Origin: Spirochaetia bacterium
GTDB taxonomy: Bacteria; Spirochaetota; Spirochaetia; SZUA-6; Bin103
Reading direction: 5' to 3'
Assembly: GCA_965198005.1 (NCBI GenBank)
Contig: CBDAOI010000004.1
Location: 2,016,001-2,080,000 of the forward strand
DNA length: 64,000 nucleotides
Below are positions 1 through 64,000 of this stretch, in pieces; within the stretch, counting starts at the first letter, position 1; the number at the start of each line of letters is the position of its first letter. The notes under the pieces are model-generated. The model ran no database searches. It was given only the letters and a program-made list of their open reading frames with translations, and had not been told where the DNA came from. Both the position numbers and the translations under genes were made by a program.

Positions 1-282
1 GCGGCTAGGCTCGCCATCTACGCTGACTCGCCTCAGTCTGTTGTATGGAACTCTTCCCGGAGAACGCGGCGCAGGGTCTCCTCGTCGACGGGGCTGGGGG
101 CCTTGCCGAGAAATTGCCGGAGCGCTTCGTTGCGCTCGAGGTCCATCGACCCGTCGGCGTGATACAGCGCCTCGGCGCCGCCTCGCCAGACCATTAGCTG
201 CCGCGGCAGTGGCCAACGGCGGGGGGTGGTCGGAACTGGCCGCGCCAGCTACGCGAGTAGGCCGGCGGCGGGTGGTCGGCAC

Positions 283-318
283 TGGTCATAATTTCCGCCT
301 GGTCGTATTATATGACCA
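283..318. promoter_or_regulatory. Inverted-repeat operator upstream of TA operon
   Basis: TGGTCATA (283-290) / TATGACCA (311-318) directly before the antitoxin ATG. Confidence 0.5.
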
Positions 319-321
319 CTT

Positions 322-552
322 ATGAACACGCGGACGATCGGTGCAGCGAAATTCAAGGAGCAGTGCCTGGCGCTTCTCGACGACCTCCCCCGCGACGGCC
401 TGATCGTTACCAAACACGGCAAGCCGGTGGCACGGGTTGTGCGCTATCCAGTGCAACCGCGCCAGCTGATCGGCGCGTTACGAGGGAAGCTAGCCGTACG
501 CGGTGACATCCTCACCACGGGAGTGACGTGGGATGCCGCTGCTGAATCTTGA
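322..552 (+). CDS. Phd/YefM-family antitoxin
   Basis: IGAAKFKEQCLALLD...IVTKHGKPVARVV pattern; overlaps PIN gene. Confidence 0.9.
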   Translation: MNTRTIGAAKFKEQCLALLDDLPRDGLIVTKHGKPVARVVRYPVQPRQLIGALRGKLAVRGDILTTGVTWDAAAES

Positions 553-907
553 TACGCACATTCTCGTGCACGCCCTCACCGGCGACCTGAGACCTACGGA
601 GGAGTCGATGCTGATCGAGCACGACTGGGGAGTGGCGGCCATCGTCTTCTGGGAGCTGGCGAAGTTGTCGCAGCTTGGCCGGCTCGACGTCGATCTCGGC
701 GACGCCGAGGTCCAGAGTGTGCTGGCCAGCCTGCACGTTTGGCCGCTCGACCTCGACGTAGCCCGGGCCTCGATCGACCTGGACTTTCGCGGCGACCCGG
801 CCGACGAGCTGATCGCGGCGACCAGCGTGGTGCACAACATCCCCCTGCTGACTCGAGACCGGCAGATGCTGAAGTCGACGCGGGTACCGCTGGCGCGCGT
901 GACCTAA
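533..907 (+). CDS. vapC: VapC/PIN-domain toxin
   Basis: LDTHIL, WELAKL, DPADELIAATS, LLTRD PIN acidic motifs. Confidence 0.9.
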   Translation: MPLLNLDTHILVHALTGDLRPTEESMLIEHDWGVAAIVFWELAKLSQLGRLDVDLGDAEVQSVLASLHVWPLDLDVARASIDLDFRGDPADELIAATSVVHNIPLLTRDRQMLKSTRVPLARVT

Positions 908-1072
908 TCTAAGCCGGCCAAGGACAGCACGCCGTCTGGTCCCGCTCACCGCCGCCCATGCCCACTGTCAATCGTGCGCACTTCAGTTGGGGCCCCATCT
1001 ATGCCAATGCCGAACTCAGCGGGCGCAGCTCGGTTACGGCCCCCAGGGACTCCAGGAACATGCCCAAATCTC

Positions 1073-1828
1073 TCACCTGGGTTCGTGGGCGTGCAGGAAA
1101 TCGCGCACCTGTTGGATGGTCTGGGCTAGCATTTCGGGTTGGTCTGCCCAGGGGAAGGGCGTAACTTCGGCGTGTGGCGCCAGCGCGACAACGTCCATGG
1201 ATGTCTGGTAGGGGTGCGCTGGTGCGTCATCGGGCATGACCAGGATCGGCGTGGGGCACGATCGCGCGAAGTCGCGGGACACGCTGTAGACGAAGTCAGG
1301 CTGCGCACGATAGAGGTTGTGGAGGTACGATTCGATCGTGCGGGCGGTGATCTCGGGGCGCTGCGCACGCAGCTCGGGGGCCCAAGCATCGCGACCGGCG
1401 TTGTACATGACATCCGGGTCCTGCGGCCGGTGCCCGACTGGCTGGCACAGCACGCTGGCCACGACGCGGTCGGGTGCCTGCTGCATGAGTTTGAAGCCAA
1501 AGGGGCCGCCGATGCAGTAGCCCATGTAGAGGAACTGCTCGATACCGAGGTGGTCCATGAGACCCAGTTGGTCGCCGGCGAACGCGCCCCACGGATCGTC
1601 GACCGGGACTGGCCCGGTGGACTCACCACCGATGGCGTTGCGTTGGTCCATGGCGATGCAGCGAAACTCGTCCTGAAACGCATCCATGGCATTGAAAACG
1701 GCTCCCGGCCAACCGTCGACGCGTGAGTTCAAGCCACCGCCGGGGGTGACCAGGAGGGGGAAGCCGGAGCCGGCCTCCTCGTAACGGATGCGGACGTCGC
1801 CGCGCTGAAAAAACGGCATAGGGGCCAT
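1073..1828 (-). CDS. Alpha/beta-fold hydrolase
   Basis: IRYEEAGSGFPLLV, IAMDQR, GYCIGG nucleophile elbow (Cys in place of Ser). Confidence 0.85.
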   Translation of the reverse strand: MAPMPFFQRGDVRIRYEEAGSGFPLLVTPGGGLNSRVDGWPGAVFNAMDAFQDEFRCIAMDQRNAIGGESTGPVPVDDPWGAFAGDQLGLMDHLGIEQFLYMGYCIGGPFGFKLMQQAPDRVVASVLCQPVGHRPQDPDVMYNAGRDAWAPELRAQRPEITARTIESYLHNLYRAQPDFVYSVSRDFARSCPTPILVMPDDAPAHPYQTSMDVVALAPHAEVTPFPWADQPEMLAQTIQQVRDFLHAHEPR

Positions 1829-1851
1829 GCTTGCACACTGTAAGACGACAC

Positions 1852-2140
1852 TCAATTGTGGTGCGGTCGTTGGCCTGGCTGGCATCTCGTCCGCGTCTGG
1901 GTATAGAGAATCTGATAGAGCGCGGCCTTGGCTCCGCTCACTCCCCGGGCAAACTCTTCCATCCGGGGAGCCATTCTCTGAAAGGCCTCTCTTCGTCCCG
2001 ATGCGTTCGCCCGCGCAGCCGCATGCTTGATGTACGTCGGGCTGGCATCGAACTCTTCCACGAGGAAGTCGATCTCTTCACCGCTCAGAAATCCCGGGAC
2101 AACGCAGAAGCCCCGTTCATCGAGCGAGGCGGCGATCGGC
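1852..2140 (-). pseudogene. Phytanoyl-CoA dioxygenase-like N-terminal fragment
   Basis: Minus frame reads IAASLDERGFCVVPGFLSGEEIDFLVEEFD; no start and no C-terminal half. Confidence 0.4.
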
Positions 2141-2335
2141 GCGCATGCGGACGTTGCCCTACCGTAACAACGCGAGACGAGGAGGCGCGAGTGGCGAAGA
2201 TAGAGGCCGCCGATAGAACCGCGTCGTTGGAGCTTCTTGTGCGGAAGTCTGCCGAGTCATCGGCGAACCTCCATCGCCACTGCTGTCTAGAGGGTCCTTC
2301 TTCACGGCGCTCCGGCGCTCCCGGCTCACTTTACT

Positions 2336-2371
2336 CATGAGTAATATCCAGCAATAATGATATTACTCATG
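2336..2371. promoter_or_regulatory. 13-bp perfect inverted repeat overlapping the ATPase start codon
   Basis: CATGAGTAATATC-N10-GATATTACTCATG. Confidence 0.55.
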
Positions 2372-3061
2372 GCCGAAATTGCGCGCTATCTGCGCGAGCC
2401 GGTGCGGGCCGACCTCGCCGAGAAGATGGTGTTCGTCGGCGGCGCGCGTCAGGTCGGCAAGACCACGTTCGCCCAGACATTCCTGGGCACGGCCGCGTCA
2501 GCGAGCCCGGCGTATCTCAACTGGGATAACACCAAGACTCGCGCGGCGCTCATCCGCGGCGAGTCGCCGCCCCGCCAGCCGCATGAGACGGCCGAACGTT
2601 GGCTGGCCATTCTCGAGCGCGTGTATCTGTGCTTCCGCATCGCGCCCTACGGGGCGCCCCGGATTCGGGCGGTCAAGAAGGAGCAGAAGCTCTACCTGAC
2701 CGACTGGTCGCGCGTGCCCGATGCCGGCGCGCGGTTCGAGAACTTCGTTGCCTGCCAACTGCTGAAATACTGCCACCTGGTCGAGGACACCGAGGGTTAC
2801 GCGATGGAGGTGCGCTACCTTCGCGACACCGACAGGCGCGAGGTCGACTTCGTGGTGCTGCGCGACCGGCAGCCGCTGTTCGCGGTGGAGTGCAAGACCG
2901 GCGAACGGAGCGTCAGCGCCGCAGCCCGCTACTTCCGCGAGCGCACGCCGATTCCGCGCTTCTACCAGGTCCACCTCGGTGCCGCCGACTGGGGAGATGC
3001 TGCCGGTGCCGTGCGCGTGGCGCCCTACCACGTGTTTTGCAGCGAGCTGGGATTGCCATAG
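2369..3061 (+). pseudogene. AAA_14/DUF4143 ATP-binding protein with in-frame internal deletion
   Basis: Walker A GARQVGKTT and C-terminal EVDFV...AVECK are present; Walker B and middle are missing (junction PRQP|HETAERW). Confidence 0.75.
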
Positions 3062-3104
3062 TCGATGACTTGCGATCGCCAGGAGCCTTATGATACGTAC
3101 CGCC

Positions 3105-3368
3105 ATGGCAACCTCGCTCACGCTCAGCATCGACGAAGCCATAATCAGGAGGGCGAAGGTGTTGGCCAAAGACCGTCGAACCACGCTGTCCCGGTTGGTA
3201 GAGGATTATCTGCGATACGTCACCGCAGGCAACGACGAGACACCTCCCGTTAGCATGCATGTGCAGGCAATTGCGGAGTCCCTCGAGATGCCATCGGGCC
3301 TCACGTACGACGATCTGAAGGAGCAGTACTTGCTCGAGAGGCATCTCGGTGCAAAGAATCCTGATTGA
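3105..3368 (+). CDS. DUF6364-like ribbon-helix-helix antitoxin
   Basis: TSLTLSIDEAIIRRAKVLAK...TLSRLVEDYL. Confidence 0.8.
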   Translation: MATSLTLSIDEAIIRRAKVLAKDRRTTLSRLVEDYLRYVTAGNDETPPVSMHVQAIAESLEMPSGLTYDDLKEQYLLERHLGAKNPD

Positions 3369-3490
3369 TTCCGACGTCGTGCTCGATTGTTTGTCTCGCG
3401 GGAGCCACATCACACGATCGCCCTGCACTGAGCCCGGTTGAGCTCATGCGGCTCGACGGCTTCGCGACCGAACAGCCAACCTCACGGTAG
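3349..3490 (+). pseudogene. PIN toxin fragment
   Basis: GTG start, QRILIDSDVVLD, then frameshift and truncation. Confidence 0.65.
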
Positions 3491-3508
3491 GTTCGGAGGG
3501 TTGAGGCG

Positions 3509-4327
3509 ATGGAGCTCGGACTGGAAGGCAAGCGCGGGATCGTCGTTGGCGGCAGCCGCGGTATCGGCAAGGCAATCGCACGCGAGCTGGCCCGCGAAGG
3601 GGTGGACCTGGCGGTCGTGTCCCGCGCCCCCGACTCGCTGGCCGCTGCGGCCCGGGAACTGGAGGCGGAGAGCGCGCGGCGGGTGGTGCCGATCGCTGCC
3701 GACGTCACCAGCCGCGAGCAGGTGGACCGCATGGTCGCCACCGCCGCGGATTGGCTTGGTGGCCTGCACATCCTCATCAACAGCGGCTCGCTGCCGGGCG
3801 GCTCGCCGACCGCGGTCGGACGCATCGAGACGATCGTCGACGAGGACTTTCTCCAGGACTTCAACGTCAAGTACCTCGGCGCCCTGCGCTGCGCCCGAGC
3901 CGCGATCCCCCATCTGAAAGCGCAGCGCTGGGGCCGCATCATCAACATCAGCGGCCTCAACGCACGGCGCGCCGGCAACCTGAGCGGCGGCGCGCGCAAC
4001 GCCTCGCTGGTGCACCTCACCCGCACCCTGGCGCTGCAGCTCGGCCGCGACGGCATCACCGTCAACTGCATCCATCCCGGCGAAACCCGCACCGAACGGA
4101 CACCGGGGCTGCTGGCCGCGCGCGCCCACGAGCTGGGCGTGGCGCCCGTGGAGGTCGAAGCCCACGACTACGCCGCCGGCGGCGCCAAGGCGAACGCCAT
4201 CGGACGCATGGTCGAAGCCGCCGAGATCGGCCACCTGGCGGTGTTCCTCGCCTCCGACAGGGCGTGGGCGGTTTCCGGCGAGGTTATCGCCGCCGACGGT
4301 GGTGGCGGCCCCGCTGTCTACTATTGA
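3509..4327 (+). CDS. SDR family oxidoreductase
   Basis: GGSRGIG Rossmann motif, GRIINIS, GITVNCIHPG. Confidence 0.92.
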   Translation: MELGLEGKRGIVVGGSRGIGKAIARELAREGVDLAVVSRAPDSLAAAARELEAESARRVVPIAADVTSREQVDRMVATAADWLGGLHILINSGSLPGGSPTAVGRIETIVDEDFLQDFNVKYLGALRCARAAIPHLKAQRWGRIINISGLNARRAGNLSGGARNASLVHLTRTLALQLGRDGITVNCIHPGETRTERTPGLLAARAHELGVAPVEVEAHDYAAGGAKANAIGRMVEAAEIGHLAVFLASDRAWAVSGEVIAADGGGGPAVYY

Positions 4328-4417
4328 AAGATGTGTGAATAATGTGGGCCCATGTGATTGAAGTGGGCCCCCGAAGTGGGCTCGGGTGACCACCCCGTCT
4401 GTCTGCCCGGACAGCGC

Positions 4418-4570
4418 TCACAGCAGCTTGTCTACGGCAACCAGGATCGCCACAGCGGCAGCGATGGCGGCGCCCAAGCGGATCGTCAACCGCTCCTGGA
4501 GCTTGCTGATCTCGCCGCGCAGGCTGGCCTCCATCTGATTCGTCTCGCCACGCAGGGTTGCCAGCTCCAG
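4418..4570 (-). pseudogene. Coiled-coil + TM (DUF1640/CCDC90-like) C-terminal fragment
   Basis: LATLRGETNQMEASLRGEISKLQERLTIRLGAAIAAAVAILVAVDKLL. Confidence 0.5.
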
Positions 4571-4750
4571 AAGAACGTCTCCTGCTTCTGGTTGTTGACC
4601 ACCTCTCGATAGACACGGCGGGAATGGCTCAATCTCCCGCTGAAGAACCACGTGCGCCGCCGAGCGCGCGCTTGTGGGTCCCAGGTGAGGCCCAGGTAGC
4701 CGAAGTCCACCTCCATGACTTCCCCCGCGATCGTCGCCCGCCGCATCACT
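4565..4750 (-). mobile_element. IS21-family IstA transposase fragment
   Basis: GEVMEVDFGYLG...FFSGRLSHSRRVYREVVNNQKQETFF. Confidence 0.75.
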
Positions 4751-4926
4751 GGCCGGATCTTCTTGGGAAATCGCCGGTGAATATAGCGGCGTACCGTCGT
4801 CTCCGAGTACGGCGGGCGAGCCAGTTTCGCAATCGCGATTCAATTACTCGCGCTCGCCTGTCAGAGTCGGCAGGACGTCCGCCAGGGTGATGCCGAAGAC
4901 CCACAAGAGCTTTCGCCACCCGGGCC

Positions 4927-5170
4927 TGGAGCGTCCGAGTATCTGGTAATTGGCGAATCACCTTTCGGTTCGAGAATGGAAATGCCTATGTCGTCGACTA
5001 TCAGGACTACCAGAATCAGAAACGGCGCCCACTCATCCGGGAGGGGTCTCAGACGACACTATCTGGAGCCGCTCAACTTGACCGTGTCGGAGCTTGCGGC
5101 AGATTTGAACTACGATTTGTGGGCCGCTGCCTCGAAATCAGGGGAGTGGGAGAAGGTCGAAACGCTCATC
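4927..5170 (+). pseudogene. HigB toxin C-terminus and deleted HigA antitoxin
   Basis: WSVRVSGNWRITFRFENGNAYVVDYQDY followed by LRRHYLEPLNLTVSELAADL|NYDLW. Confidence 0.75.
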
Positions 5171-5189
5171 ACAGGCGAGCGGCCGCCTC

Positions 5190-5478
5190 CAGCACCTCGG
5201 AGTCCGCGCTCGCGGATCTACAGGCACTCAGGAGATGGTACGATGACCAGGAGCTCTCAGATCTAGGCACCCGGCTGGTGACGGAGATCCTTTCCCGTAT
5301 CGACAGCCTTGCGGACCATCCAGATCTGGGACGCGTGGTGCCAGAATTCGATCAGCGGTTTCTCCGCGAGCTCATCCATCCACCATTTCGTATCGTCTAC
5401 CGCCGCGGCAGCAACGTCGTCCAGATCGTGCGGGTGTGGCGGAGCGAGCGGCTGCTACAGCTACCGGAAGACGAGTGA
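5190..5478 (+). pseudogene. RelE/ParE-family toxin, 5' end lost
   Basis: SESALADLQ...HPDLGRVVPEF...RELIHPPFRIVYR...IVRVWRSER; no credible start codon. Confidence 0.75.
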
Positions 5479-5676
5479 ACGTACGACGCGGGAGGAGTGG
5501 CGCAGCTGCTCGACGGTGTTGCGTGACTCGACGTCGGTGATCAAGACGGCAGGACGTAGCTGACAACCCCTAACGGGGTTCTCGTGAAGTCCCTGGTCGC
5601 GCCGCTTCGCCGACAGTCTGTGATTGCCCTCGAGCTTGACCCACGCACTGTTACACGTGTAGTATACGTGTTGTTC

Positions 5677-5925
5677 ATGCGGCGAAAGCTCACCATCACG
5701 ATTGACGAAGCTGTCTACCGAGGTCTGTACAAAAAGGTAGGCCCCAGAAAGATCGCTCGGTTCATAGAAGAGATCGTGCGCCCGCATGTGGTCGACGCCG
5801 ATCTCGATTCGGCCTACCAGGAGATGGCCCACGACGAGGCGCGAGAGCGGGACGCTGAGGAGTGGTCGGAGGCACTACTGGACGACGTGGCGCCTGGGTC
5901 GACGAGCCGTAATGAACCGCGGTGA
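5677..5925 (+). CDS. RHH addiction-module antitoxin (MazF partner)
   Basis: RKLTITIDEAVYRGL...IARFIEEIVRPHVV...AYQEMA; palindrome TACACGTGTA upstream. Confidence 0.8.
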   Translation: MRRKLTITIDEAVYRGLYKKVGPRKIARFIEEIVRPHVVDADLDSAYQEMAHDEARERDAEEWSEALLDDVAPGSTSRNEPR

Positions 5926-6235
5926 GGTGTGGTGGGTCTCGTTTGAATCGGCTCGAGGAGGCGAAGTTCGGAAGCGACGCCCGGCCATCATCGTGAGCAA
6001 CGACGCATCGAATCGTCATCTCAGTCGCGTGCAAGTCGTGCCGCTGACATCAGCTACTCGAAGAGTGTATCCGAGCGAGGCACTGGTACATGTTGGCAGC
6101 CGACGACAGAAGGCCATGGCCGATCAGATCACGACCGCTGCCAAGCACCGGCTGACCGAGCGGCTTGGCATCGTGAGAGGCGAGGAGATGGACTCGGTCG
6201 AACGTGCCTTGCGAATCCAGCTCGGACTCACGTAG
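5912..6235 (+). CDS. mazF: PemK/MazF toxin
   Basis: MNRGEVWWV...GGEVRKRRPAIIVSND...VVPLTS...AMADQI. Confidence 0.92.
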   Translation: MNRGEVWWVSFESARGGEVRKRRPAIIVSNDASNRHLSRVQVVPLTSATRRVYPSEALVHVGSRRQKAMADQITTAAKHRLTERLGIVRGEEMDSVERALRIQLGLT

Positions 6236-6291
6236 AGCTGGAACCGCAGCAACGACGGTGGTCCGGCCCGCCTGGAGCGATGAAAGGACGT

Positions 6292-6540
6292 TCAGAAGGA
6301 GGGGGGCGAGAGGTTCCAGGGTTTCGATTCGGTTGTCGTGGACAACAAGTACGACGACGGCGACCGGAAACCGCCCGGGGTTTTGCTGGTGCTGGAGGTT
6401 CTGGTCAACGGTGGCGACACATCGAACTCGGTCGCAGCCCTGCCGAGCCGCTCGCCGTTGCGGACGCCTGCCCAGCCATTTCTCCGTGGCACGGTCTGCA
6501 CCTCGTGGCCTTCCAGGAGCCGAGAAAAACTGACGCGTGA
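6292..6540 (-). pseudogene. DUF5615/VapC45-like PIN fragment
   Basis: LLEGHEVQTV...GWAGVRNGERLGRAATEFD. Confidence 0.55.
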
Positions 6541-6544
6541 GTCA

Positions 6545-6637
6545 GTGTGCCCGGCCGAAAGACGAGACGACCGGTTGCGGTTGATAACGATGTATCCGTC
6601 CCGCAAATACCATCGCCAACGGGGGAGCAATGGCTGA
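6545..6637 (+). pseudogene. BrnT-like toxin C-terminal fragment
   Basis: RDDRLRLITMYPSRKYHR overlapping the following antitoxin. Confidence 0.5.
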
Positions 6638-6926
6638 CGTACAAATGGACTACCTCGATGACGAGGAACGAGAGCTCATAGAGAGTATCGAGGGAGCACC
6701 CCACTTCGGCGAGCGGCTCGATCCAGAGGAGGAGAACAGATTCCGGGAGTTGCTGAAGGTCGCCGCGCGCAGGAAGCCGAAGGACACCAAGATCACCCTG
6801 CGGATAGCGTCCGACGATCTGGTGGCTATCAAGGCACTGGCGCGTCGGCTCGGCGTCGAATACCAACCGCTCATCGTAGAGGTGATCCACCAATATGCGC
6901 GCGGCCAGCTCAAACGCTCCAGCTGA
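6630..6926 (+). CDS. CopG/BrnA-like antitoxin
   Basis: YLDDEERELIESIE...KDTKITLRIASDDLVAIKALARRLGVEYQPLI. Confidence 0.8.
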   Translation: MADVQMDYLDDEERELIESIEGAPHFGERLDPEEENRFRELLKVAARRKPKDTKITLRIASDDLVAIKALARRLGVEYQPLIVEVIHQYARGQLKRSS

Positions 6927-6929
6927 CGC

Positions 6930-7270
6930 CGACGAGTCTTGATGTCAGCGTGGCGTAACGGCGCGCTGCAGCGTTAACCGCACGCGCCCGTTCGCACGCT
7001 ATCAGTACCAGCTCCCCCGGTTGGACGAGTTCCGAACCTACTGCTACAGCCATCACTTGGCTGAGGTGCCGGCAGCGTCGCGCGCGACGTAGAGCGAGCA
7101 CGAGCTGAACTGTGCGCCAAGGCCCCTTGTTCGCGACCGACCGTGTCTCGGTTGATTGGAGACGGCCTTAGCGCCAGCGCCAGTCGCAGACTGACGTTCT
7201 CAGTTAGCGTCGCTCGGCCGCGAACGCCACATCTCTCCGATGGCCCGCACTGTCCGGTCACGGAGCCCAC
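6930..7270 (-). mobile_element. Group II intron 5' (domain I) fragment
   Basis: Begins GTGGGCTCCG; first 53 nt identical to 10491-10543, which is joined to a maturase tail and domain V. Confidence 0.55.
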
Positions 7271-7759
7271 GAACGGACGACGCGTCAGTCATGTGATGAG
7301 GTACCTGGTGCCCGCCTTCGCTGTGACGACGAGTATTGAGAGTGCGCCGATGAGAGACGTACGAGAGACCAACGTCGAGATCGATGCGGTCGCCGGGCGA
7401 ACTACCTGGCACGCTTCCCGGACCCAGCTCTATGGGACCACCTAATTCGGTACACTTCGCCGACTCGGTCTGCGGTGCCCGATGATGCACAGACACTACG
7501 ATGCCAGGCGCTGCTTCGGGCTGACCGGCCAGGTCACACCCATCCACAGCCCGGCGCTCGTCGAACTGGTCGGGCGCGTTCCGGGCGCGCCTCCGGAGTA
7601 CCGACGGGCTCCCAGCCCACGACGTCCTGTCGCGGGCCGGGAGCTGCATGCCAGCCGTGGCGCCAAGGATGGGGCCACGGGTGGAGGTCACCGTGCATCC
7701 GGCGTGATACCGCTGGGGTTCCCGGTTGGCGCCGCGAACTTCGTTCGCGCACACCCACG

Positions 7760-8072
7760 GGTCGGCGCTGTTGACAGGGTGTCTAAATCGCGAGAGAGTG
7801 CACCGTTAGGGGTTCGGCGAATGCAGATGACGCGCCATGATGACAGTCAGCGCAGTGACCGGTTGGCGCTCACGTTTGGTGAGCTCCGAGTCGTTGACCG
7901 GGTGGTCGCGTCCATAGCAAGCTTGCCTCGCTTGGGGTCGGACGGATCGGAGATGAAGCGCCATGACGACAGTCAGCGCAGTGGCCGGTGGCCGGTCATG
8001 TTCGGTGACGTCCGAGTGGTTGAAAGGGTGGTCGCGCCCACGCTATCATGCCTGGCCTGGGGCGACGGATGA
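7760..8072. repeat. Array of ~2.5 units of the 122-126 bp repeat family (inverted relative to the 33 kb array)
   Basis: Near-identical reverse complement of ~33126-33370. Confidence 0.9.
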
Positions 8073-8107
8073 GTAAAGGGAAACATTAACTAAGGAGGCA
8101 GAGAAGG

Positions 8108-9082
8108 ATGTCTATACTTATTACCGGCGGAACAGGTTGGGTGGGTACTGGCCTGGCGCATAGACTGGTAGAGAGGGGAGAGGACGTCATATTGTTTGAC
8201 ATCGCTCCGCAAATGGAGCGCTTCGCGGAGATCAAGAACAATGTAAAGGTTGTCCAGGGAGACGCAAAGGTCTTGCCTGAAGTGTTGAATGTCGTCAAGG
8301 AAAATAACGTAGAAGGCATATTGCACCTTGTAATGCCTAAATCCCCTACCCCCTGGGCCGCTTATGAAGGGCATGTCCCCGGAATAATGAATGTACTGGA
8401 AGCGGCGCTACTCTTCGAGGTTAAGACGGTGTTGTTCACCAGCAGTATGATGACCTACGGGCTGGGAATACCTACTGAAACCATCACTGATGAGACACTA
8501 CAACGGCCTGCTAGCGAGTACGGTGTAACGAAGCTATATGGTGAGCTTATTGGCAGATCCTACCGGAAGAGATTTGACCTTGACTTTCGCTGCATACGAT
8601 ACCCCAACATCTTTGGTCCCGGATTTTTGCGGGCTCTCCATCCGAAAACTCAGTATGTTGGCTGGATGATTCTAAATGCAGCCCTTGGCAGGCCTGCCGA
8701 ATGTACTGTCAGCGAAGACACCAAGATTCCTGTCATGTACTATGAAGATGCTATGCTGGCTACACAAATGCTGTATGATGCACCGAAAGAGCAAATTGAG
8801 ACCGTGTGCTATAACGTAGTATCGGTATTCCCATCACTAACGGCCAAGGAGGTAGAGCTGGCTATAAAGAAGTTCATTCCGGAAGCTAAATTTACCTATA
8901 AGCCGGACCCATGGGCCATGGATTATATCCGCAATATCAATAACATCGATGACAGCCGAGCTCGTGAGGAATGGGGGTGGGAGCCATTGTATGCCGATTT
9001 CGAAAAAGGAGTGGCCGATTTCATCAAAGAAGTAAGATCGAAACCTGAGTACTACAGCCGGGTCGCGTTAGCAAGCGCATAG
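8108..9082 (+). CDS. NAD-dependent epimerase/dehydratase (threonine-dehydrogenase-like extended SDR)
   Basis: ITGGTGWVG, FTSS, YGVTK; RBS AAGGAGG upstream; lower GC. Confidence 0.9.
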   Translation: MSILITGGTGWVGTGLAHRLVERGEDVILFDIAPQMERFAEIKNNVKVVQGDAKVLPEVLNVVKENNVEGILHLVMPKSPTPWAAYEGHVPGIMNVLEAALLFEVKTVLFTSSMMTYGLGIPTETITDETLQRPASEYGVTKLYGELIGRSYRKRFDLDFRCIRYPNIFGPGFLRALHPKTQYVGWMILNAALGRPAECTVSEDTKIPVMYYEDAMLATQMLYDAPKEQIETVCYNVVSVFPSLTAKEVELAIKKFIPEAKFTYKPDPWAMDYIRNINNIDDSRAREEWGWEPLYADFEKGVADFIKEVRSKPEYYSRVALASA

Positions 9083-9275
9083 CTAGAGTGCGACCCGAGA
9101 CTAGGATGAATATTGCAAGGAGATACAAAAGAGGGATGCAAGCCTACATAATCAGAAGTACCCTCTGGACGCAAGCAGGCGATATGCGATTTCCCAAGGC
9201 GCCCGATATAGTAGTACGCTCGTCCCTCGGTAGTCGGGAAATTAATAATTATCCGTAATAATAAGGGAGGAAACA

Positions 9276-10040
9276 ATGCCATTGCGGGAGAATAAGTTAA
9301 AAGCAAAGTTGAAAAGAGGTGAAGTTATCACCGGAACATTCACGAAGCTCCGCGGACCATACGTGGTGGAGGCTTTTGCAGAGGCTGGTGTGGACTACAT
9401 AGATATGGACGCTGAGCATACGAATTTTGATATGAAAGAGCTAGTGGAGACCGTCAATTATGCTCACCTGGCTGGTGTCACACCTATGGTACGCCTTCCT
9501 GCCTTGGAGCAACATTTCATCACTAGACTGCTAGACAACGGCTGTCAATGTCTGGTCCTACCAAGTATCAGCACCGGAGCGGAGGCCCGGCGGTTCATTG
9601 AGTTTGCTAAATTCCACCCCGAAGGAAAGCGTGCGATGGCCCTGTACGGGGTACCTGATTTACCGGCAGCGTGCGCTCACGCTAACGCCAACACGTTGCT
9701 CGGCCTTATTATTGAGACTCCGGAGGCACTCGAGAACTTGGACGAGATTCTCATTCCCGGGATAGACCTGGTCTGGATAGGCCATACCGATCTCTCACAT
9801 CTCTTGGGTATAGCCGGCCAGTTTGACCATCCCAAGATAACTGAAGCCAGAGAACACGTCCGTGCAATGTGCCAGACGAAAGGTATAGCGTTCTGTCAGT
9901 GGGCTTTACCGCCCACTCCAAGCAAGGTGAAATCATTGTTGGAGAGTGGCATTCGTTGGATAGCGTATGGATCGGATTTATTTTTTCTGGAGCGTGAAGC
10001 GCGAAATGCGGTCGATGAGATCGCAGCTTGGCGCGGTTGA
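9276..10040 (+). CDS. HpcH/HpaI aldolase family
   Basis: DAEHT, PMVR, IIETPEALENLDEI, IGHTDLS. Confidence 0.9.
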   Translation: MPLRENKLKAKLKRGEVITGTFTKLRGPYVVEAFAEAGVDYIDMDAEHTNFDMKELVETVNYAHLAGVTPMVRLPALEQHFITRLLDNGCQCLVLPSISTGAEARRFIEFAKFHPEGKRAMALYGVPDLPAACAHANANTLLGLIIETPEALENLDEILIPGIDLVWIGHTDLSHLLGIAGQFDHPKITEAREHVRAMCQTKGIAFCQWALPPTPSKVKSLLESGIRWIAYGSDLFFLEREARNAVDEIAAWRG

Positions 10041-10226
10041 TGAGGTGAGTGAGCAGGATTATCTCACCCCGGTAATATCGGGTTTAGACTACATCAAACT
10101 TGACGACGAGGCTGTGAAACGCTGCTCACGAGCGGTGCGGTACTCATCGAGAAGGCAAGATAGTGCCAGTTCCGATGCGTCTGCCGGCAATCCATCAATC
10201 ACCATCCTATCGATGATGTGGATTGG

Positions 10227-10543
10227 GAGCCCCCCACAGACCCGGACGTGCGGAACTACCGCATCCGGTTCCTCAAGTCACAGCGTCGCTGCCGAGAAGG
10301 AATGTACGATCCTGGCCGGCGGAAGGCGGTAGTATCGCAATATCCGAACGTAACGCTCCCACGGCATCGAGTTGTCGCGGCTGCGTCGGTTGAGCCAGCG
10401 CCGCCACGTGCGGCGCACTTGGCGCCGAAAGTTCTCGATGGACCGGTAGTTACCGGTGACGCCGTAGTAGGCGTAATGGCCAAGGAGCTTCCGCGAACGC
10501 CACATCTCTCCGATGGCCCGCACTGTCCGGTCACGGAGCCCAC
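10227..10543 (-). mobile_element. Internally deleted group II intron (5' end, maturase C-terminus, domain V)
   Basis: KLLGHYAYYGVTGN...WRRWLNRRS...LPPARIVH, then GAGGAACCGGATGCGGTAGTTCCGCACGTCCGGGTCTGTGGGGGG. Confidence 0.85.
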
Positions 10544-10697
10544 CGTTCCTCGTACCAGAGTGCAGCTTGCTCGAGCTCGGCCACCATCCAGCCCACTGCC
10601 GTTTCAGCTCGCTCGCCGCCATAGTGCCCATATTGGATAGGGGAGTTCTTCTGGCTATTAGTGCGGACAGGATCGAGATCAGCGCAGAGGTTACCGC

Positions 10698-11690
10698 TCA
10701 GGGCAGGGCCGGATGCGTGACCAGCAGCGTCTCTCCGACCGCTACCTGCGCCAGCCGCGTTCGCCGGCCGTCGGGCCATTCGACCTCGACGTCGCACTCG
10801 GTTTGGCCGCCCAGACCGAACACCTGCACCAGCGGGTTCTGCGACAGGTAGTTGCTGCCCAGCGTGAGCTCACGCATACGCACCCGTGTGTCGCCGGCGC
10901 CAGTCGTCGTCACGGTGATACGCGCTCCCACCGCTTCGGTGTTGGGCGGCAGGCCACGCAGCTGAACCCGCAGGAAGTTCGCGCCACGCGACTCGTTTTC
11001 CCAGAGTGTCGCGCCTTCGTGCAGGAGGAGGATGTCGACGTCGCCGTCGTTGTCGAAGTCGGCGCACACCGCGACCCGACCGAGCTCGGTGTCGTCCAGA
11101 CCCAGGGGCCCGGCGCGATCGGTGAAGGTCCCATCACCGGCGTTGACGAAGGCGCGTGAGCGGTCGGCGGTGTAGTCGGCCTCGTACGAGCTTCCCAGGC
11201 CGACCCATCCATTGGTGTGATAGATGTCGAGGTCACCGTCGTTTTCGAAGTCGATGGCGCACGCCGCCCAGCCCCAACCGCCGTCGACCACGCCGGCCTG
11301 GTCGGTGGCGTCGACGAAGGTGCCGCCGTCGTTGCGGTAGAGCCGGTTGCCACGAAACGGATCCGGCGTCTCACCCTCGCCGTAGAAGACGCTGCTGACG
11401 AACCAGTCGAGGTCGCCATCGGCGTCGAAGTCGGCCACGAGCCCATGCCGTGATCGTCGATCATCACGCCGGTATCGGTGACGTTGCGGAACGTGCCGTC
11501 GCGGTTGTTGAGGAACACCTGCGACCGGTTGAAGTCGGCCACGAACAGCAGGTCCGGATAGCGGTCGTCGTCGATGCGGGCGAACGTCGGGGTGAACGTC
11601 CAGTCGCGCTGGCGGGACTGGTGGCCTTCGGCGAAGGGCTCCTGCGGATCGGGTAACGTCAGGATGGACGGCGAGATGCCGGCTGCGACG
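10698..11690 (-). pseudogene. CRTAC1-like FG-GAP/ASPIC-UnbV protein, 3' half, frameshifted
   Basis: DFDADGDLDW repeats and ASPIC-UnbV tail; 4-nt deletion near 11440; 5' end cut by IS. Confidence 0.85.
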
Positions 11691-11696
11691 CTTACC

Positions 11697-12597
11697 TTAG
11701 GGCCGGCGCAAGAATAAGTACCTAGTTTTGCCTGTTGTTTCAGGACCGGGGACGGATGGTGTAGTTGCGCAGTGGTTGGACTTGGTGAGGTTCGAGGGCG
11801 ATGGAGGCGAATTCAGTATTGGATACCTTGAGGCCCCTCGGGTACTGCTGATCAACCAAGTGGGCGGCCACGCGGAGTCCGGTCTGTGTGGTGGAGGTGC
11901 GGATGTGGTTGAGGACGGTGTCGTAGTCGCGCAGCGGGACGCCGGCCCAGTTTTTGCTGATCTCGCTGAACAGGCGATGGTCGATGGGGTTCCACTTGGA
12001 GGCGCCCGCGGGATAGTGACAGACGGTGACGGAGAGCTGGTGGGGGTCAACGAGGCGGGTCTGGAGGGCATACTTGAACCTGCGGATGCGTGGCGAGTTG
12101 CTGCCGCCTGAGTCGGCGAGCACCAGCAATTCGTGAGCGCCGGGGTAGCGCTCGCTGCCATCGGACAGCCACCATCTGAGCACGTTGTCGACGGCGAAGT
12201 CAGCGGTATCATGGGAGGTTCCAACAAACACAGCGCCGAAATTGGCGCGGGTGTCGTAGACGCCGTAAGGGATGGCGATGCCGTCGGCCTGGGAGCGGAA
12301 GTCGTGGTCAAGAACGAGCCGAGGAGCCCGGCCCCAGGAGCTGCCGGAGTTCTTGAAATTGCCGACCAGCTCGCGCTTCTTGGAATCGATACTGACGATG
12401 GGTAGGTCCCGTTCGGCGAACTTCATGCGCTGCTGGGCGATGTAGGTGAACTGCTGGTCGCGGTCTGGGCCGGAGCCGGCAGCGACGCGCTTGTGGTTGA
12501 CGCGGAGGCGATAGTCGAGATCCTTGAGGATCCGGGCCACCGTCCTGGGACAGACCTGGATGTCGAGGGTAGCGAGCTGTTGTGAGATCTTTGCCTA
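11697..12597 (-). mobile_element. ISAzo13-family transposase, N-terminally truncated
   Basis: DRDQQF, SIDSKKRELVGNFKN, PYGVYD, ADSGGSN, HYPAGASKWNPIDHRLFS. Confidence 0.9.
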
Positions 12598-13270
12598 AGA
12601 AAAACTGCCAAGATCCACGTAGCTCGTGCACCGGGCTGAGGAGCGGGCCGAGCACGCCGCAGGGGCAAGCGGAAATAGCCTCGAAACTTCCATCTTCGGC
12701 GGCGAGCCGATTTACGGCGTGCTCACACTCGACCTTCGCCATGGCGTAGCCGACCTCGCCTTTCTCGACGAGGTTATCCGTATTCCATTGGTCATCGTCA
12801 TCGCGGTTGTCGGATGCCCAATCGGCTTCAGTGAAGCGATGGCCCGGCGGTGACGGATGGCCAATCGCTGCGAACGAGCTCGTGTATACGAGACGTCGGA
12901 CCGTGCCCGCTTTGCGCACGGAGTCAACAACGTTCTGGGTTCCGCTGATCGCGCCGTCGTACACCTGTTGGGGGTTGTTCGCGCCCCCGTAACCCATCGG
13001 TGTGCCAACGTGCAACACGGCCGAACAGCCAGCGAAACACTCGTCGTAGCTACCCGCTGCGAGGAGGTTCGCCTCATGCAGCGTGACGGTGCCCGGATGT
13101 TGATCGTTCAACGCGAGCAGGAACTCCGTTTTCTGCGGATCCGTGGCGTCACGTACGCAGGCGCGCACGTCATAGCCGCGGTCGAGCAGTGCAATGACGG
13201 TGTGCGCACCGATGTAACCGGATGCGCCTGTGACGGCAACGGGGCCATCAGACGACGTGACTGCAGGCAT
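12597..13270 (-). pseudogene. Dihydroflavonol-reductase-like epimerase, truncated
   Basis: VTGASGYIG, YTSSFAAI, YAMAK; C-terminus replaced by IS sequence. Confidence 0.8.
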
Positions 13271-13327
13271 CGATTTTCCTTTCTCTCATGATTCTGTCTA
13301 CACTGTTGCCGCTTCGGATGAAGAGCG

Positions 13328-13460
13328 TCAAGCGGGCTCGATCACGTCCGGATCGATCTCGACGCCCAGGCCAGGACCGCTTGGCACCCGCATTAATCCA
13401 TCTTCGACCATGGGAGCGTCCTTGAACATCGAGTGATAGGAAGAGTAATCGAGAACCGAA
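13328..13460 (-). pseudogene. Mandelate racemase/enolase superfamily C-terminal fragment
   Basis: VEDGLMRVPSGPGLGVEIDPD. Confidence 0.6.
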
Positions 13461-13740
13461 CGAGCGTAAAGCACCCGCGAGGTGCAGCGGGGGTCGTGAC
13501 TGATCAGCACGAGGGCGAGCGGGTGGCTGTGGCAGCGGTAACGAGGGCTGTCGCAGGCGGGTGTGGCAAGAATGCCGCGGATAAGGGGGCTGACTCGGGT
13601 TGGATGAGACTCGATGAAGACGCCGCCGCGACCGGCGGGCAGCGGGCGCGGGCGTGCGCTCCTTGCCCTGCGTGGAACCGCCATGCGATCCAAGCGGTTC
13701 GACGCTGCGCCGAGTACCCGTTCAGTTCAGGGTGGTCGGA

Positions 13741-14004
13741 TCAGGGCAGGGCCGGATGCGTGACCAGCAGCGTCTCTCCGGCCGCTACCTGCGCCAGCCG
13801 CGTTCGCCGGCCGTCGGGCCATTCGACCTCGACGTCGCACTCGGTTTGGCCGCCCAGACCGAACACCTGCACCAGCGGGTTCTGCGACAGGTAGTTGCTG
13901 CCCAGCGTGAGCTCACGCATACGCACCCGTGTGTCGCCGGCGCCAGTCGTCGTCACGGTGATGCGCGCTCCCACCGCTTCGGTGTTGGGCGGCAGGCCAC
14001 GCAG
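13741..14004 (-). pseudogene. ASPIC/UnbV domain fragment, direct repeat of 10698-10961
   Basis: ~264 bp near-identical to 10698-10961. Confidence 0.85.
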
Positions 14005-14147
14005 AGCGCCCTAGCGCTGCTAGCGCCTGCTGGAATTTTCGCTCGAATTGGGTCGGATAGGTAGGATGAGGAGGCTGAGGCCGACCAAAAGTGGCCTCGT
14101 AGCGCGCTGAGCCGGGCTTGAGTATCGAGGGCGCGGGGCTGTAAGAG

Positions 14148-15356
14148 CTACGCGAGAGCCTGGAACGCCTTCGCGGTTGCCGTCAGCGCCTGCTCGATGT
14201 CGGCTTCGGTGTGCGCGATCGACAGGAACATGTTGTGCCACGGGTGCAGGTAGACGCCGTTCTGCAGGGCGTGGGTGCAGAACGCCATGCCCTTCTCCAT
14301 CTTCGGGTCGTCCTCGAACATGACGGTGGGGATCTGCGGGGGGCCGCTCTGGCGGATCGCGTGGCCGTAACGGGTGGATTGCTCCGCGAGGCCGTCACGG
14401 AACAGTTGACCCATGCGCGCGGTCAGGGCCGGAGCGTCGACCTCGGCGAGAAGATCGAGCGTCTCGATGGCCGCCGCCAGCGGCGCCGCTTGGTACCAGA
14501 GCGATCCGGTCACGAAGATTACCGCGGCCGCTTCGCGGTAGGGCTCGCTCCCGAGGATGGCCGACAGAGGCTCGCCGTTGGCGATCGCCTTTCCCCAGGC
14601 CGATAGGTCAGGCTGGATTCCCAGCAACGACCAGCTCGCATCCAGGGACAGACGCAGTCCGGCGCGGACATCATCCAGGATGAGCGCCGCGCCCTCGGCG
14701 TCGCAGATCGCGCGCGCCTTCCGGGCGAATGCCGGGTCGGGGAGCTCCTGATGGTAGCCGGCGTCGTGCTTGAACGCCGAGACGACGATGCCCGCGAGGT
14801 CTCCCGAGACCGCCTCGGCAGCTGCGGCGAGGCTGTCGATGTCGTTGTAGGTGTAGGTCGGAAAACGCGCGTGCTCTTCCTCCGGCGTGCCGCGCGACAT
14901 CCGATTCGCCCACGGCTGTGAGCCGTGGTACGCGCCGCTCGCGACCAGGATGTTCCGCTTCTCGCTCCTGGCGCGGGCCACCATGTTGCAAACGGTAGTG
15001 GCGTCGTTTCCGTTCTTCGCGAAGATTGCCCAATCGGCGTGGCTCACCTGGCGCACGAAGCGCTCAGCCAGGTCGACCATGGCCGGCGGCGGGCCGTTGG
15101 CGATGTCCAGCAGATCCCGCTGCGCGTCGGCAGCAGCGGCGATCCGCCGGTTGCCGTACCCTGCGATCATCGGACCATAGGCGCACATGAAGTCTACGTA
15201 CTCGTTGCCGTCCACGTCCCAGAGGCGGCAGCCGTCGGCCCGTTGAAAGTACTGGGGATAGCCCGCCGGCATCTTCCGATAGACTGACATGTGGCCGTAC
15301 ATGCCGCCGGGGATCACGCGCTCGGCGCGTTTTCGGAGTGCTGCGTCGTTGTTCAT
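14148..15356 (-). CDS. Class III PLP aminotransferase (GSA-aminomutase-like)
   Basis: LWDVDGNEYVDF, LILDDVRAG, WGKAIANG. Confidence 0.9.
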   Translation of the reverse strand: MNNDAALRKRAERVIPGGMYGHMSVYRKMPAGYPQYFQRADGCRLWDVDGNEYVDFMCAYGPMIAGYGNRRIAAAADAQRDLLDIANGPPPAMVDLAERFVRQVSHADWAIFAKNGNDATTVCNMVARARSEKRNILVASGAYHGSQPWANRMSRGTPEEEHARFPTYTYNDIDSLAAAAEAVSGDLAGIVVSAFKHDAGYHQELPDPAFARKARAICDAEGAALILDDVRAGLRLSLDASWSLLGIQPDLSAWGKAIANGEPLSAILGSEPYREAAAVIFVTGSLWYQAAPLAAAIETLDLLAEVDAPALTARMGQLFRDGLAEQSTRYGHAIRQSGPPQIPTVMFEDDPKMEKGMAFCTHALQNGVYLHPWHNMFLSIAHTEADIEQALTATAKAFQALA

Positions 15357-15420
15357 GTTCCAGACCCCGCTTTGCTAACTTGCATGCTTACCATACACTG
15401 GCCTGGCGGAGGATTGCCAA

Positions 15421-16932
15421 CTGTCAGAACGAACGATCGCCGGCTACTGCTGGCCGCAGAGCGTGGAAGCCGGGGAGAGGGTCTCCGTGTTTTGCCACAC
15501 GGAAACGGAGCGCTTCGAAGTCTCTGTGGTTCGGCAAGGACTGGAGGTCACCGAGGTGTACCGAAAGGCCGGCCTTGCGGGCAAAGAGCAAGTGCTCGGC
15601 ACCGAACTATCTGTGACAGGCTGCGACTGGAAGCCGGCACTCGAGATCGGGGTGGATCCCAGCTGGCCGTCCGGGTTCTACCTGGTCCGGCTGCGCGCGG
15701 CGGAGGGAGAGACCGCGGAGGCTTTCTTCGTCGTCCGCTCGCAGCAGCGCCACGATGCGATGCTGGTTCTGTCGACCTCGACCTGGGCCGCCTACAACAA
15801 CTGGGGCGGCCCAAGCTTCTATACTATGAGCTATGAAGGTGGGGTAATGCCCTCTGACGTGATGCCCGGGGGCCACGTTTCCGCGACGCAGCGACCGCTG
15901 CCGAAGGGCTTTCTCGCCAGGCCCGAGCCCCAGAGGTACCGCGCAGCTGGTGTGCAAGATCTTGCGGCCGGCGAGCTCGAGGCGTTCGAGCAAGCCGGTC
16001 ATTCGCTGTGGTCCTTCGCTGCCGGCTGGGCGGGGTGGGAGCATCTCTTCGTTCGCTGGGCGGAGCGGGAGGGTCTCACGCTGGATTACGCCGTCAGCCA
16101 CGATCTGGACCGCGATCAGGACTTGCTCAGCGGCTACTCCCTCTACCTGTCGGTCGGGCACGACGAGTACTGGTCTGGGGGGATGCGCGACACGGTGGAG
16201 GGTTACGTCGACTCGGGCGGGAACGCTGCCTTCTTCTCCGGCAACACATCCTTCTGGCAGGTTCGATTCGAGCGAGGATACGAGCAGGTCGTGGGGTACA
16301 AGCTGGCGTTCGAGGACGATCCGGTGTACGGAACCGAACGGGGCCAGAGCCTCTCCACCATGTGGTCGGACCCGCTGGTCGCGCGACCGGAGAACCACAT
16401 GACCGGCGTCTCGTTTACCCGAGGCGGCTATGCCCACATGCGTAATGCGCCGCATGGCTCAGGCGGCTACACCGTGTGGAGGCCCGCCGACTGGACCTTC
16501 GAGGGACTCGGTTTGTTTTGCGGCGATCTCCTCGGCTCCGATCCGGTGGTCGTAGGCTACGAGTGCGACGGTTGCGATCTCACCCTGCGAGACGGCCTGC
16601 CGGTGGCAACGGGTCGCGACGGAACCCCCGAGGACTTCGTCGTCCTTGCCACAGCTCCAGCCCACCTATGGGAAACGCACGAGGGGGCGGCGGCGGGCCT
16701 GCCGGACGGCTACGTCGGCGAGCTGAACTGGGTGGCGAAACGGTTGGGCGGCGCGGACACGCCCGAAAACCGCGAGAAGTATGCAAGCGGGCGCGCTGTG
16801 ATGGGGCGCTTCCGGCGGGGCCGTGGTGAGGTCTTCACGACGGGCTGCACCGACTGGGTGCACGGGCTCGGCGATCCGGTGGTCGCTCAGGTGACCCGGA
16901 ACGTGCTCGATCGCTTCCTAAAAACGAGATAG
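15421..16932 (+). CDS. N,N-dimethylformamidase beta-subunit family protein
   Basis: TWAAYNNWGG, SVGHDEYWS, FFSGNTSFWQVR, GYECDG; start uncertain (frame open from ~15421 after GGAGGA). Confidence 0.85.
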   Translation: MSERTIAGYCWPQSVEAGERVSVFCHTETERFEVSVVRQGLEVTEVYRKAGLAGKEQVLGTELSVTGCDWKPALEIGVDPSWPSGFYLVRLRAAEGETAEAFFVVRSQQRHDAMLVLSTSTWAAYNNWGGPSFYTMSYEGGVMPSDVMPGGHVSATQRPLPKGFLARPEPQRYRAAGVQDLAAGELEAFEQAGHSLWSFAAGWAGWEHLFVRWAEREGLTLDYAVSHDLDRDQDLLSGYSLYLSVGHDEYWSGGMRDTVEGYVDSGGNAAFFSGNTSFWQVRFERGYEQVVGYKLAFEDDPVYGTERGQSLSTMWSDPLVARPENHMTGVSFTRGGYAHMRNAPHGSGGYTVWRPADWTFEGLGLFCGDLLGSDPVVVGYECDGCDLTLRDGLPVATGRDGTPEDFVVLATAPAHLWETHEGAAAGLPDGYVGELNWVAKRLGGADTPENREKYASGRAVMGRFRRGRGEVFTTGCTDWVHGLGDPVVAQVTRNVLDRFLKTR

Positions 16933-17035
16933 CTCGGCGTCAAAAGAGCGTAGCGATAGTCAACTAGGACCTGATCACCGCCCTCGGGCGCCCCGCAGCT
17001 ACCAAGAAAGCCGCCACGCCTCCTCGGCTATACGA

Positions 17036-17403
17036 CTACCCGCGGGCACAGGTACGCCAACGAACAGCGGTCCCGCCGAGGAATGTCTCTATCTCGTCCT
17101 CCAGCTCGACGTCAGCTGCCAGAAGCTCGACGAGCTGAAAGGCGGTTGCCCGATCCTTGCCCTCCAGTTCACGAAGCAGCGTGTCATAGGCCCTGATCGC
17201 CTGCTGCCCATTGTTCAGCACGTAGCCGAGAATGAGGCCGACCTCGTTGAGCTCGGGAATGCGATAGCCGTCGATCCGCGCCAGGTCGGGCAGCTCGGCG
17301 GGGCTTGCGGAATCGCCCCGCCGAGCCGTGCGATGCGATCGGCGATCTGTTCCGCTCGCGAGCGACTGGCATCAGCGACCTCCTGTATCTTGGCTCTCAG
17401 CAA
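17036..17403 (-). pseudogene. Ferritin/Dps-like fragment
   Basis: AEQIADRIARLGG and AIRAYDTLLRELEGKDRATAFQLVELLA in different frames. Confidence 0.6.
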
Positions 17404-17520
17404 GAACTCAGACTGCCCCGCGATTCGGTTCAGTACCGCGCCGCACCATTAGCTCGTGAGTCCTCATAGGCAAACAGCCCTTAGTGGTCGAAGATCGGAC
17501 GCCGCGGCGCGCTCTCCTCG

Positions 17521-17710
17521 AGCAGCCCCGCTGGCCCCGCCTGCAACGGGCAGGTGCAGGTTGTCCACGACATGCTGGGGCTCTTCACCGACTTCACTCC
17601 CAAGCACGCCAAGCGGTACGCTGAGCTAGGTGGGGCGACGAAAGCAGGCCGTGGCCGACTACCTTCGAGAGGTGTCCGAGGGCAGTTTTCCTACCGAAAA
17701 GGAAAGCTAC
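17521..17710 (+). pseudogene. panB: Ketopantoate hydroxymethyltransferase C-terminal fragment
   Basis: [30 protein letters not shown], then frameshift to EVSEGSFP. Confidence 0.8.
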
Positions 17711-17889
17711 ACGGGACTGCTCAGCCGGCGGCGGTCACGGAGATCCGTGTCTATCCGTGTGGATCCGTAGTCGGCTGTCTTTCCGGGTCCTCGACACGGA
17801 GCCGTCTGGTCCCGGCCAACCGCCGCCCGGGCCCCCTCTGGAGCGGGCGCACGTCTGTTGGAGCCCCAAAAAGAGCAAGAGCGGCGGAC

Positions 17890-19581
17890 CTACCTGAGCG
17901 CCGGGTGGCTGACCTGCAGGGTCTGCCCGGCGGCCACGTCTGACAGCTGGGTGCGCCTGCCGTCGGGCCACTCGATCTCGACGTCGCATGCGGTCGCGGC
18001 GCCGAGGCCGAACACCTGCTCGAGGGGATTCTGCGACAGGTAGTTGCTGCCGAGCGTTAGCTCGCGCATGGCGCTGCGCGTCTGGCCGGCGTGGGTGGTG
18101 CGCACGGTGATGCGGGCGCCGACCGCCTGGGTGTTGGGCGGCAGGCCACGCAGCTGAACCCGCAGGAAGTTCGCGCCACGCGACTCGTTTTCCCAGAGTG
18201 TCGCGCCTTCGTGCAGGAGGAGGATGTCGACGTCGCCGTCGTTGTCGAAGTCGGCGCACACCGCGGCACGGCCGAGCTCGGCGTCGTCCAGACCGAGGGG
18301 CCCGGCCCGATCAGTGAAGGTGCCATCACCGGCGTTGACGAAGGCGCGCGAGCGGTCGGCGGTGTAGTCGGCCTCGACGGTGCTTCCCAGCCCGACCCAG
18401 CCGTTGGTGTGATAGATGTCGAGGTCGCCGTCGTTTTCGAAGTCGATGGCGCACGCCGCCCAGCCCCAGCCGCCGTCGACCACGCCGGCCTGATCGGTGG
18501 CGTCGACGAAGGTGCCGCCGTCGTTGCGGTAGAGCCGGTTGCCGCGAAACGGATCCGGCGTGTGGCCCTCACCGCCGTAGTAGACGCTGCTGACGAACCA
18601 GTCGAGGTCGCCGTCGTTGTCGAAGTCGGCCACGGCCGAGCCCATCCCGTGGTCGTCGATCATGACGCCGGTATCGGTGATGTTGCGAAAGGTGCCGTCG
18701 CCGTTGTTGAGGAACGCCTGGGAGCGATTGAAGTCGGCGACGAACAGCAGGTCGGGGTAGCGGTCGTCGTCGATGCGGGCAAAGGTGGGGGTGAAGGTCC
18801 AGTCGCGCTCGCGGGACGGGTGGCCCTCGGCGAACGGCTCCTCCGGATCGGGCAGCGTCAGGATGGAGGGCGAGATGCCGGCGGCGACGCTGACGCTGGT
18901 GAAGCGGATGCGCTCGCCGCTGCTGTCGTTACGCCACAGATGCTCGGTCTCGGGGGCCTCATCGGCGCTGCGTTGCAGCGGCGGCCCGTAGGCGACGCCG
19001 GCGCCGCGCCACGAGCCCCAGTGGGCGAGCGCCAGGTCGAGGTCGCCATCCAGGTCGTAGTCGCCGAACGCCGCCGAGAAGGTCTGCTCGGCATTCATGG
19101 TGTCGATGCCGGAACCGGCGGTGACGTCGTGGAAGGTGCCGTCGCCGTTGTTGCGGAACAGCAGCGACGGGTCGTCATGCAGCCCGCCAAGGAACAGATC
19201 CAGGTCGCCGTCGCCATCGATGTCGGCGAAGGTGGCGCCGGCGTGGCGGTAGTTGAGGCCCGCGGAGCGGGTGTAGGCCAGGCCGGCCGCCGCTGCCACC
19301 TCCGTGAAGCGGAGGCCGCCGTCGTTGCGGTACAACAGATTGGGGCCGATGTCGCCGCGGACGATGAACAGGTCGATGTCGCCGTCGTTGTCGTAGTCGC
19401 CGGCGGCGACGCTGCTTCGCGCCATCAGCCCGACGAAGGCAAACCCGTCGACGTCGAGGAACCCACTCTCGAACTCGATGCCGGAGCGGTCGGTGACCTC
19501 GCGGAACAGGGCATCGGCGCCGGCGGGGAGGCAGCCCAGTGCCAGGGCGAGCGCCGCGCCGGCTCGGAGCGCGCCGCTCAC
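17890..19581 (-). CDS. Secreted CRTAC1-family FG-GAP + ASPIC/UnbV protein (copy A)
   Basis: Signal peptide, many DxDxDGDLD repeats, UnbV tail; GTG overlaps the permease stop. Confidence 0.88.
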
Positions 19582-20546
19582 TCCCCGGCGGCCGGGGTTT
19601 CCAGCAGCCGCCGCGCGCCCCGGCTGCGGTCGTAGCGGCCGGTACCGCCGCGCAGCCGCGGGTCGAGCAGGTCGCGCACCGCGTCGCCGAAGTTGTTCAG
19701 GCAGTACACAGTGATGGTCAGAGCCAGCCCCGGCCACAGAGCAAGATGAGGCGCCTGCTCCATGTACCGCCGCCCCTCCCTGCTCAGCAGGCCGCCCCAG
19801 CTCGGCACCTCGATCGGCAGCCCGAAGCCGAGGAAGCTCAACGACGCCTCGCTGATGATGACGCCACCGATGTTGATGCTGAAGATGACCACCAGCACCG
19901 GCGCAATGTTGGGAATCACGTGGCGGAGAATTGTCCGACCCGTGGGACTGCCGACGGTCCGCGCAGCCTGGAAGTACATGTTCTCGCGCACGCCGATGAC
20001 CGCGCCGCGCACCACCCGCGAACCGACGATGCCGCCCGAGACGCCGAGGGTAACGATGATCTGCGGTATCCCGCGGCCGACGATCGACATGATCGTCAAC
20101 AGCAGCAGCAAGCCGGGGAACGCCATCCAGGCATCGACGAATCGCTGGGTAACCAGATCGAGCCGGCCGCCGACAAAACCCGACACCCCGCCCACCAGGA
20201 GGGCTACCACGACGTTGAGCGCCGTGGCCGACAGACCGACGAATAGCGACAGCCGCGCACCGTAGATGATGCGCGTCAGCAGGTCGCGGCCCAGGTGATC
20301 GGTGCCCAGCCAATGCGCCGCCGAGGCCCCCTGCAGCCGGTTCTTGGCGTTGACCTCGAAGATGTCGTAGGGCGCCAGCGTGCCGGCAAAGATGCTGACG
20401 ATGATCAGCAGCGCCACCACCACGGCGCTGGCCGTGCCTAGGGGCTTCTCTCTGATCAGCCGCGTAAAGAAACGAGTTGATGATCGCTTGGCCTGCGTAA
20501 CCGAGCCGGCCGAAGGGGCCGCGGTGGCGGTGGCAACATCACCCAT
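19578..20546 (-). CDS. dppC: Peptide/nickel ABC permease C (copy A)
   Basis: HWLGTDHLGRD, EAA-loop region, HVIPN, EASLSFLGFG, PSWG. Confidence 0.93.
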   Translation of the reverse strand: MGDVATATAAPSAGSVTQAKRSSTRFFTRLIREKPLGTASAVVVALLIIVSIFAGTLAPYDIFEVNAKNRLQGASAAHWLGTDHLGRDLLTRIIYGARLSLFVGLSATALNVVVALLVGGVSGFVGGRLDLVTQRFVDAWMAFPGLLLLLTIMSIVGRGIPQIIVTLGVSGGIVGSRVVRGAVIGVRENMYFQAARTVGSPTGRTILRHVIPNIAPVLVVIFSINIGGVIISEASLSFLGFGLPIEVPSWGGLLSREGRRYMEQAPHLALWPGLALTITVYCLNNFGDAVRDLLDPRLRGGTGRYDRSRGARRLLETPAAGE

Positions 20547-20558
20547 GCTGGGCCCCCA

Positions 20559-21515
20559 CTACTGGTACCGAACCCTCGGGTCCAGAGCGACGTAGAGCAG
20601 ATCGATGAGCAGGTTGATCACCAGCACTCCGGCGCCGAAGAACAGGTTTACTCCCGAGACCACCGGGTAGTCGCGATCCTGCAGCGCCACCAGCATCAGC
20701 TGGCCCATGCCGGGCAGATTGAAGATGTTCTCGATGATCACCGACCCGCCCACCAACAGCGGAACCGCCAGGCCGATGGCGGATAACACCGGGATCATCG
20801 CGTTCTTGATGGCGTGGCGAAGAACGACCATCCGCTCGCGCAGACCCTTGGCCCACGCCGTACGCACGTAGTCCTGGCGCAGCACCTCGAGCATCATCGT
20901 ACGCGTAATGCGCATCGTGCCTGCCGAGAGGGCGGTGCCGAGGATGATGCTGGGGATGATGAACACCCCCAGGCTTTCCCATGGGTTCTGCGAGAACCGC
21001 ACCATGATGATGGGGGGTTGCCAGTTCCACCACAGCGCCGGGTAGATGATCACCATCAAGGCCAGCCAGAAGTTGGGTGTGGCCAACCCCAACACGGCGA
21101 CCGTCCTCCCCGCATAGTCGGCGGCGGTGTCCTGACGAATGGCGGAGAAGATGCCCACCGGCAGGGCGATGACCATGGCGATGACCAGCGCCATCAGCCC
21201 CAGCTGGAAGGTGGGTCCAGCGCGCACCCAGATCTTGGCTTCCACCGTGTCCTTGCCGAGCAGGGAGTCGCCCAGCGTGCCGCGCAGCAGGATGTCGCCG
21301 ATCCAGCGTACGTACTGGACATGGACTGGGACGTCGAGCCCGAGGATGCGCTCCAGCTGCTCGCGGTCCAGCGGCTCGGCAACGTAGTCCATCCGGCTCT
21401 CCAGCGCGCTGATGATGTCGCCAGGGATGAAGCGGACCGAGAGGAACACCAGCGCGCTGAGAATCAGCAGCGTGGGCACCATGAGCAGGAGTCTCCTGAT
21501 CACGTAGGCTCGCAA
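20559..21515 (-). CDS. dppB: Peptide/nickel ABC permease B (copy A)
   Basis: YVIRRLL, PNFWLA, QDYVRTAWAKGL, RDYPVV. Confidence 0.93.
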   Translation of the reverse strand: MRAYVIRRLLLMVPTLLILSALVFLSVRFIPGDIISALESRMDYVAEPLDREQLERILGLDVPVHVQYVRWIGDILLRGTLGDSLLGKDTVEAKIWVRAGPTFQLGLMALVIAMVIALPVGIFSAIRQDTAADYAGRTVAVLGLATPNFWLALMVIIYPALWWNWQPPIIMVRFSQNPWESLGVFIIPSIILGTALSAGTMRITRTMMLEVLRQDYVRTAWAKGLRERMVVLRHAIKNAMIPVLSAIGLAVPLLVGGSVIIENIFNLPGMGQLMLVALQDRDYPVVSGVNLFFGAGVLVINLLIDLLYVALDPRVRYQ

Positions 21516-21535
21516 GTTAGTTTCCTCTGGTGATA

Positions 21536-21568
21536 GGGGTGGGGTGGCAGCCGATCTGCCACCCCACC
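21536..21568. other. Intergenic hairpin between SBP and permease (also at ~30564-30592)
   Basis: GGTGGGGTGGCAG-ccgat-CTGCCACCCCACC. Confidence 0.65.
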
Positions 21569-21576
21569 GTTAGCGA

Positions 21577-23394
21577 CTAATTGACGTATTGGTCGCGAAG
21601 CTGCTCGTCGATCCAGAGGCGGGCGAAGAACACCGGCCCCCAATCCATGAAGCCCAGAACTATCTCGCCGTTGTAGCCGACGATCCACGGCTGCAGGACA
21701 AAGTGCTGGGGAATGCGCGGCGACCACAGGTACCAGTGGAGCTCGGTCAGCCGCATGTCCGCCTCTTTCGAGAGCCGGGTGTACTCCGCCTGATCGGTCG
21801 TCTCAACAGCGGCGTCGATCAGTGCGTTCAGCTCCGGGTCGTCCCCCAGGGGAATGTTCCAGGTCGCGCCGGGATAGGCGGTACCGCGGAGCGTGCCCGC
21901 CGGATCGCCGGTGGTAGTGCCGGATTCGCGGCTGGTCATCCCCTCCGCCGCGCCGCTCTGCGCGAACGCTACGTAGGTTGCGCCCTCCATGGGATTGATC
22001 TCTACCGTGACGCCGATCTCGCGCCAGTACGCCGCCGCTAGCTCGAAGTAGCCGAGGTCGCGGCCCTCCCACACGTCCCAGGGGACGGTGAAGCGGACGC
22101 CATCGGCGCCGCGTGGATAGCCGGCCTCGTCCAACAGCCGCTCGGCGCCCACCGTGTCATAGCTGTAGTAACCCTGCAGCTCGGCCGGCCACTGCTCGAA
22201 GGGGGTGTGATACTTGCCAGAGTAGAAGCCGATGAGGCCCTCCGGCTTCCATTCCGCGCGCCCCTTGAAGTAGTCGTCGTTCATGGTCTCCAGGTCGAGG
22301 GCCATCTGCATCGCGTGGCGCACGCGGATGTCGCTGAACGGCTCCATGGTGACGGCGAAGCCGCCGACCGTCTCGGCACGGAATAAGCGCTTGTAGTACT
22401 GCAGCTCGGGATTGCTGGCCTGCAGGTTGTCGATGTCGTCCATCGAGACGATCTGTGCGGTACCATTATTGGAAAGGGAGTCGATCTTGCGGCTGCGCAC
22501 GGCCGCCATGTGTGTGGCCGGCTCCTTCATCAGCACGCCCTGGACGCTGTCGATGTAGGGCAACCGGTTCTCCGGGAATTTCTCGTCGAAACCCCAGTAA
22601 TCGTCGACCCGTTCCCAGGTCATGGTGCTGTCCTCCACCCAGTCGACCAGCTGGAACGGTCCGGTGCCGACATTGACGCGATAGTCCTGGATGTCACCGT
22701 GCTGCTCGATGACCTCGGGCGCGATGATGCTGGCGTTTCGGATCGTCCAGATAATGTTGAGGAGCGGCTCGCGCAGCGTGCGGGTGAACTTGAACTCGAC
22801 CGTACGGTCGTCGAGGGCGGTCACCGACGCGAACTGCCCGGTGAGGGCCATGGCCGGCGATGGCTCGGTAAAGCCACTGCCGTTGCCGAGAATCCGGTGG
22901 TAGGTGAACTCGACGTCCCTGGCGGTCAGCTTGCGGCCGTTGACCGGCGGCTTGTCGTGCCAGAACACGTCGTCGCGCATCGTGAAGATCATGGTCAGGT
23001 CGTCGGGCATCTCCCAGCTCTCCGCCAGCCATCCCTTGAACACCGACTCCGGAAGCACGTCGCTCCGATAGTCGAAGATGCTGCGATCGAGCGCCCAGTC
23101 GCCGATGGCCAGCTTCTCATTCACACCGCTCATTGCCGGGTTGGCGTGATGGCTGAACCAGGGGTCGGAGCTCGGCGGGAAGGACTTCGCGGCAAAGCTG
23201 ATCGAGCCGCCGTACCGCGGCGCCAGGACCATCTCACCGGTCGCGGGGTCGCGAACCATCGTTCGGTCGGCGGCCGCCGCGGTGTCGCTCTCGCCGCCAC
23301 CGCCGGCGAAGGCGCCGGTCGCGGTCAAAACCAGGACCAGCGCAATCGCGAGGGTCCTTGTAGTGCGTACGATATAATTCATGGTTTTCTCCAT
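21577..23394 (-). CDS. Family-5 ABC substrate-binding protein (copy A)
   Basis: LAESWE, FWHDKPPVNGRKLTA, VGTGPF, VRHAM; start may be 23382. Confidence 0.92.
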   Translation of the reverse strand: MEKTMNYIVRTTRTLAIALVLVLTATGAFAGGGGESDTAAAADRTMVRDPATGEMVLAPRYGGSISFAAKSFPPSSDPWFSHHANPAMSGVNEKLAIGDWALDRSIFDYRSDVLPESVFKGWLAESWEMPDDLTMIFTMRDDVFWHDKPPVNGRKLTARDVEFTYHRILGNGSGFTEPSPAMALTGQFASVTALDDRTVEFKFTRTLREPLLNIIWTIRNASIIAPEVIEQHGDIQDYRVNVGTGPFQLVDWVEDSTMTWERVDDYWGFDEKFPENRLPYIDSVQGVLMKEPATHMAAVRSRKIDSLSNNGTAQIVSMDDIDNLQASNPELQYYKRLFRAETVGGFAVTMEPFSDIRVRHAMQMALDLETMNDDYFKGRAEWKPEGLIGFYSGKYHTPFEQWPAELQGYYSYDTVGAERLLDEAGYPRGADGVRFTVPWDVWEGRDLGYFELAAAYWREIGVTVEINPMEGATYVAFAQSGAAEGMTSRESGTTTGDPAGTLRGTAYPGATWNIPLGDDPELNALIDAAVETTDQAEYTRLSKEADMRLTELHWYLWSPRIPQHFVLQPWIVGYNGEIVLGFMDWGPVFFARLWIDEQLRDQYVN

Positions 23395-23524
23395 AAATGT
23401 ATTCTCGAGAGTATTGCGGAGCGGATTGCCGCTCCCTGGCTACTCTCAGGCGCGCAACGCTTGCCGCCAGTTTGAGTCAAATGGCTGAAGCGCGCGGCGT
23501 GTGACTCACCGGGTTTAGCCGGGC

Positions 23525-23560
23525 TCACGCCGCGCGCGCCCACGGCTCTTTGAGTACCAT
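23525..23560 (-). CDS. Putative leader peptide MVLKEPWARAA
   Basis: AAGGAGGT RBS; stop lies in the 5' arm of a 12-bp hairpin; paralog at 32572-32607. Confidence 0.5.
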   Translation of the reverse strand: MVLKEPWARAA

Positions 23561-23867
23561 CTTGACCTCCTTCTTCCTCACGTCGGGGTGCCTCGCGGCG
23601 ACTGTGGTGAGGGAGTACGAGCGTGAATGGCCGGCAACGCCGGCGGTGGGTTTTGCTGGCAGTCGGTCGCGGGCGGCGACCCGGGACGGTTGTGGTCAAC
23701 GGGAAGGGCGCGGGCGGTCTGCATGCCGGTTTGGCGATGGACCGGGCCGGCGCCACCGATAGCTATAGCTACGGCGGTGGTGAAGGCGCCCGCGGGCGCG
23801 GGGTCGCGAACGGGGCGATCAGCCGGAGCGGTTAGTTGTTTGTCGGTTCGAAAAGCTGGGGGGGGGG

Positions 23868-25507
23868 CATAAGCGCTAACTTGTTGTGGGGGCCTACAGG
23901 GGTCGTGCATGACTTTACTGTGCAACCGTACCACGGACGTGCGACTCGGATCAACCAGCCGCGTCGAAAAAATCGAAGAAATCTGGCAGCTCATGGCTCT
24001 ACGGTGCGACCGTAGCACGGACCCGTGACTCGGGTCAACTACCTGCGTCGAAGAAATCTGGCGGCTCATGGCTCTACCGTGCGACCGTAGCACGGACCTG
24101 CGACTCGGGTCAACCACGCAGATCGAAGTAAGCTGACAACTGAGACAGCCGGCGCCGTGGCGGCTCAGGCGGCTCACCGCCGCCGGGGCGCCGCTTTTGG
24201 CCAGCGCCGCAATCCGCGAGATAGCGTGCCACTGGTGAACCATGCGCGCCAGTGGCAGAGCCGGTTCGATGGTGCGGGTGACCTGGCCCAGCACGAACCT
24301 GAAGTCACGCCACGCACGGGGTGGCCGCTGACGGCGCCAACTCGTATCCCCAGGGGGAAATAGCGCTGGCATGGCGGATCAGCTTCTCGACCAGGAGCGC
24401 AACCAGCAGCTTGCCGTACAGCCACGCTTTGGCGCTGTCGTCGTCGTATTTCGGCAGGTGGCCCAACTGCGCCAACGATTTGAACCGTTTGAACACCAAC
24501 TCCACCTGCCAGCGAATGCGATACCACTCCAGAATCTCGGCGGCACTGAAGGTCGCCGCCGGAAAGGTGGTGAACACGATCACGTATTCGGCAAACCTCA
24601 GCGTGTCCGCTTGCGTCCGCTTACCCCTGCGTGCTGCTTCCTGGCGGACTTTGCGGTGCGCCAGCTTGATCGCTGCTGCCGACTTGCGCAGCGCGCACAC
24701 TCGACCGGGTACGGTTCTGGCCGGTTGTGCTCTGTCATCCTTGATCACCACCTGCGTTGTCCACGACTTGGTGGCGCCGGCACGCTTCAGCGAACTGACC
24801 GCGGCGAGCAGGTCGAACCGCTCACCCTGGGTTGTGCGCAGCCCCAGCGCACCGGTATTGACGCGTACGATGAGCTGACCGCCGGCGGCCGCCACATAAC
24901 CGATACCGCGGGCTGTCGAGTAACCGCGATCGGCCACTACATGATCGCCGGCGCGGATCGGGAACTGAACCAACGATTCGCCGGTGCCCGGCCCCTCGGT
25001 TGGCGTGAGCCTGAAGAAGTCGCACGCCAGCGACGGCAGGCATACGCTCCAGTGGATGCGCCACAGCGCTCCGGTCTTGCCCGGTTCCTTCACGGTGGTG
25101 GCGTCAAACGCCCTGATTTGAAAGCCGCCGTCGGTCGCCACCGCGATGCCGTGTTCCTGAAACAGCCGAACGCACAGGGCGTACAACCAGTCCTTTGATT
25201 TCCGCAGGCGCTTCAGCAGAGCTACATCGGACAGATCGGCGAGATTCGCCTGCCGCGCCCGCACCACGGTCTCACGCAACGAGTGCCCGCAGCCCAGATG
25301 GATCAAGAGCGTGCGCAGCAGGTTGTCCACCGATTTGTACTTGCGCAACCCCTTCAGCGCCCCGGCACCCTCCGCCAACTCCCGCCAGTCACTCGGCAGG
25401 AACGACACCAGCAGTTCCCAATCCTCGTCCACCGCGCTTGCCCTCCCCGTCGCGTATCTGGATTCACGATACGCCAATCGGGCAGCAAAAACAAGTTAGC
25501 GCTTATG
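23868..25507 (-). mobile_element. IS4-family (IS186-like) insertion sequence
   Basis: 18-bp TIR CATAAGCGCTAACTTGTT; poly-G flanks on both sides. Confidence 0.92.
24305..25477 (-). CDS. IS4-family transposase
   Basis: FDAT, VADRGY, YRIRWQVELVFKRFKS (YREK signature). Confidence 0.93.
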   Translation of the reverse strand: MAYRESRYATGRASAVDEDWELLVSFLPSDWRELAEGAGALKGLRKYKSVDNLLRTLLIHLGCGHSLRETVVRARQANLADLSDVALLKRLRKSKDWLYALCVRLFQEHGIAVATDGGFQIRAFDATTVKEPGKTGALWRIHWSVCLPSLACDFFRLTPTEGPGTGESLVQFPIRAGDHVVADRGYSTARGIGYVAAAGGQLIVRVNTGALGLRTTQGERFDLLAAVSSLKRAGATKSWTTQVVIKDDRAQPARTVPGRVCALRKSAAAIKLAHRKVRQEAARRGKRTQADTLRFAEYVIVFTTFPAATFSAAEILEWYRIRWQVELVFKRFKSLAQLGHLPKYDDDSAKAWLYGKLLVALLVEKLIRHASAISPWGYELAPSAATPCVA

Positions 25508-25519
25508 GGGGGGGGGATT

Positions 25520-25836
25520 GATGCACCGGTCGCGTCACCGCCAACCGGCCACTGTGCTTACGCGCCCCATGCCATCCTGGCACGTCATCATGGCAGTTCA
25601 TCACCGATCCGTCGAGCCCCACGCGAGGCAAGCTAGCATAGGAGCGGCGCGGCGTCAACGACTCGTGGGCGTCACCGGGGTGAGCGAAGGTCACCGGCAA
25701 CCGGTCACTGCGCTGACGCCGGAATCTCAGGGGGGGCGCTGGAAACGTGGCCTACGGGCGCGCGCGCCAGCGCTGGCGCGTCATCGTGACGCGTCATTTG
25801 CATTTGCCGAACCCCTAACGGGGCACTCTCTCGCGA
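25520..25836. repeat. Short array of the 122-134 bp repeat family
   Basis: First unit matches 32928-33100; end matches the reverse complement of 7788-7845. Confidence 0.85.
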
Positions 25837-25842
25837 GTGCAG

Positions 25843-26088
25843 CTACGTCCCCCTTGGCCGGGGCCTCTCGGGCTGCCCCCTTGGCCCCACGGGTGGGCAT
25901 GCCGCCGGCCGCTGCGGAGGCGCGCCCGGAAAGCGCCCGACCAGGTCGTTCTGTCCCGCGTAATCATAGATCCGTGAGTCGGGGGAGTCGTCCAATCCAA
26001 GACTGATCACGTGTTCGGAACCCGGGAACTTATCGCCCAACGTCTGAAGGAGGCTTCGTGGAAGATTCTGGTCGAGAAGAAGTTTCAC
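25843..26088 (-). pseudogene. DUF5615 PIN-like toxin, truncated
   Basis: MKLLLDQNLP...SEHV...LGLDDSPDSRIYDYA; homology lost afterwards. Confidence 0.75.
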
Positions 26089-26312
26089 CCGTGACTGGAG
26101 GCCAGCCTTCGTTCCCTTGCTGCGGCGAACTGAAGGACTGCCAGTACGTCATCGCGGGTAAGTTCGGGGAACTCACTCAGAAGCTCGTCCGTTGACATTC
26201 CTCCCGCCAGGTATTCGAGAACGTCGTAGACCGTGATGCGGGTCCCTCGAATGCACGGCTTGCCCGAACGCCGGGCCGGATCAATGACTATGTGATCCAG
26301 GAGATCTTTCAT
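26085..26312 (-). CDS. DUF433 antitoxin
   Basis: IDPARRSGKPCIRGTRITVYDVLEYLAGGMS...FPELT. Confidence 0.92.
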   Translation of the reverse strand: MKDLLDHIVIDPARRSGKPCIRGTRITVYDVLEYLAGGMSTDELLSEFPELTRDDVLAVLQFAAARERRLASSHG

Positions 26313-26880
26313 GGCATCTCAGGATAGCTGAGATGCCGAGTGGTGAACACGGCTTCATGAGGCCCCGGTTGTCGCGCCTTCACCTGGGCACCGCCACGAC
26401 CGCGCATAGTCTCGCTGTTCGAGCATCACCTTTCCGTACCTCGCTCCACACGCGCACGGGGTCTTGTCGCACAGTTCGGTGCCAACGGTCGTCGCAAAAA
26501 AACGACGAACCGCCGGCGAAGCTGCCTCAGGACCAGAAAGAGCTCCGTTCGTGTGAGAAGCCTGTAACAGTCCGGCGTCGAGGTCGAGCGCCCTTCGGTC
26601 GTGCTCTGCTTGCCTTCGCAAGCGCCGCAACCTTGGGCAATAGCGCCCGCGAGTCCGAGCCATTGAAACCAAGGACGTAACGGGTGAGGTCCGAAGGTCG
26701 GCGCAACTGCGCCAGCCGGCGGCGGTCACGGAGATCCGTGTCCATCCGCCCTATCCGTAGTGGGTTATCTTTTCCGGGTCCTCGATACGGAGCCGTCTGG
26801 TCCCGGCCAACCGCCGCCCGGGCCCCCTCTGGAGCGGGCGCACGTCAGTTTGGGCCCCAAAAAGAGAAAGAGCGGCTGAC

Positions 26881-28599
26881 CTACCTGAGCGCCGGGTGGC
26901 TGACCTGCAGGGTCTGCCCGGCGGCCACGTCTGACAGCTGGGTGCGCCTGCCGTCGGGCCACTCGATCTCGACGTCGCATGCGGTCGCGGCGCCGAGGCC
27001 GAACACCTGCTCGAGGGGATTCTGCGACAGGTAGTTGCTGCCGAGCGTTAGCTCGCGCATGGCGCTGCGCGTCTGACCGGCGTGGGTGGTGCGCACGGTG
27101 ATGCGGGCGCCGACCGCCTGGGTGTTGGGCGGCAGGCCACGCAGCTGAACCCGCAGGAAGTTCGCGCCACGCGACTCGTTTTCCCAGAGTGTCGCGCCTT
27201 CGTGCAGGAGGAGGATGTCGACGTCGCCGTCGTTGTCGAAGTCGGCGCACACCGCGGCACGGCCGAGCTCGGCGTCGTCCAGACCGAGGGGCCCGGCGCG
27301 ATCGGTGAAGGTGCCATCGCCGGCGTTGACGAAGGCGCGCGAGCGGTCGGCGGTGTAGTCGGCCTCGATAGTGCTGCCGAGGCCGACCCAGCCGTTGGTG
27401 TGATAGATGTCGAGGTCGCCGTCGTTCTCGAAGTCGATGGCGCACGCCGCCCAGCCCCAGCCGCCGTCGACCACGCCGGCCTGGTCGGTGGCGTCGACGA
27501 AGGTGCCGCCGTCGTTGCGGTAGAGGCGGTTGCCACGAAACGGATCCGGCGTCTGGCCCTCCCCGCCGTAGAAGACGCTGCTGACGAACCAGTCGAGGTC
27601 GCCATCACCGTCGAAGTCGGCCACCGCCGAGCCCATGCCGTGGTCGTCGATCATCACCCCGGTGTCGGTGACGTTGCGGAACGTGCCGTCGCCGTTGTTG
27701 AGGAACGCCTGCGAGCGATTGAAGTCGGCCACGAACAGCAGGTCCGGGTAGCGGTCGGCGTCGATGCGGGCGAACGTCGGGGTGAAGGTCCAGTCGCGCT
27801 CGCGGGACTGGTGGCCTTCGGCGAAGGGCTCCTCGGGGTCCGGCAGCATCAGGATCGATGGGGAGATGCCGGCAGCGACGCTGACGCTGGTGAAGCGAAT
27901 CCGCTCCGCGCTGCTGTCGTTGCGCCACAGGTGCTCGGTGTCGGGCGGCCGGTCGGGGTCGCGGCGCACGGCCGGGCCGTAGGCGACGCCGGCCCCGCGC
28001 CAGGTGCCCCAGTGCGCGAGGGCCATGTCGAGGTCGCCGTCCAAGTCGTAGTCGCCGAAGGCGGCCGAGAAGGTCTGCTCGGCGTTCATCGTGTCGAGGC
28101 CGGAGCGAGCGGTTACGTCGTCGAAGGTGCCGTCGCCGTTGTTGCGGAACAGCAGCGACGGATCGCCGTGCAGACCGCCGAGAAACAGATCGAGGTCGCC
28201 GTCGCCGTCCAGGTCGGCGAACGTAGCTCCGGCGTGCCGGTAGTTGAGGCCCGCCGCGCGGGTGTAGGCCAGGCCGGCCGCCGCCGCCACCTCGGTGAAA
28301 CGGAGCCGGCCGTCGTTGCGGTACAGCAGGTTGGGGCCGATGTCGCCGCGGACGATGAACAGGTCGATGTCGCCGTCGCCGTCGTAGTCGCCGGCTGCCG
28401 CGCTGCTCCTGGCCATCAGCCCGACGAAGGCGAACCCCTCGACATCAAGGAACCCGCTCTCGAAATCGATGCCAGAGCGGCGGGTGACGTCGCGGAAGAG
28501 GGGGTCACCGGCGGCGATCGGTTCGGCGGGGGTCGCGGACGAACGCAGCGCGAGCGCGGCGATGAAGGCAACTGCGCCGAGCCGCCGGACGCAGCTCAT
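26881..28599 (-). CDS. Secreted CRTAC1-family FG-GAP + ASPIC/UnbV protein (copy B)
   Basis: Paralog of copy A; ATG after GGAGG. Confidence 0.88.
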   Translation of the reverse strand: MSCVRRLGAVAFIAALALRSSATPAEPIAAGDPLFRDVTRRSGIDFESGFLDVEGFAFVGLMARSSAAAGDYDGDGDIDLFIVRGDIGPNLLYRNDGRLRFTEVAAAAGLAYTRAAGLNYRHAGATFADLDGDGDLDLFLGGLHGDPSLLFRNNGDGTFDDVTARSGLDTMNAEQTFSAAFGDYDLDGDLDMALAHWGTWRGAGVAYGPAVRRDPDRPPDTEHLWRNDSSAERIRFTSVSVAAGISPSILMLPDPEEPFAEGHQSRERDWTFTPTFARIDADRYPDLLFVADFNRSQAFLNNGDGTFRNVTDTGVMIDDHGMGSAVADFDGDGDLDWFVSSVFYGGEGQTPDPFRGNRLYRNDGGTFVDATDQAGVVDGGWGWAACAIDFENDGDLDIYHTNGWVGLGSTIEADYTADRSRAFVNAGDGTFTDRAGPLGLDDAELGRAAVCADFDNDGDVDILLLHEGATLWENESRGANFLRVQLRGLPPNTQAVGARITVRTTHAGQTRSAMRELTLGSNYLSQNPLEQVFGLGAATACDVEIEWPDGRRTQLSDVAAGQTLQVSHPALR

Positions 28600-28616
28600 T
28601 CCTCCGCGGCCGCGAG

Positions 28617-29579
28617 TCATACCGCCCGCTGCTGGCCGGTGCCTGCGTCGTAGCGACCCGAGCCACCCCTGAGCCGTGGATCCAGCAAGTCGCGCACGGC
28701 GTCGCCGAAGTTGTTCAGGCAATACACCGTAATGGTGAGTGCCAGCCCCGGCCACAGCGCGAGGTGCGGCGCCTGTTCCATGTACCGCCGTCCCTCTCTG
28801 CTTAACAGCCCGCCCCAACTCGGAACCTCGATCGGCAACCCAAAGCCGAGGAAGCTCAACGACGCCTCGCTGATGATGACGCCACCGATGTTGATGCTGA
28901 AGATGACCACCAACACCGGCGCGATATTGGGAATCACGTGGCGCAGAATCGTTCTGGCCGTGGGACTGCCCACCGTCTGGGCCGCCTGAAAGTACACGTT
29001 CTCGCGCACACCGATCACCGCACCGCGCACCACCCGTGAGCCAACGATGCCGCCAGACACGCCGAGGGTGATGATGATCTGCGGCACGCCGCGGCCCACG
29101 ATCGACATGATCGTCAGCAGCAGCAGCAGGCCGGGGAAGGCCATCCAGGCATCGACGAACCGTTGCGTGACCAGGTCGAGTCTCCCACCGATGAATCCTG
29201 AGACACCGCCAATCAGCAGGGCTACCACGACGTTGAGCGCGGTCGCTGAGAGGCCGACGAACAGCGACAGCCGGGCGCCGAAGATGATCCGAGTAAGGAA
29301 GTCGCGGCCCAGATGGTCGGTACCCAGCACGTGCTCCACTGACGTACCTTGCAGCCGGTTCTTCGCGTTGATTTCGAAGAAGTCGTAGGGCGCCAGCACA
29401 TCGGCAAAGATGCTCACGAAGACGAGCACCACGACTATCGCCGCGCTCACCGCCCCGAGCGGCTTCTCTCTGACCAGCCGAATCAGGAACCGTCGCGCGG
29501 CCCGCGCAGCCCCGGCCGCTGGCTGACCTTTCCTCGGCGCATTTCCCGGCGCGGTGTCGTTCGGACTCGCGTCACTCAT
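28617..29579 (-). CDS. dppC: ABC permease C (copy B)
   Basis: LGTDHLGRD, HVIPN, PSWG. Confidence 0.93.
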   Translation of the reverse strand: MSDASPNDTAPGNAPRKGQPAAGAARAARRFLIRLVREKPLGAVSAAIVVVLVFVSIFADVLAPYDFFEINAKNRLQGTSVEHVLGTDHLGRDFLTRIIFGARLSLFVGLSATALNVVVALLIGGVSGFIGGRLDLVTQRFVDAWMAFPGLLLLLTIMSIVGRGVPQIIITLGVSGGIVGSRVVRGAVIGVRENVYFQAAQTVGSPTARTILRHVIPNIAPVLVVIFSINIGGVIISEASLSFLGFGLPIEVPSWGGLLSREGRRYMEQAPHLALWPGLALTITVYCLNNFGDAVRDLLDPRLRGGSGRYDAGTGQQRAV

Positions 29580-29592
29580 TCCTGTGACCGCA

Positions 29593-30546
29593 CTACTGGT
29601 AACGCACCCGCGGGTCCAGATAGACATACAACAGATCGATGAGCAGGTTGATCAGCAGGACCCCGGTGCCAAAGAACAGGTTCACTCCGGAGACGACTGG
29701 GTAGTCGCGATCCTCCAGCGCCACCAGCATCAGCTGCCCCATGCCAGGCAGGTTGAACATTGTCTCGATGATCACCGACCCGCCCACCAGCAGCGGCACC
29801 GCCAGGCCGATGGCGGACAACACGGGGATCATCGCGTTCTTGACGGCGTGGCGAAGAACGACCATCCGCTCGCGCAGCCCCTTGGCCCACGCCGTGCGTA
29901 CGTAGTCCTGGCGCAGCACCTCGAGCATCATCGTGCGGGTGATGCGCATCGTTCCAGCCGAGAGGGCGGTTCCGAGGATGATGCTGGGGATGATGAAGAC
30001 GCCCAGGCTCTCCCACGGATTATCGAGGAACCTCACCATGATGATGGGCAGTGACCGGTCCCACCATAGCGCGGGGTAGATGATCACCATCAGGGCCAGC
30101 CAGAAGTTGGGTGTGGCCAACCCCAGCACCGCCACCGTTCTGCCTGCGAAGTCGCCGGCGGTGTCCTGACGAATCGCCGAGTAGATGCCGACCGGCAGGG
30201 CAATGACCATCGCGATGCTCAGCGCCATCAAACCCAGTTGGAACGTCGGTCCCACGCGCCTCCAGATCTTGGCTTCGACGGTGTCCTTGCCGAGCAGGGA
30301 ATCGCCCAGCGTGCCGCGCAGGAGGATGTCGCCGAGCCAGCGAACGTACTGGATATGGATCGGCTGATCGATCCCGAGGATCCGCTCCAACTGCTCGCGG
30401 TCGAGGGACGAGAGGGAGTTCGTCCGACTCTGCATGGCGTCGATGATGTCTCCGGGAATGAAGCGGACCGAGAGGAACACCAACGCGCTGAGGATCAACA
30501 GGGTGGGCACCATCAGCAGGAGTCTCCTGATCACGTAGGCTCGCAA
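29593..30546 (-). CDS. dppB: ABC permease B (copy B)
   Basis: QDYVRTAWAKGL, RDYPVV. Confidence 0.93.
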   Translation of the reverse strand: MRAYVIRRLLLMVPTLLILSALVFLSVRFIPGDIIDAMQSRTNSLSSLDREQLERILGIDQPIHIQYVRWLGDILLRGTLGDSLLGKDTVEAKIWRRVGPTFQLGLMALSIAMVIALPVGIYSAIRQDTAGDFAGRTVAVLGLATPNFWLALMVIIYPALWWDRSLPIIMVRFLDNPWESLGVFIIPSIILGTALSAGTMRITRTMMLEVLRQDYVRTAWAKGLRERMVVLRHAVKNAMIPVLSAIGLAVPLLVGGSVIIETMFNLPGMGQLMLVALEDRDYPVVSGVNLFFGTGVLLINLLIDLLYVYLDPRVRYQ

Positions 30547-30600
30547 CTAAGTTCCTCCGCTGATGGGGTGGCAGCGGATCTGCCACCCCACCGTTACCGA

Positions 30601-32409
30601 CTAATTGACGTATTGGTCGCGAAGCTGCTCGTCGATCCAGAGTCGAGCGTAGATCACCGCCCCAGTATCATTGAAGCCGAGGGACAGCTCGCCGTTGAAG
30701 CCAACGATCCACGGCTGATGGACCACCCAATGGGTAGTGCGCGGCGACCACAGGTACCAGTGCAGCTCGGTCAGGTACATATCGGCCTCTTTTGAGAGCC
30801 GGGTGTACTCCTCGAGGTCCGTCGTCGAGAGAGCGGCGTCGATCAGCGCTTCCAACTTCGGATCGCTGCCCCCGGGGATGTTCCAGGTCGCGTCGGTATA
30901 GCTTACGATGCGGAGCAAGCTTGCCGGACTCATTGTGGTGTGCCCGACTTCGCGGGCGGTCAGCCCCTCCGCCGCGCCACTGCGTGCGTGCGCCCCGAAG
31001 GCTGCGCCGTCCGTAAAAGTGTTGATCTCCACCGCGACGCCGATGTCGCGCCAGTACGCCGCCTGCAGCTCCTCGAAGCCGAGATCGCGGCTCTGGTTCG
31101 AGTCGTAGGGGACCGTGAAGCGGATGCCGTCGGCGCCGCGTGGATAGCCCGCCTCGTCCAGCAGCCGCTCGGCGCCCTCCGGGTCATAGCTGTAGTAGCC
31201 CTGCAGCTCGGGCGGCCACTCCTCGAACGGCGTGTGATACGGTCCCGAGGTTACGCCGATCATGCCCTCCGGCTTCCAATCCGCGTGCCCGTTGAAGTAG
31301 TCGTTGTTCATGGTCTCGAGGTCGAGGGCCATCTGCATCGCGTGGCGCACCCGGATGTCGTTGAACGGCTCCATGGTGACCGCGAGGCCGACGCTCGTTT
31401 CGGAGCGGAACTGCCGCTTGTGGTACGCCAGCTCGGGATTGCTGGCCTGCAGGCTCACGATCTCGTCGGTCGAGGTGATAAACGCGGTGCCGGCCCCGTC
31501 GAGAAAGTCGATCTTGCGGGCACGGACGGCCGCGAGGCGGGCAGCCGGCTCCCTTATCACTACGCCCTGGACGCTGTCGATGTAGGGCAGCCGGTTCTCC
31601 GGGAACTTCTCGTCGAAGTCCCAGTAGTTGTCGACCCGTTCCCAGGTCAAGAGGCTGCCCTCTACCCAGTCGACCAGCTGGAATGGTCCGGTGCCGACGT
31701 TGACGCGATAGTCCTGCACGTCACCGTGCTGTTCGATCACCTCCGGCGCGTAGATCTGCCCGTTTTCTACGGTGAAGATGATGTCGCGCAGCGGCTCGAG
31801 CAGTGGGCGGGTGAACTTGAACACCACGGTGCGGTCGTCGGTGGCGGTCACCGACGCGAACTGCCCGGAGAGAGCTCCGGCGAGCTCCGGCGAGACCTCG
31901 GTGAAACCACTTCCCAGGCCCAGAAGCCGGTGAAAGTTGTACTCGATGTCCTTGGCAGTCAGTTTGCGCCCGTTCACCGGCGGCTTGTCGTGCCAGAAGA
32001 CGTTGTCGCGAATCTTGAACACCACGGTCAGCTCATCCGGAATCTCCCAGCTCTCCGCGAGCCAGGGCCGCATGGCTGACACCGGCATCCTATCGCTCCG
32101 GAAGTCCCAGACGTCACGATCCAGCCCCCAGTCACCGAGGGCGAGCTTCTCGTTCACGCCGAGCGTGGAGCGTAGCGCGTAGCCACCGAACCAGACATCC
32201 GAGTGTCCCGGGTCCTGGCGCGAAGCGTAGCTGATCGACCCGCCGTAGCGCGGCGCGAGAATCATCTCACCGGTGGTGGGATCGCGTACCATCTCCCGAT
32301 CCGCCGCCGCTGCCGGCTCCTCCTCGTCTGCGCCAGTGGCCCAGAGGCCGGTCGCGGTCAGAACTAGGACCAACGCAATCGCGAAGGTCCTTGCAAAAAA
32401 TATCCTCAT
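30601..32409 (-). CDS. Family-5 ABC substrate-binding protein (copy B)
   Basis: LAESWE, VGTGPF; diverged paralog of copy A. Confidence 0.92.
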   Translation of the reverse strand: MRIFFARTFAIALVLVLTATGLWATGADEEEPAAAADREMVRDPTTGEMILAPRYGGSISYASRQDPGHSDVWFGGYALRSTLGVNEKLALGDWGLDRDVWDFRSDRMPVSAMRPWLAESWEIPDELTVVFKIRDNVFWHDKPPVNGRKLTAKDIEYNFHRLLGLGSGFTEVSPELAGALSGQFASVTATDDRTVVFKFTRPLLEPLRDIIFTVENGQIYAPEVIEQHGDVQDYRVNVGTGPFQLVDWVEGSLLTWERVDNYWDFDEKFPENRLPYIDSVQGVVIREPAARLAAVRARKIDFLDGAGTAFITSTDEIVSLQASNPELAYHKRQFRSETSVGLAVTMEPFNDIRVRHAMQMALDLETMNNDYFNGHADWKPEGMIGVTSGPYHTPFEEWPPELQGYYSYDPEGAERLLDEAGYPRGADGIRFTVPYDSNQSRDLGFEELQAAYWRDIGVAVEINTFTDGAAFGAHARSGAAEGLTAREVGHTTMSPASLLRIVSYTDATWNIPGGSDPKLEALIDAALSTTDLEEYTRLSKEADMYLTELHWYLWSPRTTHWVVHQPWIVGFNGELSLGFNDTGAVIYARLWIDEQLRDQYVN

Positions 32410-32571
32410 CGTTTCTTCCTTGAATGTTATCTTGAGAGTATTGCGTAGCGGATTGCCGCTCCCTGGCTACTCTGACGCCCGCAACGCGGGCGCGCCCGCC
32501 AACGCGGGCGACCAGTCTGAGTCAAATTCACTAAAAGCGCGCGGCGTGTGACTCAACGGGTTCACCCCGGC

Positions 32572-32607
32572 TCACGCCGCGCGCGCGTGCGGTTCTTTGA
32601 GTATCAT
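32572..32607 (-). CDS. Putative leader peptide MILKEPHARAA
   Basis: AAGGAGGT RBS; same hairpin as copy A, here followed by TTTT. Confidence 0.5.
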   Translation of the reverse strand: MILKEPHARAA

Positions 32608-32927
32608 TCGAACCTCCTTCTTCTCTAGATTTACGTCGGGATCTGCGTTACAACGCCACGCGTGGCGGTGGTCTGAGCAGCAGTGAGTCTGAATGGCCGC
32701 CAACGCAGGCGGTGGGTTTTGCGCGCAGTTAGTCGCGGGCGGGGATCCGGGACGGTTGCGGTCGCCTGGAAGGACGCGGGCGGCCAGCATGCCGGTTCGG
32801 CGATGGACCGAGCGGGCGCCACCGATAGCTACGGCGGTGGTGAAGGCGACGGTGTGCGCGGGGTCGCGTACGGGGCGATCAGCCCGAGCGGTTAGTTGTT
32901 TCTCGGTTTGAAAAAGTGGGGGGGTAT

Positions 32928-33820
32928 GATGCACCGGTCGCGTCACAGCGAACCGGTCACTGCGCTGCCTGTCATCGTGACGCTTCATGACCATCCGTCG
33001 AACCCCAAGTGAGGCACGCTAGCATAGGCGCGGCGCGCCGTCAACGACTCGTGGGGGTCACCGGGGTGAGCGAAGGTCACCGGCAACCCGTCACTGCGCT
33101 GACTGTCATCATGGCGCTTCATCGGCATCCGTCGCCCCAGGCCAGGCATGATAGCGTGGGCGCGACCACCCTTTCAACCACTCGGAGGTCACCGAACATG
33201 ACCGGCCACCGGCCACTGCGCTGACTGTCGTCATGGCGCTTCATCTCCGATCCGTCCGACCCCAGGCGAGGCAAGCTTGCTATGGACGCGACCACCCGGT
33301 CAACCACTCGGAACTCACCAAACGTGAGCGCCAACCGGTCACTGCGCTGACTGTCATCATGGCGCTTCATCGGCATCCGTCGACCCCAAGCCAGGCATGA
33401 TAGCGTGGGCGCGGCGCACTGTCAACGACTCGGAGCTCACCAAACGTGACCGCCAACCGGCCACTGCGCTGACTGTCATCATGGCGTTTCATCACCGTTC
33501 CATCGGACCCCAAGCGAAGCAAGCTTGCTCTGGACGCGGCCACCCTGTCAACGACTCGGACGTCACCGACCGTGACCGCCAACCGGTCACTGCGCTGACT
33601 GTCGTCATGGCGCGTCATCATCGATCGGTCGAACCCCAAGCGAGGCAAGCATGCTATGGACGCGACCAGCCTGTCAACGACTCGGAGGTGACCGACCCTG
33701 ACCGCCAGCCGGTCACTGCGCTGACTGTCATCACGGCGCTTCATCATCGATCCGTCGAACCCCAGACGAGGCAAGCTTGCTATGGACGCGGCCATCCTGT
33801 CAACGACTCGGACGTCATCG
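32928..33820. repeat. Tandem array of 7 imperfect 122-134 bp units
   Basis: Anchor CACTGCGCTG at 32958, 33092, 33214, 33340, 33462, 33588, 33714. Confidence 0.95.
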
Positions 33821-34486
33821 GCAGCAGTTCTCGGTGAACGGGTAGTGGTGGTGGTAGGATGCACCGGCTACGTTACCGCTAACCGGTGGGAGCGCTGGGA
33901 CGTGTCGTCACGCATCGCGGTGCCCGTGAGAACGCAGTCTGCCGCACGCGCGGCAAACAGTCAAGCGGGCATTCAGGTGCCCCCGCCAGCCGGTGGGAAC
34001 TCTCCCACACGATCGCCTCATGCCTCGCTCCGCTCCGCGGCCAGCCACTCACCGAGACTAACAGCACAATGAGGGTTGTAAGGCTTATTCCGGCGGTTGT
34101 CAACCTAAATTCGGTGACGTGGATGGGACCCGTTCGGCATCTGCTTCCCTCGCGCCCCCTTCCGTAGAGCTATCTGCTTACTCTGTCATAAAATACCGAA
34201 CACTGCCCGCGTCCCTTCATCCCCAAGAATAGTTCAGTCGATTGCCCTGCGAGGGGTCGGAGGTGGCGGTGGGCGACCCGGCACAGGCAGCGTCGTGTGC
34301 TCAGCTGGCAGGGCGCGCCGGCTGACCCACACCGGAGCCCAGGGTGGAGCCGTGCACCAAGCGCCTGCTGGCGGCGCAGGGAGCACACCAGCCCCCCGGC
34401 CAGGTCTCCCGGCGCGGTTACCCGGACGCGGTATGCGCGGTACCCGGTCCGACGCAGGCACTAATCAGGGATGATAACGTTCAGCG

Positions 34487-35730
34487 CTACCCGGACAGCG
34501 GCTGCGGCGGCGAGTTCATCCGCACCAGCACCTGGTCCCACGACGGGAACAGGAATAGCCGAAACGTGGCGCGGACCGCGCCCCAGAACTCCCGGCGCGA
34601 CCCGAACCCAGCCCGCACCTGCTGATACAGACCGTCCACCAGCTCGAATATCCGGTGCATGAAATAGGCCAGCAGATTGAGCACGAAGAACGCCTCCGAC
34701 AAGTACTTGTCACCGTGGCCGAAGTTGTGCTCCAGGTGGTAGCCCTGGTTCTTCAGCGTATCGAACCCCTCGTTCTCGATCTTCCAGCGTGCTCGTCCCG
34801 CACGCACGATCCGCGCTACGCTGCCAGCGGTGGGCACCAAGTCGGTCACCCAGGCGTTGTGACAGGTGGTCGTGCCGGCCCGTACGATGCGGTAGTGCAC
34901 GAAGTTGATCTTGGGACTGCGGGGCTTGCCGTTCAGCGGCACCCCGGTAACCCACTCGTATTCATGCCGGTCCCCGGTCGCGTCGATGGTGCCGCAGTGG
35001 TCCAGCAGCCGACCGCGGCGCAGCCCTTCGATATCCTGGTACAGGCTGGTGTGATCCTCCGGCTTGGCCACCAGCAGAAACGAGAAGCGGGCGGCGCGTA
35101 CCTGTTCGATGAACGGTTGCTTGGAGTACGGACTATCGGCGACGATCACCGCAGCCAGCCGGGGATGGTCGTTACGGATGCGCTGCAAGGCACGGTAGCC
35201 GGCTTTTATTTCACAGTCCTGCTTGCGGCGTTTGGCATTCTTGGCGCCAGAGTCATCGGCGTTGTGAATGAACCCGGGAGCCAACGGCAGCACCTGCCGC
35301 TACGCACGATGTCGGGGTGGACGATGGCGGTCTGCAGGATGTCGTGGTGGTAGCGTACGGTGCCGTTCTTGGTGGCGGTCAGACAGCACTCACAGTTCAC
35401 CTTGTACGAGCTGAAGTACTGGGAGCCGTCCATGGTGATGAGATAGCGACCGTCGAGGAACTGATAGTGCTGCAGCCATTTGGCGTCCTGCATGCGCCCT
35501 ATCCAGTCGCCGAAGCAGTCGAGCAGCGGTTCATAGTCATGGCTGTCGAGCAGATCGCGGAACTGGGAGTCGGCAGGGATCTGAGCGACCCCAAACGTAG
35601 CGTTGAGCTTGTTGGTGCGGAGTTGGTCCTGGAAGCGGCGTTGGAACTCCAGCACGGAAGGGTCTTGGAGGAAAAACAAGGCGAAAGCACACACGTAGCA
35701 ATCCTGCAGGGAGTACCGGACCTTGCTGTT
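34487..35730 (-). mobile_element. ISNCY-type transposase, frameshifted
   Basis: FFLQDPSVLEFQRR, MDGSQYFSS..NCECC, KQDCEIKA, GRARWKIENE, GYHLEHNFGHG. Confidence 0.85.
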
Positions 35731-35841
35731 TCCAGCCAGCCGCCGTTTCCAAACCGTGCCAAGCAGGGTTGCCAGCGCGTGCCAGCCTGTGATGCTGGTG
35801 TCCGCCAGCGGCGAACGCCAGCGGTGCCGGCTGTCGCGGTT

Positions 35842-36610
35842 TAGTCGTGGAGTTCATCGGCAACGATGTTGGTGGAGTCGATGATGCTGATGTCGTTGGC
35901 GACGGCGTGCAGGATGGAGCGATAGCAGACGGCGTTGACCAAGCGCGGCACACCACCGGCGTGGCGGTGAATGTCAGCTTTGGCATCATCGGCGAAGATC
36001 GAGGCAGGGCGGCCACAGCGGACGGTGTGGTGGTCGATGTAGCGACAGGTCTCCTCCAGAGAGCCATGGCCGGCATGTGATAGGAGATACGGATGCGCTG
36101 GCGCAAGGAAGCGAAGGAAACATATCTGAGCAACTCGCGCAGCTCGGGTTGGCCGGCGAGGACGAAGGTGATGGAGTTTTTGGTGTCGAAGGCGAAGTTG
36201 ACCATGTTCTTGATGGCCGTCAGGGCGGTGGCCGCAAGGTCCTGAGCATCGTCGAGGATGACTAGTGGTTTCTTGGTCAGCTCGGGGATGGTCTTGAAGA
36301 ACAGCTGCTTGGCCTGGCCGGCGAAGAACGGCGGATCGATCTTCAACTCATCGAGGATTGCCTTGTAGAGCTGGGCTTCCGAGAGGCCGGCGCCGCGGAC
36401 GTAGAGGGGGCGGTAGCGGTTGCCGTCGAGTTCGCTGACGAAGGCGGCGAGGGCGACCGACTTGCCGCAACCGATGGGGCCGGTGAGGAGCAGGAGATCC
36501 TCGTCGGCGACGCCGAAGGAGAGGCGGGAGAGCGCCTCCTGATGGGCGGTGGAGGGGAACGTGTCGGCGGGCTGGAACGGTGCTTGCCGAGGACGTGATC
36601 ATGCATCTGC
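35842..36610 (-). pseudogene. ExeA/AAA_22 transposition ATPase, frameshifted
   Basis: LLTGPIGCGKS, VILDDAQ, FVLAGQPEL, LRQRI split across frames. Confidence 0.8.
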
Positions 36611-37675
36611 ATCGTGGTGCTCCTTGGGGGTAGTGCGGAACTGGCTGAACGAAGTCTGGTTACGGTCGCGAAGCCGGGCGTGGTGCTGCTCGCGCAGGCG
36701 GGTGAAGTAGTCCCGGGCGGCGGCCGACACCTCAGGCGGCTTGGCGCGGGACTCCTCGGGGACCGCCGGCACCTGTGTGGTGACCTGTTTGGAGGCGCTG
36801 GTGGTCTCCAGCAGGCCGCCGCCGGGGTCGTAGATGGCAAGCTGGGCGAGGTCGTAGGGGTCGAAGCGGACCTCGACGACGCTGCCATGGGGGACGCTGG
36901 TGACGGGGTATTGGTTGCCGTGCAGCTTGATCCTGCCATACTTGGTGACGGTGCGCCGTTCGCGCCACAGGAACAGGGCGTTGAAGGTCTCCAGATCGGT
37001 GATCCGGCGGTGGTCGGCGGGCAGCCCGTCGCGGAAACGAGCATCGGGACTCTGGCCGGTGGCTGAGTGGACGCGAACGTTGTATTCGAGATCCATCCAG
37101 GCCCAGAAGGCGGAGTTCAGTTCATCGAGGGTACGCATCCCGGCGACTTGGGCCTCGCGTTGGAACTGGTTCTTGATGATCTTGTTGGCGGCCTCGACCT
37201 TGCCCTTGCAATAACTGCGCGAGTCTTCAGCGAGCATGCGGTAGCGGACCGCCTGGGTGAGGCCCTGCTCGGCCAGGAAGCGGTAGATGGTGCGATCTGA
37301 GATGCGTTTGATCTTGCTGCCCAACTGATCGTCGGTGGCGAGCAGCTTGCGCAGTTGGGGGACGCTCCTGGTGGGCAGCTCGTTGACCAGCGCGAGGAGC
37401 TTGGCGCGCAGCCCAGGATCGTGGACGCGCGGCGAGGTGGGCCGCGGCCGGTAGAACAGCAGCCCCCGGGGGCCCTTCTTGCGATAGCGGTGGAGGTAGC
37501 CTCTGATGGTGCGCTCCCCAACCCGATGCTGCTCGCAGTAGCGCCGGCGTTCCGCGCGTTTGTCGGCGTTCCCGATGTGCGGGTCGAGCAGCATCTCGAC
37601 CAAGCGCAGGCGTTCGTCAAATGCCTCCATGGCCGCGTCCGGGATCTGCTCCCAAGGGAAGTCGCCGAGGCTCAT
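36599..37675 (-). mobile_element. DDE integrase/transposase with Mu-like C-terminus, core deleted
   Basis: HTH N-terminus; KGKVE, YNVRVHSATGQSP, RTVTKYGRI, VRFDPYDL; first catalytic Asp region absent. Confidence 0.8.
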
Positions 37676-38304
37676 TCGAGGTCCTCGCGCTCGCCGACGA
37701 CGGCCCGCCGGCACAGCCAATCGCGGTACTCGCTGGTGAGCTCGTCGAGGGACAGGCGCGGCTGCTCAGCGTACAGCTCACGCAGGCGCTCGACCTCCTC
37801 GGCGAGCTTCTGCAGCAGCACCTCGCCGGCTACCTCCAGGTGGTGTGAATCGAGCGGCTGCCACGGCTCGGGAGTGAGGAACAACTCCAGCACCCAGTCA
37901 CAGAGAAACTGCAACCGGTCGCCGATCAGCTGCAGCAGCTGGGAGAGTTCATCGAACCCGCCCAGCACGCACTGGGGAGCATCGATGAGCTGGCTCAGAA
38001 TGTTCTCCCGCACCAGCGCCGCCTGGCGGCTGAAGATCGACCCCCGAGTGTGGTCGGCGTGCAGCAACGCCGTCGCATCGCTGCTGCGGTAGCCAGCCAG
38101 GGCACGCCACAGATCGCGCTCATCGGCGCTCCTGCGCCGGCAATGCTCCAGCAACCAGTCGCGGCGGCGTGGCGGTGGCGTCGGTTCGGTCAAGATCCGA
38201 TGAAAGAGCAGCAGCAGCTCTTCCAGCTGCGCCAAACGGTCGGGGGAAACCAGTAGTTGATCCACTTTGATGCCTCCTGTGGGTGGATGCTTAAGTGGTA
38301 TCAA
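37672..38304 (-). CDS. Hypothetical protein within the transposon operon
   Basis: 210-aa ORF overlapping both neighbours. Confidence 0.55.
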   Translation of the reverse strand: MIPLKHPPTGGIKVDQLLVSPDRLAQLEELLLLFHRILTEPTPPPRRRDWLLEHCRRRSADERDLWRALAGYRSSDATALLHADHTRGSIFSRQAALVRENILSQLIDAPQCVLGGFDELSQLLQLIGDRLQFLCDWVLELFLTPEPWQPLDSHHLEVAGEVLLQKLAEEVERLRELYAEQPRLSLDELTSEYRDWLCRRAVVGEREDLE

Positions 38305-38950
38305 ACCAACAGCCGCCTCGAAATACTAGACTCAATGGAATCGGCGGGGGGCTCCGGGCGCGCTCCGCGACGTAGGCGAGGTGAACGCAGCCGATAACGG
38401 TGAACGCTACGGTGATACCGAGCGCGGCCTGTCTGGCCTTCTCCAGCGCGGCCACTGAGCGCCGCAACTGCGCCAGCGCATCTTCGCCCACGCGCACCGG
38501 TGGCAAGGCGGTGAACGGCGCCAGCTCGGCCACCCACTCGTTCACCTCCAGCAGCATCGCTGCGATGGTGTCGTCCACCCACAGCAGATGACGCGCTATG
38601 GTGCGCTCACAGGCGCTGCCGATCACCGCGTAGCCGTGGGCACGCGCGCTGCCGGCCGTGGGGTGCTTCTTCCGCAGCTCGAGCACCAGGTCGAGCCTGA
38701 TGTTGCACTCGGGAATCACAAACCACGGCAGCATGCGTTTGGTGTACTGGGCGCCCGCTTCCCGCGCCCGCTCACAGATGATCACCACGATCAGGTGTTG
38801 GTGATTACTGCCGTCGGTGCACCGCACCAGGCGTTTGCAGTAGCAATGAATCACCACCGCATGGCTCTCCCCGCACAGCACGCAGGGACGCTTGCCGCCT
38901 TCTCTGATCAGGGATTGGCGGTAGGCTTGAAAGTCGAAGCCGTCTAGTTC
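38291..38950 (-). CDS. Zn-finger (DUF6431-like) transposon accessory protein
   Basis: PCVLCG...HCYCKRLV...IIC...MLPWFVIP; start uncertain. Confidence 0.55.
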   Translation of the reverse strand, partial: ELDGFDFQAYRQSLIREGGKRPCVLCGESHAVVIHCYCKRLVRCTDGSNHQHLIVVIICERAREAGAQYTKRMLPWFVIPECNIRLDLVLELRKKHPTAGSARAHGYAVIGSACERTIARHLLWVDDTIAAMLLEVNEWVAELAPFTALPPVRVGEDALAQLRRSVAALEKARQAALGITVAFTVIGCVHLAYVAERARSPPPIPLSLVFRGGCWFDTT

Positions 38951-39322
38951 AGGATGATCCAGCTTTTAGGTGGGGGTCACCGTTGTACCCGGAGTAAGTA
39001 CTGGCGGTGGCCCCTATCTTTTTTCGTGATCTCCGGAACGCTTCCCGGACGAACCTATCCTACCCCCACTGGCGGATTTGTCCACATCTCGGAAATCTCA
39101 CCTGGCGGGCAACACGCCTTGAAGGCATCGCGCGTTTCGAACACGCGAGCGTGGATCGCTGCCGGGTCGTGACCGCGGCGCCAAGGCTCTGACACTAGAA
39201 GCCTATCCCAGCCTACCACTACCACCGCCGCGTTGCCCGGCAGACTGACGCCCCGTCACCCGCGAATCAGCGACGCCGCCACGCGGCGTCCGCACTCAGC
39301 GTCGGTCTGCTATCATCACCGA

Positions 39323-42300
39323 GTGAAGCTGGAAGACCTGCAGGCCACCGCCACCGTGCGCGGCATCCTGGCCGATGCCGCGGTGAGCGTCGTCAGCGTG
39401 CGCTGGTTCGGGTCGCAGGCGCTGGAGCTGACCTACCGCACGGCGGGTGGCGAGCTGGGCAGCGAGATCCTCTACCGCGATGACGAAGCCCGGCTGGAGA
39501 TCGCCGAGCAGGGGCGCCCGTGGAGCTTCGATGGGGACGGGGAGCTGTTTCGGCTGGTGTCCGAGGCGCTGCGGATTCGCCTCGCGCACCTGTTCGATCC
39601 GGCGTTGGCGGTGCACACGTCGCTGGTGGAGCCGCTTCCCCACCAGATCACCGCGGTCTACGAGGCGATGCTGCCGCGCCAGCCGCTGCGCTTTCTGCTG
39701 GCCGACGATCCCGGCGCCGGTAAGACGATCATGGCCGGCCTGCTCATGAAGGAGCTGATTGCGCGCGGCGACCTGCAGCGCTGCCTGGTGGTGTGCCCCG
39801 GCAGCCTGGCGGAGCAGTGGCAGGATGAGCTGTACCGCCGTTTCCATCTGAACTTCGAGATCTTCACCAACGACAAGCTGGCCGCCGCCCGCACCGGCAA
39901 CTGGTTCCTGGAAGCCGACCTGGTGATCGCCCGCCTGGACAAGCTCGCGCGCGACGCCGAGCTGCAGGACAAGCTCCAGGCGCCCGACTGTCGCTGGGAC
40001 CTGATCGTCTGCGACGAGGCGCACAAGATGGCGGCCACCTTCACCGGCGGTGAGGTCAAGTACACCAAGCGCTACCGCCTGGGCCAACTGCTCGGACGCC
40101 TGACGCGCCACTTCCTGCTGCTCACCGCCACCCCGCACAACGGCAAGGAGGAGGACTTCCAACTGTTCATGGCGCTGCTGGACGGCGACCGCTTCGAGGG
40201 ACGGTTCCGCGACGGCGTCCACGTGGTGGATGTCTCCGACCTGATGCGGCGCATGGTGAAGGAGCGCCTGCTCAAGTTCGACGGCACGCCGCTGTTCCCC
40301 GAGCGCGTGGCCCACACCATCCCCTATCAACTCTCCACCGTAGAGGCGCACCTGTATCGGGCGGTCACCAGCTACGTGCGCGAGGAGTTCAACCGCGCTG
40401 AGGCGCTGGACAACAACAAGCGGGCGGGTACGGTGGGATTCGCCCTGACGCTGCTGCAGCGCCGCCTCGCCTCGTCACCGGAGGCGATTTACCAGTCGCT
40501 ACGGCGGCGGCGGCAGCGGCTGGAGAGTCGCCTGCGCGAGCTGGAACTGTTGCGTCGTGGTGATCAGGCGGCGGCTCGTGTCGCGCTGCCGCCCGGCGTC
40601 GAGTTGGACCCGGATGACATCGACGATCTGGAAGACGCGCCCGCCGGCGAGTGGGAGGAGACGGCCCAGCAGATCCTCGACCAGGCGACTGCGGCGCGCT
40701 CCAGTGCCGAGCTGAGAGCCGAGATCCGGACCCTGCGCCACGTCGAGCAGGTGGCGCTCGGCGTGCGGCGCAGCGGCAACGATGCCAAGTGGCGCGAGCT
40801 CGCGGGGCTCCTGGGCGAGATTTTCTCGCGTCGCGCCACGGGGCAGGCGGCGGCACCCGGGCACGGCCGCAAGCTGGTGATCTTCACCGAACACCGCGAC
40901 ACCCTCGACTATCTGCGCGGCCGTATCGCCACGGTACAGGGACGTGACCAAGCGGTGGTGGTGATCCACGGCGGCATGGGCCGCGAGGAGCGGATGAAAG
41001 CGCAGGAGGCGTTCCTGCACAACCGCGACGTGCAGATCCTGCTGGCTACCGACGCGGCGGGCGAGGGGATCAACCTGCAGCGCGCCCATCTGATGGTGAA
41101 CTACGACCTGCCGTGGAACCCGAACCGGCTCGAACAGCGTTTCGGCCGCATCCACCGCATCGGTCAAACCGAGGTGTGTCACCTGTGGAACCTGGTGGCG
41201 GATGAGACCCGCGAAGGCGATGTCTACCGGCGGCTGCTGGACAAGCTGGAGCAGGCGCGCCAGACCCTCGGCGGCCAGGTGTTCGACGTACTCGGCAAGC
41301 TGCAGTTCGGCGGCCGGCCGCTGCGCGACCTGCTGCTGGAGGCGATCCGTTATGGCGAGCAGCCGTCGGTCCGCGCGCGGCTCACCACTGCCCTGGAGCA
41401 CGCCCTCGACCGCGCCGCGCTACGGGACCTGCTGGAGGACCAAGCCCTGGCACCGGACGCCATGGACGCCACCCGCGTGCAGCGGGTGCGGGAGGAGCTG
41501 GAGCGCGCCGCGGCCCGGCGGCTGCAACCTCACTACGTCGAGTCGTTCTTCCGTGCGGCGTTTGCGCGCCTGGGCGGCTCGATTGGCCGGCGCGAGCCGC
41601 GCCGCTACGAGATCACCCACGTGCCCGGCGCGGTGCGCAATCGCGACCGGCTGATCGGTGTCGGCGAGCCGGTGTCGGCCCGCTATGAGCGCATCGCCTT
41701 CGACAAGGCTCTGGTGTCCCTGCCCGGCAAGCCGCAGGCAGCGTTCGTGTGCCCGGGCCACCCGCTGCTCGACGCGGTGCTCGACCTGACGCTGGAACGC
41801 CAGCGCGATCTGCTGAAACGGGGCACCGTGCTGGTCGACGAGGGTGACACGAGGTCTGCCCCGCGCGTGTTGTTCTACCTCGAACACGCCATCCAGGACG
41901 CGAGCCGGACGCGCACCGGCGAGCGGCGCGTGGTATCGAAACGCCTGCTCTATGTCGAGCTGGCGGAGTCCGGCGCGCCGTGCCACCTGCACTATGCGCC
42001 CTACCTCGACTATCGGCCGCTGACTCCCGAGGAACCGGCGGTTGCGGCAGTCATGGAGCGGCCCGAGTGTGCCTGGATCACCGGCGACCTGGAGCAGCGC
42101 GCCCTTGAACACGCCGTGACCGACGTCGTCCCCGAACACCTCGACGAAGTCCGCAACGCCAAGCTGGGACTCATCGCCAAGACCGAGGCCGCGGTAAAGG
42201 AGCGGCTCACCAAGGAGATCGCGTATTGGGATCATCGTGCCGCGCAGCTCCAGCTCCAGGAGCAGGCGGGTCGCACCGGCGCCCGGCTGGTCTCCGGCGA

Positions 42301-42862
42301 GGCGCGCCGCCGCGCCGACGAGCTGCAGGCACGGCTCCAGCAGCGGCTGCGGGCACTGAAGCTGGAGGCCCAACTCGCCCCGCTGCCGCCGGTCGTGCTG
42401 GGCGGGGTGCTGGTGATGCCGGCGGGTTTGATCGCGGCCATGGGCGGCCGGAAGACTGAGCCTTCGTCCCGCACCACGGCAGACACCCAGGAGGCCGCCG
42501 CTCGGGCGCGCGCCATCGTCATGGACACCGAGCGTGCCCTCGGCTTCGAACCCACCGACCGCGAATTCGAGCGCCTCGGCTACGACCTCGAGAGCCGCGT
42601 CCCCGGCACCGGCAAGCTGCGCTTCATCGAGGTCAAGGGCCGCATCCACGGCGCCGCCACCATCACCGTGACCCGCAACGAGGTTCTCTACTCGCTCAAC
42701 CAGCCCGACGACTACCGCCTCGCCATCGTCGAGTTCCTGGACGGCGACACCCACCGCGTCCACTACGTCCGCGCACCGTTCCGCCGCGAGCCGGACTTCG
42801 GCGTCACCAGCATCAACTACTCCTTCACCGACCTCCTCGCCCGCGCCGAGGCCCCATGCTGA
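39323..42862 (+). CDS. SNF2-family helicase with C-terminal DUF3883 nuclease-like domain
   Basis: LADDPGAGKT, DEAH, TATPH, ATDAAGEGINLQ, LEQRFGRIHRIG, GYDLES...FIEVKG; extended -10 TGcTATCAT just before GTG. Confidence 0.95.
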   Translation: MKLEDLQATATVRGILADAAVSVVSVRWFGSQALELTYRTAGGELGSEILYRDDEARLEIAEQGRPWSFDGDGELFRLVSEALRIRLAHLFDPALAVHTSLVEPLPHQITAVYEAMLPRQPLRFLLADDPGAGKTIMAGLLMKELIARGDLQRCLVVCPGSLAEQWQDELYRRFHLNFEIFTNDKLAAARTGNWFLEADLVIARLDKLARDAELQDKLQAPDCRWDLIVCDEAHKMAATFTGGEVKYTKRYRLGQLLGRLTRHFLLLTATPHNGKEEDFQLFMALLDGDRFEGRFRDGVHVVDVSDLMRRMVKERLLKFDGTPLFPERVAHTIPYQLSTVEAHLYRAVTSYVREEFNRAEALDNNKRAGTVGFALTLLQRRLASSPEAIYQSLRRRRQRLESRLRELELLRRGDQAAARVALPPGVELDPDDIDDLEDAPAGEWEETAQQILDQATAARSSAELRAEIRTLRHVEQVALGVRRSGNDAKWRELAGLLGEIFSRRATGQAAAPGHGRKLVIFTEHRDTLDYLRGRIATVQGRDQAVVVIHGGMGREERMKAQEAFLHNRDVQILLATDAAGEGINLQRAHLMVNYDLPWNPNRLEQRFGRIHRIGQTEVCHLWNLVADETREGDVYRRLLDKLEQARQTLGGQVFDVLGKLQFGGRPLRDLLLEAIRYGEQPSVRARLTTALEHALDRAALRDLLEDQALAPDAMDATRVQRVREELERAAARRLQPHYVESFFRAAFARLGGSIGRREPRRYEITHVPGAVRNRDRLIGVGEPVSARYERIAFDKALVSLPGKPQAAFVCPGHPLLDAVLDLTLERQRDLLKRGTVLVDEGDTRSAPRVLFYLEHAIQDASRTRTGERRVVSKRLLYVELAESGAPCHLHYAPYLDYRPLTPEEPAVAAVMERPECAWITGDLEQRALEHAVTDVVPEHLDEVRNAKLGLIAKTEAAVKERLTKEIAYWDHRAAQLQLQEQAGRTGARLVSGEARRRADELQARLQQRLRALKLEAQLAPLPPVVLGGVLVMPAGLIAAMGGRKTEPSSRTTADTQEAAARARAIVMDTERALGFEPTDREFERLGYDLESRVPGTGKLRFIEVKGRIHGAATITVTRNEVLYSLNQPDDYRLAIVEFLDGDTHRVHYVRAPFRREPDFGVTSINYSFTDLLARAEAPC

Positions 42863-43139
42863 CGCCCCCGTGCCCAGGGTACCCGTGCATGTGGCAGACA
42901 GGCGGTCAAGTAAGGCGTCGATCTGCTCGTCGAAAGATAGGTAACTCTATATTGCAGAGCCAATTAAAGTACAATAGATGGTGTCAAGTTCGGTGTCCTG
43001 CAACGCGCCAAGTTCCGAGATCGTTCCCGGTTGCGAGGCTGCCAACGGCGGGGCGACCACCGCGCACATCAGACGCCGCGCCACTTTGCCTTGACGGTGG
43101 GTGGCAATATACTCGAATACCTTCGAGGATGTGGAGCCG

Positions 43140-43370
43140 ATGAACGATAACGCGCGAGGAACGATCACGTACCTCGACGACGAAGAGCGTGATCTCATCA
43201 AGTGGATCGAAAACGAGGAGTGGGTTCCCGTAACTGATGTCGAAACAGTTAAAGAGCGGGCTCGTCGGCATGCGATCGCGACTATGCAGCAAGACAAGAG
43301 ACTCAACTCCGTGGGACTTGGTCCTAACCTGCCAACAGCACCAGTGTCACTCGATGGCCTCGATCGTTGA
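43140..43370 (+). pseudogene. CopG-like antitoxin remnant
   Basis: YLDDEERDLIKWIENEEW...QDKRLN resembles 6630-6926; C-terminus lost; RIPSR toxin trace upstream. Confidence 0.6.
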
Positions 43371-43439
43371 CATGGTTGACTCAAATTGTGGCGGCGTGAA
43401 ATGGTACAGACGATCCGGATCGCCGGCCAAGTGTGCAGC

Positions 43440-44477
43440 ATGACGACACCACAGCCCTCAGACAACCCTTGGATGCGCTCAACCTCGTTCGCCACGATGC
43501 TGCGCATACTGCACATAGCAGCTGCCTCACCGCATGGCCTGACGTCGAGAGAGATCGACTCGAAGCTACTGGAAACGTTACCCGCTGCCCGACGAAGCAT
43601 GCCTCCGGCAAGAACGACACTCTATCACCATCGTAACACGTTGCTCAAGCTTCAGGCACTGCAGCGACATGGATCCACAATACAACCTAACCGCAGCCAT
43701 CCAGCAGTGCAGAGACTACTGGGCCAGCACATTCTGGAAGATGGAGGACTTCACGAGACCGCTCAAGATCAGTTTGCAGATCTGGTGCTGAATAGCCCGG
43801 GGTGCCGGGAGCTGTTCTTTGATCTGTTTCTACCTCGTGGAGATAGCGAGTGCTTATCGGTGCGCGATTTTCGCTACTCTGGACTCCCGGTAATCTGGGT
43901 TAGGCAGGATTATGGCGGCACTGCCTCTGTGCTTCTGAGGAATGATGTAACGGGTCGCACTCTTCTTTGTGAATCGGAAGTGGCCATCAAGGCTGTACTC
44001 TACGGGTTGCGGTACTGGGCGCGAGATGAGCTCGCGCTCGTCGACGAGTACTCTCGGGTCGACGGAACCACCATTATGTTTCCGATCACTAGGGTTAGGT
44101 CGGTACGCTCAATGGTCCATCTGATACTCTCCCTCCGTCACCAAGCTGACGAGTGGACCCTATTCTCCGTGGTGGAACTGATCGAGAGATGCTGCGTGCG
44201 TAGACGCCACCCGATTGGGACCCTCTTCGAGGCTCTCAGGTGGCTTTCGAACGAATGGCATAGCCACGTTACGCTTATTCCGACCACATTCGCTCTTGCC
44301 ACGCTCGCCGCCCGATCTCCGGGAAGAGAGCAGCTTGAACTCCGACGATACTTTCGGAGAACTGATACCGACGCCTATGTGTCCCATGTACGAATCCACC
44401 GCGACATTCCGCTTGATCCGGAACAGGTGAAACATCCACATGTCTACGATACCGCCGCAGCTCCGGCTCACGTTTAA
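43440..44477 (+). CDS. Hypothetical protein, probable winged-HTH domains
   Basis: PHGLTSREID...RTTLYHHRNTLLKLQAL; overlaps the ATPase gene. Confidence 0.7.
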   Translation: MTTPQPSDNPWMRSTSFATMLRILHIAAASPHGLTSREIDSKLLETLPAARRSMPPARTTLYHHRNTLLKLQALQRHGSTIQPNRSHPAVQRLLGQHILEDGGLHETAQDQFADLVLNSPGCRELFFDLFLPRGDSECLSVRDFRYSGLPVIWVRQDYGGTASVLLRNDVTGRTLLCESEVAIKAVLYGLRYWARDELALVDEYSRVDGTTIMFPITRVRSVRSMVHLILSLRHQADEWTLFSVVELIERCCVRRRHPIGTLFEALRWLSNEWHSHVTLIPTTFALATLAARSPGREQLELRRYFRRTDTDAYVSHVRIHRDIPLDPEQVKHPHVYDTAAAPAHV

Positions 44478-45621
44478 CCCGTTCGAGCCGGTTGCGTCCG
44501 GCGCACCGCACGGCAGCGACCTGGCTCCTCCGTTCGGCATTGCAGATGAGGTCCACACGTTGCTCGGCGGGTACCAGTCGGCGCGTGGGGCCAAGGGTGC
44601 GACGATAGTAGGAGAGTATGGGACTGGAAAGACCTGCCTGCTGCATTGGCTGCAGCAGCAAGAGCTTCCGAAGAATCGCATCGTGCCGTTCTATTTTGAT
44701 AACCCAGGCGTACAGTTCTATGATCTTGCGAACGAGTTGCTGCGTCAGATAGGTCGGAAGGACTTTGCTAAGTTCGTGTGGGAACTCGCCAGTCCACATG
44801 TTGGAGATCATCAGCTTGATCTTTTCGAGCGCGGCTTCGAGGCATATGTTCGGGCGTCTCCCCAGCGCAAGCAACGCGCGGACATAACCGCCCAGCTACA
44901 GCAAGCGATCGCGCGGACGGAAGTAACATCTGACGATGAGATAGCATATTGTCTTGCTCGCCTCGTTACCGAGACGGTGAGCAAACCGTACTTCGAATAC
45001 CGTGATTTTGTACCGGCTAACGCCGCCAGCATCGTTGCCGAGCGCGAGGAAGCACGCTACTTCCGTGCGATACTGAAGACGATATCGTCCGGATTGAAAG
45101 CGACTGGTATAGCCTTCTTGATCGATGAGTTCGAGGAAATTGGACTACAGAAAAGGCTCGGCAGACGCGCGGCACATGATTACCTCGCAACGGTTAAGCG
45201 GTTGCTGAATATCGCTGCAGGAGGCGAACCAGCTTTCTGGCTTTTTTTGTCGATGACACCGGAGGCTCATGACACCAGTCGGGAGCTTGAGCCGGCGCTT
45301 TTCGAGCGACTTCAGGCAGGTCTGGAACTGCGGCCGCTGACTGGAAAGGCTGCGTTGGACCTCATGAGGAACAGGATACGCTCAGCTCGAGCGGGGGAGC
45401 GGGAGCACGGCAAGAGTCAGCTGTTCCCGTTCCCAGAGCGCGTTGACTTTCTCCGACCGACTACTTATTCGAACCCGCGCAGGTTGGTCAAGACCTGCTC
45501 GTTCGCGATCGCCGACTCGACTGCGAATACCGCGGTTCCGTTCACCGCTGAATATCTTCAGGCCGTAGAGACGAAACTGTATCCTACCGATTCTCCGAGC
45601 GTAGGGAATTCTGCATCGTGA
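44440..45621 (+). CDS. P-loop (AAA+/STAND-like) ATPase
   Basis: GEYGTGKT, FLIDEFEE, ALFERL, NPRRLV. Confidence 0.85.
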   Translation: MSTIPPQLRLTFNPFEPVASGAPHGSDLAPPFGIADEVHTLLGGYQSARGAKGATIVGEYGTGKTCLLHWLQQQELPKNRIVPFYFDNPGVQFYDLANELLRQIGRKDFAKFVWELASPHVGDHQLDLFERGFEAYVRASPQRKQRADITAQLQQAIARTEVTSDDEIAYCLARLVTETVSKPYFEYRDFVPANAASIVAEREEARYFRAILKTISSGLKATGIAFLIDEFEEIGLQKRLGRRAAHDYLATVKRLLNIAAGGEPAFWLFLSMTPEAHDTSRELEPALFERLQAGLELRPLTGKAALDLMRNRIRSARAGEREHGKSQLFPFPERVDFLRPTTYSNPRRLVKTCSFAIADSTANTAVPFTAEYLQAVETKLYPTDSPSVGNSAS

Positions 45622-46370
45622 GTCATGCTTCTTACCACTACAAGAAAGTGGCATTTCTGGACACGAACACAATTCACTACGTGCGACTCTGTTTGAGCTA
45701 CGCACAAGAGCGTGTCCTGCACCCGTTCGGTCCGGCATCGACAAGTAGCTGGGACGACCTTAATCCGAGCATCCGCACGTTGTCCAGAGGCCTTCGACAG
45801 CATCTTAAGATTGGAATCAAGGTCCTCCAGTTCCTCGAACACAGAGGTGTGGACGTCAAATACTCCCGGATCTCAGAGATCGAATTAATTGCCGGCATGA
45901 TTCGTGGCAAAGCAATTGAGAGCGCTGCTCGCGACGAGGTCCCGCACCGCATGCTGACCAGGATGCCGGAATCCGAAATCGCCGACCGAGTGAGCGAACA
46001 GGATCTGAGTCAGGTAGGCGCTGCCCTTGATGAACTCCCGTCGCTACTGGACGCGTTGAATATTACGATCACTGCGACGGACAGAAATAGGGAATCTGAT
46101 GTACTGGGACTCGCAGCGAGGATCGCCCGGTTGCGCTATCTCGAACCGGTGGATGTCGTCATCTACGCCGAGGCGGTGCTAGCTCAGGCCGACTACTTGA
46201 TTACCAGCGATGGCTATCTGCGTACGGTCACGAATGACATTCGAAACACCAAAAGGGCTCCGTTCGGCAATATCCGTACCCAGGTGATCCAAATCGCAGC
46301 AGATGCCCTACTCCAGGAACCCGGTAGTGTGATCCTGCCGGATGCACCAAAGAAGCTCGTTAGGAGCTGA
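45618..46370 (+). CDS. PIN-domain protein (250 aa)
   Basis: AFLDTNTI, SEIEL, DVVIYAEA, DYLITSD. Confidence 0.75.
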   Translation: MSHASYHYKKVAFLDTNTIHYVRLCLSYAQERVLHPFGPASTSSWDDLNPSIRTLSRGLRQHLKIGIKVLQFLEHRGVDVKYSRISEIELIAGMIRGKAIESAARDEVPHRMLTRMPESEIADRVSEQDLSQVGAALDELPSLLDALNITITATDRNRESDVLGLAARIARLRYLEPVDVVIYAEAVLAQADYLITSDGYLRTVTNDIRNTKRAPFGNIRTQVIQIAADALLQEPGSVILPDAPKKLVRS

Positions 46371-47601
46371 TCTCGACTTCAGCGTGGCATATCATGTCGT
46401 CGAATACCCGGCAGCGAGGCGTTGGGTAACACCTCAGACAGCCCGCGCACAACCGGTCCACCGATGGTACCTGTTCCCGCATAGTTTCACCGGCGATCTC
46501 GTGCACGCTCTCGTCGATGAATGGGGTCTGAGTAACCACGATCGGATTCTCGACCCGTTCGTTGGCGCAGGGACGACATTGGTCAGTGCCAGGGAGCGTA
46601 ACGTGTCAGCGTTTGGCTATGACATATCGCCACTTGCGGTTCTGATTGCTAACACCAAGACATCGAGATATTCCGAGGAGCGCCTCGCCACGTGCTGGCG
46701 CTCTCTCTTGGCATCTCAAGGCCTATTCGACGATAGGGTCTCCGTAGATGTTGCTGATTTGGTTCGTCGGGCGCTTCCCGACGGACGACTGGAGGCGTTT
46801 CAGTCTCTCCACAATTGCATCATGGAACTTGACGGTGCTTCGCCCGAACGCGACTTCTTTCGGCTGGCGTTGCTTGCCATACTCCCTCAATTCAGTGCGA
46901 CTGCTGCAAATGGAGGGTGGCTGCGATGGAGGGTGGCCGGTCTTCCTGCCGAGCAGGTCGTCCATGCGTTTGCCGAACGGGTAAGGATGATGCTGGCTGA
47001 AGTCGAGCATTACCGGCGACCAGTGACGGGCACTTGGAGCGCAGCCCTCGCCGATGCCCGCGACCTGCCGGATGCGGAGGCCACCTACTCGGCAGTCATC
47101 ACCTCGCCACCGTATCCTAACCGACACGACTACACTCGGGTCTTCGGTGTAGAGCTGATGTTCGCGTTCCTGAGCTCGGAGGAAACGCGACAACTTCGCC
47201 ATCGTAGTTTCCATTCTCATCCGGAAGCCCGTCCAAGTCGTGGTAATGCACCGGAGTACGACTCTCCACGGCGTCTGGAAAGGGACTTGCACCTGTTTGG
47301 CGACGCTCGGATCCAACGGATGCTGCGCGGGTATTTCCTGGATATGTATCTGTGCTTGCGCGAGATAAGGCGAGTATGTCGCGTCGGCGCCAGAATTGCC
47401 TTGGTAGTCGGCAACGTACGGTATAGAGGCCACCCGATCATGGTAGATGAGCTGACCGCTGAGGTTGGTGAGCAGGCCGGATTGAGCTGTCGTGAGATCC
47501 GTGTGGCACGATGGCGGGGGAACAGCGCGCAGCAGATGGGCCGGTTTGGCCGCACGGCATCGCGCGAGAGCCTGGTTGTGTTTGAGAACGACGGGGCGTA
47601 A
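46342..47601 (+). CDS. DNA amino-methyltransferase (alpha order, probably m4C)
   Basis: HRWYLFPHSF, ILDPFVGAGTT (motif I), VITSPPY (motif IV). Confidence 0.88.
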   Translation: MHQRSSLGADLDFSVAYHVVEYPAARRWVTPQTARAQPVHRWYLFPHSFTGDLVHALVDEWGLSNHDRILDPFVGAGTTLVSARERNVSAFGYDISPLAVLIANTKTSRYSEERLATCWRSLLASQGLFDDRVSVDVADLVRRALPDGRLEAFQSLHNCIMELDGASPERDFFRLALLAILPQFSATAANGGWLRWRVAGLPAEQVVHAFAERVRMMLAEVEHYRRPVTGTWSAALADARDLPDAEATYSAVITSPPYPNRHDYTRVFGVELMFAFLSSEETRQLRHRSFHSHPEARPSRGNAPEYDSPRRLERDLHLFGDARIQRMLRGYFLDMYLCLREIRRVCRVGARIALVVGNVRYRGHPIMVDELTAEVGEQAGLSCREIRVARWRGNSAQQMGRFGRTASRESLVVFENDGA

Positions 47602-47928
47602 CAAAGCGAAGCGGCTCTCGATGTCGTAGCCGAGGCGCTCGACTTGCGGGCGGTGGGCTCGAAGCCCGGGCTGCCTTCCATAGTCCTCTCGGTGCACGAG
47701 TCCGTTGCCGCGCTCTGGCCGGCGTCAGGCCGCAGCGGGGTGCAACGCGTGCGGCGCTCCGCGCCCGACCGCCGCAGCAGGGGGAGGGGCGAACGCATGT
47801 GCCATAGCCGCTGTGGGCCATTGCTCACCTGCGCGTTGCCATGCTCGTCGCAACACCCCCGTACGCCGGTCGTCTGTCACGCCACGTCGGTCGACTGGCT
47901 GCTCGGTGTGGCCAGGCCATTATATTAG

Positions 47929-47963
47929 TTTACAAACGATGGCCAGAGGTGCTATACTGTAAA
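47929..47963 (+). promoter_or_regulatory. Sigma70-type promoter with overlapping inverted repeat
   Basis: TTTACA-N18-TATACT; TTTACA...TGTAAA inverted pair; GAGGAGG RBS downstream. Confidence 0.6.
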
Positions 47964-47985
47964 TCGTCCGAGGAGGGGACCGGTC

Positions 47986-49080
47986 ATGGTTGGGAGAAGG
48001 CTCAAACTCGCTCGCGCGGCTACTGGGCTGTCCCTGCGCGGGCTGGAACGGCGAATCGGCGGCCGCGTGACGGCCCAGGCGATAGGAAAATATGAGCGCG
48101 ATGAATCGATGCCGAGTTCCGGGGTTCTCATTGCGTTGGTGGAAGCGCTGGGCGTATCCGTCGAGTACCTGGTGAGTGAGCAGCACCTTGTACTCGAAAC
48201 GGTCGAGTTCAGGAAGAAGACGATCTCGCGCAAACGCGACGAGGCGCGAGTGCAAGCCCGGGTGGTGGACATGATGGAGCGCTATCTTACCGTTGAGCAG
48301 GTACTTGCTCTACCGAGCGTCGCTTGGGCAAGGCCCCGTGAGGCGCCCTATCCCGTGGTCGGCGACCTGACGGGTGCCGAGCGAGCAGCCCGCAGCCTGC
48401 GCCGACACTGGGATCTTGGACGAAAACCGATCGCAAGCATGGTTGAGTTGCTGGAGGAGTCCGGTATCAAGGTTCTGGCATCCGAGCTCACCGACATTGC
48501 GGGCCTGACCGCGTACGCGCGTTTGGGTGATAGACAGGTCGAACCGTTTATCGTGCTAAACGGACAGCACTCGGGAGAGCGGCAACGTTTCACGCTGGCC
48601 CACGAACTCGGACACTTGGTGCTCGCCGTGGATGCCGACATCAATGCGGAGAAGGCGGCTCATCGCTTCGCAGCCGCCTTCCTCATGCCGCCCGACGCCC
48701 TGCGGATGGAGATCGGCGCCCGCCGCACCTCCATTGGATGGAGCGAGCTGCTCAGCCTGAAGCGCGTGTTCGGGGTCAGCGTGCAGGCACTCGTGTATCG
48801 CTGCCGCGACCTCGCCATCATCAGCGAGGCGTTGTACCGGCGCCTGTTTCGAGAAATGTCGCGGCTTGGCTGGAGAACCCCACCCTACACCGAGCCGCAC
48901 CCGATCCCAGTGGAGGAGCCCACCCGGTTCGTGCGGCTATGCCTGCGCGCCATGGCCGAGAACGTCATCTCCGAGCGCAAGGCCGCCGAGTTGCTTGATA
49001 TGTCGGTCCACGATTTGAACCGTAGTATCGCGACGCCCCCTGAGGTAGTGGACGCCGTCCGAGCAATGGTAGGGACTTGA
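47986..49080 (+). CDS. XRE HTH + ImmA/IrrE metallopeptidase
   Basis: GRRLKLAR...AIGKYE; RQRFTLAHELGH; EKAAHRFAAAFLMP. Confidence 0.92.
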   Translation: MVGRRLKLARAATGLSLRGLERRIGGRVTAQAIGKYERDESMPSSGVLIALVEALGVSVEYLVSEQHLVLETVEFRKKTISRKRDEARVQARVVDMMERYLTVEQVLALPSVAWARPREAPYPVVGDLTGAERAARSLRRHWDLGRKPIASMVELLEESGIKVLASELTDIAGLTAYARLGDRQVEPFIVLNGQHSGERQRFTLAHELGHLVLAVDADINAEKAAHRFAAAFLMPPDALRMEIGARRTSIGWSELLSLKRVFGVSVQALVYRCRDLAIISEALYRRLFREMSRLGWRTPPYTEPHPIPVEEPTRFVRLCLRAMAENVISERKAAELLDMSVHDLNRSIATPPEVVDAVRAMVGT

Positions 49081-49147
49081 TGACTATCCGTTCGCAGATT
49101 ATCGAACCGACGTTGCTCGTCCACCTGGTATACCTTGGAACTCGCCA

Positions 49148-50704
49148 ATGAAACAGAGCAAAGACAGTATCAGTCAACAAGCAATAGAATGGTCGATACT
49201 GCACCTTCAAAAGCACGGCGACACGGATATTTTTCCAAAGCCATTTGAGTACACAGCAGTGGGAGATCAGGCCATCCGTGAACATGTAGCGAAAGTTGAT
49301 CTCGCATGTTACAAGACGAGAGATGCGCGGATGATTCTCGTGCCGAAAGCGGGATATGGGTTTCGTGTGAGCCATCAGCTCGATCCTATCGACTCAATCG
49401 TCTACACGGCATCAGTATATGAGATCAGCAAAGATATTGAGCGTTGGAGAGTACCAGTCGACGAGCGTATTGCATGTTCCTATCGGATACAACCTACGGA
49501 CGATGGTGATTTCTTCCCGCGTGATAACGGATGGTCAAGCTACTACGAGCAGTCCTCCATGCTCGCCAATATTCATCGATACGTTCTGCACATCGACGTT
49601 GCCGCATTCTATAACCAGATCTATCATCACCGACTTCAAGGAGCGCTTGACGAAGCTGGAATATCTCTAGAACGGTCGAAGAACATTGAACGATTCCTAG
49701 GTAGTTTAACGGCAAGACAGTCTCAGGGTATACCGATCGGTCCTGCAGCGTCTCATGTTCTCGCGGAAGCATGCTTGAACGACGTGGACCGATCTCTGAA
49801 GGATAAGGGATACAACTTCACGCGCTATGTCGATAATATCCGGATGTTTTTTAGCGATCGACGGACATCCTGGAATGCGCTGCATCATGTTACTCAGTAT
49901 CTCTACACGGCTCACCGGTTATCCATTCAGGACTCGAAGACACAATTCGAGGCAGCGACGGAGTTCAAGTCGGAACGATTGGAAGATCCGCAATTCCGGG
50001 AAGATCAACAGAAGGAGCGAGCACTAGACGATCTCATTAGCGAGATGCGGGAGGCGAGCGGATACGAGGACATCGGGATTCACGATCTGGGAGAAGATGC
50101 TGACAAGGAGTTGCGCAGGGTCTTGGAGGAGCTGTTTCGCGAGGCGATTGATCATACACCGGTGAAGTTTGGCATGATACGACACGTGCTGCGCAGAGCG
50201 AAGTCGATGCGATCGCGTGTGCTGCATCCTGGAGTGCTTGAGAAACTCGAGAGCCTCATTCCCGTTTTTCGTGACGTTTGTCTCTATCTTATGCACACCT
50301 TGCCCACCGATCAATGTCGGGCACGCGAAGTGGGTGACAGGCTACTCGAGATCGCGTGCCGGTCGGATTGGTCCTGTGCATTTGTTCAGCTCTGGGTGCT
50401 TCACGTACTACAGGAGAAGCCGCGTGCGGCGAGGTATGAGGATGCTGTCAAACTTGCTCGTTCAGCGGAGAGCGAGTTGGGAATCAGGCCGATGGCGCTG
50501 CTCGCGCGGGCCTTCAAGAAGACCCACTGGGTACGTGGCAAAAAGGAGACCGTGATGGCTTTGTCGCCATGGGATCGACGAGCGGTAATCTACGCGGGAC
50601 AGATTCTCCCTGCCAAGGAGAAGAAGATCTGGTTGAATATGATCAAGGAGAAGGGAGATCATTTGGATATAGCGGTGGCTAACTGCCTGCTGTCTTCGAG
50701 CTAG
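49148..50704 (+). CDS. Reverse transcriptase, UG/Abi (DRT-like) type with helical C-terminal domain
   Basis: VPK..GFR..QLDPID, IDVAAFYNQIYHH, GIPIGPAASHVLAE, RYVDNI, SKT. Confidence 0.88.
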   Translation: MKQSKDSISQQAIEWSILHLQKHGDTDIFPKPFEYTAVGDQAIREHVAKVDLACYKTRDARMILVPKAGYGFRVSHQLDPIDSIVYTASVYEISKDIERWRVPVDERIACSYRIQPTDDGDFFPRDNGWSSYYEQSSMLANIHRYVLHIDVAAFYNQIYHHRLQGALDEAGISLERSKNIERFLGSLTARQSQGIPIGPAASHVLAEACLNDVDRSLKDKGYNFTRYVDNIRMFFSDRRTSWNALHHVTQYLYTAHRLSIQDSKTQFEAATEFKSERLEDPQFREDQQKERALDDLISEMREASGYEDIGIHDLGEDADKELRRVLEELFREAIDHTPVKFGMIRHVLRRAKSMRSRVLHPGVLEKLESLIPVFRDVCLYLMHTLPTDQCRAREVGDRLLEIACRSDWSCAFVQLWVLHVLQEKPRAARYEDAVKLARSAESELGIRPMALLARAFKKTHWVRGKKETVMALSPWDRRAVIYAGQILPAKEKKIWLNMIKEKGDHLDIAVANCLLSSS

Positions 50705-50793
50705 GTGAGTGCTGACTACTTTGGATGGGTATTGCAGAGTCTTGCTTGTGTTAAAGCGCTTAGCCGTACCCGACGGCTGGCGCGGCGGATACG

Positions 50794-53687
<2,894 letters not shown>

Positions 53688-53691
<4 letters not shown>

Positions 53692-56393
53692 GTGCTGCCT
53701 GGAACTGGCCCGGCTCACGCTGGTGGCGCGTTGATCTGCATGCGCATTCGCCGGCGTCGCACGACTTCGGCACCCAGCCGGACCGTGATCGTCCAGATTG
53801 GGTGCGCTGGATCACCGCCGCACGGGACGCCGGGCTGCACGCCGTCGCGGTGACCGATCATAACACGGCAGCGGCGGTCTCAGATCTCCAACATGCCGCT
53901 CAGCAGGTGGATGGGAGTCCGGTGCTGTTCCCCGGCGTCGAGGTTACGTCCAGCGACGGCGTACACATTATCCTTCTGGTGGACCCGGGTCAGTCGCAAC
54001 AGCACGTCGACGACTTGCTGTCAAGGGCGGACATCAGTGTGGCGAAGCGGGGTGACGAGACCGCCCGTTCACCGCTGAGCATCGAGCAAATCATAGCTGC
54101 ATGCGCGGATGATGCGCTGATCATCGCTCCGCACATCAACCGGCCGAGTGGGTTGCTTGAGCATGATGGTCAGCAGCGCATCGCAGAGTTGGGGGATGCC
54201 CGCCTGGCAGCGGTCGAGGTGGATCCCGAGGTGAGTATCGACGACTCCTGGATCGATGGGAGCAAACCTGAGATCGGGCGCCGTATCCCCCAGGTATGGA
54301 ATTCCGATGCCCACGCTTTCGATCAGTTGGGCCGACGCTGTACCTGGGTCAAGATGACCAAACCGGATGTCGGAGGTCTGAGGCTGGCCCTGCTCGACGG
54401 TGAAGACTCAGTCCAACGTGCGGTAGCGGAAGGAGCACCCGACCCGAACACGCACGCCGCAGCGGCCATCGAAGCCGTAACGGTACGAGATGCGAAGTAT
54501 CTCGGTCGATCCCGACCGTGGCCCGTGACGTTCAACCCTTGGCTCAACGCAATCATTGGCGGACGCGGGACCGGCAAGTCGACGCTCGTGGACTTCTGTC
54601 GTGCGGCCCTTCGGCGCGACGCTGAGCTCCGCGATCACGCTGAGTTGCGTGACGCGTTACAACTAAGGCTGCGGGTCCCTCCCGAACGTGGCAAAGAGGG
54701 CCTCCTGACAGACCGAACGACGATTGAGCTGATCTACCGGAAAGATGGGGAGCGTTTCGCCCTTTCCTGGAGTCTCGATGGATCCGTCATAGCAATCGAG
54801 CGCTGTGACGGGGAGCAACGGATTCCCGAGGAGGGCGACATCCGCGAGCGGTTTCCGGTACGTATCTACAGCCAAAAACAACTATTCGAAGTTGCCCGTA
54901 ACCCGAATGCATTGCTCGCGGTGATCGACGATAGTGCGGAGGTCAAGGGAACTCATCTGCACCGGCATCGGGACGAAGTCGCCGCCCGCTACATGGCACT
55001 CCGAGCGGAGGCGCGCGCGCTACGGGCTGAAGCGGCTGACCTCCCCGCGCGCAGAGCCGCGCTTGCCGATGTGCGGAGGAAACTAAACGTGCTTCAAACT
55101 GGGAGCCACGAGTCGGTCATGAAGACCTATCGGAAGTACCACCGCTACGACGGCGCTTGGCAGTCGATCCAGAAGGATATTCGCGAGGCGGTTGCCGAGA
55201 TCGGTCGTATGGTCGAGGACCTTGCGGTCGCAGATTTGGAGTGGGAAGAAACCAACGAAGACGACCCGGCAACGGCCGCACTGCGGAACGCGCACGAAGA
55301 ACTCGGCCGGACGGTTGGCGCTCTCCAACAAGGCCTGCGGGCGGCCGTAGCGCTTGCTGAGCACCAACTCAAGGGGCTCGAAGGAAGTGCGGATGTGAAC
55401 ACTTGGCGCCAGGCGGTAAACGCAAGCACGTCACACTACGAGCTCGTTTCGTTGAATCTTGAGGCGGCGGGTATCGCCAATCCGGCGGAATACCGCACGT
55501 TGCTTGATGAGGCAGCCGCTCTTAAACAAGAAACTGTGCATCGAACTCAGCAAGATACCGTGGCAGAGCAGCGAGAAGAAGACGCAGCGGCCGTACTCAA
55601 GGAGTACCGCTCGCTGTGTGTCGAATTGAGCCGGAGGCGCGAGCGATTCGCGGCCCTGACCTCCAGCGACCTGGTGCGTATTGAGATCGATGCTGCCGGC
55701 CAGCGCAGCTATCTTGAGGAGTTTCTGCGCGAGACCTTGGGGATCGAGCGATTCGATAGAGACTACACGGAGCTGGCGCAGCGGATCCAACCCAACGGCG
55801 GGCAGAGTTGGACTTGGGAGGCTCTGGATACCGTTGTCGACAAGCTGCGTTCGTTGGTAGCGGGAGTCGATCCAAGGTGGCCCGTACGGGATCGTCGGTT
55901 TTTGAATGCTCTGCAGCGGCTCCAGCCGGAGCGGCTAGACCGACTGGCGCTCTACCTGCCGGAAGACGCCGTCACGGTGAGCTTTCGCGACCAGCGTCAA
56001 CCGGGAGCGCCGTGGCGGCCTCTCGCGCAAGGATCACCGGGGCAGCAAACTGCGGCCCTGCTGGCGTTCGTACTGGGGTACGGTGACGAGCCGATCATCC
56101 TGGATCAGCCCGAGGACGACCTGGACAATTCCTTCATCTACGAACTGCTCGTGCGTCGACTGCGGGAACAGAAGCTCCAGCGGCAAGTCATCGTCGTGAC
56201 GCACAACCCCAACATCGTCGTACATGGAGATGCGGAACTCGTCGTGTCGTTGGAGACACGCTGCGGAGAGACTCACATCGTCTGTTTGGGCGGCCTGCAG
56301 GAGCGCGCGGTACGAGACGAGATCTGTCGGGTGATGGAAGGTGGACGAGAAGCGTTTCTCAGTCGCTATCGGCGTATCATCCCCGGCGATTAG
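53688..56393 (+). CDS. PHP phosphoesterase + ABC/SMC-type ATPase (Ppl/TrlF-like)
   Basis: DLHAHSP, VTDHN, GVEV, NSDAH; GGRGTGKS, GSPGQ, ILDQPED, VTHN. Confidence 0.9.
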
Positions 56394-56400
56394 GCCACCG

Positions 56401-57618
56401 ATGACCGACACCGACCTGCTCCGACAGATCCGACTCGGCGAAGATGGACGGGTAGAGTTCAAGCAGGTGTTCTTCTCCGGAGATCGAGTGACGAATCCGA
56501 CCAGGAACGCGCTCGCCAATGAGCTGGCCGGGCTGGCCAACGGACGTGGCGGCACCCTGCTCCTGGGAGTTCATGACAAGACCAAAGAGATTCTTGGCAT
56601 ACCGCTGCCGCGTGTCGACACCGCAGAAGGCTGGGTGCGCGAGATTTGCAACGACTCGATCAAGCCGCCGCTTGACGCCGATATTCGCAAGATCGAGCTG
56701 CCAAATGATGACGGCGACCTGGTGCCGATCATTCGCGTCGACGTGCCACGCAGCCTGTTCGTACACGAGAGCCCTGGCGGATACTTCCGCCGCATCGGGA
56801 GTTCGCACCGCAAGCTTCCGGCGGAGGCACTGGCGCGGCTGTTTCAAGAGCGCAGTCAAAGCCGCGTGATCCGCTTCGACGAGTCGATCGTGCCGAGGGC
56901 TGCTGCCCGCGACGTGGATGACCAGTTGTCCCAGCGTTTCCTGCGGGACGACGTCGCGGCGACGGAGGACACGCTACGCAAGCTGCGTATCGTGAGCGAC
57001 GACCTGGACGGTGTTCCACGGCTGACGCTCGCAGGAGCGCTCATGTGCACGCTCGATCCGCAGCAATGGCTGCCGCACGCGCAGATTCAGGCCGTGAGCT
57101 ACGCCGGCGAACGGTATGATGTGAACTACCAGAACGACGCCCGCGACCTGAATGGGCCGCTCGACGCCCAGGTCGCCGAGGCGCTCCACTTCGTGCGCCG
57201 CAACATGCTGGTCCGCGCTACCAAGCTGACCGGGCGTACCGAGCGCCCTCAGTTCAGCGAGCGGGCGGTGTTCGAGGCGCTGGTGAACGCCGTGGCACAC
57301 CGGGATTACTCGATAGCAGGGGCGAGGATTCGTTTGCATTTGTTCGGGAATCGACTCGAACTCTACGTTCCGGGCGGTCTCGCCAACACGCTCACACCCG
57401 ACAGCTTGCATCTGCGGCAGGCCAGCCGTAACGAACTGATCGTGTCGCTGCTTGCCCGCTGCCCCGCGCCCGAGGGAGTCGGACGCTCGCACCTCATGGA
57501 CCGGCGTGGCGATGGTGTTCCCATCATCCTGCGTGAGAGTCGGGCGCTGTCGGGTCGACTGCCGGAGTACACGCTGATCGACGACAGCGAGCTGCGGCTC
57601 GTCATCTGGGCGGCGTAG
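56401..57618 (+). CDS. AlbA_2 (Schlafen-like) + HATPase_c_4 protein
   Basis: GEDGRVEFK, LANGRGGTLLLGV, EALVNAVAHRDY, RNELI. Confidence 0.88.
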   Translation: MTDTDLLRQIRLGEDGRVEFKQVFFSGDRVTNPTRNALANELAGLANGRGGTLLLGVHDKTKEILGIPLPRVDTAEGWVREICNDSIKPPLDADIRKIELPNDDGDLVPIIRVDVPRSLFVHESPGGYFRRIGSSHRKLPAEALARLFQERSQSRVIRFDESIVPRAAARDVDDQLSQRFLRDDVAATEDTLRKLRIVSDDLDGVPRLTLAGALMCTLDPQQWLPHAQIQAVSYAGERYDVNYQNDARDLNGPLDAQVAEALHFVRRNMLVRATKLTGRTERPQFSERAVFEALVNAVAHRDYSIAGARIRLHLFGNRLELYVPGGLANTLTPDSLHLRQASRNELIVSLLARCPAPEGVGRSHLMDRRGDGVPIILRESRALSGRLPEYTLIDDSELRLVIWAA

Positions 57619-57630
57619 AATGGAGCGGTC

Positions 57631-58165
57631 ATGTCGCTGATTGCCAGGGAACTGCGCGAGGTATGGAACGCGCTGCGCGCCAGCAGCCGTCACCGGGACG
57701 ACGCGCTGTCCGAGGTCCGCATCAGGAAGCTGCGCGGCATCCGGGATGCCCAGCAGCCTGTTCCCGAACTTCAGCAATCGCCAGGAGGATGTGCTCTCGG
57801 ATACGGTGCAACGGACGGAGCTCGAGTTTCACTATCTCCACCAGGGCGATCGGCTGTCCATGGCTTGGCGGCGGAGCAAGAGCTGGAATCGCAGTTTCAT
57901 GGGCCGCAAGGGAGACTACGCTCCGCGTCTCGGCCTCACGCCAGCCGACATGGAACGCAAGATGCGCGACCTGGAGCAATTGGTCGGAGGGGCGGTACAG
58001 CAGCGTGACTTGGCCAAGACCGCCTTGAGCACCTTCGCAGCCGATCTCGACCGCACCGTGGCGGAGATCGCTCGGATTGTTGGCCAGCGGGAAGCGGAGC
58101 GAAACGCGATTCCGGAGCTCCTGGTGGACCTGAAAGAGCAGGTCAGCGCATGGAGACGACTGTAA
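57631..58165 (+). pseudogene. Heavily deleted ABC-type ATPase/nuclease-like gene
   Basis: LSEVRIRKLRGIRD start with the Walker A region missing; frameshift. Confidence 0.5.
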
Positions 58166-58186
58166 AACGGACGACCAAGGATTGAC

Positions 58187-61100
58187 ATGGCAGTAACCAA
58201 TCACGAACGAGTAGGCAAGGGACTGGAGCTTCTGCGCAGCGGGCTGGGGCCGTTCGTTGAGCGCGAGCTGAAGCGGGCGGTGCAGGCACGCGAGCTGGAC
58301 GACTACCGCCTGCGCGAGATAGCGGGTGACCCCTCGTTGCGGCGCGGCTCCGCGGAGTGGGACGTGGCCATGCTCCTGAAGCTGATGTGGGAGATGTGGA
58401 ACGAGGTGTTTCGCACGATTCTCGGACGCTCCGACCGCAGTCTGGTCAGCGAGTTGCGCGAGCATCGCAACAAGTGGGCACACCAGGAGCTGTTCTCGAG
58501 TGACGACGCCTACCGCGTCCTGGACTCGGCGCAGCGCCTGCTGACCTCGGTGTCGGCGCCGCAGGTGCAGGAGATCGACACCCTCAAGCAGGAGCTGCTG
58601 CGGGTGCGGTACCAGGAGCAGGTGCGTGGCGAGCAGCGCAAGAAGGGCAGGACCACCGTCGCCGATGGGGCGGTTGCCGGGCTTAAGCCGTGGCGGGAGG
58701 TGGTGACCCCGCACCAGGACGTCGCCAGCGGCCGCTATCAGCAGGCTGAGTTCGCCGCCGATTTGTGGCAGATCTACCTTGGTCAGGGTACCGCCGAGTA
58801 TCGCGATCCCGTGGAGTTCTTCCGCCGAACCTATCTCACCGACAGCCTGCGGGCAATGCTGACCGGCGCCGTGCAGCGGCTGGCTGGGCTGGGCAGTGAC
58901 CCGGTGGTCCAACTGCAGACCAACTTCGGCGGCGGCAAGACCCACTCGATGCTGGCCTTGTATCACCTGTTCTCAGGGACGCCCCCGACGAGCCTGGCCG
59001 GAATCGACGGAGTGTTGAAGGCAGCAGATGCCGGCGAGCTGCCTGCGGTGCGGCGCGTCGTGTTGGTCGGTAACCGAATCTCTCCCGGCAACCCGGTAAC
59101 CAAAGACGACGGCACCGTCGTGCGCACCCTCTGGGGGGAGCTGGCGTGGCAGCTCGGTGGCAAGGAGGCGTTCGCCCGGCTGGCGGCCGACGATGAAAAC
59201 GCCACCAGTCCCGGCGACCGCCTGCGCGAGTTGCTCATCGAGCACGGACCCTGCCTGATCCTGATCGACGAGTGGGTGGCCTACGCCCGGCAGCTCCACG
59301 ATCAGAGCGATCTGCCGGCGGGCAGTTTCGAGACCCAGTTCACCTTTGCGCAGGCGCTGACCGAGTCGGCCAAGCTGGCCGGCAACTGTCTGTTGGTAAT
59401 AAGCTTGCCCGCCTCGGACGCCGATGAGTCGCCGCATACCCAGGCGGACGACGCGGAAGTGGGCGGCCAGCGCGGACGGGAGGCGCTCGACCGCCTGCGC
59501 AACGTTATCGGCCGCATCGAATCCTCGTGGCGACCGGCCACGGCGGAGGAGAGCTTCGAGATCGTGCGCCGGCGCCTGTTCCAGCCGTTCAACGATCCGG
59601 CGCAATTCACGGCGCGAGATGTGGTAGCACGCGGGTTCTCCGAGCTCTACGGTGCACAGCAGCAGGAGTTTCCCCGCGAGTGTCGGGAAGGCGACTACGA
59701 GAAGCGGATCAAGGCCGCCTATCCAATCCACCCCGAGGTGTTCAATCGGCTGTACACCGACTGGTCGGCGCTGGCGAAGTTTCAGCGTACCCGCGGCGTG
59801 CTGCGGCTCATGGCGGCGGTCATTCACAGCCTGTGGGAGAAGGGAGATAGCAGCCCGCTCATCCTGCCGGCCAGCGTGGCGATTGACGATGTGCGGGTGC
59901 AGTCCGAGTTGACCCGCTACCTCGACGACAACTGGACGCCGATCATCGAGAAGGATGTAGACGGCGCGGGCTCCCTGCCGATGCGGATCGACGCCGAGCA
60001 ACCCAACCTGGGCAAGTTCGCGGCGGCGCGCCGCGTCGCACGGGCGATCTTTCTCGGATCCGCACCGACGACCGCGGCCGCCCACCGTGGCATCGACGAC
60101 CGGCGCGTAAAGCTGGGCTGCGTCATGCCGGGCGAGACACCGGCGGTGTTCGGGGATGCCCTCCGGCGCCTGGCCACGGTTGCCACCTATCTGTACGAGG
60201 ACAGCGCCCGCTATTGGTACGACACGCAGCCCACGGTCACCAAGTTGGCCGAGGATCGCGCCGAGCAACTGCTGCGTAGTCGCGACCGCGTTGCGCACGA
60301 GATCGCCACACATACCCGCGCCAAACTGCGCGAAGCCGGCGATTTCAGCCGCGTGCACCCCTTTCCCCAATCGGGCCAGGATGTTCCCGACGATCTCGAC
60401 ACCCGTCTCGTCGTTCTGGATCCGGAACACCCCTACACCAGAGGTGGAGTGAGCCCGGCGGAGACCCAGGCGCAGGCAATCTTCGAATCCCGCGGCAACG
60501 CCCCGCGCATCTATCGCAACACCCTGGTGTTCCTCGCCGCCGACGCCACGCGGCTGCAGGAGCTGGACCAGGCGGTGCGCCGACTCCTCGCCTGGGAATC
60601 GATCGTCGGCGAGAAAGAGCAGCTCAATCTCGCCCCTCACCAGGTGCGGCAAGCCGACACGCAGCGCGAGGCAGCCGCTACCGAGATGGTTTCGCGTATT
60701 CCGGAGACCTACCGCTGGCTGCTGGTGCCGGGACAAGCCACGCCACAGTCCGAAGTGACCTGGGATGCCTTGAACCTGACCGGGTCGGATTCACTGGCCG
60801 TGCGTGCGGCCAACAAGCTCAAGAGTCAGGAGGGGTTGGTAACCGGTTACGCCGCCTCGCTCCTGCGGATGGAGTTGGACCGCGTCCCGCTGTGGCGGCA
60901 GAATCACGTGTCGGTTGCCCAACTGGTCGAGGATTTTGCCCGCTACCTCTACCTGCCACGGCTGCGCGACCCGCAGGTGCTGCTGGGCAGCATCACCGAT
61001 GGGGTGTCCTCGATGACCTGGGAACAGGACGGCTTCGCCTTCGCCGACAGCTACGATGAGGCGAAAGGCCGCTACCCGAACCTGCGCACCTCACAACAGA

Positions 61101-61486
61101 TCATGCTCCCGGACGCCCACTCTCCAGGACTGCTCGTCAAGCCCGAGGTGGCACGGCAGCAGCTCGACGAGGAAGTGCCTCTGCCCCCGGGACCTGATCC
61201 ACGCCCGGGACCCGACCCGCCCCCACCGCCGCCTCCATCACCAAAGCCGACGCTGAAGCGCTACCACGGCTCCGTAACCCTCGACACCGCCCGCGTCGGG
61301 CTCTCGGCCAGTCAGATTGCCGAGGAAGTGATCGCCCACCTCAACGGCCTTCCGGGAGCGCAGGTCACGGTGACGCTGGACATCCAGGCCGACATCCCCG
61401 AGGGCGCGCCGGATCACGTCGTGCGCACGGTTACCGAGAACAGCCGCACGCTCAGGTTCACAGATCTGGGATTCGAGCCGGAGTAG
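58187..61486 (+). CDS. Swt1-HEPN + DUF499 ATPase
   Basis: RNKWAH, PWREVVTPH, EFAADL, TNFGGGKTH, LIDEW, YPIHPE. Confidence 0.95.
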   Translation: MAVTNHERVGKGLELLRSGLGPFVERELKRAVQARELDDYRLREIAGDPSLRRGSAEWDVAMLLKLMWEMWNEVFRTILGRSDRSLVSELREHRNKWAHQELFSSDDAYRVLDSAQRLLTSVSAPQVQEIDTLKQELLRVRYQEQVRGEQRKKGRTTVADGAVAGLKPWREVVTPHQDVASGRYQQAEFAADLWQIYLGQGTAEYRDPVEFFRRTYLTDSLRAMLTGAVQRLAGLGSDPVVQLQTNFGGGKTHSMLALYHLFSGTPPTSLAGIDGVLKAADAGELPAVRRVVLVGNRISPGNPVTKDDGTVVRTLWGELAWQLGGKEAFARLAADDENATSPGDRLRELLIEHGPCLILIDEWVAYARQLHDQSDLPAGSFETQFTFAQALTESAKLAGNCLLVISLPASDADESPHTQADDAEVGGQRGREALDRLRNVIGRIESSWRPATAEESFEIVRRRLFQPFNDPAQFTARDVVARGFSELYGAQQQEFPRECREGDYEKRIKAAYPIHPEVFNRLYTDWSALAKFQRTRGVLRLMAAVIHSLWEKGDSSPLILPASVAIDDVRVQSELTRYLDDNWTPIIEKDVDGAGSLPMRIDAEQPNLGKFAAARRVARAIFLGSAPTTAAAHRGIDDRRVKLGCVMPGETPAVFGDALRRLATVATYLYEDSARYWYDTQPTVTKLAEDRAEQLLRSRDRVAHEIATHTRAKLREAGDFSRVHPFPQSGQDVPDDLDTRLVVLDPEHPYTRGGVSPAETQAQAIFESRGNAPRIYRNTLVFLAADATRLQELDQAVRRLLAWESIVGEKEQLNLAPHQVRQADTQREAAATEMVSRIPETYRWLLVPGQATPQSEVTWDALNLTGSDSLAVRAANKLKSQEGLVTGYAASLLRMELDRVPLWRQNHVSVAQLVEDFARYLYLPRLRDPQVLLGSITDGVSSMTWEQDGFAFADSYDEAKGRYPNLRTSQQIMLPDAHSPGLLVKPEVARQQLDEEVPLPPGPDPRPGPDPPPPPPPSPKPTLKRYHGSVTLDTARVGLSASQIAEEVIAHLNGLPGAQVTVTLDIQADIPEGAPDHVVRTVTENSRTLRFTDLGFEPE

Positions 61487-61490
61487 CGAA

Positions 61491-62600
61491 ATGGCGAGCG
61501 AGCAATTGCTGCAAGATCACGTAGCCGAGATTCAGGCTATTGGGCGCCGGCTCGCGTCGTTGAAGGCCTCACGCGAAGCCCTCTACGACGCAGTGAGGGG
61601 GCTCGATCACGGCACGGCGCAAGCGCTCAAGGAGAGCAACGAGAAGGCGGCGATGGCCGCGCGTCCGGTTAACCTCGTACGCTACGAGATCCTGCGCCGG
61701 GTGCTTGCCGGCGAGGAGGTGGACGCGACAGGGACGGAACGCCTGCAAGACGCGATCGTGCGACGAGAGGAGTCGGCTTTCCCCGGCTACCCCGAAGCGT
61801 TCTACCAGCAACTGCGCGCGGCGGACATCAAGGCCAACGCGTTTCGCAATTGGAAAGATCATTTTCGCCTCTTCTACTCCTTTTTCTACTCCGGCGAAGA
61901 TCGAGATCGTGTACCGAAGGTGCTCGACGAGATTTGTGACGGAACTAAGAGAGAGTTGAGACTCGAAGACCATGGTCACGTCACAACTTCGGTGACACAT
62001 CCTGCTGGTTGGCAGTTTCCCCCCGTGAAAAGACTTCTCACAAGACTGCCTACCAACTCTTCGTGGGTATTAGTCCGACCAGTGTGAGATACGGTATTCA
62101 TCCGGGATCTCTGGTTGCTCGCGGGAACGCGTCGTTCAAGTTGAACAATGGAAAGACTCTTAGGGAGGCTGTGAATCACTTCCACGACAACCGAGAGCGG
62201 TACGTTCGACTCAACAAGGAGCTCGTGACGATCTAGAAGTACGCGCCGGGGCCGCGTGCCGATCATTGGGAAGAGTTCTACAATCCCTCCAATTCCAACA
62301 CGGTATGGAATCTGGAGAACTTTCGCGATGCCAGTATCGGAGATATTGTAGTCGCAAATCGAGGCCTCAGCGAGGTGGTCGGCATCGGTGTGGTCGCCGG
62401 TCCATACGAGTACGACGGTGATCGCAGCGAATTCTGGCATGTGCGCAAAACCCGTTGGATCGTTTCTACCGCGCTGACGTTCGACCGGCCCATTTTCCGG
62501 TTCGACACGTTTGCTCCTACGTTGAAGTGGGCTCTCATCCGATAGCGCGTTCTCGAGAGCCACCCGGAGCTCGCTGCGGAGATGGACGGTGGCTGGGAGG
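61491..62600 (+). pseudogene. McrB-like N-terminal remnant, frameshifted
   Basis: Later frame reads ASIGDIVVANRGLSEVVGIGVVAGPYEYD...HVRKTRW; no GTPase domain follows. Confidence 0.5.
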
Positions 62601-62647
62601 GATTCTCCTGCAAGGCAGCCTCGGCGAATCACTGATGGGCCACGGGA

Positions 62648-62923
62648 GTGGTGGGCGGCGTCATCATGGGCGTGGCTGCTCTGAGCTTCCTCGGCTACGG
62701 TCTGCCGCTCGGGATTCCCCAGTGGGGCGGCATGCTCAGCCGCGAAGGACGCGTCTACATGGAGGCGGCGCCGCGGCTGGCGCTGTGGCCCGGCCTGTGC
62801 CTGACGGTCACCGTCTACAGTCTCAACATGCTCGGCGACGCGGTGCGCGACCTGCTCGACCCGCGGCTGCGGGGTGGGGTGGGGTGGGGCGTCCGGGCGC
62901 ATGACGCACGAAGCGCGCGTTGA
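62648..62923 (+). pseudogene. ABC permease C C-terminal fragment
   Basis: LSFLGYGLP..PQWGGMLSREGR...GDAVRDLLDPRLRG, paralogous to dppC copies. Confidence 0.8.
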
Positions 62924-62968
62924 CGGCGCCGGCGGCCGGCTGCTACTGTGGGCGGGAGGAGTACGTCA

Positions 62969-63715
62969 GTGTCCGGTCACAGCAAATGGCACTCGATACG
63001 GCACAAGAAGGGTATCACCGACGCCAAGCGGGGCAAGATCTTCACCAAGCTGATCAAGGAGATCACGGTTTCGGCGCGCCTCGGCGGCGGCGACCCCGAG
63101 GCCAATCCACGGCTGCGAACCGCGGTGATGAAGGCCAAGGAGGCCAACATGCCGCGCGACAACATCGACCGCGCCATCAAGAAGGGTGCCGGCGGCGGCG
63201 ACGGCACCGAGTTTCACGAGTTGCGGTACGAGGCCTACGGACCGGGCGGCGTCGCCCTCCTGATCGAGGTGCTGACCGACAACAAGAACCGCTCCGCGGC
63301 CGAGATTCGCAATATCCTCACCAAAGGGGGAGGCAGCCTCGGGGACTCGGGGTCGGTCGCTTACTTGTTTCATCGCAAGGGGATAATCGCGTTCGCCGCG
63401 GACCGGTACGATGAGGATCAGGTGATGGAGGTGGTGCTCGAAGGCGGCGCCGAGGACGTCGCCACCGAGTCCGATACCATCGAGGTGCTCACCGAGCCGG
63501 AGGACTTCATGGCGACCCTGGGACTGGTGGGCCGGGCTGGGCTGGAGCACACCATGGCCGAGGTGTCCTGGGTCCCTGAGGCGAGCGTCACCCTCGACTC
63601 CGGCAAGGCGCAACGCGCATTGCGGCTGATCGAAAACCTGGAGGACCATGACGACGTCCAGCAGGTGTCGACCAACATGGCGGCACCGGACGAAGTCGCC
63701 GTCGAGCAGCGTTAG
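62969..63715 (+). CDS. yebC: YebC/PmpR family protein
   Basis: SGHSKWHSIRHKKG, YEAYGPGG, LTDNKNR, LEDHDDVQ. Confidence 0.95.
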   Translation: MSGHSKWHSIRHKKGITDAKRGKIFTKLIKEITVSARLGGGDPEANPRLRTAVMKAKEANMPRDNIDRAIKKGAGGGDGTEFHELRYEAYGPGGVALLIEVLTDNKNRSAAEIRNILTKGGGSLGDSGSVAYLFHRKGIIAFAADRYDEDQVMEVVLEGGAEDVATESDTIEVLTEPEDFMATLGLVGRAGLEHTMAEVSWVPEASVTLDSGKAQRALRLIENLEDHDDVQQVSTNMAAPDEVAVEQR

Positions 63716-63745
63716 GAGTCTGTCGGATTGCGACAGACTCCTAAC
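63711..63745. terminator. Strong hairpin at the yebC stop
   Basis: GTTAGGAGTCTGTCG-gattg-CGACAGACTCCTAAC; no U-tract. Confidence 0.45.
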
Positions 63746-63806
63746 GGTGGGACGGGATGGGCCAAAAGCGTCGCCCCGGGCGGCGGTTTTGGGGCGTTAG
63801 GCGTCT

Positions 63807-64000
63807 GTGTCTGTCGTACTGGGCATCGATCCGGGCTTGGCCGCTACCGGCTACGGGGTGCTGGCCGTGGCCGGCAACCGTGCGCGCCATCTCGGCGACG
63901 GCGTGATCCGTACCGCGGCCGGCGCCGACTACGGCAGCCGGCTGGTGGCGCTGCACGACCACCTGCACCGGGTGGTGGAGCAGTTCCGGCCGGACGCGGC
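63807..64000 (+). CDS. ruvC: Holliday junction resolvase (partial)
   Basis: VLGIDPGLAATGYGV; usual position after yebC. Confidence 0.92.
   Translation, partial: MSVVLGIDPGLAATGYGVLAVAGNRARHLGDGVIRTAAGADYGSRLVALHDHLHRVVEQFRPDA

Follow-up and report, generated by a model that had tools for sequence, protein, structure and literature searches.

The stretch of Spirochaetia DNA analysed here, 64,000 nucleotides long and called the window below, carries at positions 43440-47601 a cassette of four overlapping + strand genes, A, B, C and D, defined from the ORF list and its translations. Adjacent genes overlap by 38 nt (A/B), 4 nt (B/C) and 29 nt (C/D). The GC content is 0.54–0.59 over 43500-47499, below that of the flanks, compared with 0.66–0.71 in the SNF2 gene. 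A first-pass annotation of this DNA had described four overlapping, lower-GC genes here, and both the ORFs and the base composition confirm this description. It had also placed them after an SNF2 helicase, which is correct for the position but misses that the helicase is HmaA and that the cassette is embedded in an Hma operon.

In the window, an Hma (DUF1156/DUF499/SNF2) system surrounds the cassette, with hmaA on one side and hmaB on the other; its trio of HmaA, HmaB and HmaC is encoded in the flanks and not within the cassette. The RmrA-like and Drt8 genes that follow (47986..50704) form a second embedded module. A small ORF at 43140-43370 is conserved in none of the related loci.

Table 1. 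Genes of the cassette and of the surrounding Hma operon (window coordinates)
Feature	Position	Strand	Description
Gene A	43440..44477 (ATG, 345 aa) or 43386..44477 (TTG, 363 aa)	+	Winged-helix protein
Gene B	44440..45621	+	393 aa; P-loop ATPase, BrxC/BrxD (DUF2791) / AAA_22 type
Gene C	45618..46370	+	250 aa; predicted PIN-domain nuclease with helical insertions; putative effector
Gene D	46342..47601	+	419 aa; predicted SAM-dependent DNA amino-methyltransferase
hmaA	39233..42862	+	SNF2 helicase, NOV_C C-terminal; PADLOC HmaA PDLC00659, 1658.9 bits; Pfam SNF2-rel_dom, Helicase_C, NOV_C
RmrA-like gene	47986-49080	+	HTH/M78 peptidase; PADLOC RmrA, E 7.8e-64; Pfam Peptidase_M78, HTH_3
Drt8 reverse transcriptase gene	49148-50704	+	PADLOC Drt8, E 3.8e-136; Pfam RVT_1
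hmaB	50794..53691	+	DUF1156 DNA methylase; PADLOC HmaB, 1490.8 bits; Pfam DUF1156
Ppl	53688-56393		Between hmaB and hmaC; PADLOC E 1.2e-111
Schlafen-type gene	56341-57618		Between hmaB and hmaC; AlbA_2/HATPase_c_4
174-aa ORF			Between hmaB and hmaC
hmaC	58187..61486	+	DUF499 ATPase, N-terminal HEPN_Swt1; PADLOC HmaC, 1122.1 bits; Pfam HEPN_Swt1, DUF499

Predicted functions of the four proteins

Protein A is a predicted DNA reader. An N-terminal winged helix (residues ~13–103) is followed by ~230 residues that match no known family. No family was found for A in Pfam, PADLOC, NCBIfam or PHROGs, and none of 29 aligned members has a Pfam match at E <0.01. The family comprises 184 clusters, or 248 representatives among 1.84 billion, all unnamed. 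In the AF2 model (pLDDT 91.5), the sole multi-domain structural match is to the recognition domain of FokI, which is non-catalytic, and not to its cleavage domain. With the whole chain, Foldseek ranks SspB (6juf_A) first, though weakly (E 0.022, TM 0.27), and SspB is absent from the best 50 VIA rows. The invariant polar residues are R65, C122, R191, E203 and H316, and no PD-(D/E)xK, HNH or GIY-YIG pattern is apparent. Neither the family nor the fold of any known restriction endonuclease was recognised in A, whose residues 104–345 were covered as part of the whole chain. The first-pass annotation had allowed for the first ORF being a known type II restriction endonuclease; the searches gave no such identity, as A matches no family in these libraries and has no sequence relative in the PDB.

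Protein B is a P-loop ATPase with Walker A GEYGTGKT and Walker B FLIDEFEE, in which G58, G61, G63, K64, D229 and E230 are invariant (n=34 sequences). It matches Pfam AAA_22 (E 9.4e-10) and, at 23 bits, passes the 22.2-bit cut-off of PF10923 BrxC_BrxD by 0.8 bit. Its nearest ESM Atlas clusters are BrxC_BrxD/DUF2791/KAP (score 0.98). These matches place B among the BrxC/BrxD (DUF2791) ATPases. We rejected an identification as BrxD proper, for which the NCBIfam BREX_BrxD model gives 16 bits against a cut-off of 350; PADLOC returns only BrxD, at E 0.0012.

Protein D carries motif I, DPFxGxGTT (DPFVGAGTT here, residues 71–79), ahead of motif IV, TSPPY (254–258), and both are invariant in 41/41 sequences. 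Matches to Pfam N6_N4_Mtase (E 4.9e-07), PADLOC MTase_II PDLC03224 (E 2.1e-57) and PHROG 18146 'DNA methyltransferase' (E 1.3e-33) point to a DNA amino-methyltransferase. The only PDB sequence matches are short motif-I alignments to N4-cytosine methyltransferases (E 0.003), and an SPPY motif would favour N4-cytosine as the target. There are also weak matches to RNA methyltransferase models (UPF0020, TIGR01177).

Distant homologues of B occur on nine haloarchaeal plasmids, in TGT (7-deazaguanine-type) modification operons; one of them aligns with B in hhalign at 98.7% (E 2.3e-16, 355 columns). In all five plasmid regions inspected, the order is a large TGT, a TGT, a 298-aa protein and then the ATPase, and an annotated nuclease lies beside the homologue in only two of the five. 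These operons fit a role in modification, not restriction, for the ATPase family. In an alternative reading, A and B could load D onto DNA while C acts as a toxin that stabilises the cassette through post-segregational killing, with defence secondary or absent. BREX, whose BrxC/BrxD family includes B, and Dpd likewise need ATPases for modification, and PIN domains are classic toxins. However, homology between the 298-aa partner and A is unsupported (hhalign probability 10–16%), and the D family is about ten times the size of the A family (at least 1976 matches at E <= 1e-10, counted among 8000 candidates scored, vs 184 at E <= 0.001), which indicates that a D-type methylase does not generally need A and B. 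Furthermore, two loci with room for D (L008, L028) keep A-B-C without it, and the cassette holds no conserved antitoxin-like gene. We consider a modification and addiction role quite unlikely.

Protein C carries the sequence FLDTN. It has no Pfam match, not even to a PIN model at E 0.01, and no PADLOC family at E <= 0.01. Its AF2 model (pLDDT 93.1) matches VapC/PIN chains with Foldseek probability 0.99–1.0, which assigns C a PIN fold like that of VapC; four acidic residues, D15, E89, D179 and D198, are invariant among 31 homologues. In structure, C lies nearest to RNase toxins (VapC) and not to DNases. C shares this fold and its acidic residues with the toxin of VapBC but differs in its length (~250 aa, double that of VapC), in its long helical insertions and in always being linked to ATPase B. 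There is no VapB-type antitoxin gene in the cassette, and among the neighbours of C only B and D are conserved.

The same pairing of an ATPase gene with a following VapC-like PIN gene is found in HEC-03, which also resides in Hma and for which defence has been shown experimentally (Payne et al., bioRxiv 10.1101/2024.01.29.577857). The HEC-03 ATPase is of the ABC type, whereas B is of the AAA_22 / BrxC_BrxD type, and HEC-03 has neither a methylase nor a winged-helix partner. This precedent raises the prospect of abortive infection: A and B would sense unmodified DNA, and C, as a VapC-like RNase, would cut tRNA, rRNA or mRNA and arrest the cell. In addition, BREX and Hma loci are often accompanied by RNase 'backup' effectors of the HEPN, PIN or Schlafen kind (PMC12839542). 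On the other hand, the simplest explanation for a self-marking methylase is restriction aimed at DNA, the size and helical inserts of C set it apart from VapC, and the PADLOC models, those for HEC-03 included, match neither B nor C as HEC-03. Abortive infection is the less probable outcome, though one to be taken seriously.

The motifs quoted in the first-pass annotation (GEYGTGKT, DEFEE, DPFVGAGTT and TSPPY) are present in the translations of B and D, and the PIN acidic set it noted in C is the invariant one given above. Fold and profile searches agree with its domain calls of a winged-helix-like protein, a P-loop ATPase, a PIN protein and an SPPY methylase. It had seen no recognisable restriction endonuclease among the four genes, and none emerged from Pfam, PADLOC, NCBIfam or PHROGs.

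Conservation and genomic neighbourhoods

We recovered 61 related loci with B alone and then looked for the quartet by tblastn. All four genes are present in 44 of the 61, far more often than chance would give, so the quartet recurs in the gene-neighbourhood search that had been set beforehand as a test. The order is A-B-C-D in 41 loci, D-A-B-C in two and B-C-D-A in one, indicating that the co-occurrence survives changes in gene order. Across 41 gene sets, the pairwise distance matrices of the four proteins correlate with r 0.86–0.95, a value reached in 0/500 permutations. The quartet is a real unit. The hosts, as named in the record titles, belong to roughly ten phyla of bacteria and to several lineages of archaea; they include Latescibacterota, Nitrospira, Gammaproteobacteria, Acidobacteriota, Spirochaetia, Planctomycetota, Chloroflexota and Longimicrobiales among the bacteria, and Heimdallarchaeota, Methanophagales and Thermoplasmata among the archaea. 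The distribution is patchy: a strong B match is present in 5/41 genomes of the window's order, at 48–62% identity outside the window's own genome. Partial sets also exist: in addition to the two loci lacking D, L046 and L047 retain only B-C, flanked by the helicase and methylase genes of an operon resembling Hma. These four loci indicate that D and A are not strictly obligatory.

The co-inheritance of all four genes also bears on whether the cassette could be a Type II pair with passengers, in which A would be a novel restriction endonuclease partnered with D, and B and C an unrelated ATPase-PIN module. Type II endonucleases are notoriously diverse, which would accommodate an enzyme without a family; the recognition architecture of A is FokI-like, and PADLOC files the amino-methyltransferase family of D as Type II. 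Unlike a Type IIS enzyme such as FokI, the reader A has no recognised nuclease domain, the only recognised nuclease is the separate PIN protein, and an ATPase is interposed in the cassette. Moreover, none of the three nuclease patterns named above is apparent in the invariant polar residues of A, A is found with B and C in loci without D, and it fuses with B, not with D, in three proteins (L008, 731 aa; L012, 739 aa; P0352, 712 aa). A Type II pair is highly improbable.

Several copies lie within other defence operons. The window copy and L039 are nested in Hma, six loci have the Type I R-M arrangement hsdM-hsdS-[ABCD]-hsdR, and L056 places the cassette between mod and res of a Type III R-M system. 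In total, the cassette lies inside a known R-M or Hma operon in 9 of 45 places (the window plus the 44 four-gene loci), and DUF499 proteins lie near it in eight further loci. An Hma frame is found in only three of the 61 loci (L039, L046 and L047), and most loci have no Hma genes. Among the immediate-neighbour ORFs, 27/86 match PADLOC at E <= 1e-10, in 25/44 loci; the remaining 19/44 have no PADLOC-positive immediate neighbour, and in L008, L028 and L037 housekeeping genes flank the cassette. Such placement, inside Hma as well as inside R-M operons of Types I and III, strengthens the reading of the cassette as a defence system.

The same nesting could mean that the cassette is not autonomous and instead supplies Hma, Type I or Type III systems with an auxiliary or backup effector. 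The bare B-C pairs inside Hma-like operons and the nearby DUF499 proteins fit this proposal, and PMC12839542 interprets genes that reside inside BREX and Hma loci as auxiliary effectors. Nevertheless, the host systems vary, many copies have no recognised defence gene as immediate neighbour, some are flanked by housekeeping genes, and the cassette brings its own methylase. Independent defence systems embedded in Hma are documented, and they have been shown to function without their host system (Payne et al., bioRxiv 10.1101/2024.01.29.577857). A purely accessory role is very unlikely.

Interpretation as a probable restriction-like defence system

The first-pass annotation had likened the cassette to a minimal BREX/Ssp design. 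This comparison is an analogy only, as no PglZ, BrxC, PglX or Ssp component was identified in the cassette. Like BREX and Hma ('Type-1 BR'), the cassette is a multi-gene set that combines a DNA methylase with an ORC/Cdc6-type ATPase and has no classical restriction endonuclease; the BrxC_BrxD threshold and nearest clusters of B agree with this likeness, and the window copy is physically inside an Hma system. In contrast to BREX and Hma, the quartet has no PglZ, no large BrxC/PglY/DUF499 ATPase, no PglX or DUF1156 methylase and no helicase, and its effector is a PIN nuclease. No Pfam or PADLOC match to PglZ was found in A, B, C, D or the scanned neighbouring ORFs. No PglX model is among the best 25 of the 31 PADLOC matches of D, the top ones being MTase_II. 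SspA-, SspC- and SspD-like genes are likewise absent from the cassette by Pfam and PADLOC. McrBC offers an analogy in that its DNA-binding, NTP-hydrolysing component is separate from the nuclease subunit; it targets modified DNA and has no methylase. Searches on the cassette proteins matched neither McrB nor McrC in sequence or fold.

Based on these observations, we favour, with moderate confidence, a reading in which the quartet is an autonomous defence that moves horizontally and distinguishes self from foreign DNA by methylation, and in which the window copy has come to occupy the 'embedding' slot that separates hmaA from hmaB. D would methylate host DNA at a fixed motif, on an exocyclic amino group, with the invariant TSPPY suggesting N4-cytosine. 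A, resembling the FokI recognition domain and showing no apparent nuclease motif, would pick out the unmodified motif on incoming DNA. B, apparently coupled to A in translation and sometimes by fusion, may link the recognition of DNA with assembly and with the binding or hydrolysis of ATP. The cycle of B would then license C, whose four-acid active site is intact, for nucleic-acid cleavage. Because of the methylation logic, the invading DNA seems a slightly more likely target than collateral RNA. We infer each functional step, including the action of D on DNA in vivo and the reading of methylation status by A, as well as the mutual binding of A, B and C and the substrate of C. Because the mechanism is inferred, the BREX/Ssp likeness is analogy only and the Hma embedding had been missed, the results support the first-pass interpretation in part.

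PADLOC v2.0.0 has no model for A, B or C, and we found no description of the quartet in the literature; the first-pass view that this is not a named system agrees with these searches. The conserved quartet is unnamed in the libraries searched, and two of its members, A and C, stand outside any Pfam family. Most likely, the cassette is a defence of the restriction type, so far undescribed, that is directed at phages and plasmids.

The cassette and its Hma host

The cassette consists, as the first-pass annotation had observed, of four overlapping ORFs, and all the motifs quoted there were found in the translations. Its genes, A, B, C and D, all on the + strand, encode a winged-helix protein, a P-loop ATPase, a PIN nuclease and an SPPY amino-methyltransferase. 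Successive ORFs overlap by 38 nt (A/B), 4 nt (B/C) and 29 nt (C/D), which fits the expectation for a translationally coupled operon. The GC content of the cassette is 0.54-0.59, compared with 0.66-0.71 in the upstream helicase gene. The promoter scan returned 4 promoter-like sites (2.0 +/- 1.4 expected) and the terminator scan 7 terminator-like sites (3.8 +/- 1.8 expected); the 9/12 promoter-like site at 43086-43113 and the hairpin at 47908-47920 that bracket the cassette are not above chance. A search of the flanks for repeats or attachment sites gave short repeats at chance level and nothing more. The 577-nt spacer between hmaA and A (42863-43439) holds a 76-codon ORF at 43140-43370. The ORF looked antitoxin-like, but it has no Pfam match and is conserved in none of the other loci, and this reading was dropped.

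Features of the cassette and of the surrounding Hma system (window coordinates)
Feature	Position	Strand	Evidence
HmaA, helicase upstream of cassette		+	PADLOC, 1659 bits
A	43440-44477	+	ORF; alternative TTG start at 43386
B	44440-45621	+	ORF
C	45618-46370	+	ORF
D	46342-47601	+	ORF
HmaB, DUF1156 methylase	50794-53691	+	PADLOC, 1491 bits
HmaC, HEPN-fused DUF499 ATPase	58187-61486	+	PADLOC, 1122 bits

The gene upstream of the cassette, first described as an SNF2 helicase, is indeed a helicase, but its context had been missed: it is HmaA. PADLOC models identify HmaA, HmaB and HmaC, so that the cassette lies within an Hma operon. The region 39233-61486 is a complete Hma (Type-1 BR) system with cargo in both inter-gene slots. 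The hmaA-hmaB slot holds the cassette, an RmrA-like gene for an HTH/M78 peptidase and a Drt8 reverse transcriptase; the hmaB-hmaC slot holds Ppl (PHP and ABC ATPase), a Schlafen gene (AlbA_2/HATPase_c_4) and an ORF of 174 aa. HmaC carries a HEPN_Swt1 domain at its N terminus, and the ORFs on its two sides (57641-58165, 174 aa; 61491-62087, 198 aa) matched no Pfam or PADLOC family. GC content changes from module to module across the island (0.49-0.71), which suggests that the modules were acquired separately. Just upstream, on the - strand at 35537-37720, are pieces of a Mu-type transposase (Mu-transpos_C, HTH_32) and an AAA_22 fragment, and a DDE_Tnp_1 transposase lies at 34487-35293. This arrangement is the embedding architecture of Hma presented in a preprint (Payne et al., bioRxiv 10.1101/2024.01.29.577857), according to which 62.7% of 1,485 Hma systems contain embedded genes and 7 of the 9 embedded candidates tested gave anti-phage defence. 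Rakesh and Krishnan have reassigned Hma to the 'Type-1 BREX-related' systems (PMC12839542).

Protein families and known systems

Protein A matched no family in Pfam, PADLOC, NCBIfam or PHROG, and none of its 29 aligned homologues has a Pfam match below E 0.01. The family is small (184 clusters among 5.8 billion proteins; 248 representatives out of 1.84 billion); among the 120 cluster matches listed, none carries a name or a Pfam domain. The AF2 model of A is confident (pLDDT 91.5). Its invariant polar residues are R65, located in the recognition helix TTLYHYRNTL, C122, R191, E203 and H316, and they form no known nuclease motif. That the cassette is a cryptic Type II pair is very improbable, and we rank this below autonomous defence. 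SspB is the top Foldseek row for A, a weak one (E 0.022, TM 0.27), and is missing from the top 50 VIA rows. In the ESM Atlas, DpdG (0.84) and the FokI recognition domain (0.83) are leads only, since both score below 0.9. The profile of A also matched the PC4-like phage T5 protein p15 (4bg7, E 0.031); a PC4-like middle domain was not adopted because the matched YGxRYW segment is a helix in the AF2 model.

Protein B matches AAA_22 (E 9.4e-10) and barely passes the BrxC_BrxD threshold in Pfam, and its nearest ESM clusters are BrxC/BrxD/DUF2791/KAP (0.98). Walker A and B are invariant. By the NCBIfam BrxD model, B is not BrxD proper. In protein C, D15, E89, D179 and D198 are invariant. The matches of protein D are those of a DNA amino-methyltransferase (PADLOC MTase_II, E 2.1e-57; Pfam N6_N4_Mtase; PHROG DNA methyltransferase); it also has weak matches to RNA methyltransferase models, which count against the defence reading proposed below. 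Motifs I (DPFxGxGTT) and IV (TSPPY) follow each other in that order, and both are unchanged in 41/41 sequences. An SPPY motif points to N4-cytosine as the putative target.

The first-pass annotation compared the design to BREX and Ssp. In its layout the cassette resembles a BREX/Hma-type system in miniature or an ATP-dependent restriction system, but it is a member of none of these, and it lacks PglZ, BrxC, PglX, Ssp and Dnd proteins. HEC-03, a known defence of ATPase and PIN genes embedded in Hma that Payne et al. describe, differs in that its ATPase is of the ABC type. Neither A, B nor C fits any model in PADLOC v2.0.0, PDC and HEC models included; the first-pass annotation had likewise not recognised the set as a named system. 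The full text of the literature searched holds no description of the A-B-C-D gene set; the supplementary lists of Payne et al. (Table S1; 376 embedded cassettes, 145 candidates) lay outside this search and might include it.

Conservation and neighbourhoods in other genomes

A scan with B only, using one genome per species, recovered 61 loci, in which genes were called by tblastn with all four proteins at a coverage of at least 60%. The colinear order A-B-C-D was found in 41 loci, and B-C-D-A and D-A-B-C in one each. Partial sets were A-B-C (4 loci), B-C (4), B only (6), and A-B, A-D and A only (1 each); one locus had none of the four. One locus scored as B-C, L053, is really D-A-B-C; its A is divergent (hhalign 100%, E 4.6e-49) and its D matches are split over two frames. 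All four genes thus occur together in 44 of the 61 loci, and the lack of co-occurrence that the first-pass annotation had named as grounds for refutation is not seen. Five loci without the full set are cut by contig ends (L001, L049, L050, L055, L060). Two others (L008, L028) have space for D yet lack it, with housekeeping genes on the flanks, and in two (L046, L047) just the pair B-C separates the helicase from the methylase of an Hma-like operon. The remaining incomplete loci, with B alone or interrupted genes, look decayed. In three Latescibacterota loci (L016, L019, L021; about 7700-9200 in the latter two), a lone B directly follows hsdR-ygjP, A is reduced to a remnant of 40-50 residues, C and D are missing, and in L019 a DDE transposase comes next; these are probably decayed cassettes. 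In L042 and L044 (9883-12824), a NurA-like gene (410 aa) and a 570-aa gene sit between C and D, a module nested in a nested module; a Type IIG enzyme lies immediately upstream.

The operon of L046 and L047 (4541-17170) reads helicase, B, C, DUF2225 protein, HmaB-like methylase and HmaC-like gene, without A or D, and no A-like domain was found in the L046 helicase. Such bare B-C pairs permit a reading of the cassette as an accessory layer of its host system, which we consider quite unlikely and place below autonomous defence.

The distance matrices of the four genes correlate with one another at r of 0.86-0.95, a value reached in 0/500 permutations (41 gene sets: the window and 40 of 42 callable loci passing the length filters). 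This shows that the four genes are co-inherited; it falls short of proving co-evolution, since related sequences have a common history. Fusions of A and B into a single ORF occur in L008 (731 aa), in L012 (739 aa) and in an unrelated 712-aa database protein. Within the window's order, 5 of 41 genomes have a strong B match, the window's own counted, and the other four are 48-62% identical; this patchy distribution is best explained by horizontal transfer. No B relative was found among 50,697 phage records or, for the patterns used, in viral contigs of IMG/VR, and plasmids yielded only distant haloarchaeal homologues.

Six loci have the order hsdM-hsdS-[A-B-C-D]-hsdR-ygjP. On a Thermoplasmata contig (L056, 96-8792), a D-A-B-C cassette is flanked by a methylase gene and a restriction gene, both of Type III, extending the embedding pattern to Type III R-M. 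In L039 the cassette lies between hmaA and hmaB, adjoined by a GmrSD/HEC-06 gene, and a DUF499/HmaC-like gene is close to the cassette in eight loci. For each of the 44 complete cassettes we surveyed the closest ORF of 150 aa or more on either side, a crude pick that includes some shadow ORFs. At E <= 1e-10, 27 of these 86 ORFs, in 25 of the 44 loci, matched PADLOC models, including Type I, IIG and III R-M, HmaC, PtuA, IetS/IetA, SoFic, HEC-01A, HEC-06 and several PDC candidates; 19 loci had no matching neighbour at this threshold.

The haloarchaeal homologues of B are encoded on nine plasmids (21-24% identity; hhalign 98.7%). In all five plasmid regions inspected (NZ_CP100464.1, NZ_CP045489.1, NZ_CP095485.1, NZ_CP084465.1 and NZ_CP106970.1; L068-L072), the operon consists of a large TGT, a TGT and a 298-aa protein, followed by the ATPase. 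Nearby lie Csa3, genes for queuosine precursors and, in some cases, HNH or restriction genes. An annotated nuclease adjoins it in only 2/5 regions: HNH follows the ATPase in H1, and a 'restriction endonuclease' lies upstream in H7. The operon resembles an archaeal module for 7-deazaguanine DNA modification or restriction that uses the ATPase family of B, and from this pairing with TGT genes, mostly without an annotated nuclease, the family may serve DNA modification, which would count against the defence reading. The same operons would favour reading the cassette as a modification/addiction module, but homology of the 298-aa partner to A is unsupported (hhalign probability 16% with a single sequence, 10% with a 5-sequence profile), and we regard this reading as unlikely, below autonomous defence.

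Proposed function and significance

The cassette is supported as an undescribed defence candidate, as the first-pass annotation proposed, by its conservation, by its embedding and by its absence from the searched libraries, with the mechanism standing as a hypothesis. We suggest that the cassette is probably an autonomous defence in which methylation distinguishes self from foreign DNA. In the steps that we infer, D would mark self DNA, A would read DNA and sense the unmarked state, B would be an ATP-driven switch physically coupled to A, and C would be the nuclease effector. The methylase and the nuclease co-occur, and A-B-C without D is rare, the pattern expected if the methylase shields the host from the nuclease arm. 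C may cut either the DNA of the invader or RNA of the cell and the virus: its structural neighbours are RNases, while methylation logic favours DNA as its target. We find an abortive-infection variant rather doubtful and rank it below autonomous defence.

A tentative, more specific form of the defence reading is restriction-like immunity divided among three polypeptides: a FokI-recognition-like winged-helix protein would read sequence and methylation, a small BrxC/BrxD-family AAA ATPase would license the reaction with ATP, and a PIN nuclease would cleave. This could be a previously unrecognised class, and it would be the first restriction-type system with a PIN-fold effector. The reader and the BrxD-like ATPase may form a portable targeting module for varied DNA-modification chemistries, a methylase here and TGT/7-deazaguanine enzymes in haloarchaeal plasmids, and may also be combined with differing nucleases (PIN, HNH).

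Methylation-linked multi-gene defence is a kind already known; the cassette contains two unnamed protein families. Should it prove to be a working defence, it would add a compact immune system of four genes, linked to methylation, whose A and C families are unnamed in curated libraries. Its spread over many uncultured bacterial and archaeal phyla makes it invisible to catalogues built on cultured genomes. A sequence reader with a separable nuclease could interest biotechnology. A working cassette would also take 'guilt by embedding' beyond Hma, to Type I and Type III R-M operons in environmental lineages. BREX-like systems leave open in what way an ATPase of the ORC/BrxD type links methylation-sensitive recognition of DNA to an effector; a working cassette, with reader, switch and nuclease as small separate proteins, would further offer a tractable model for this coupling.
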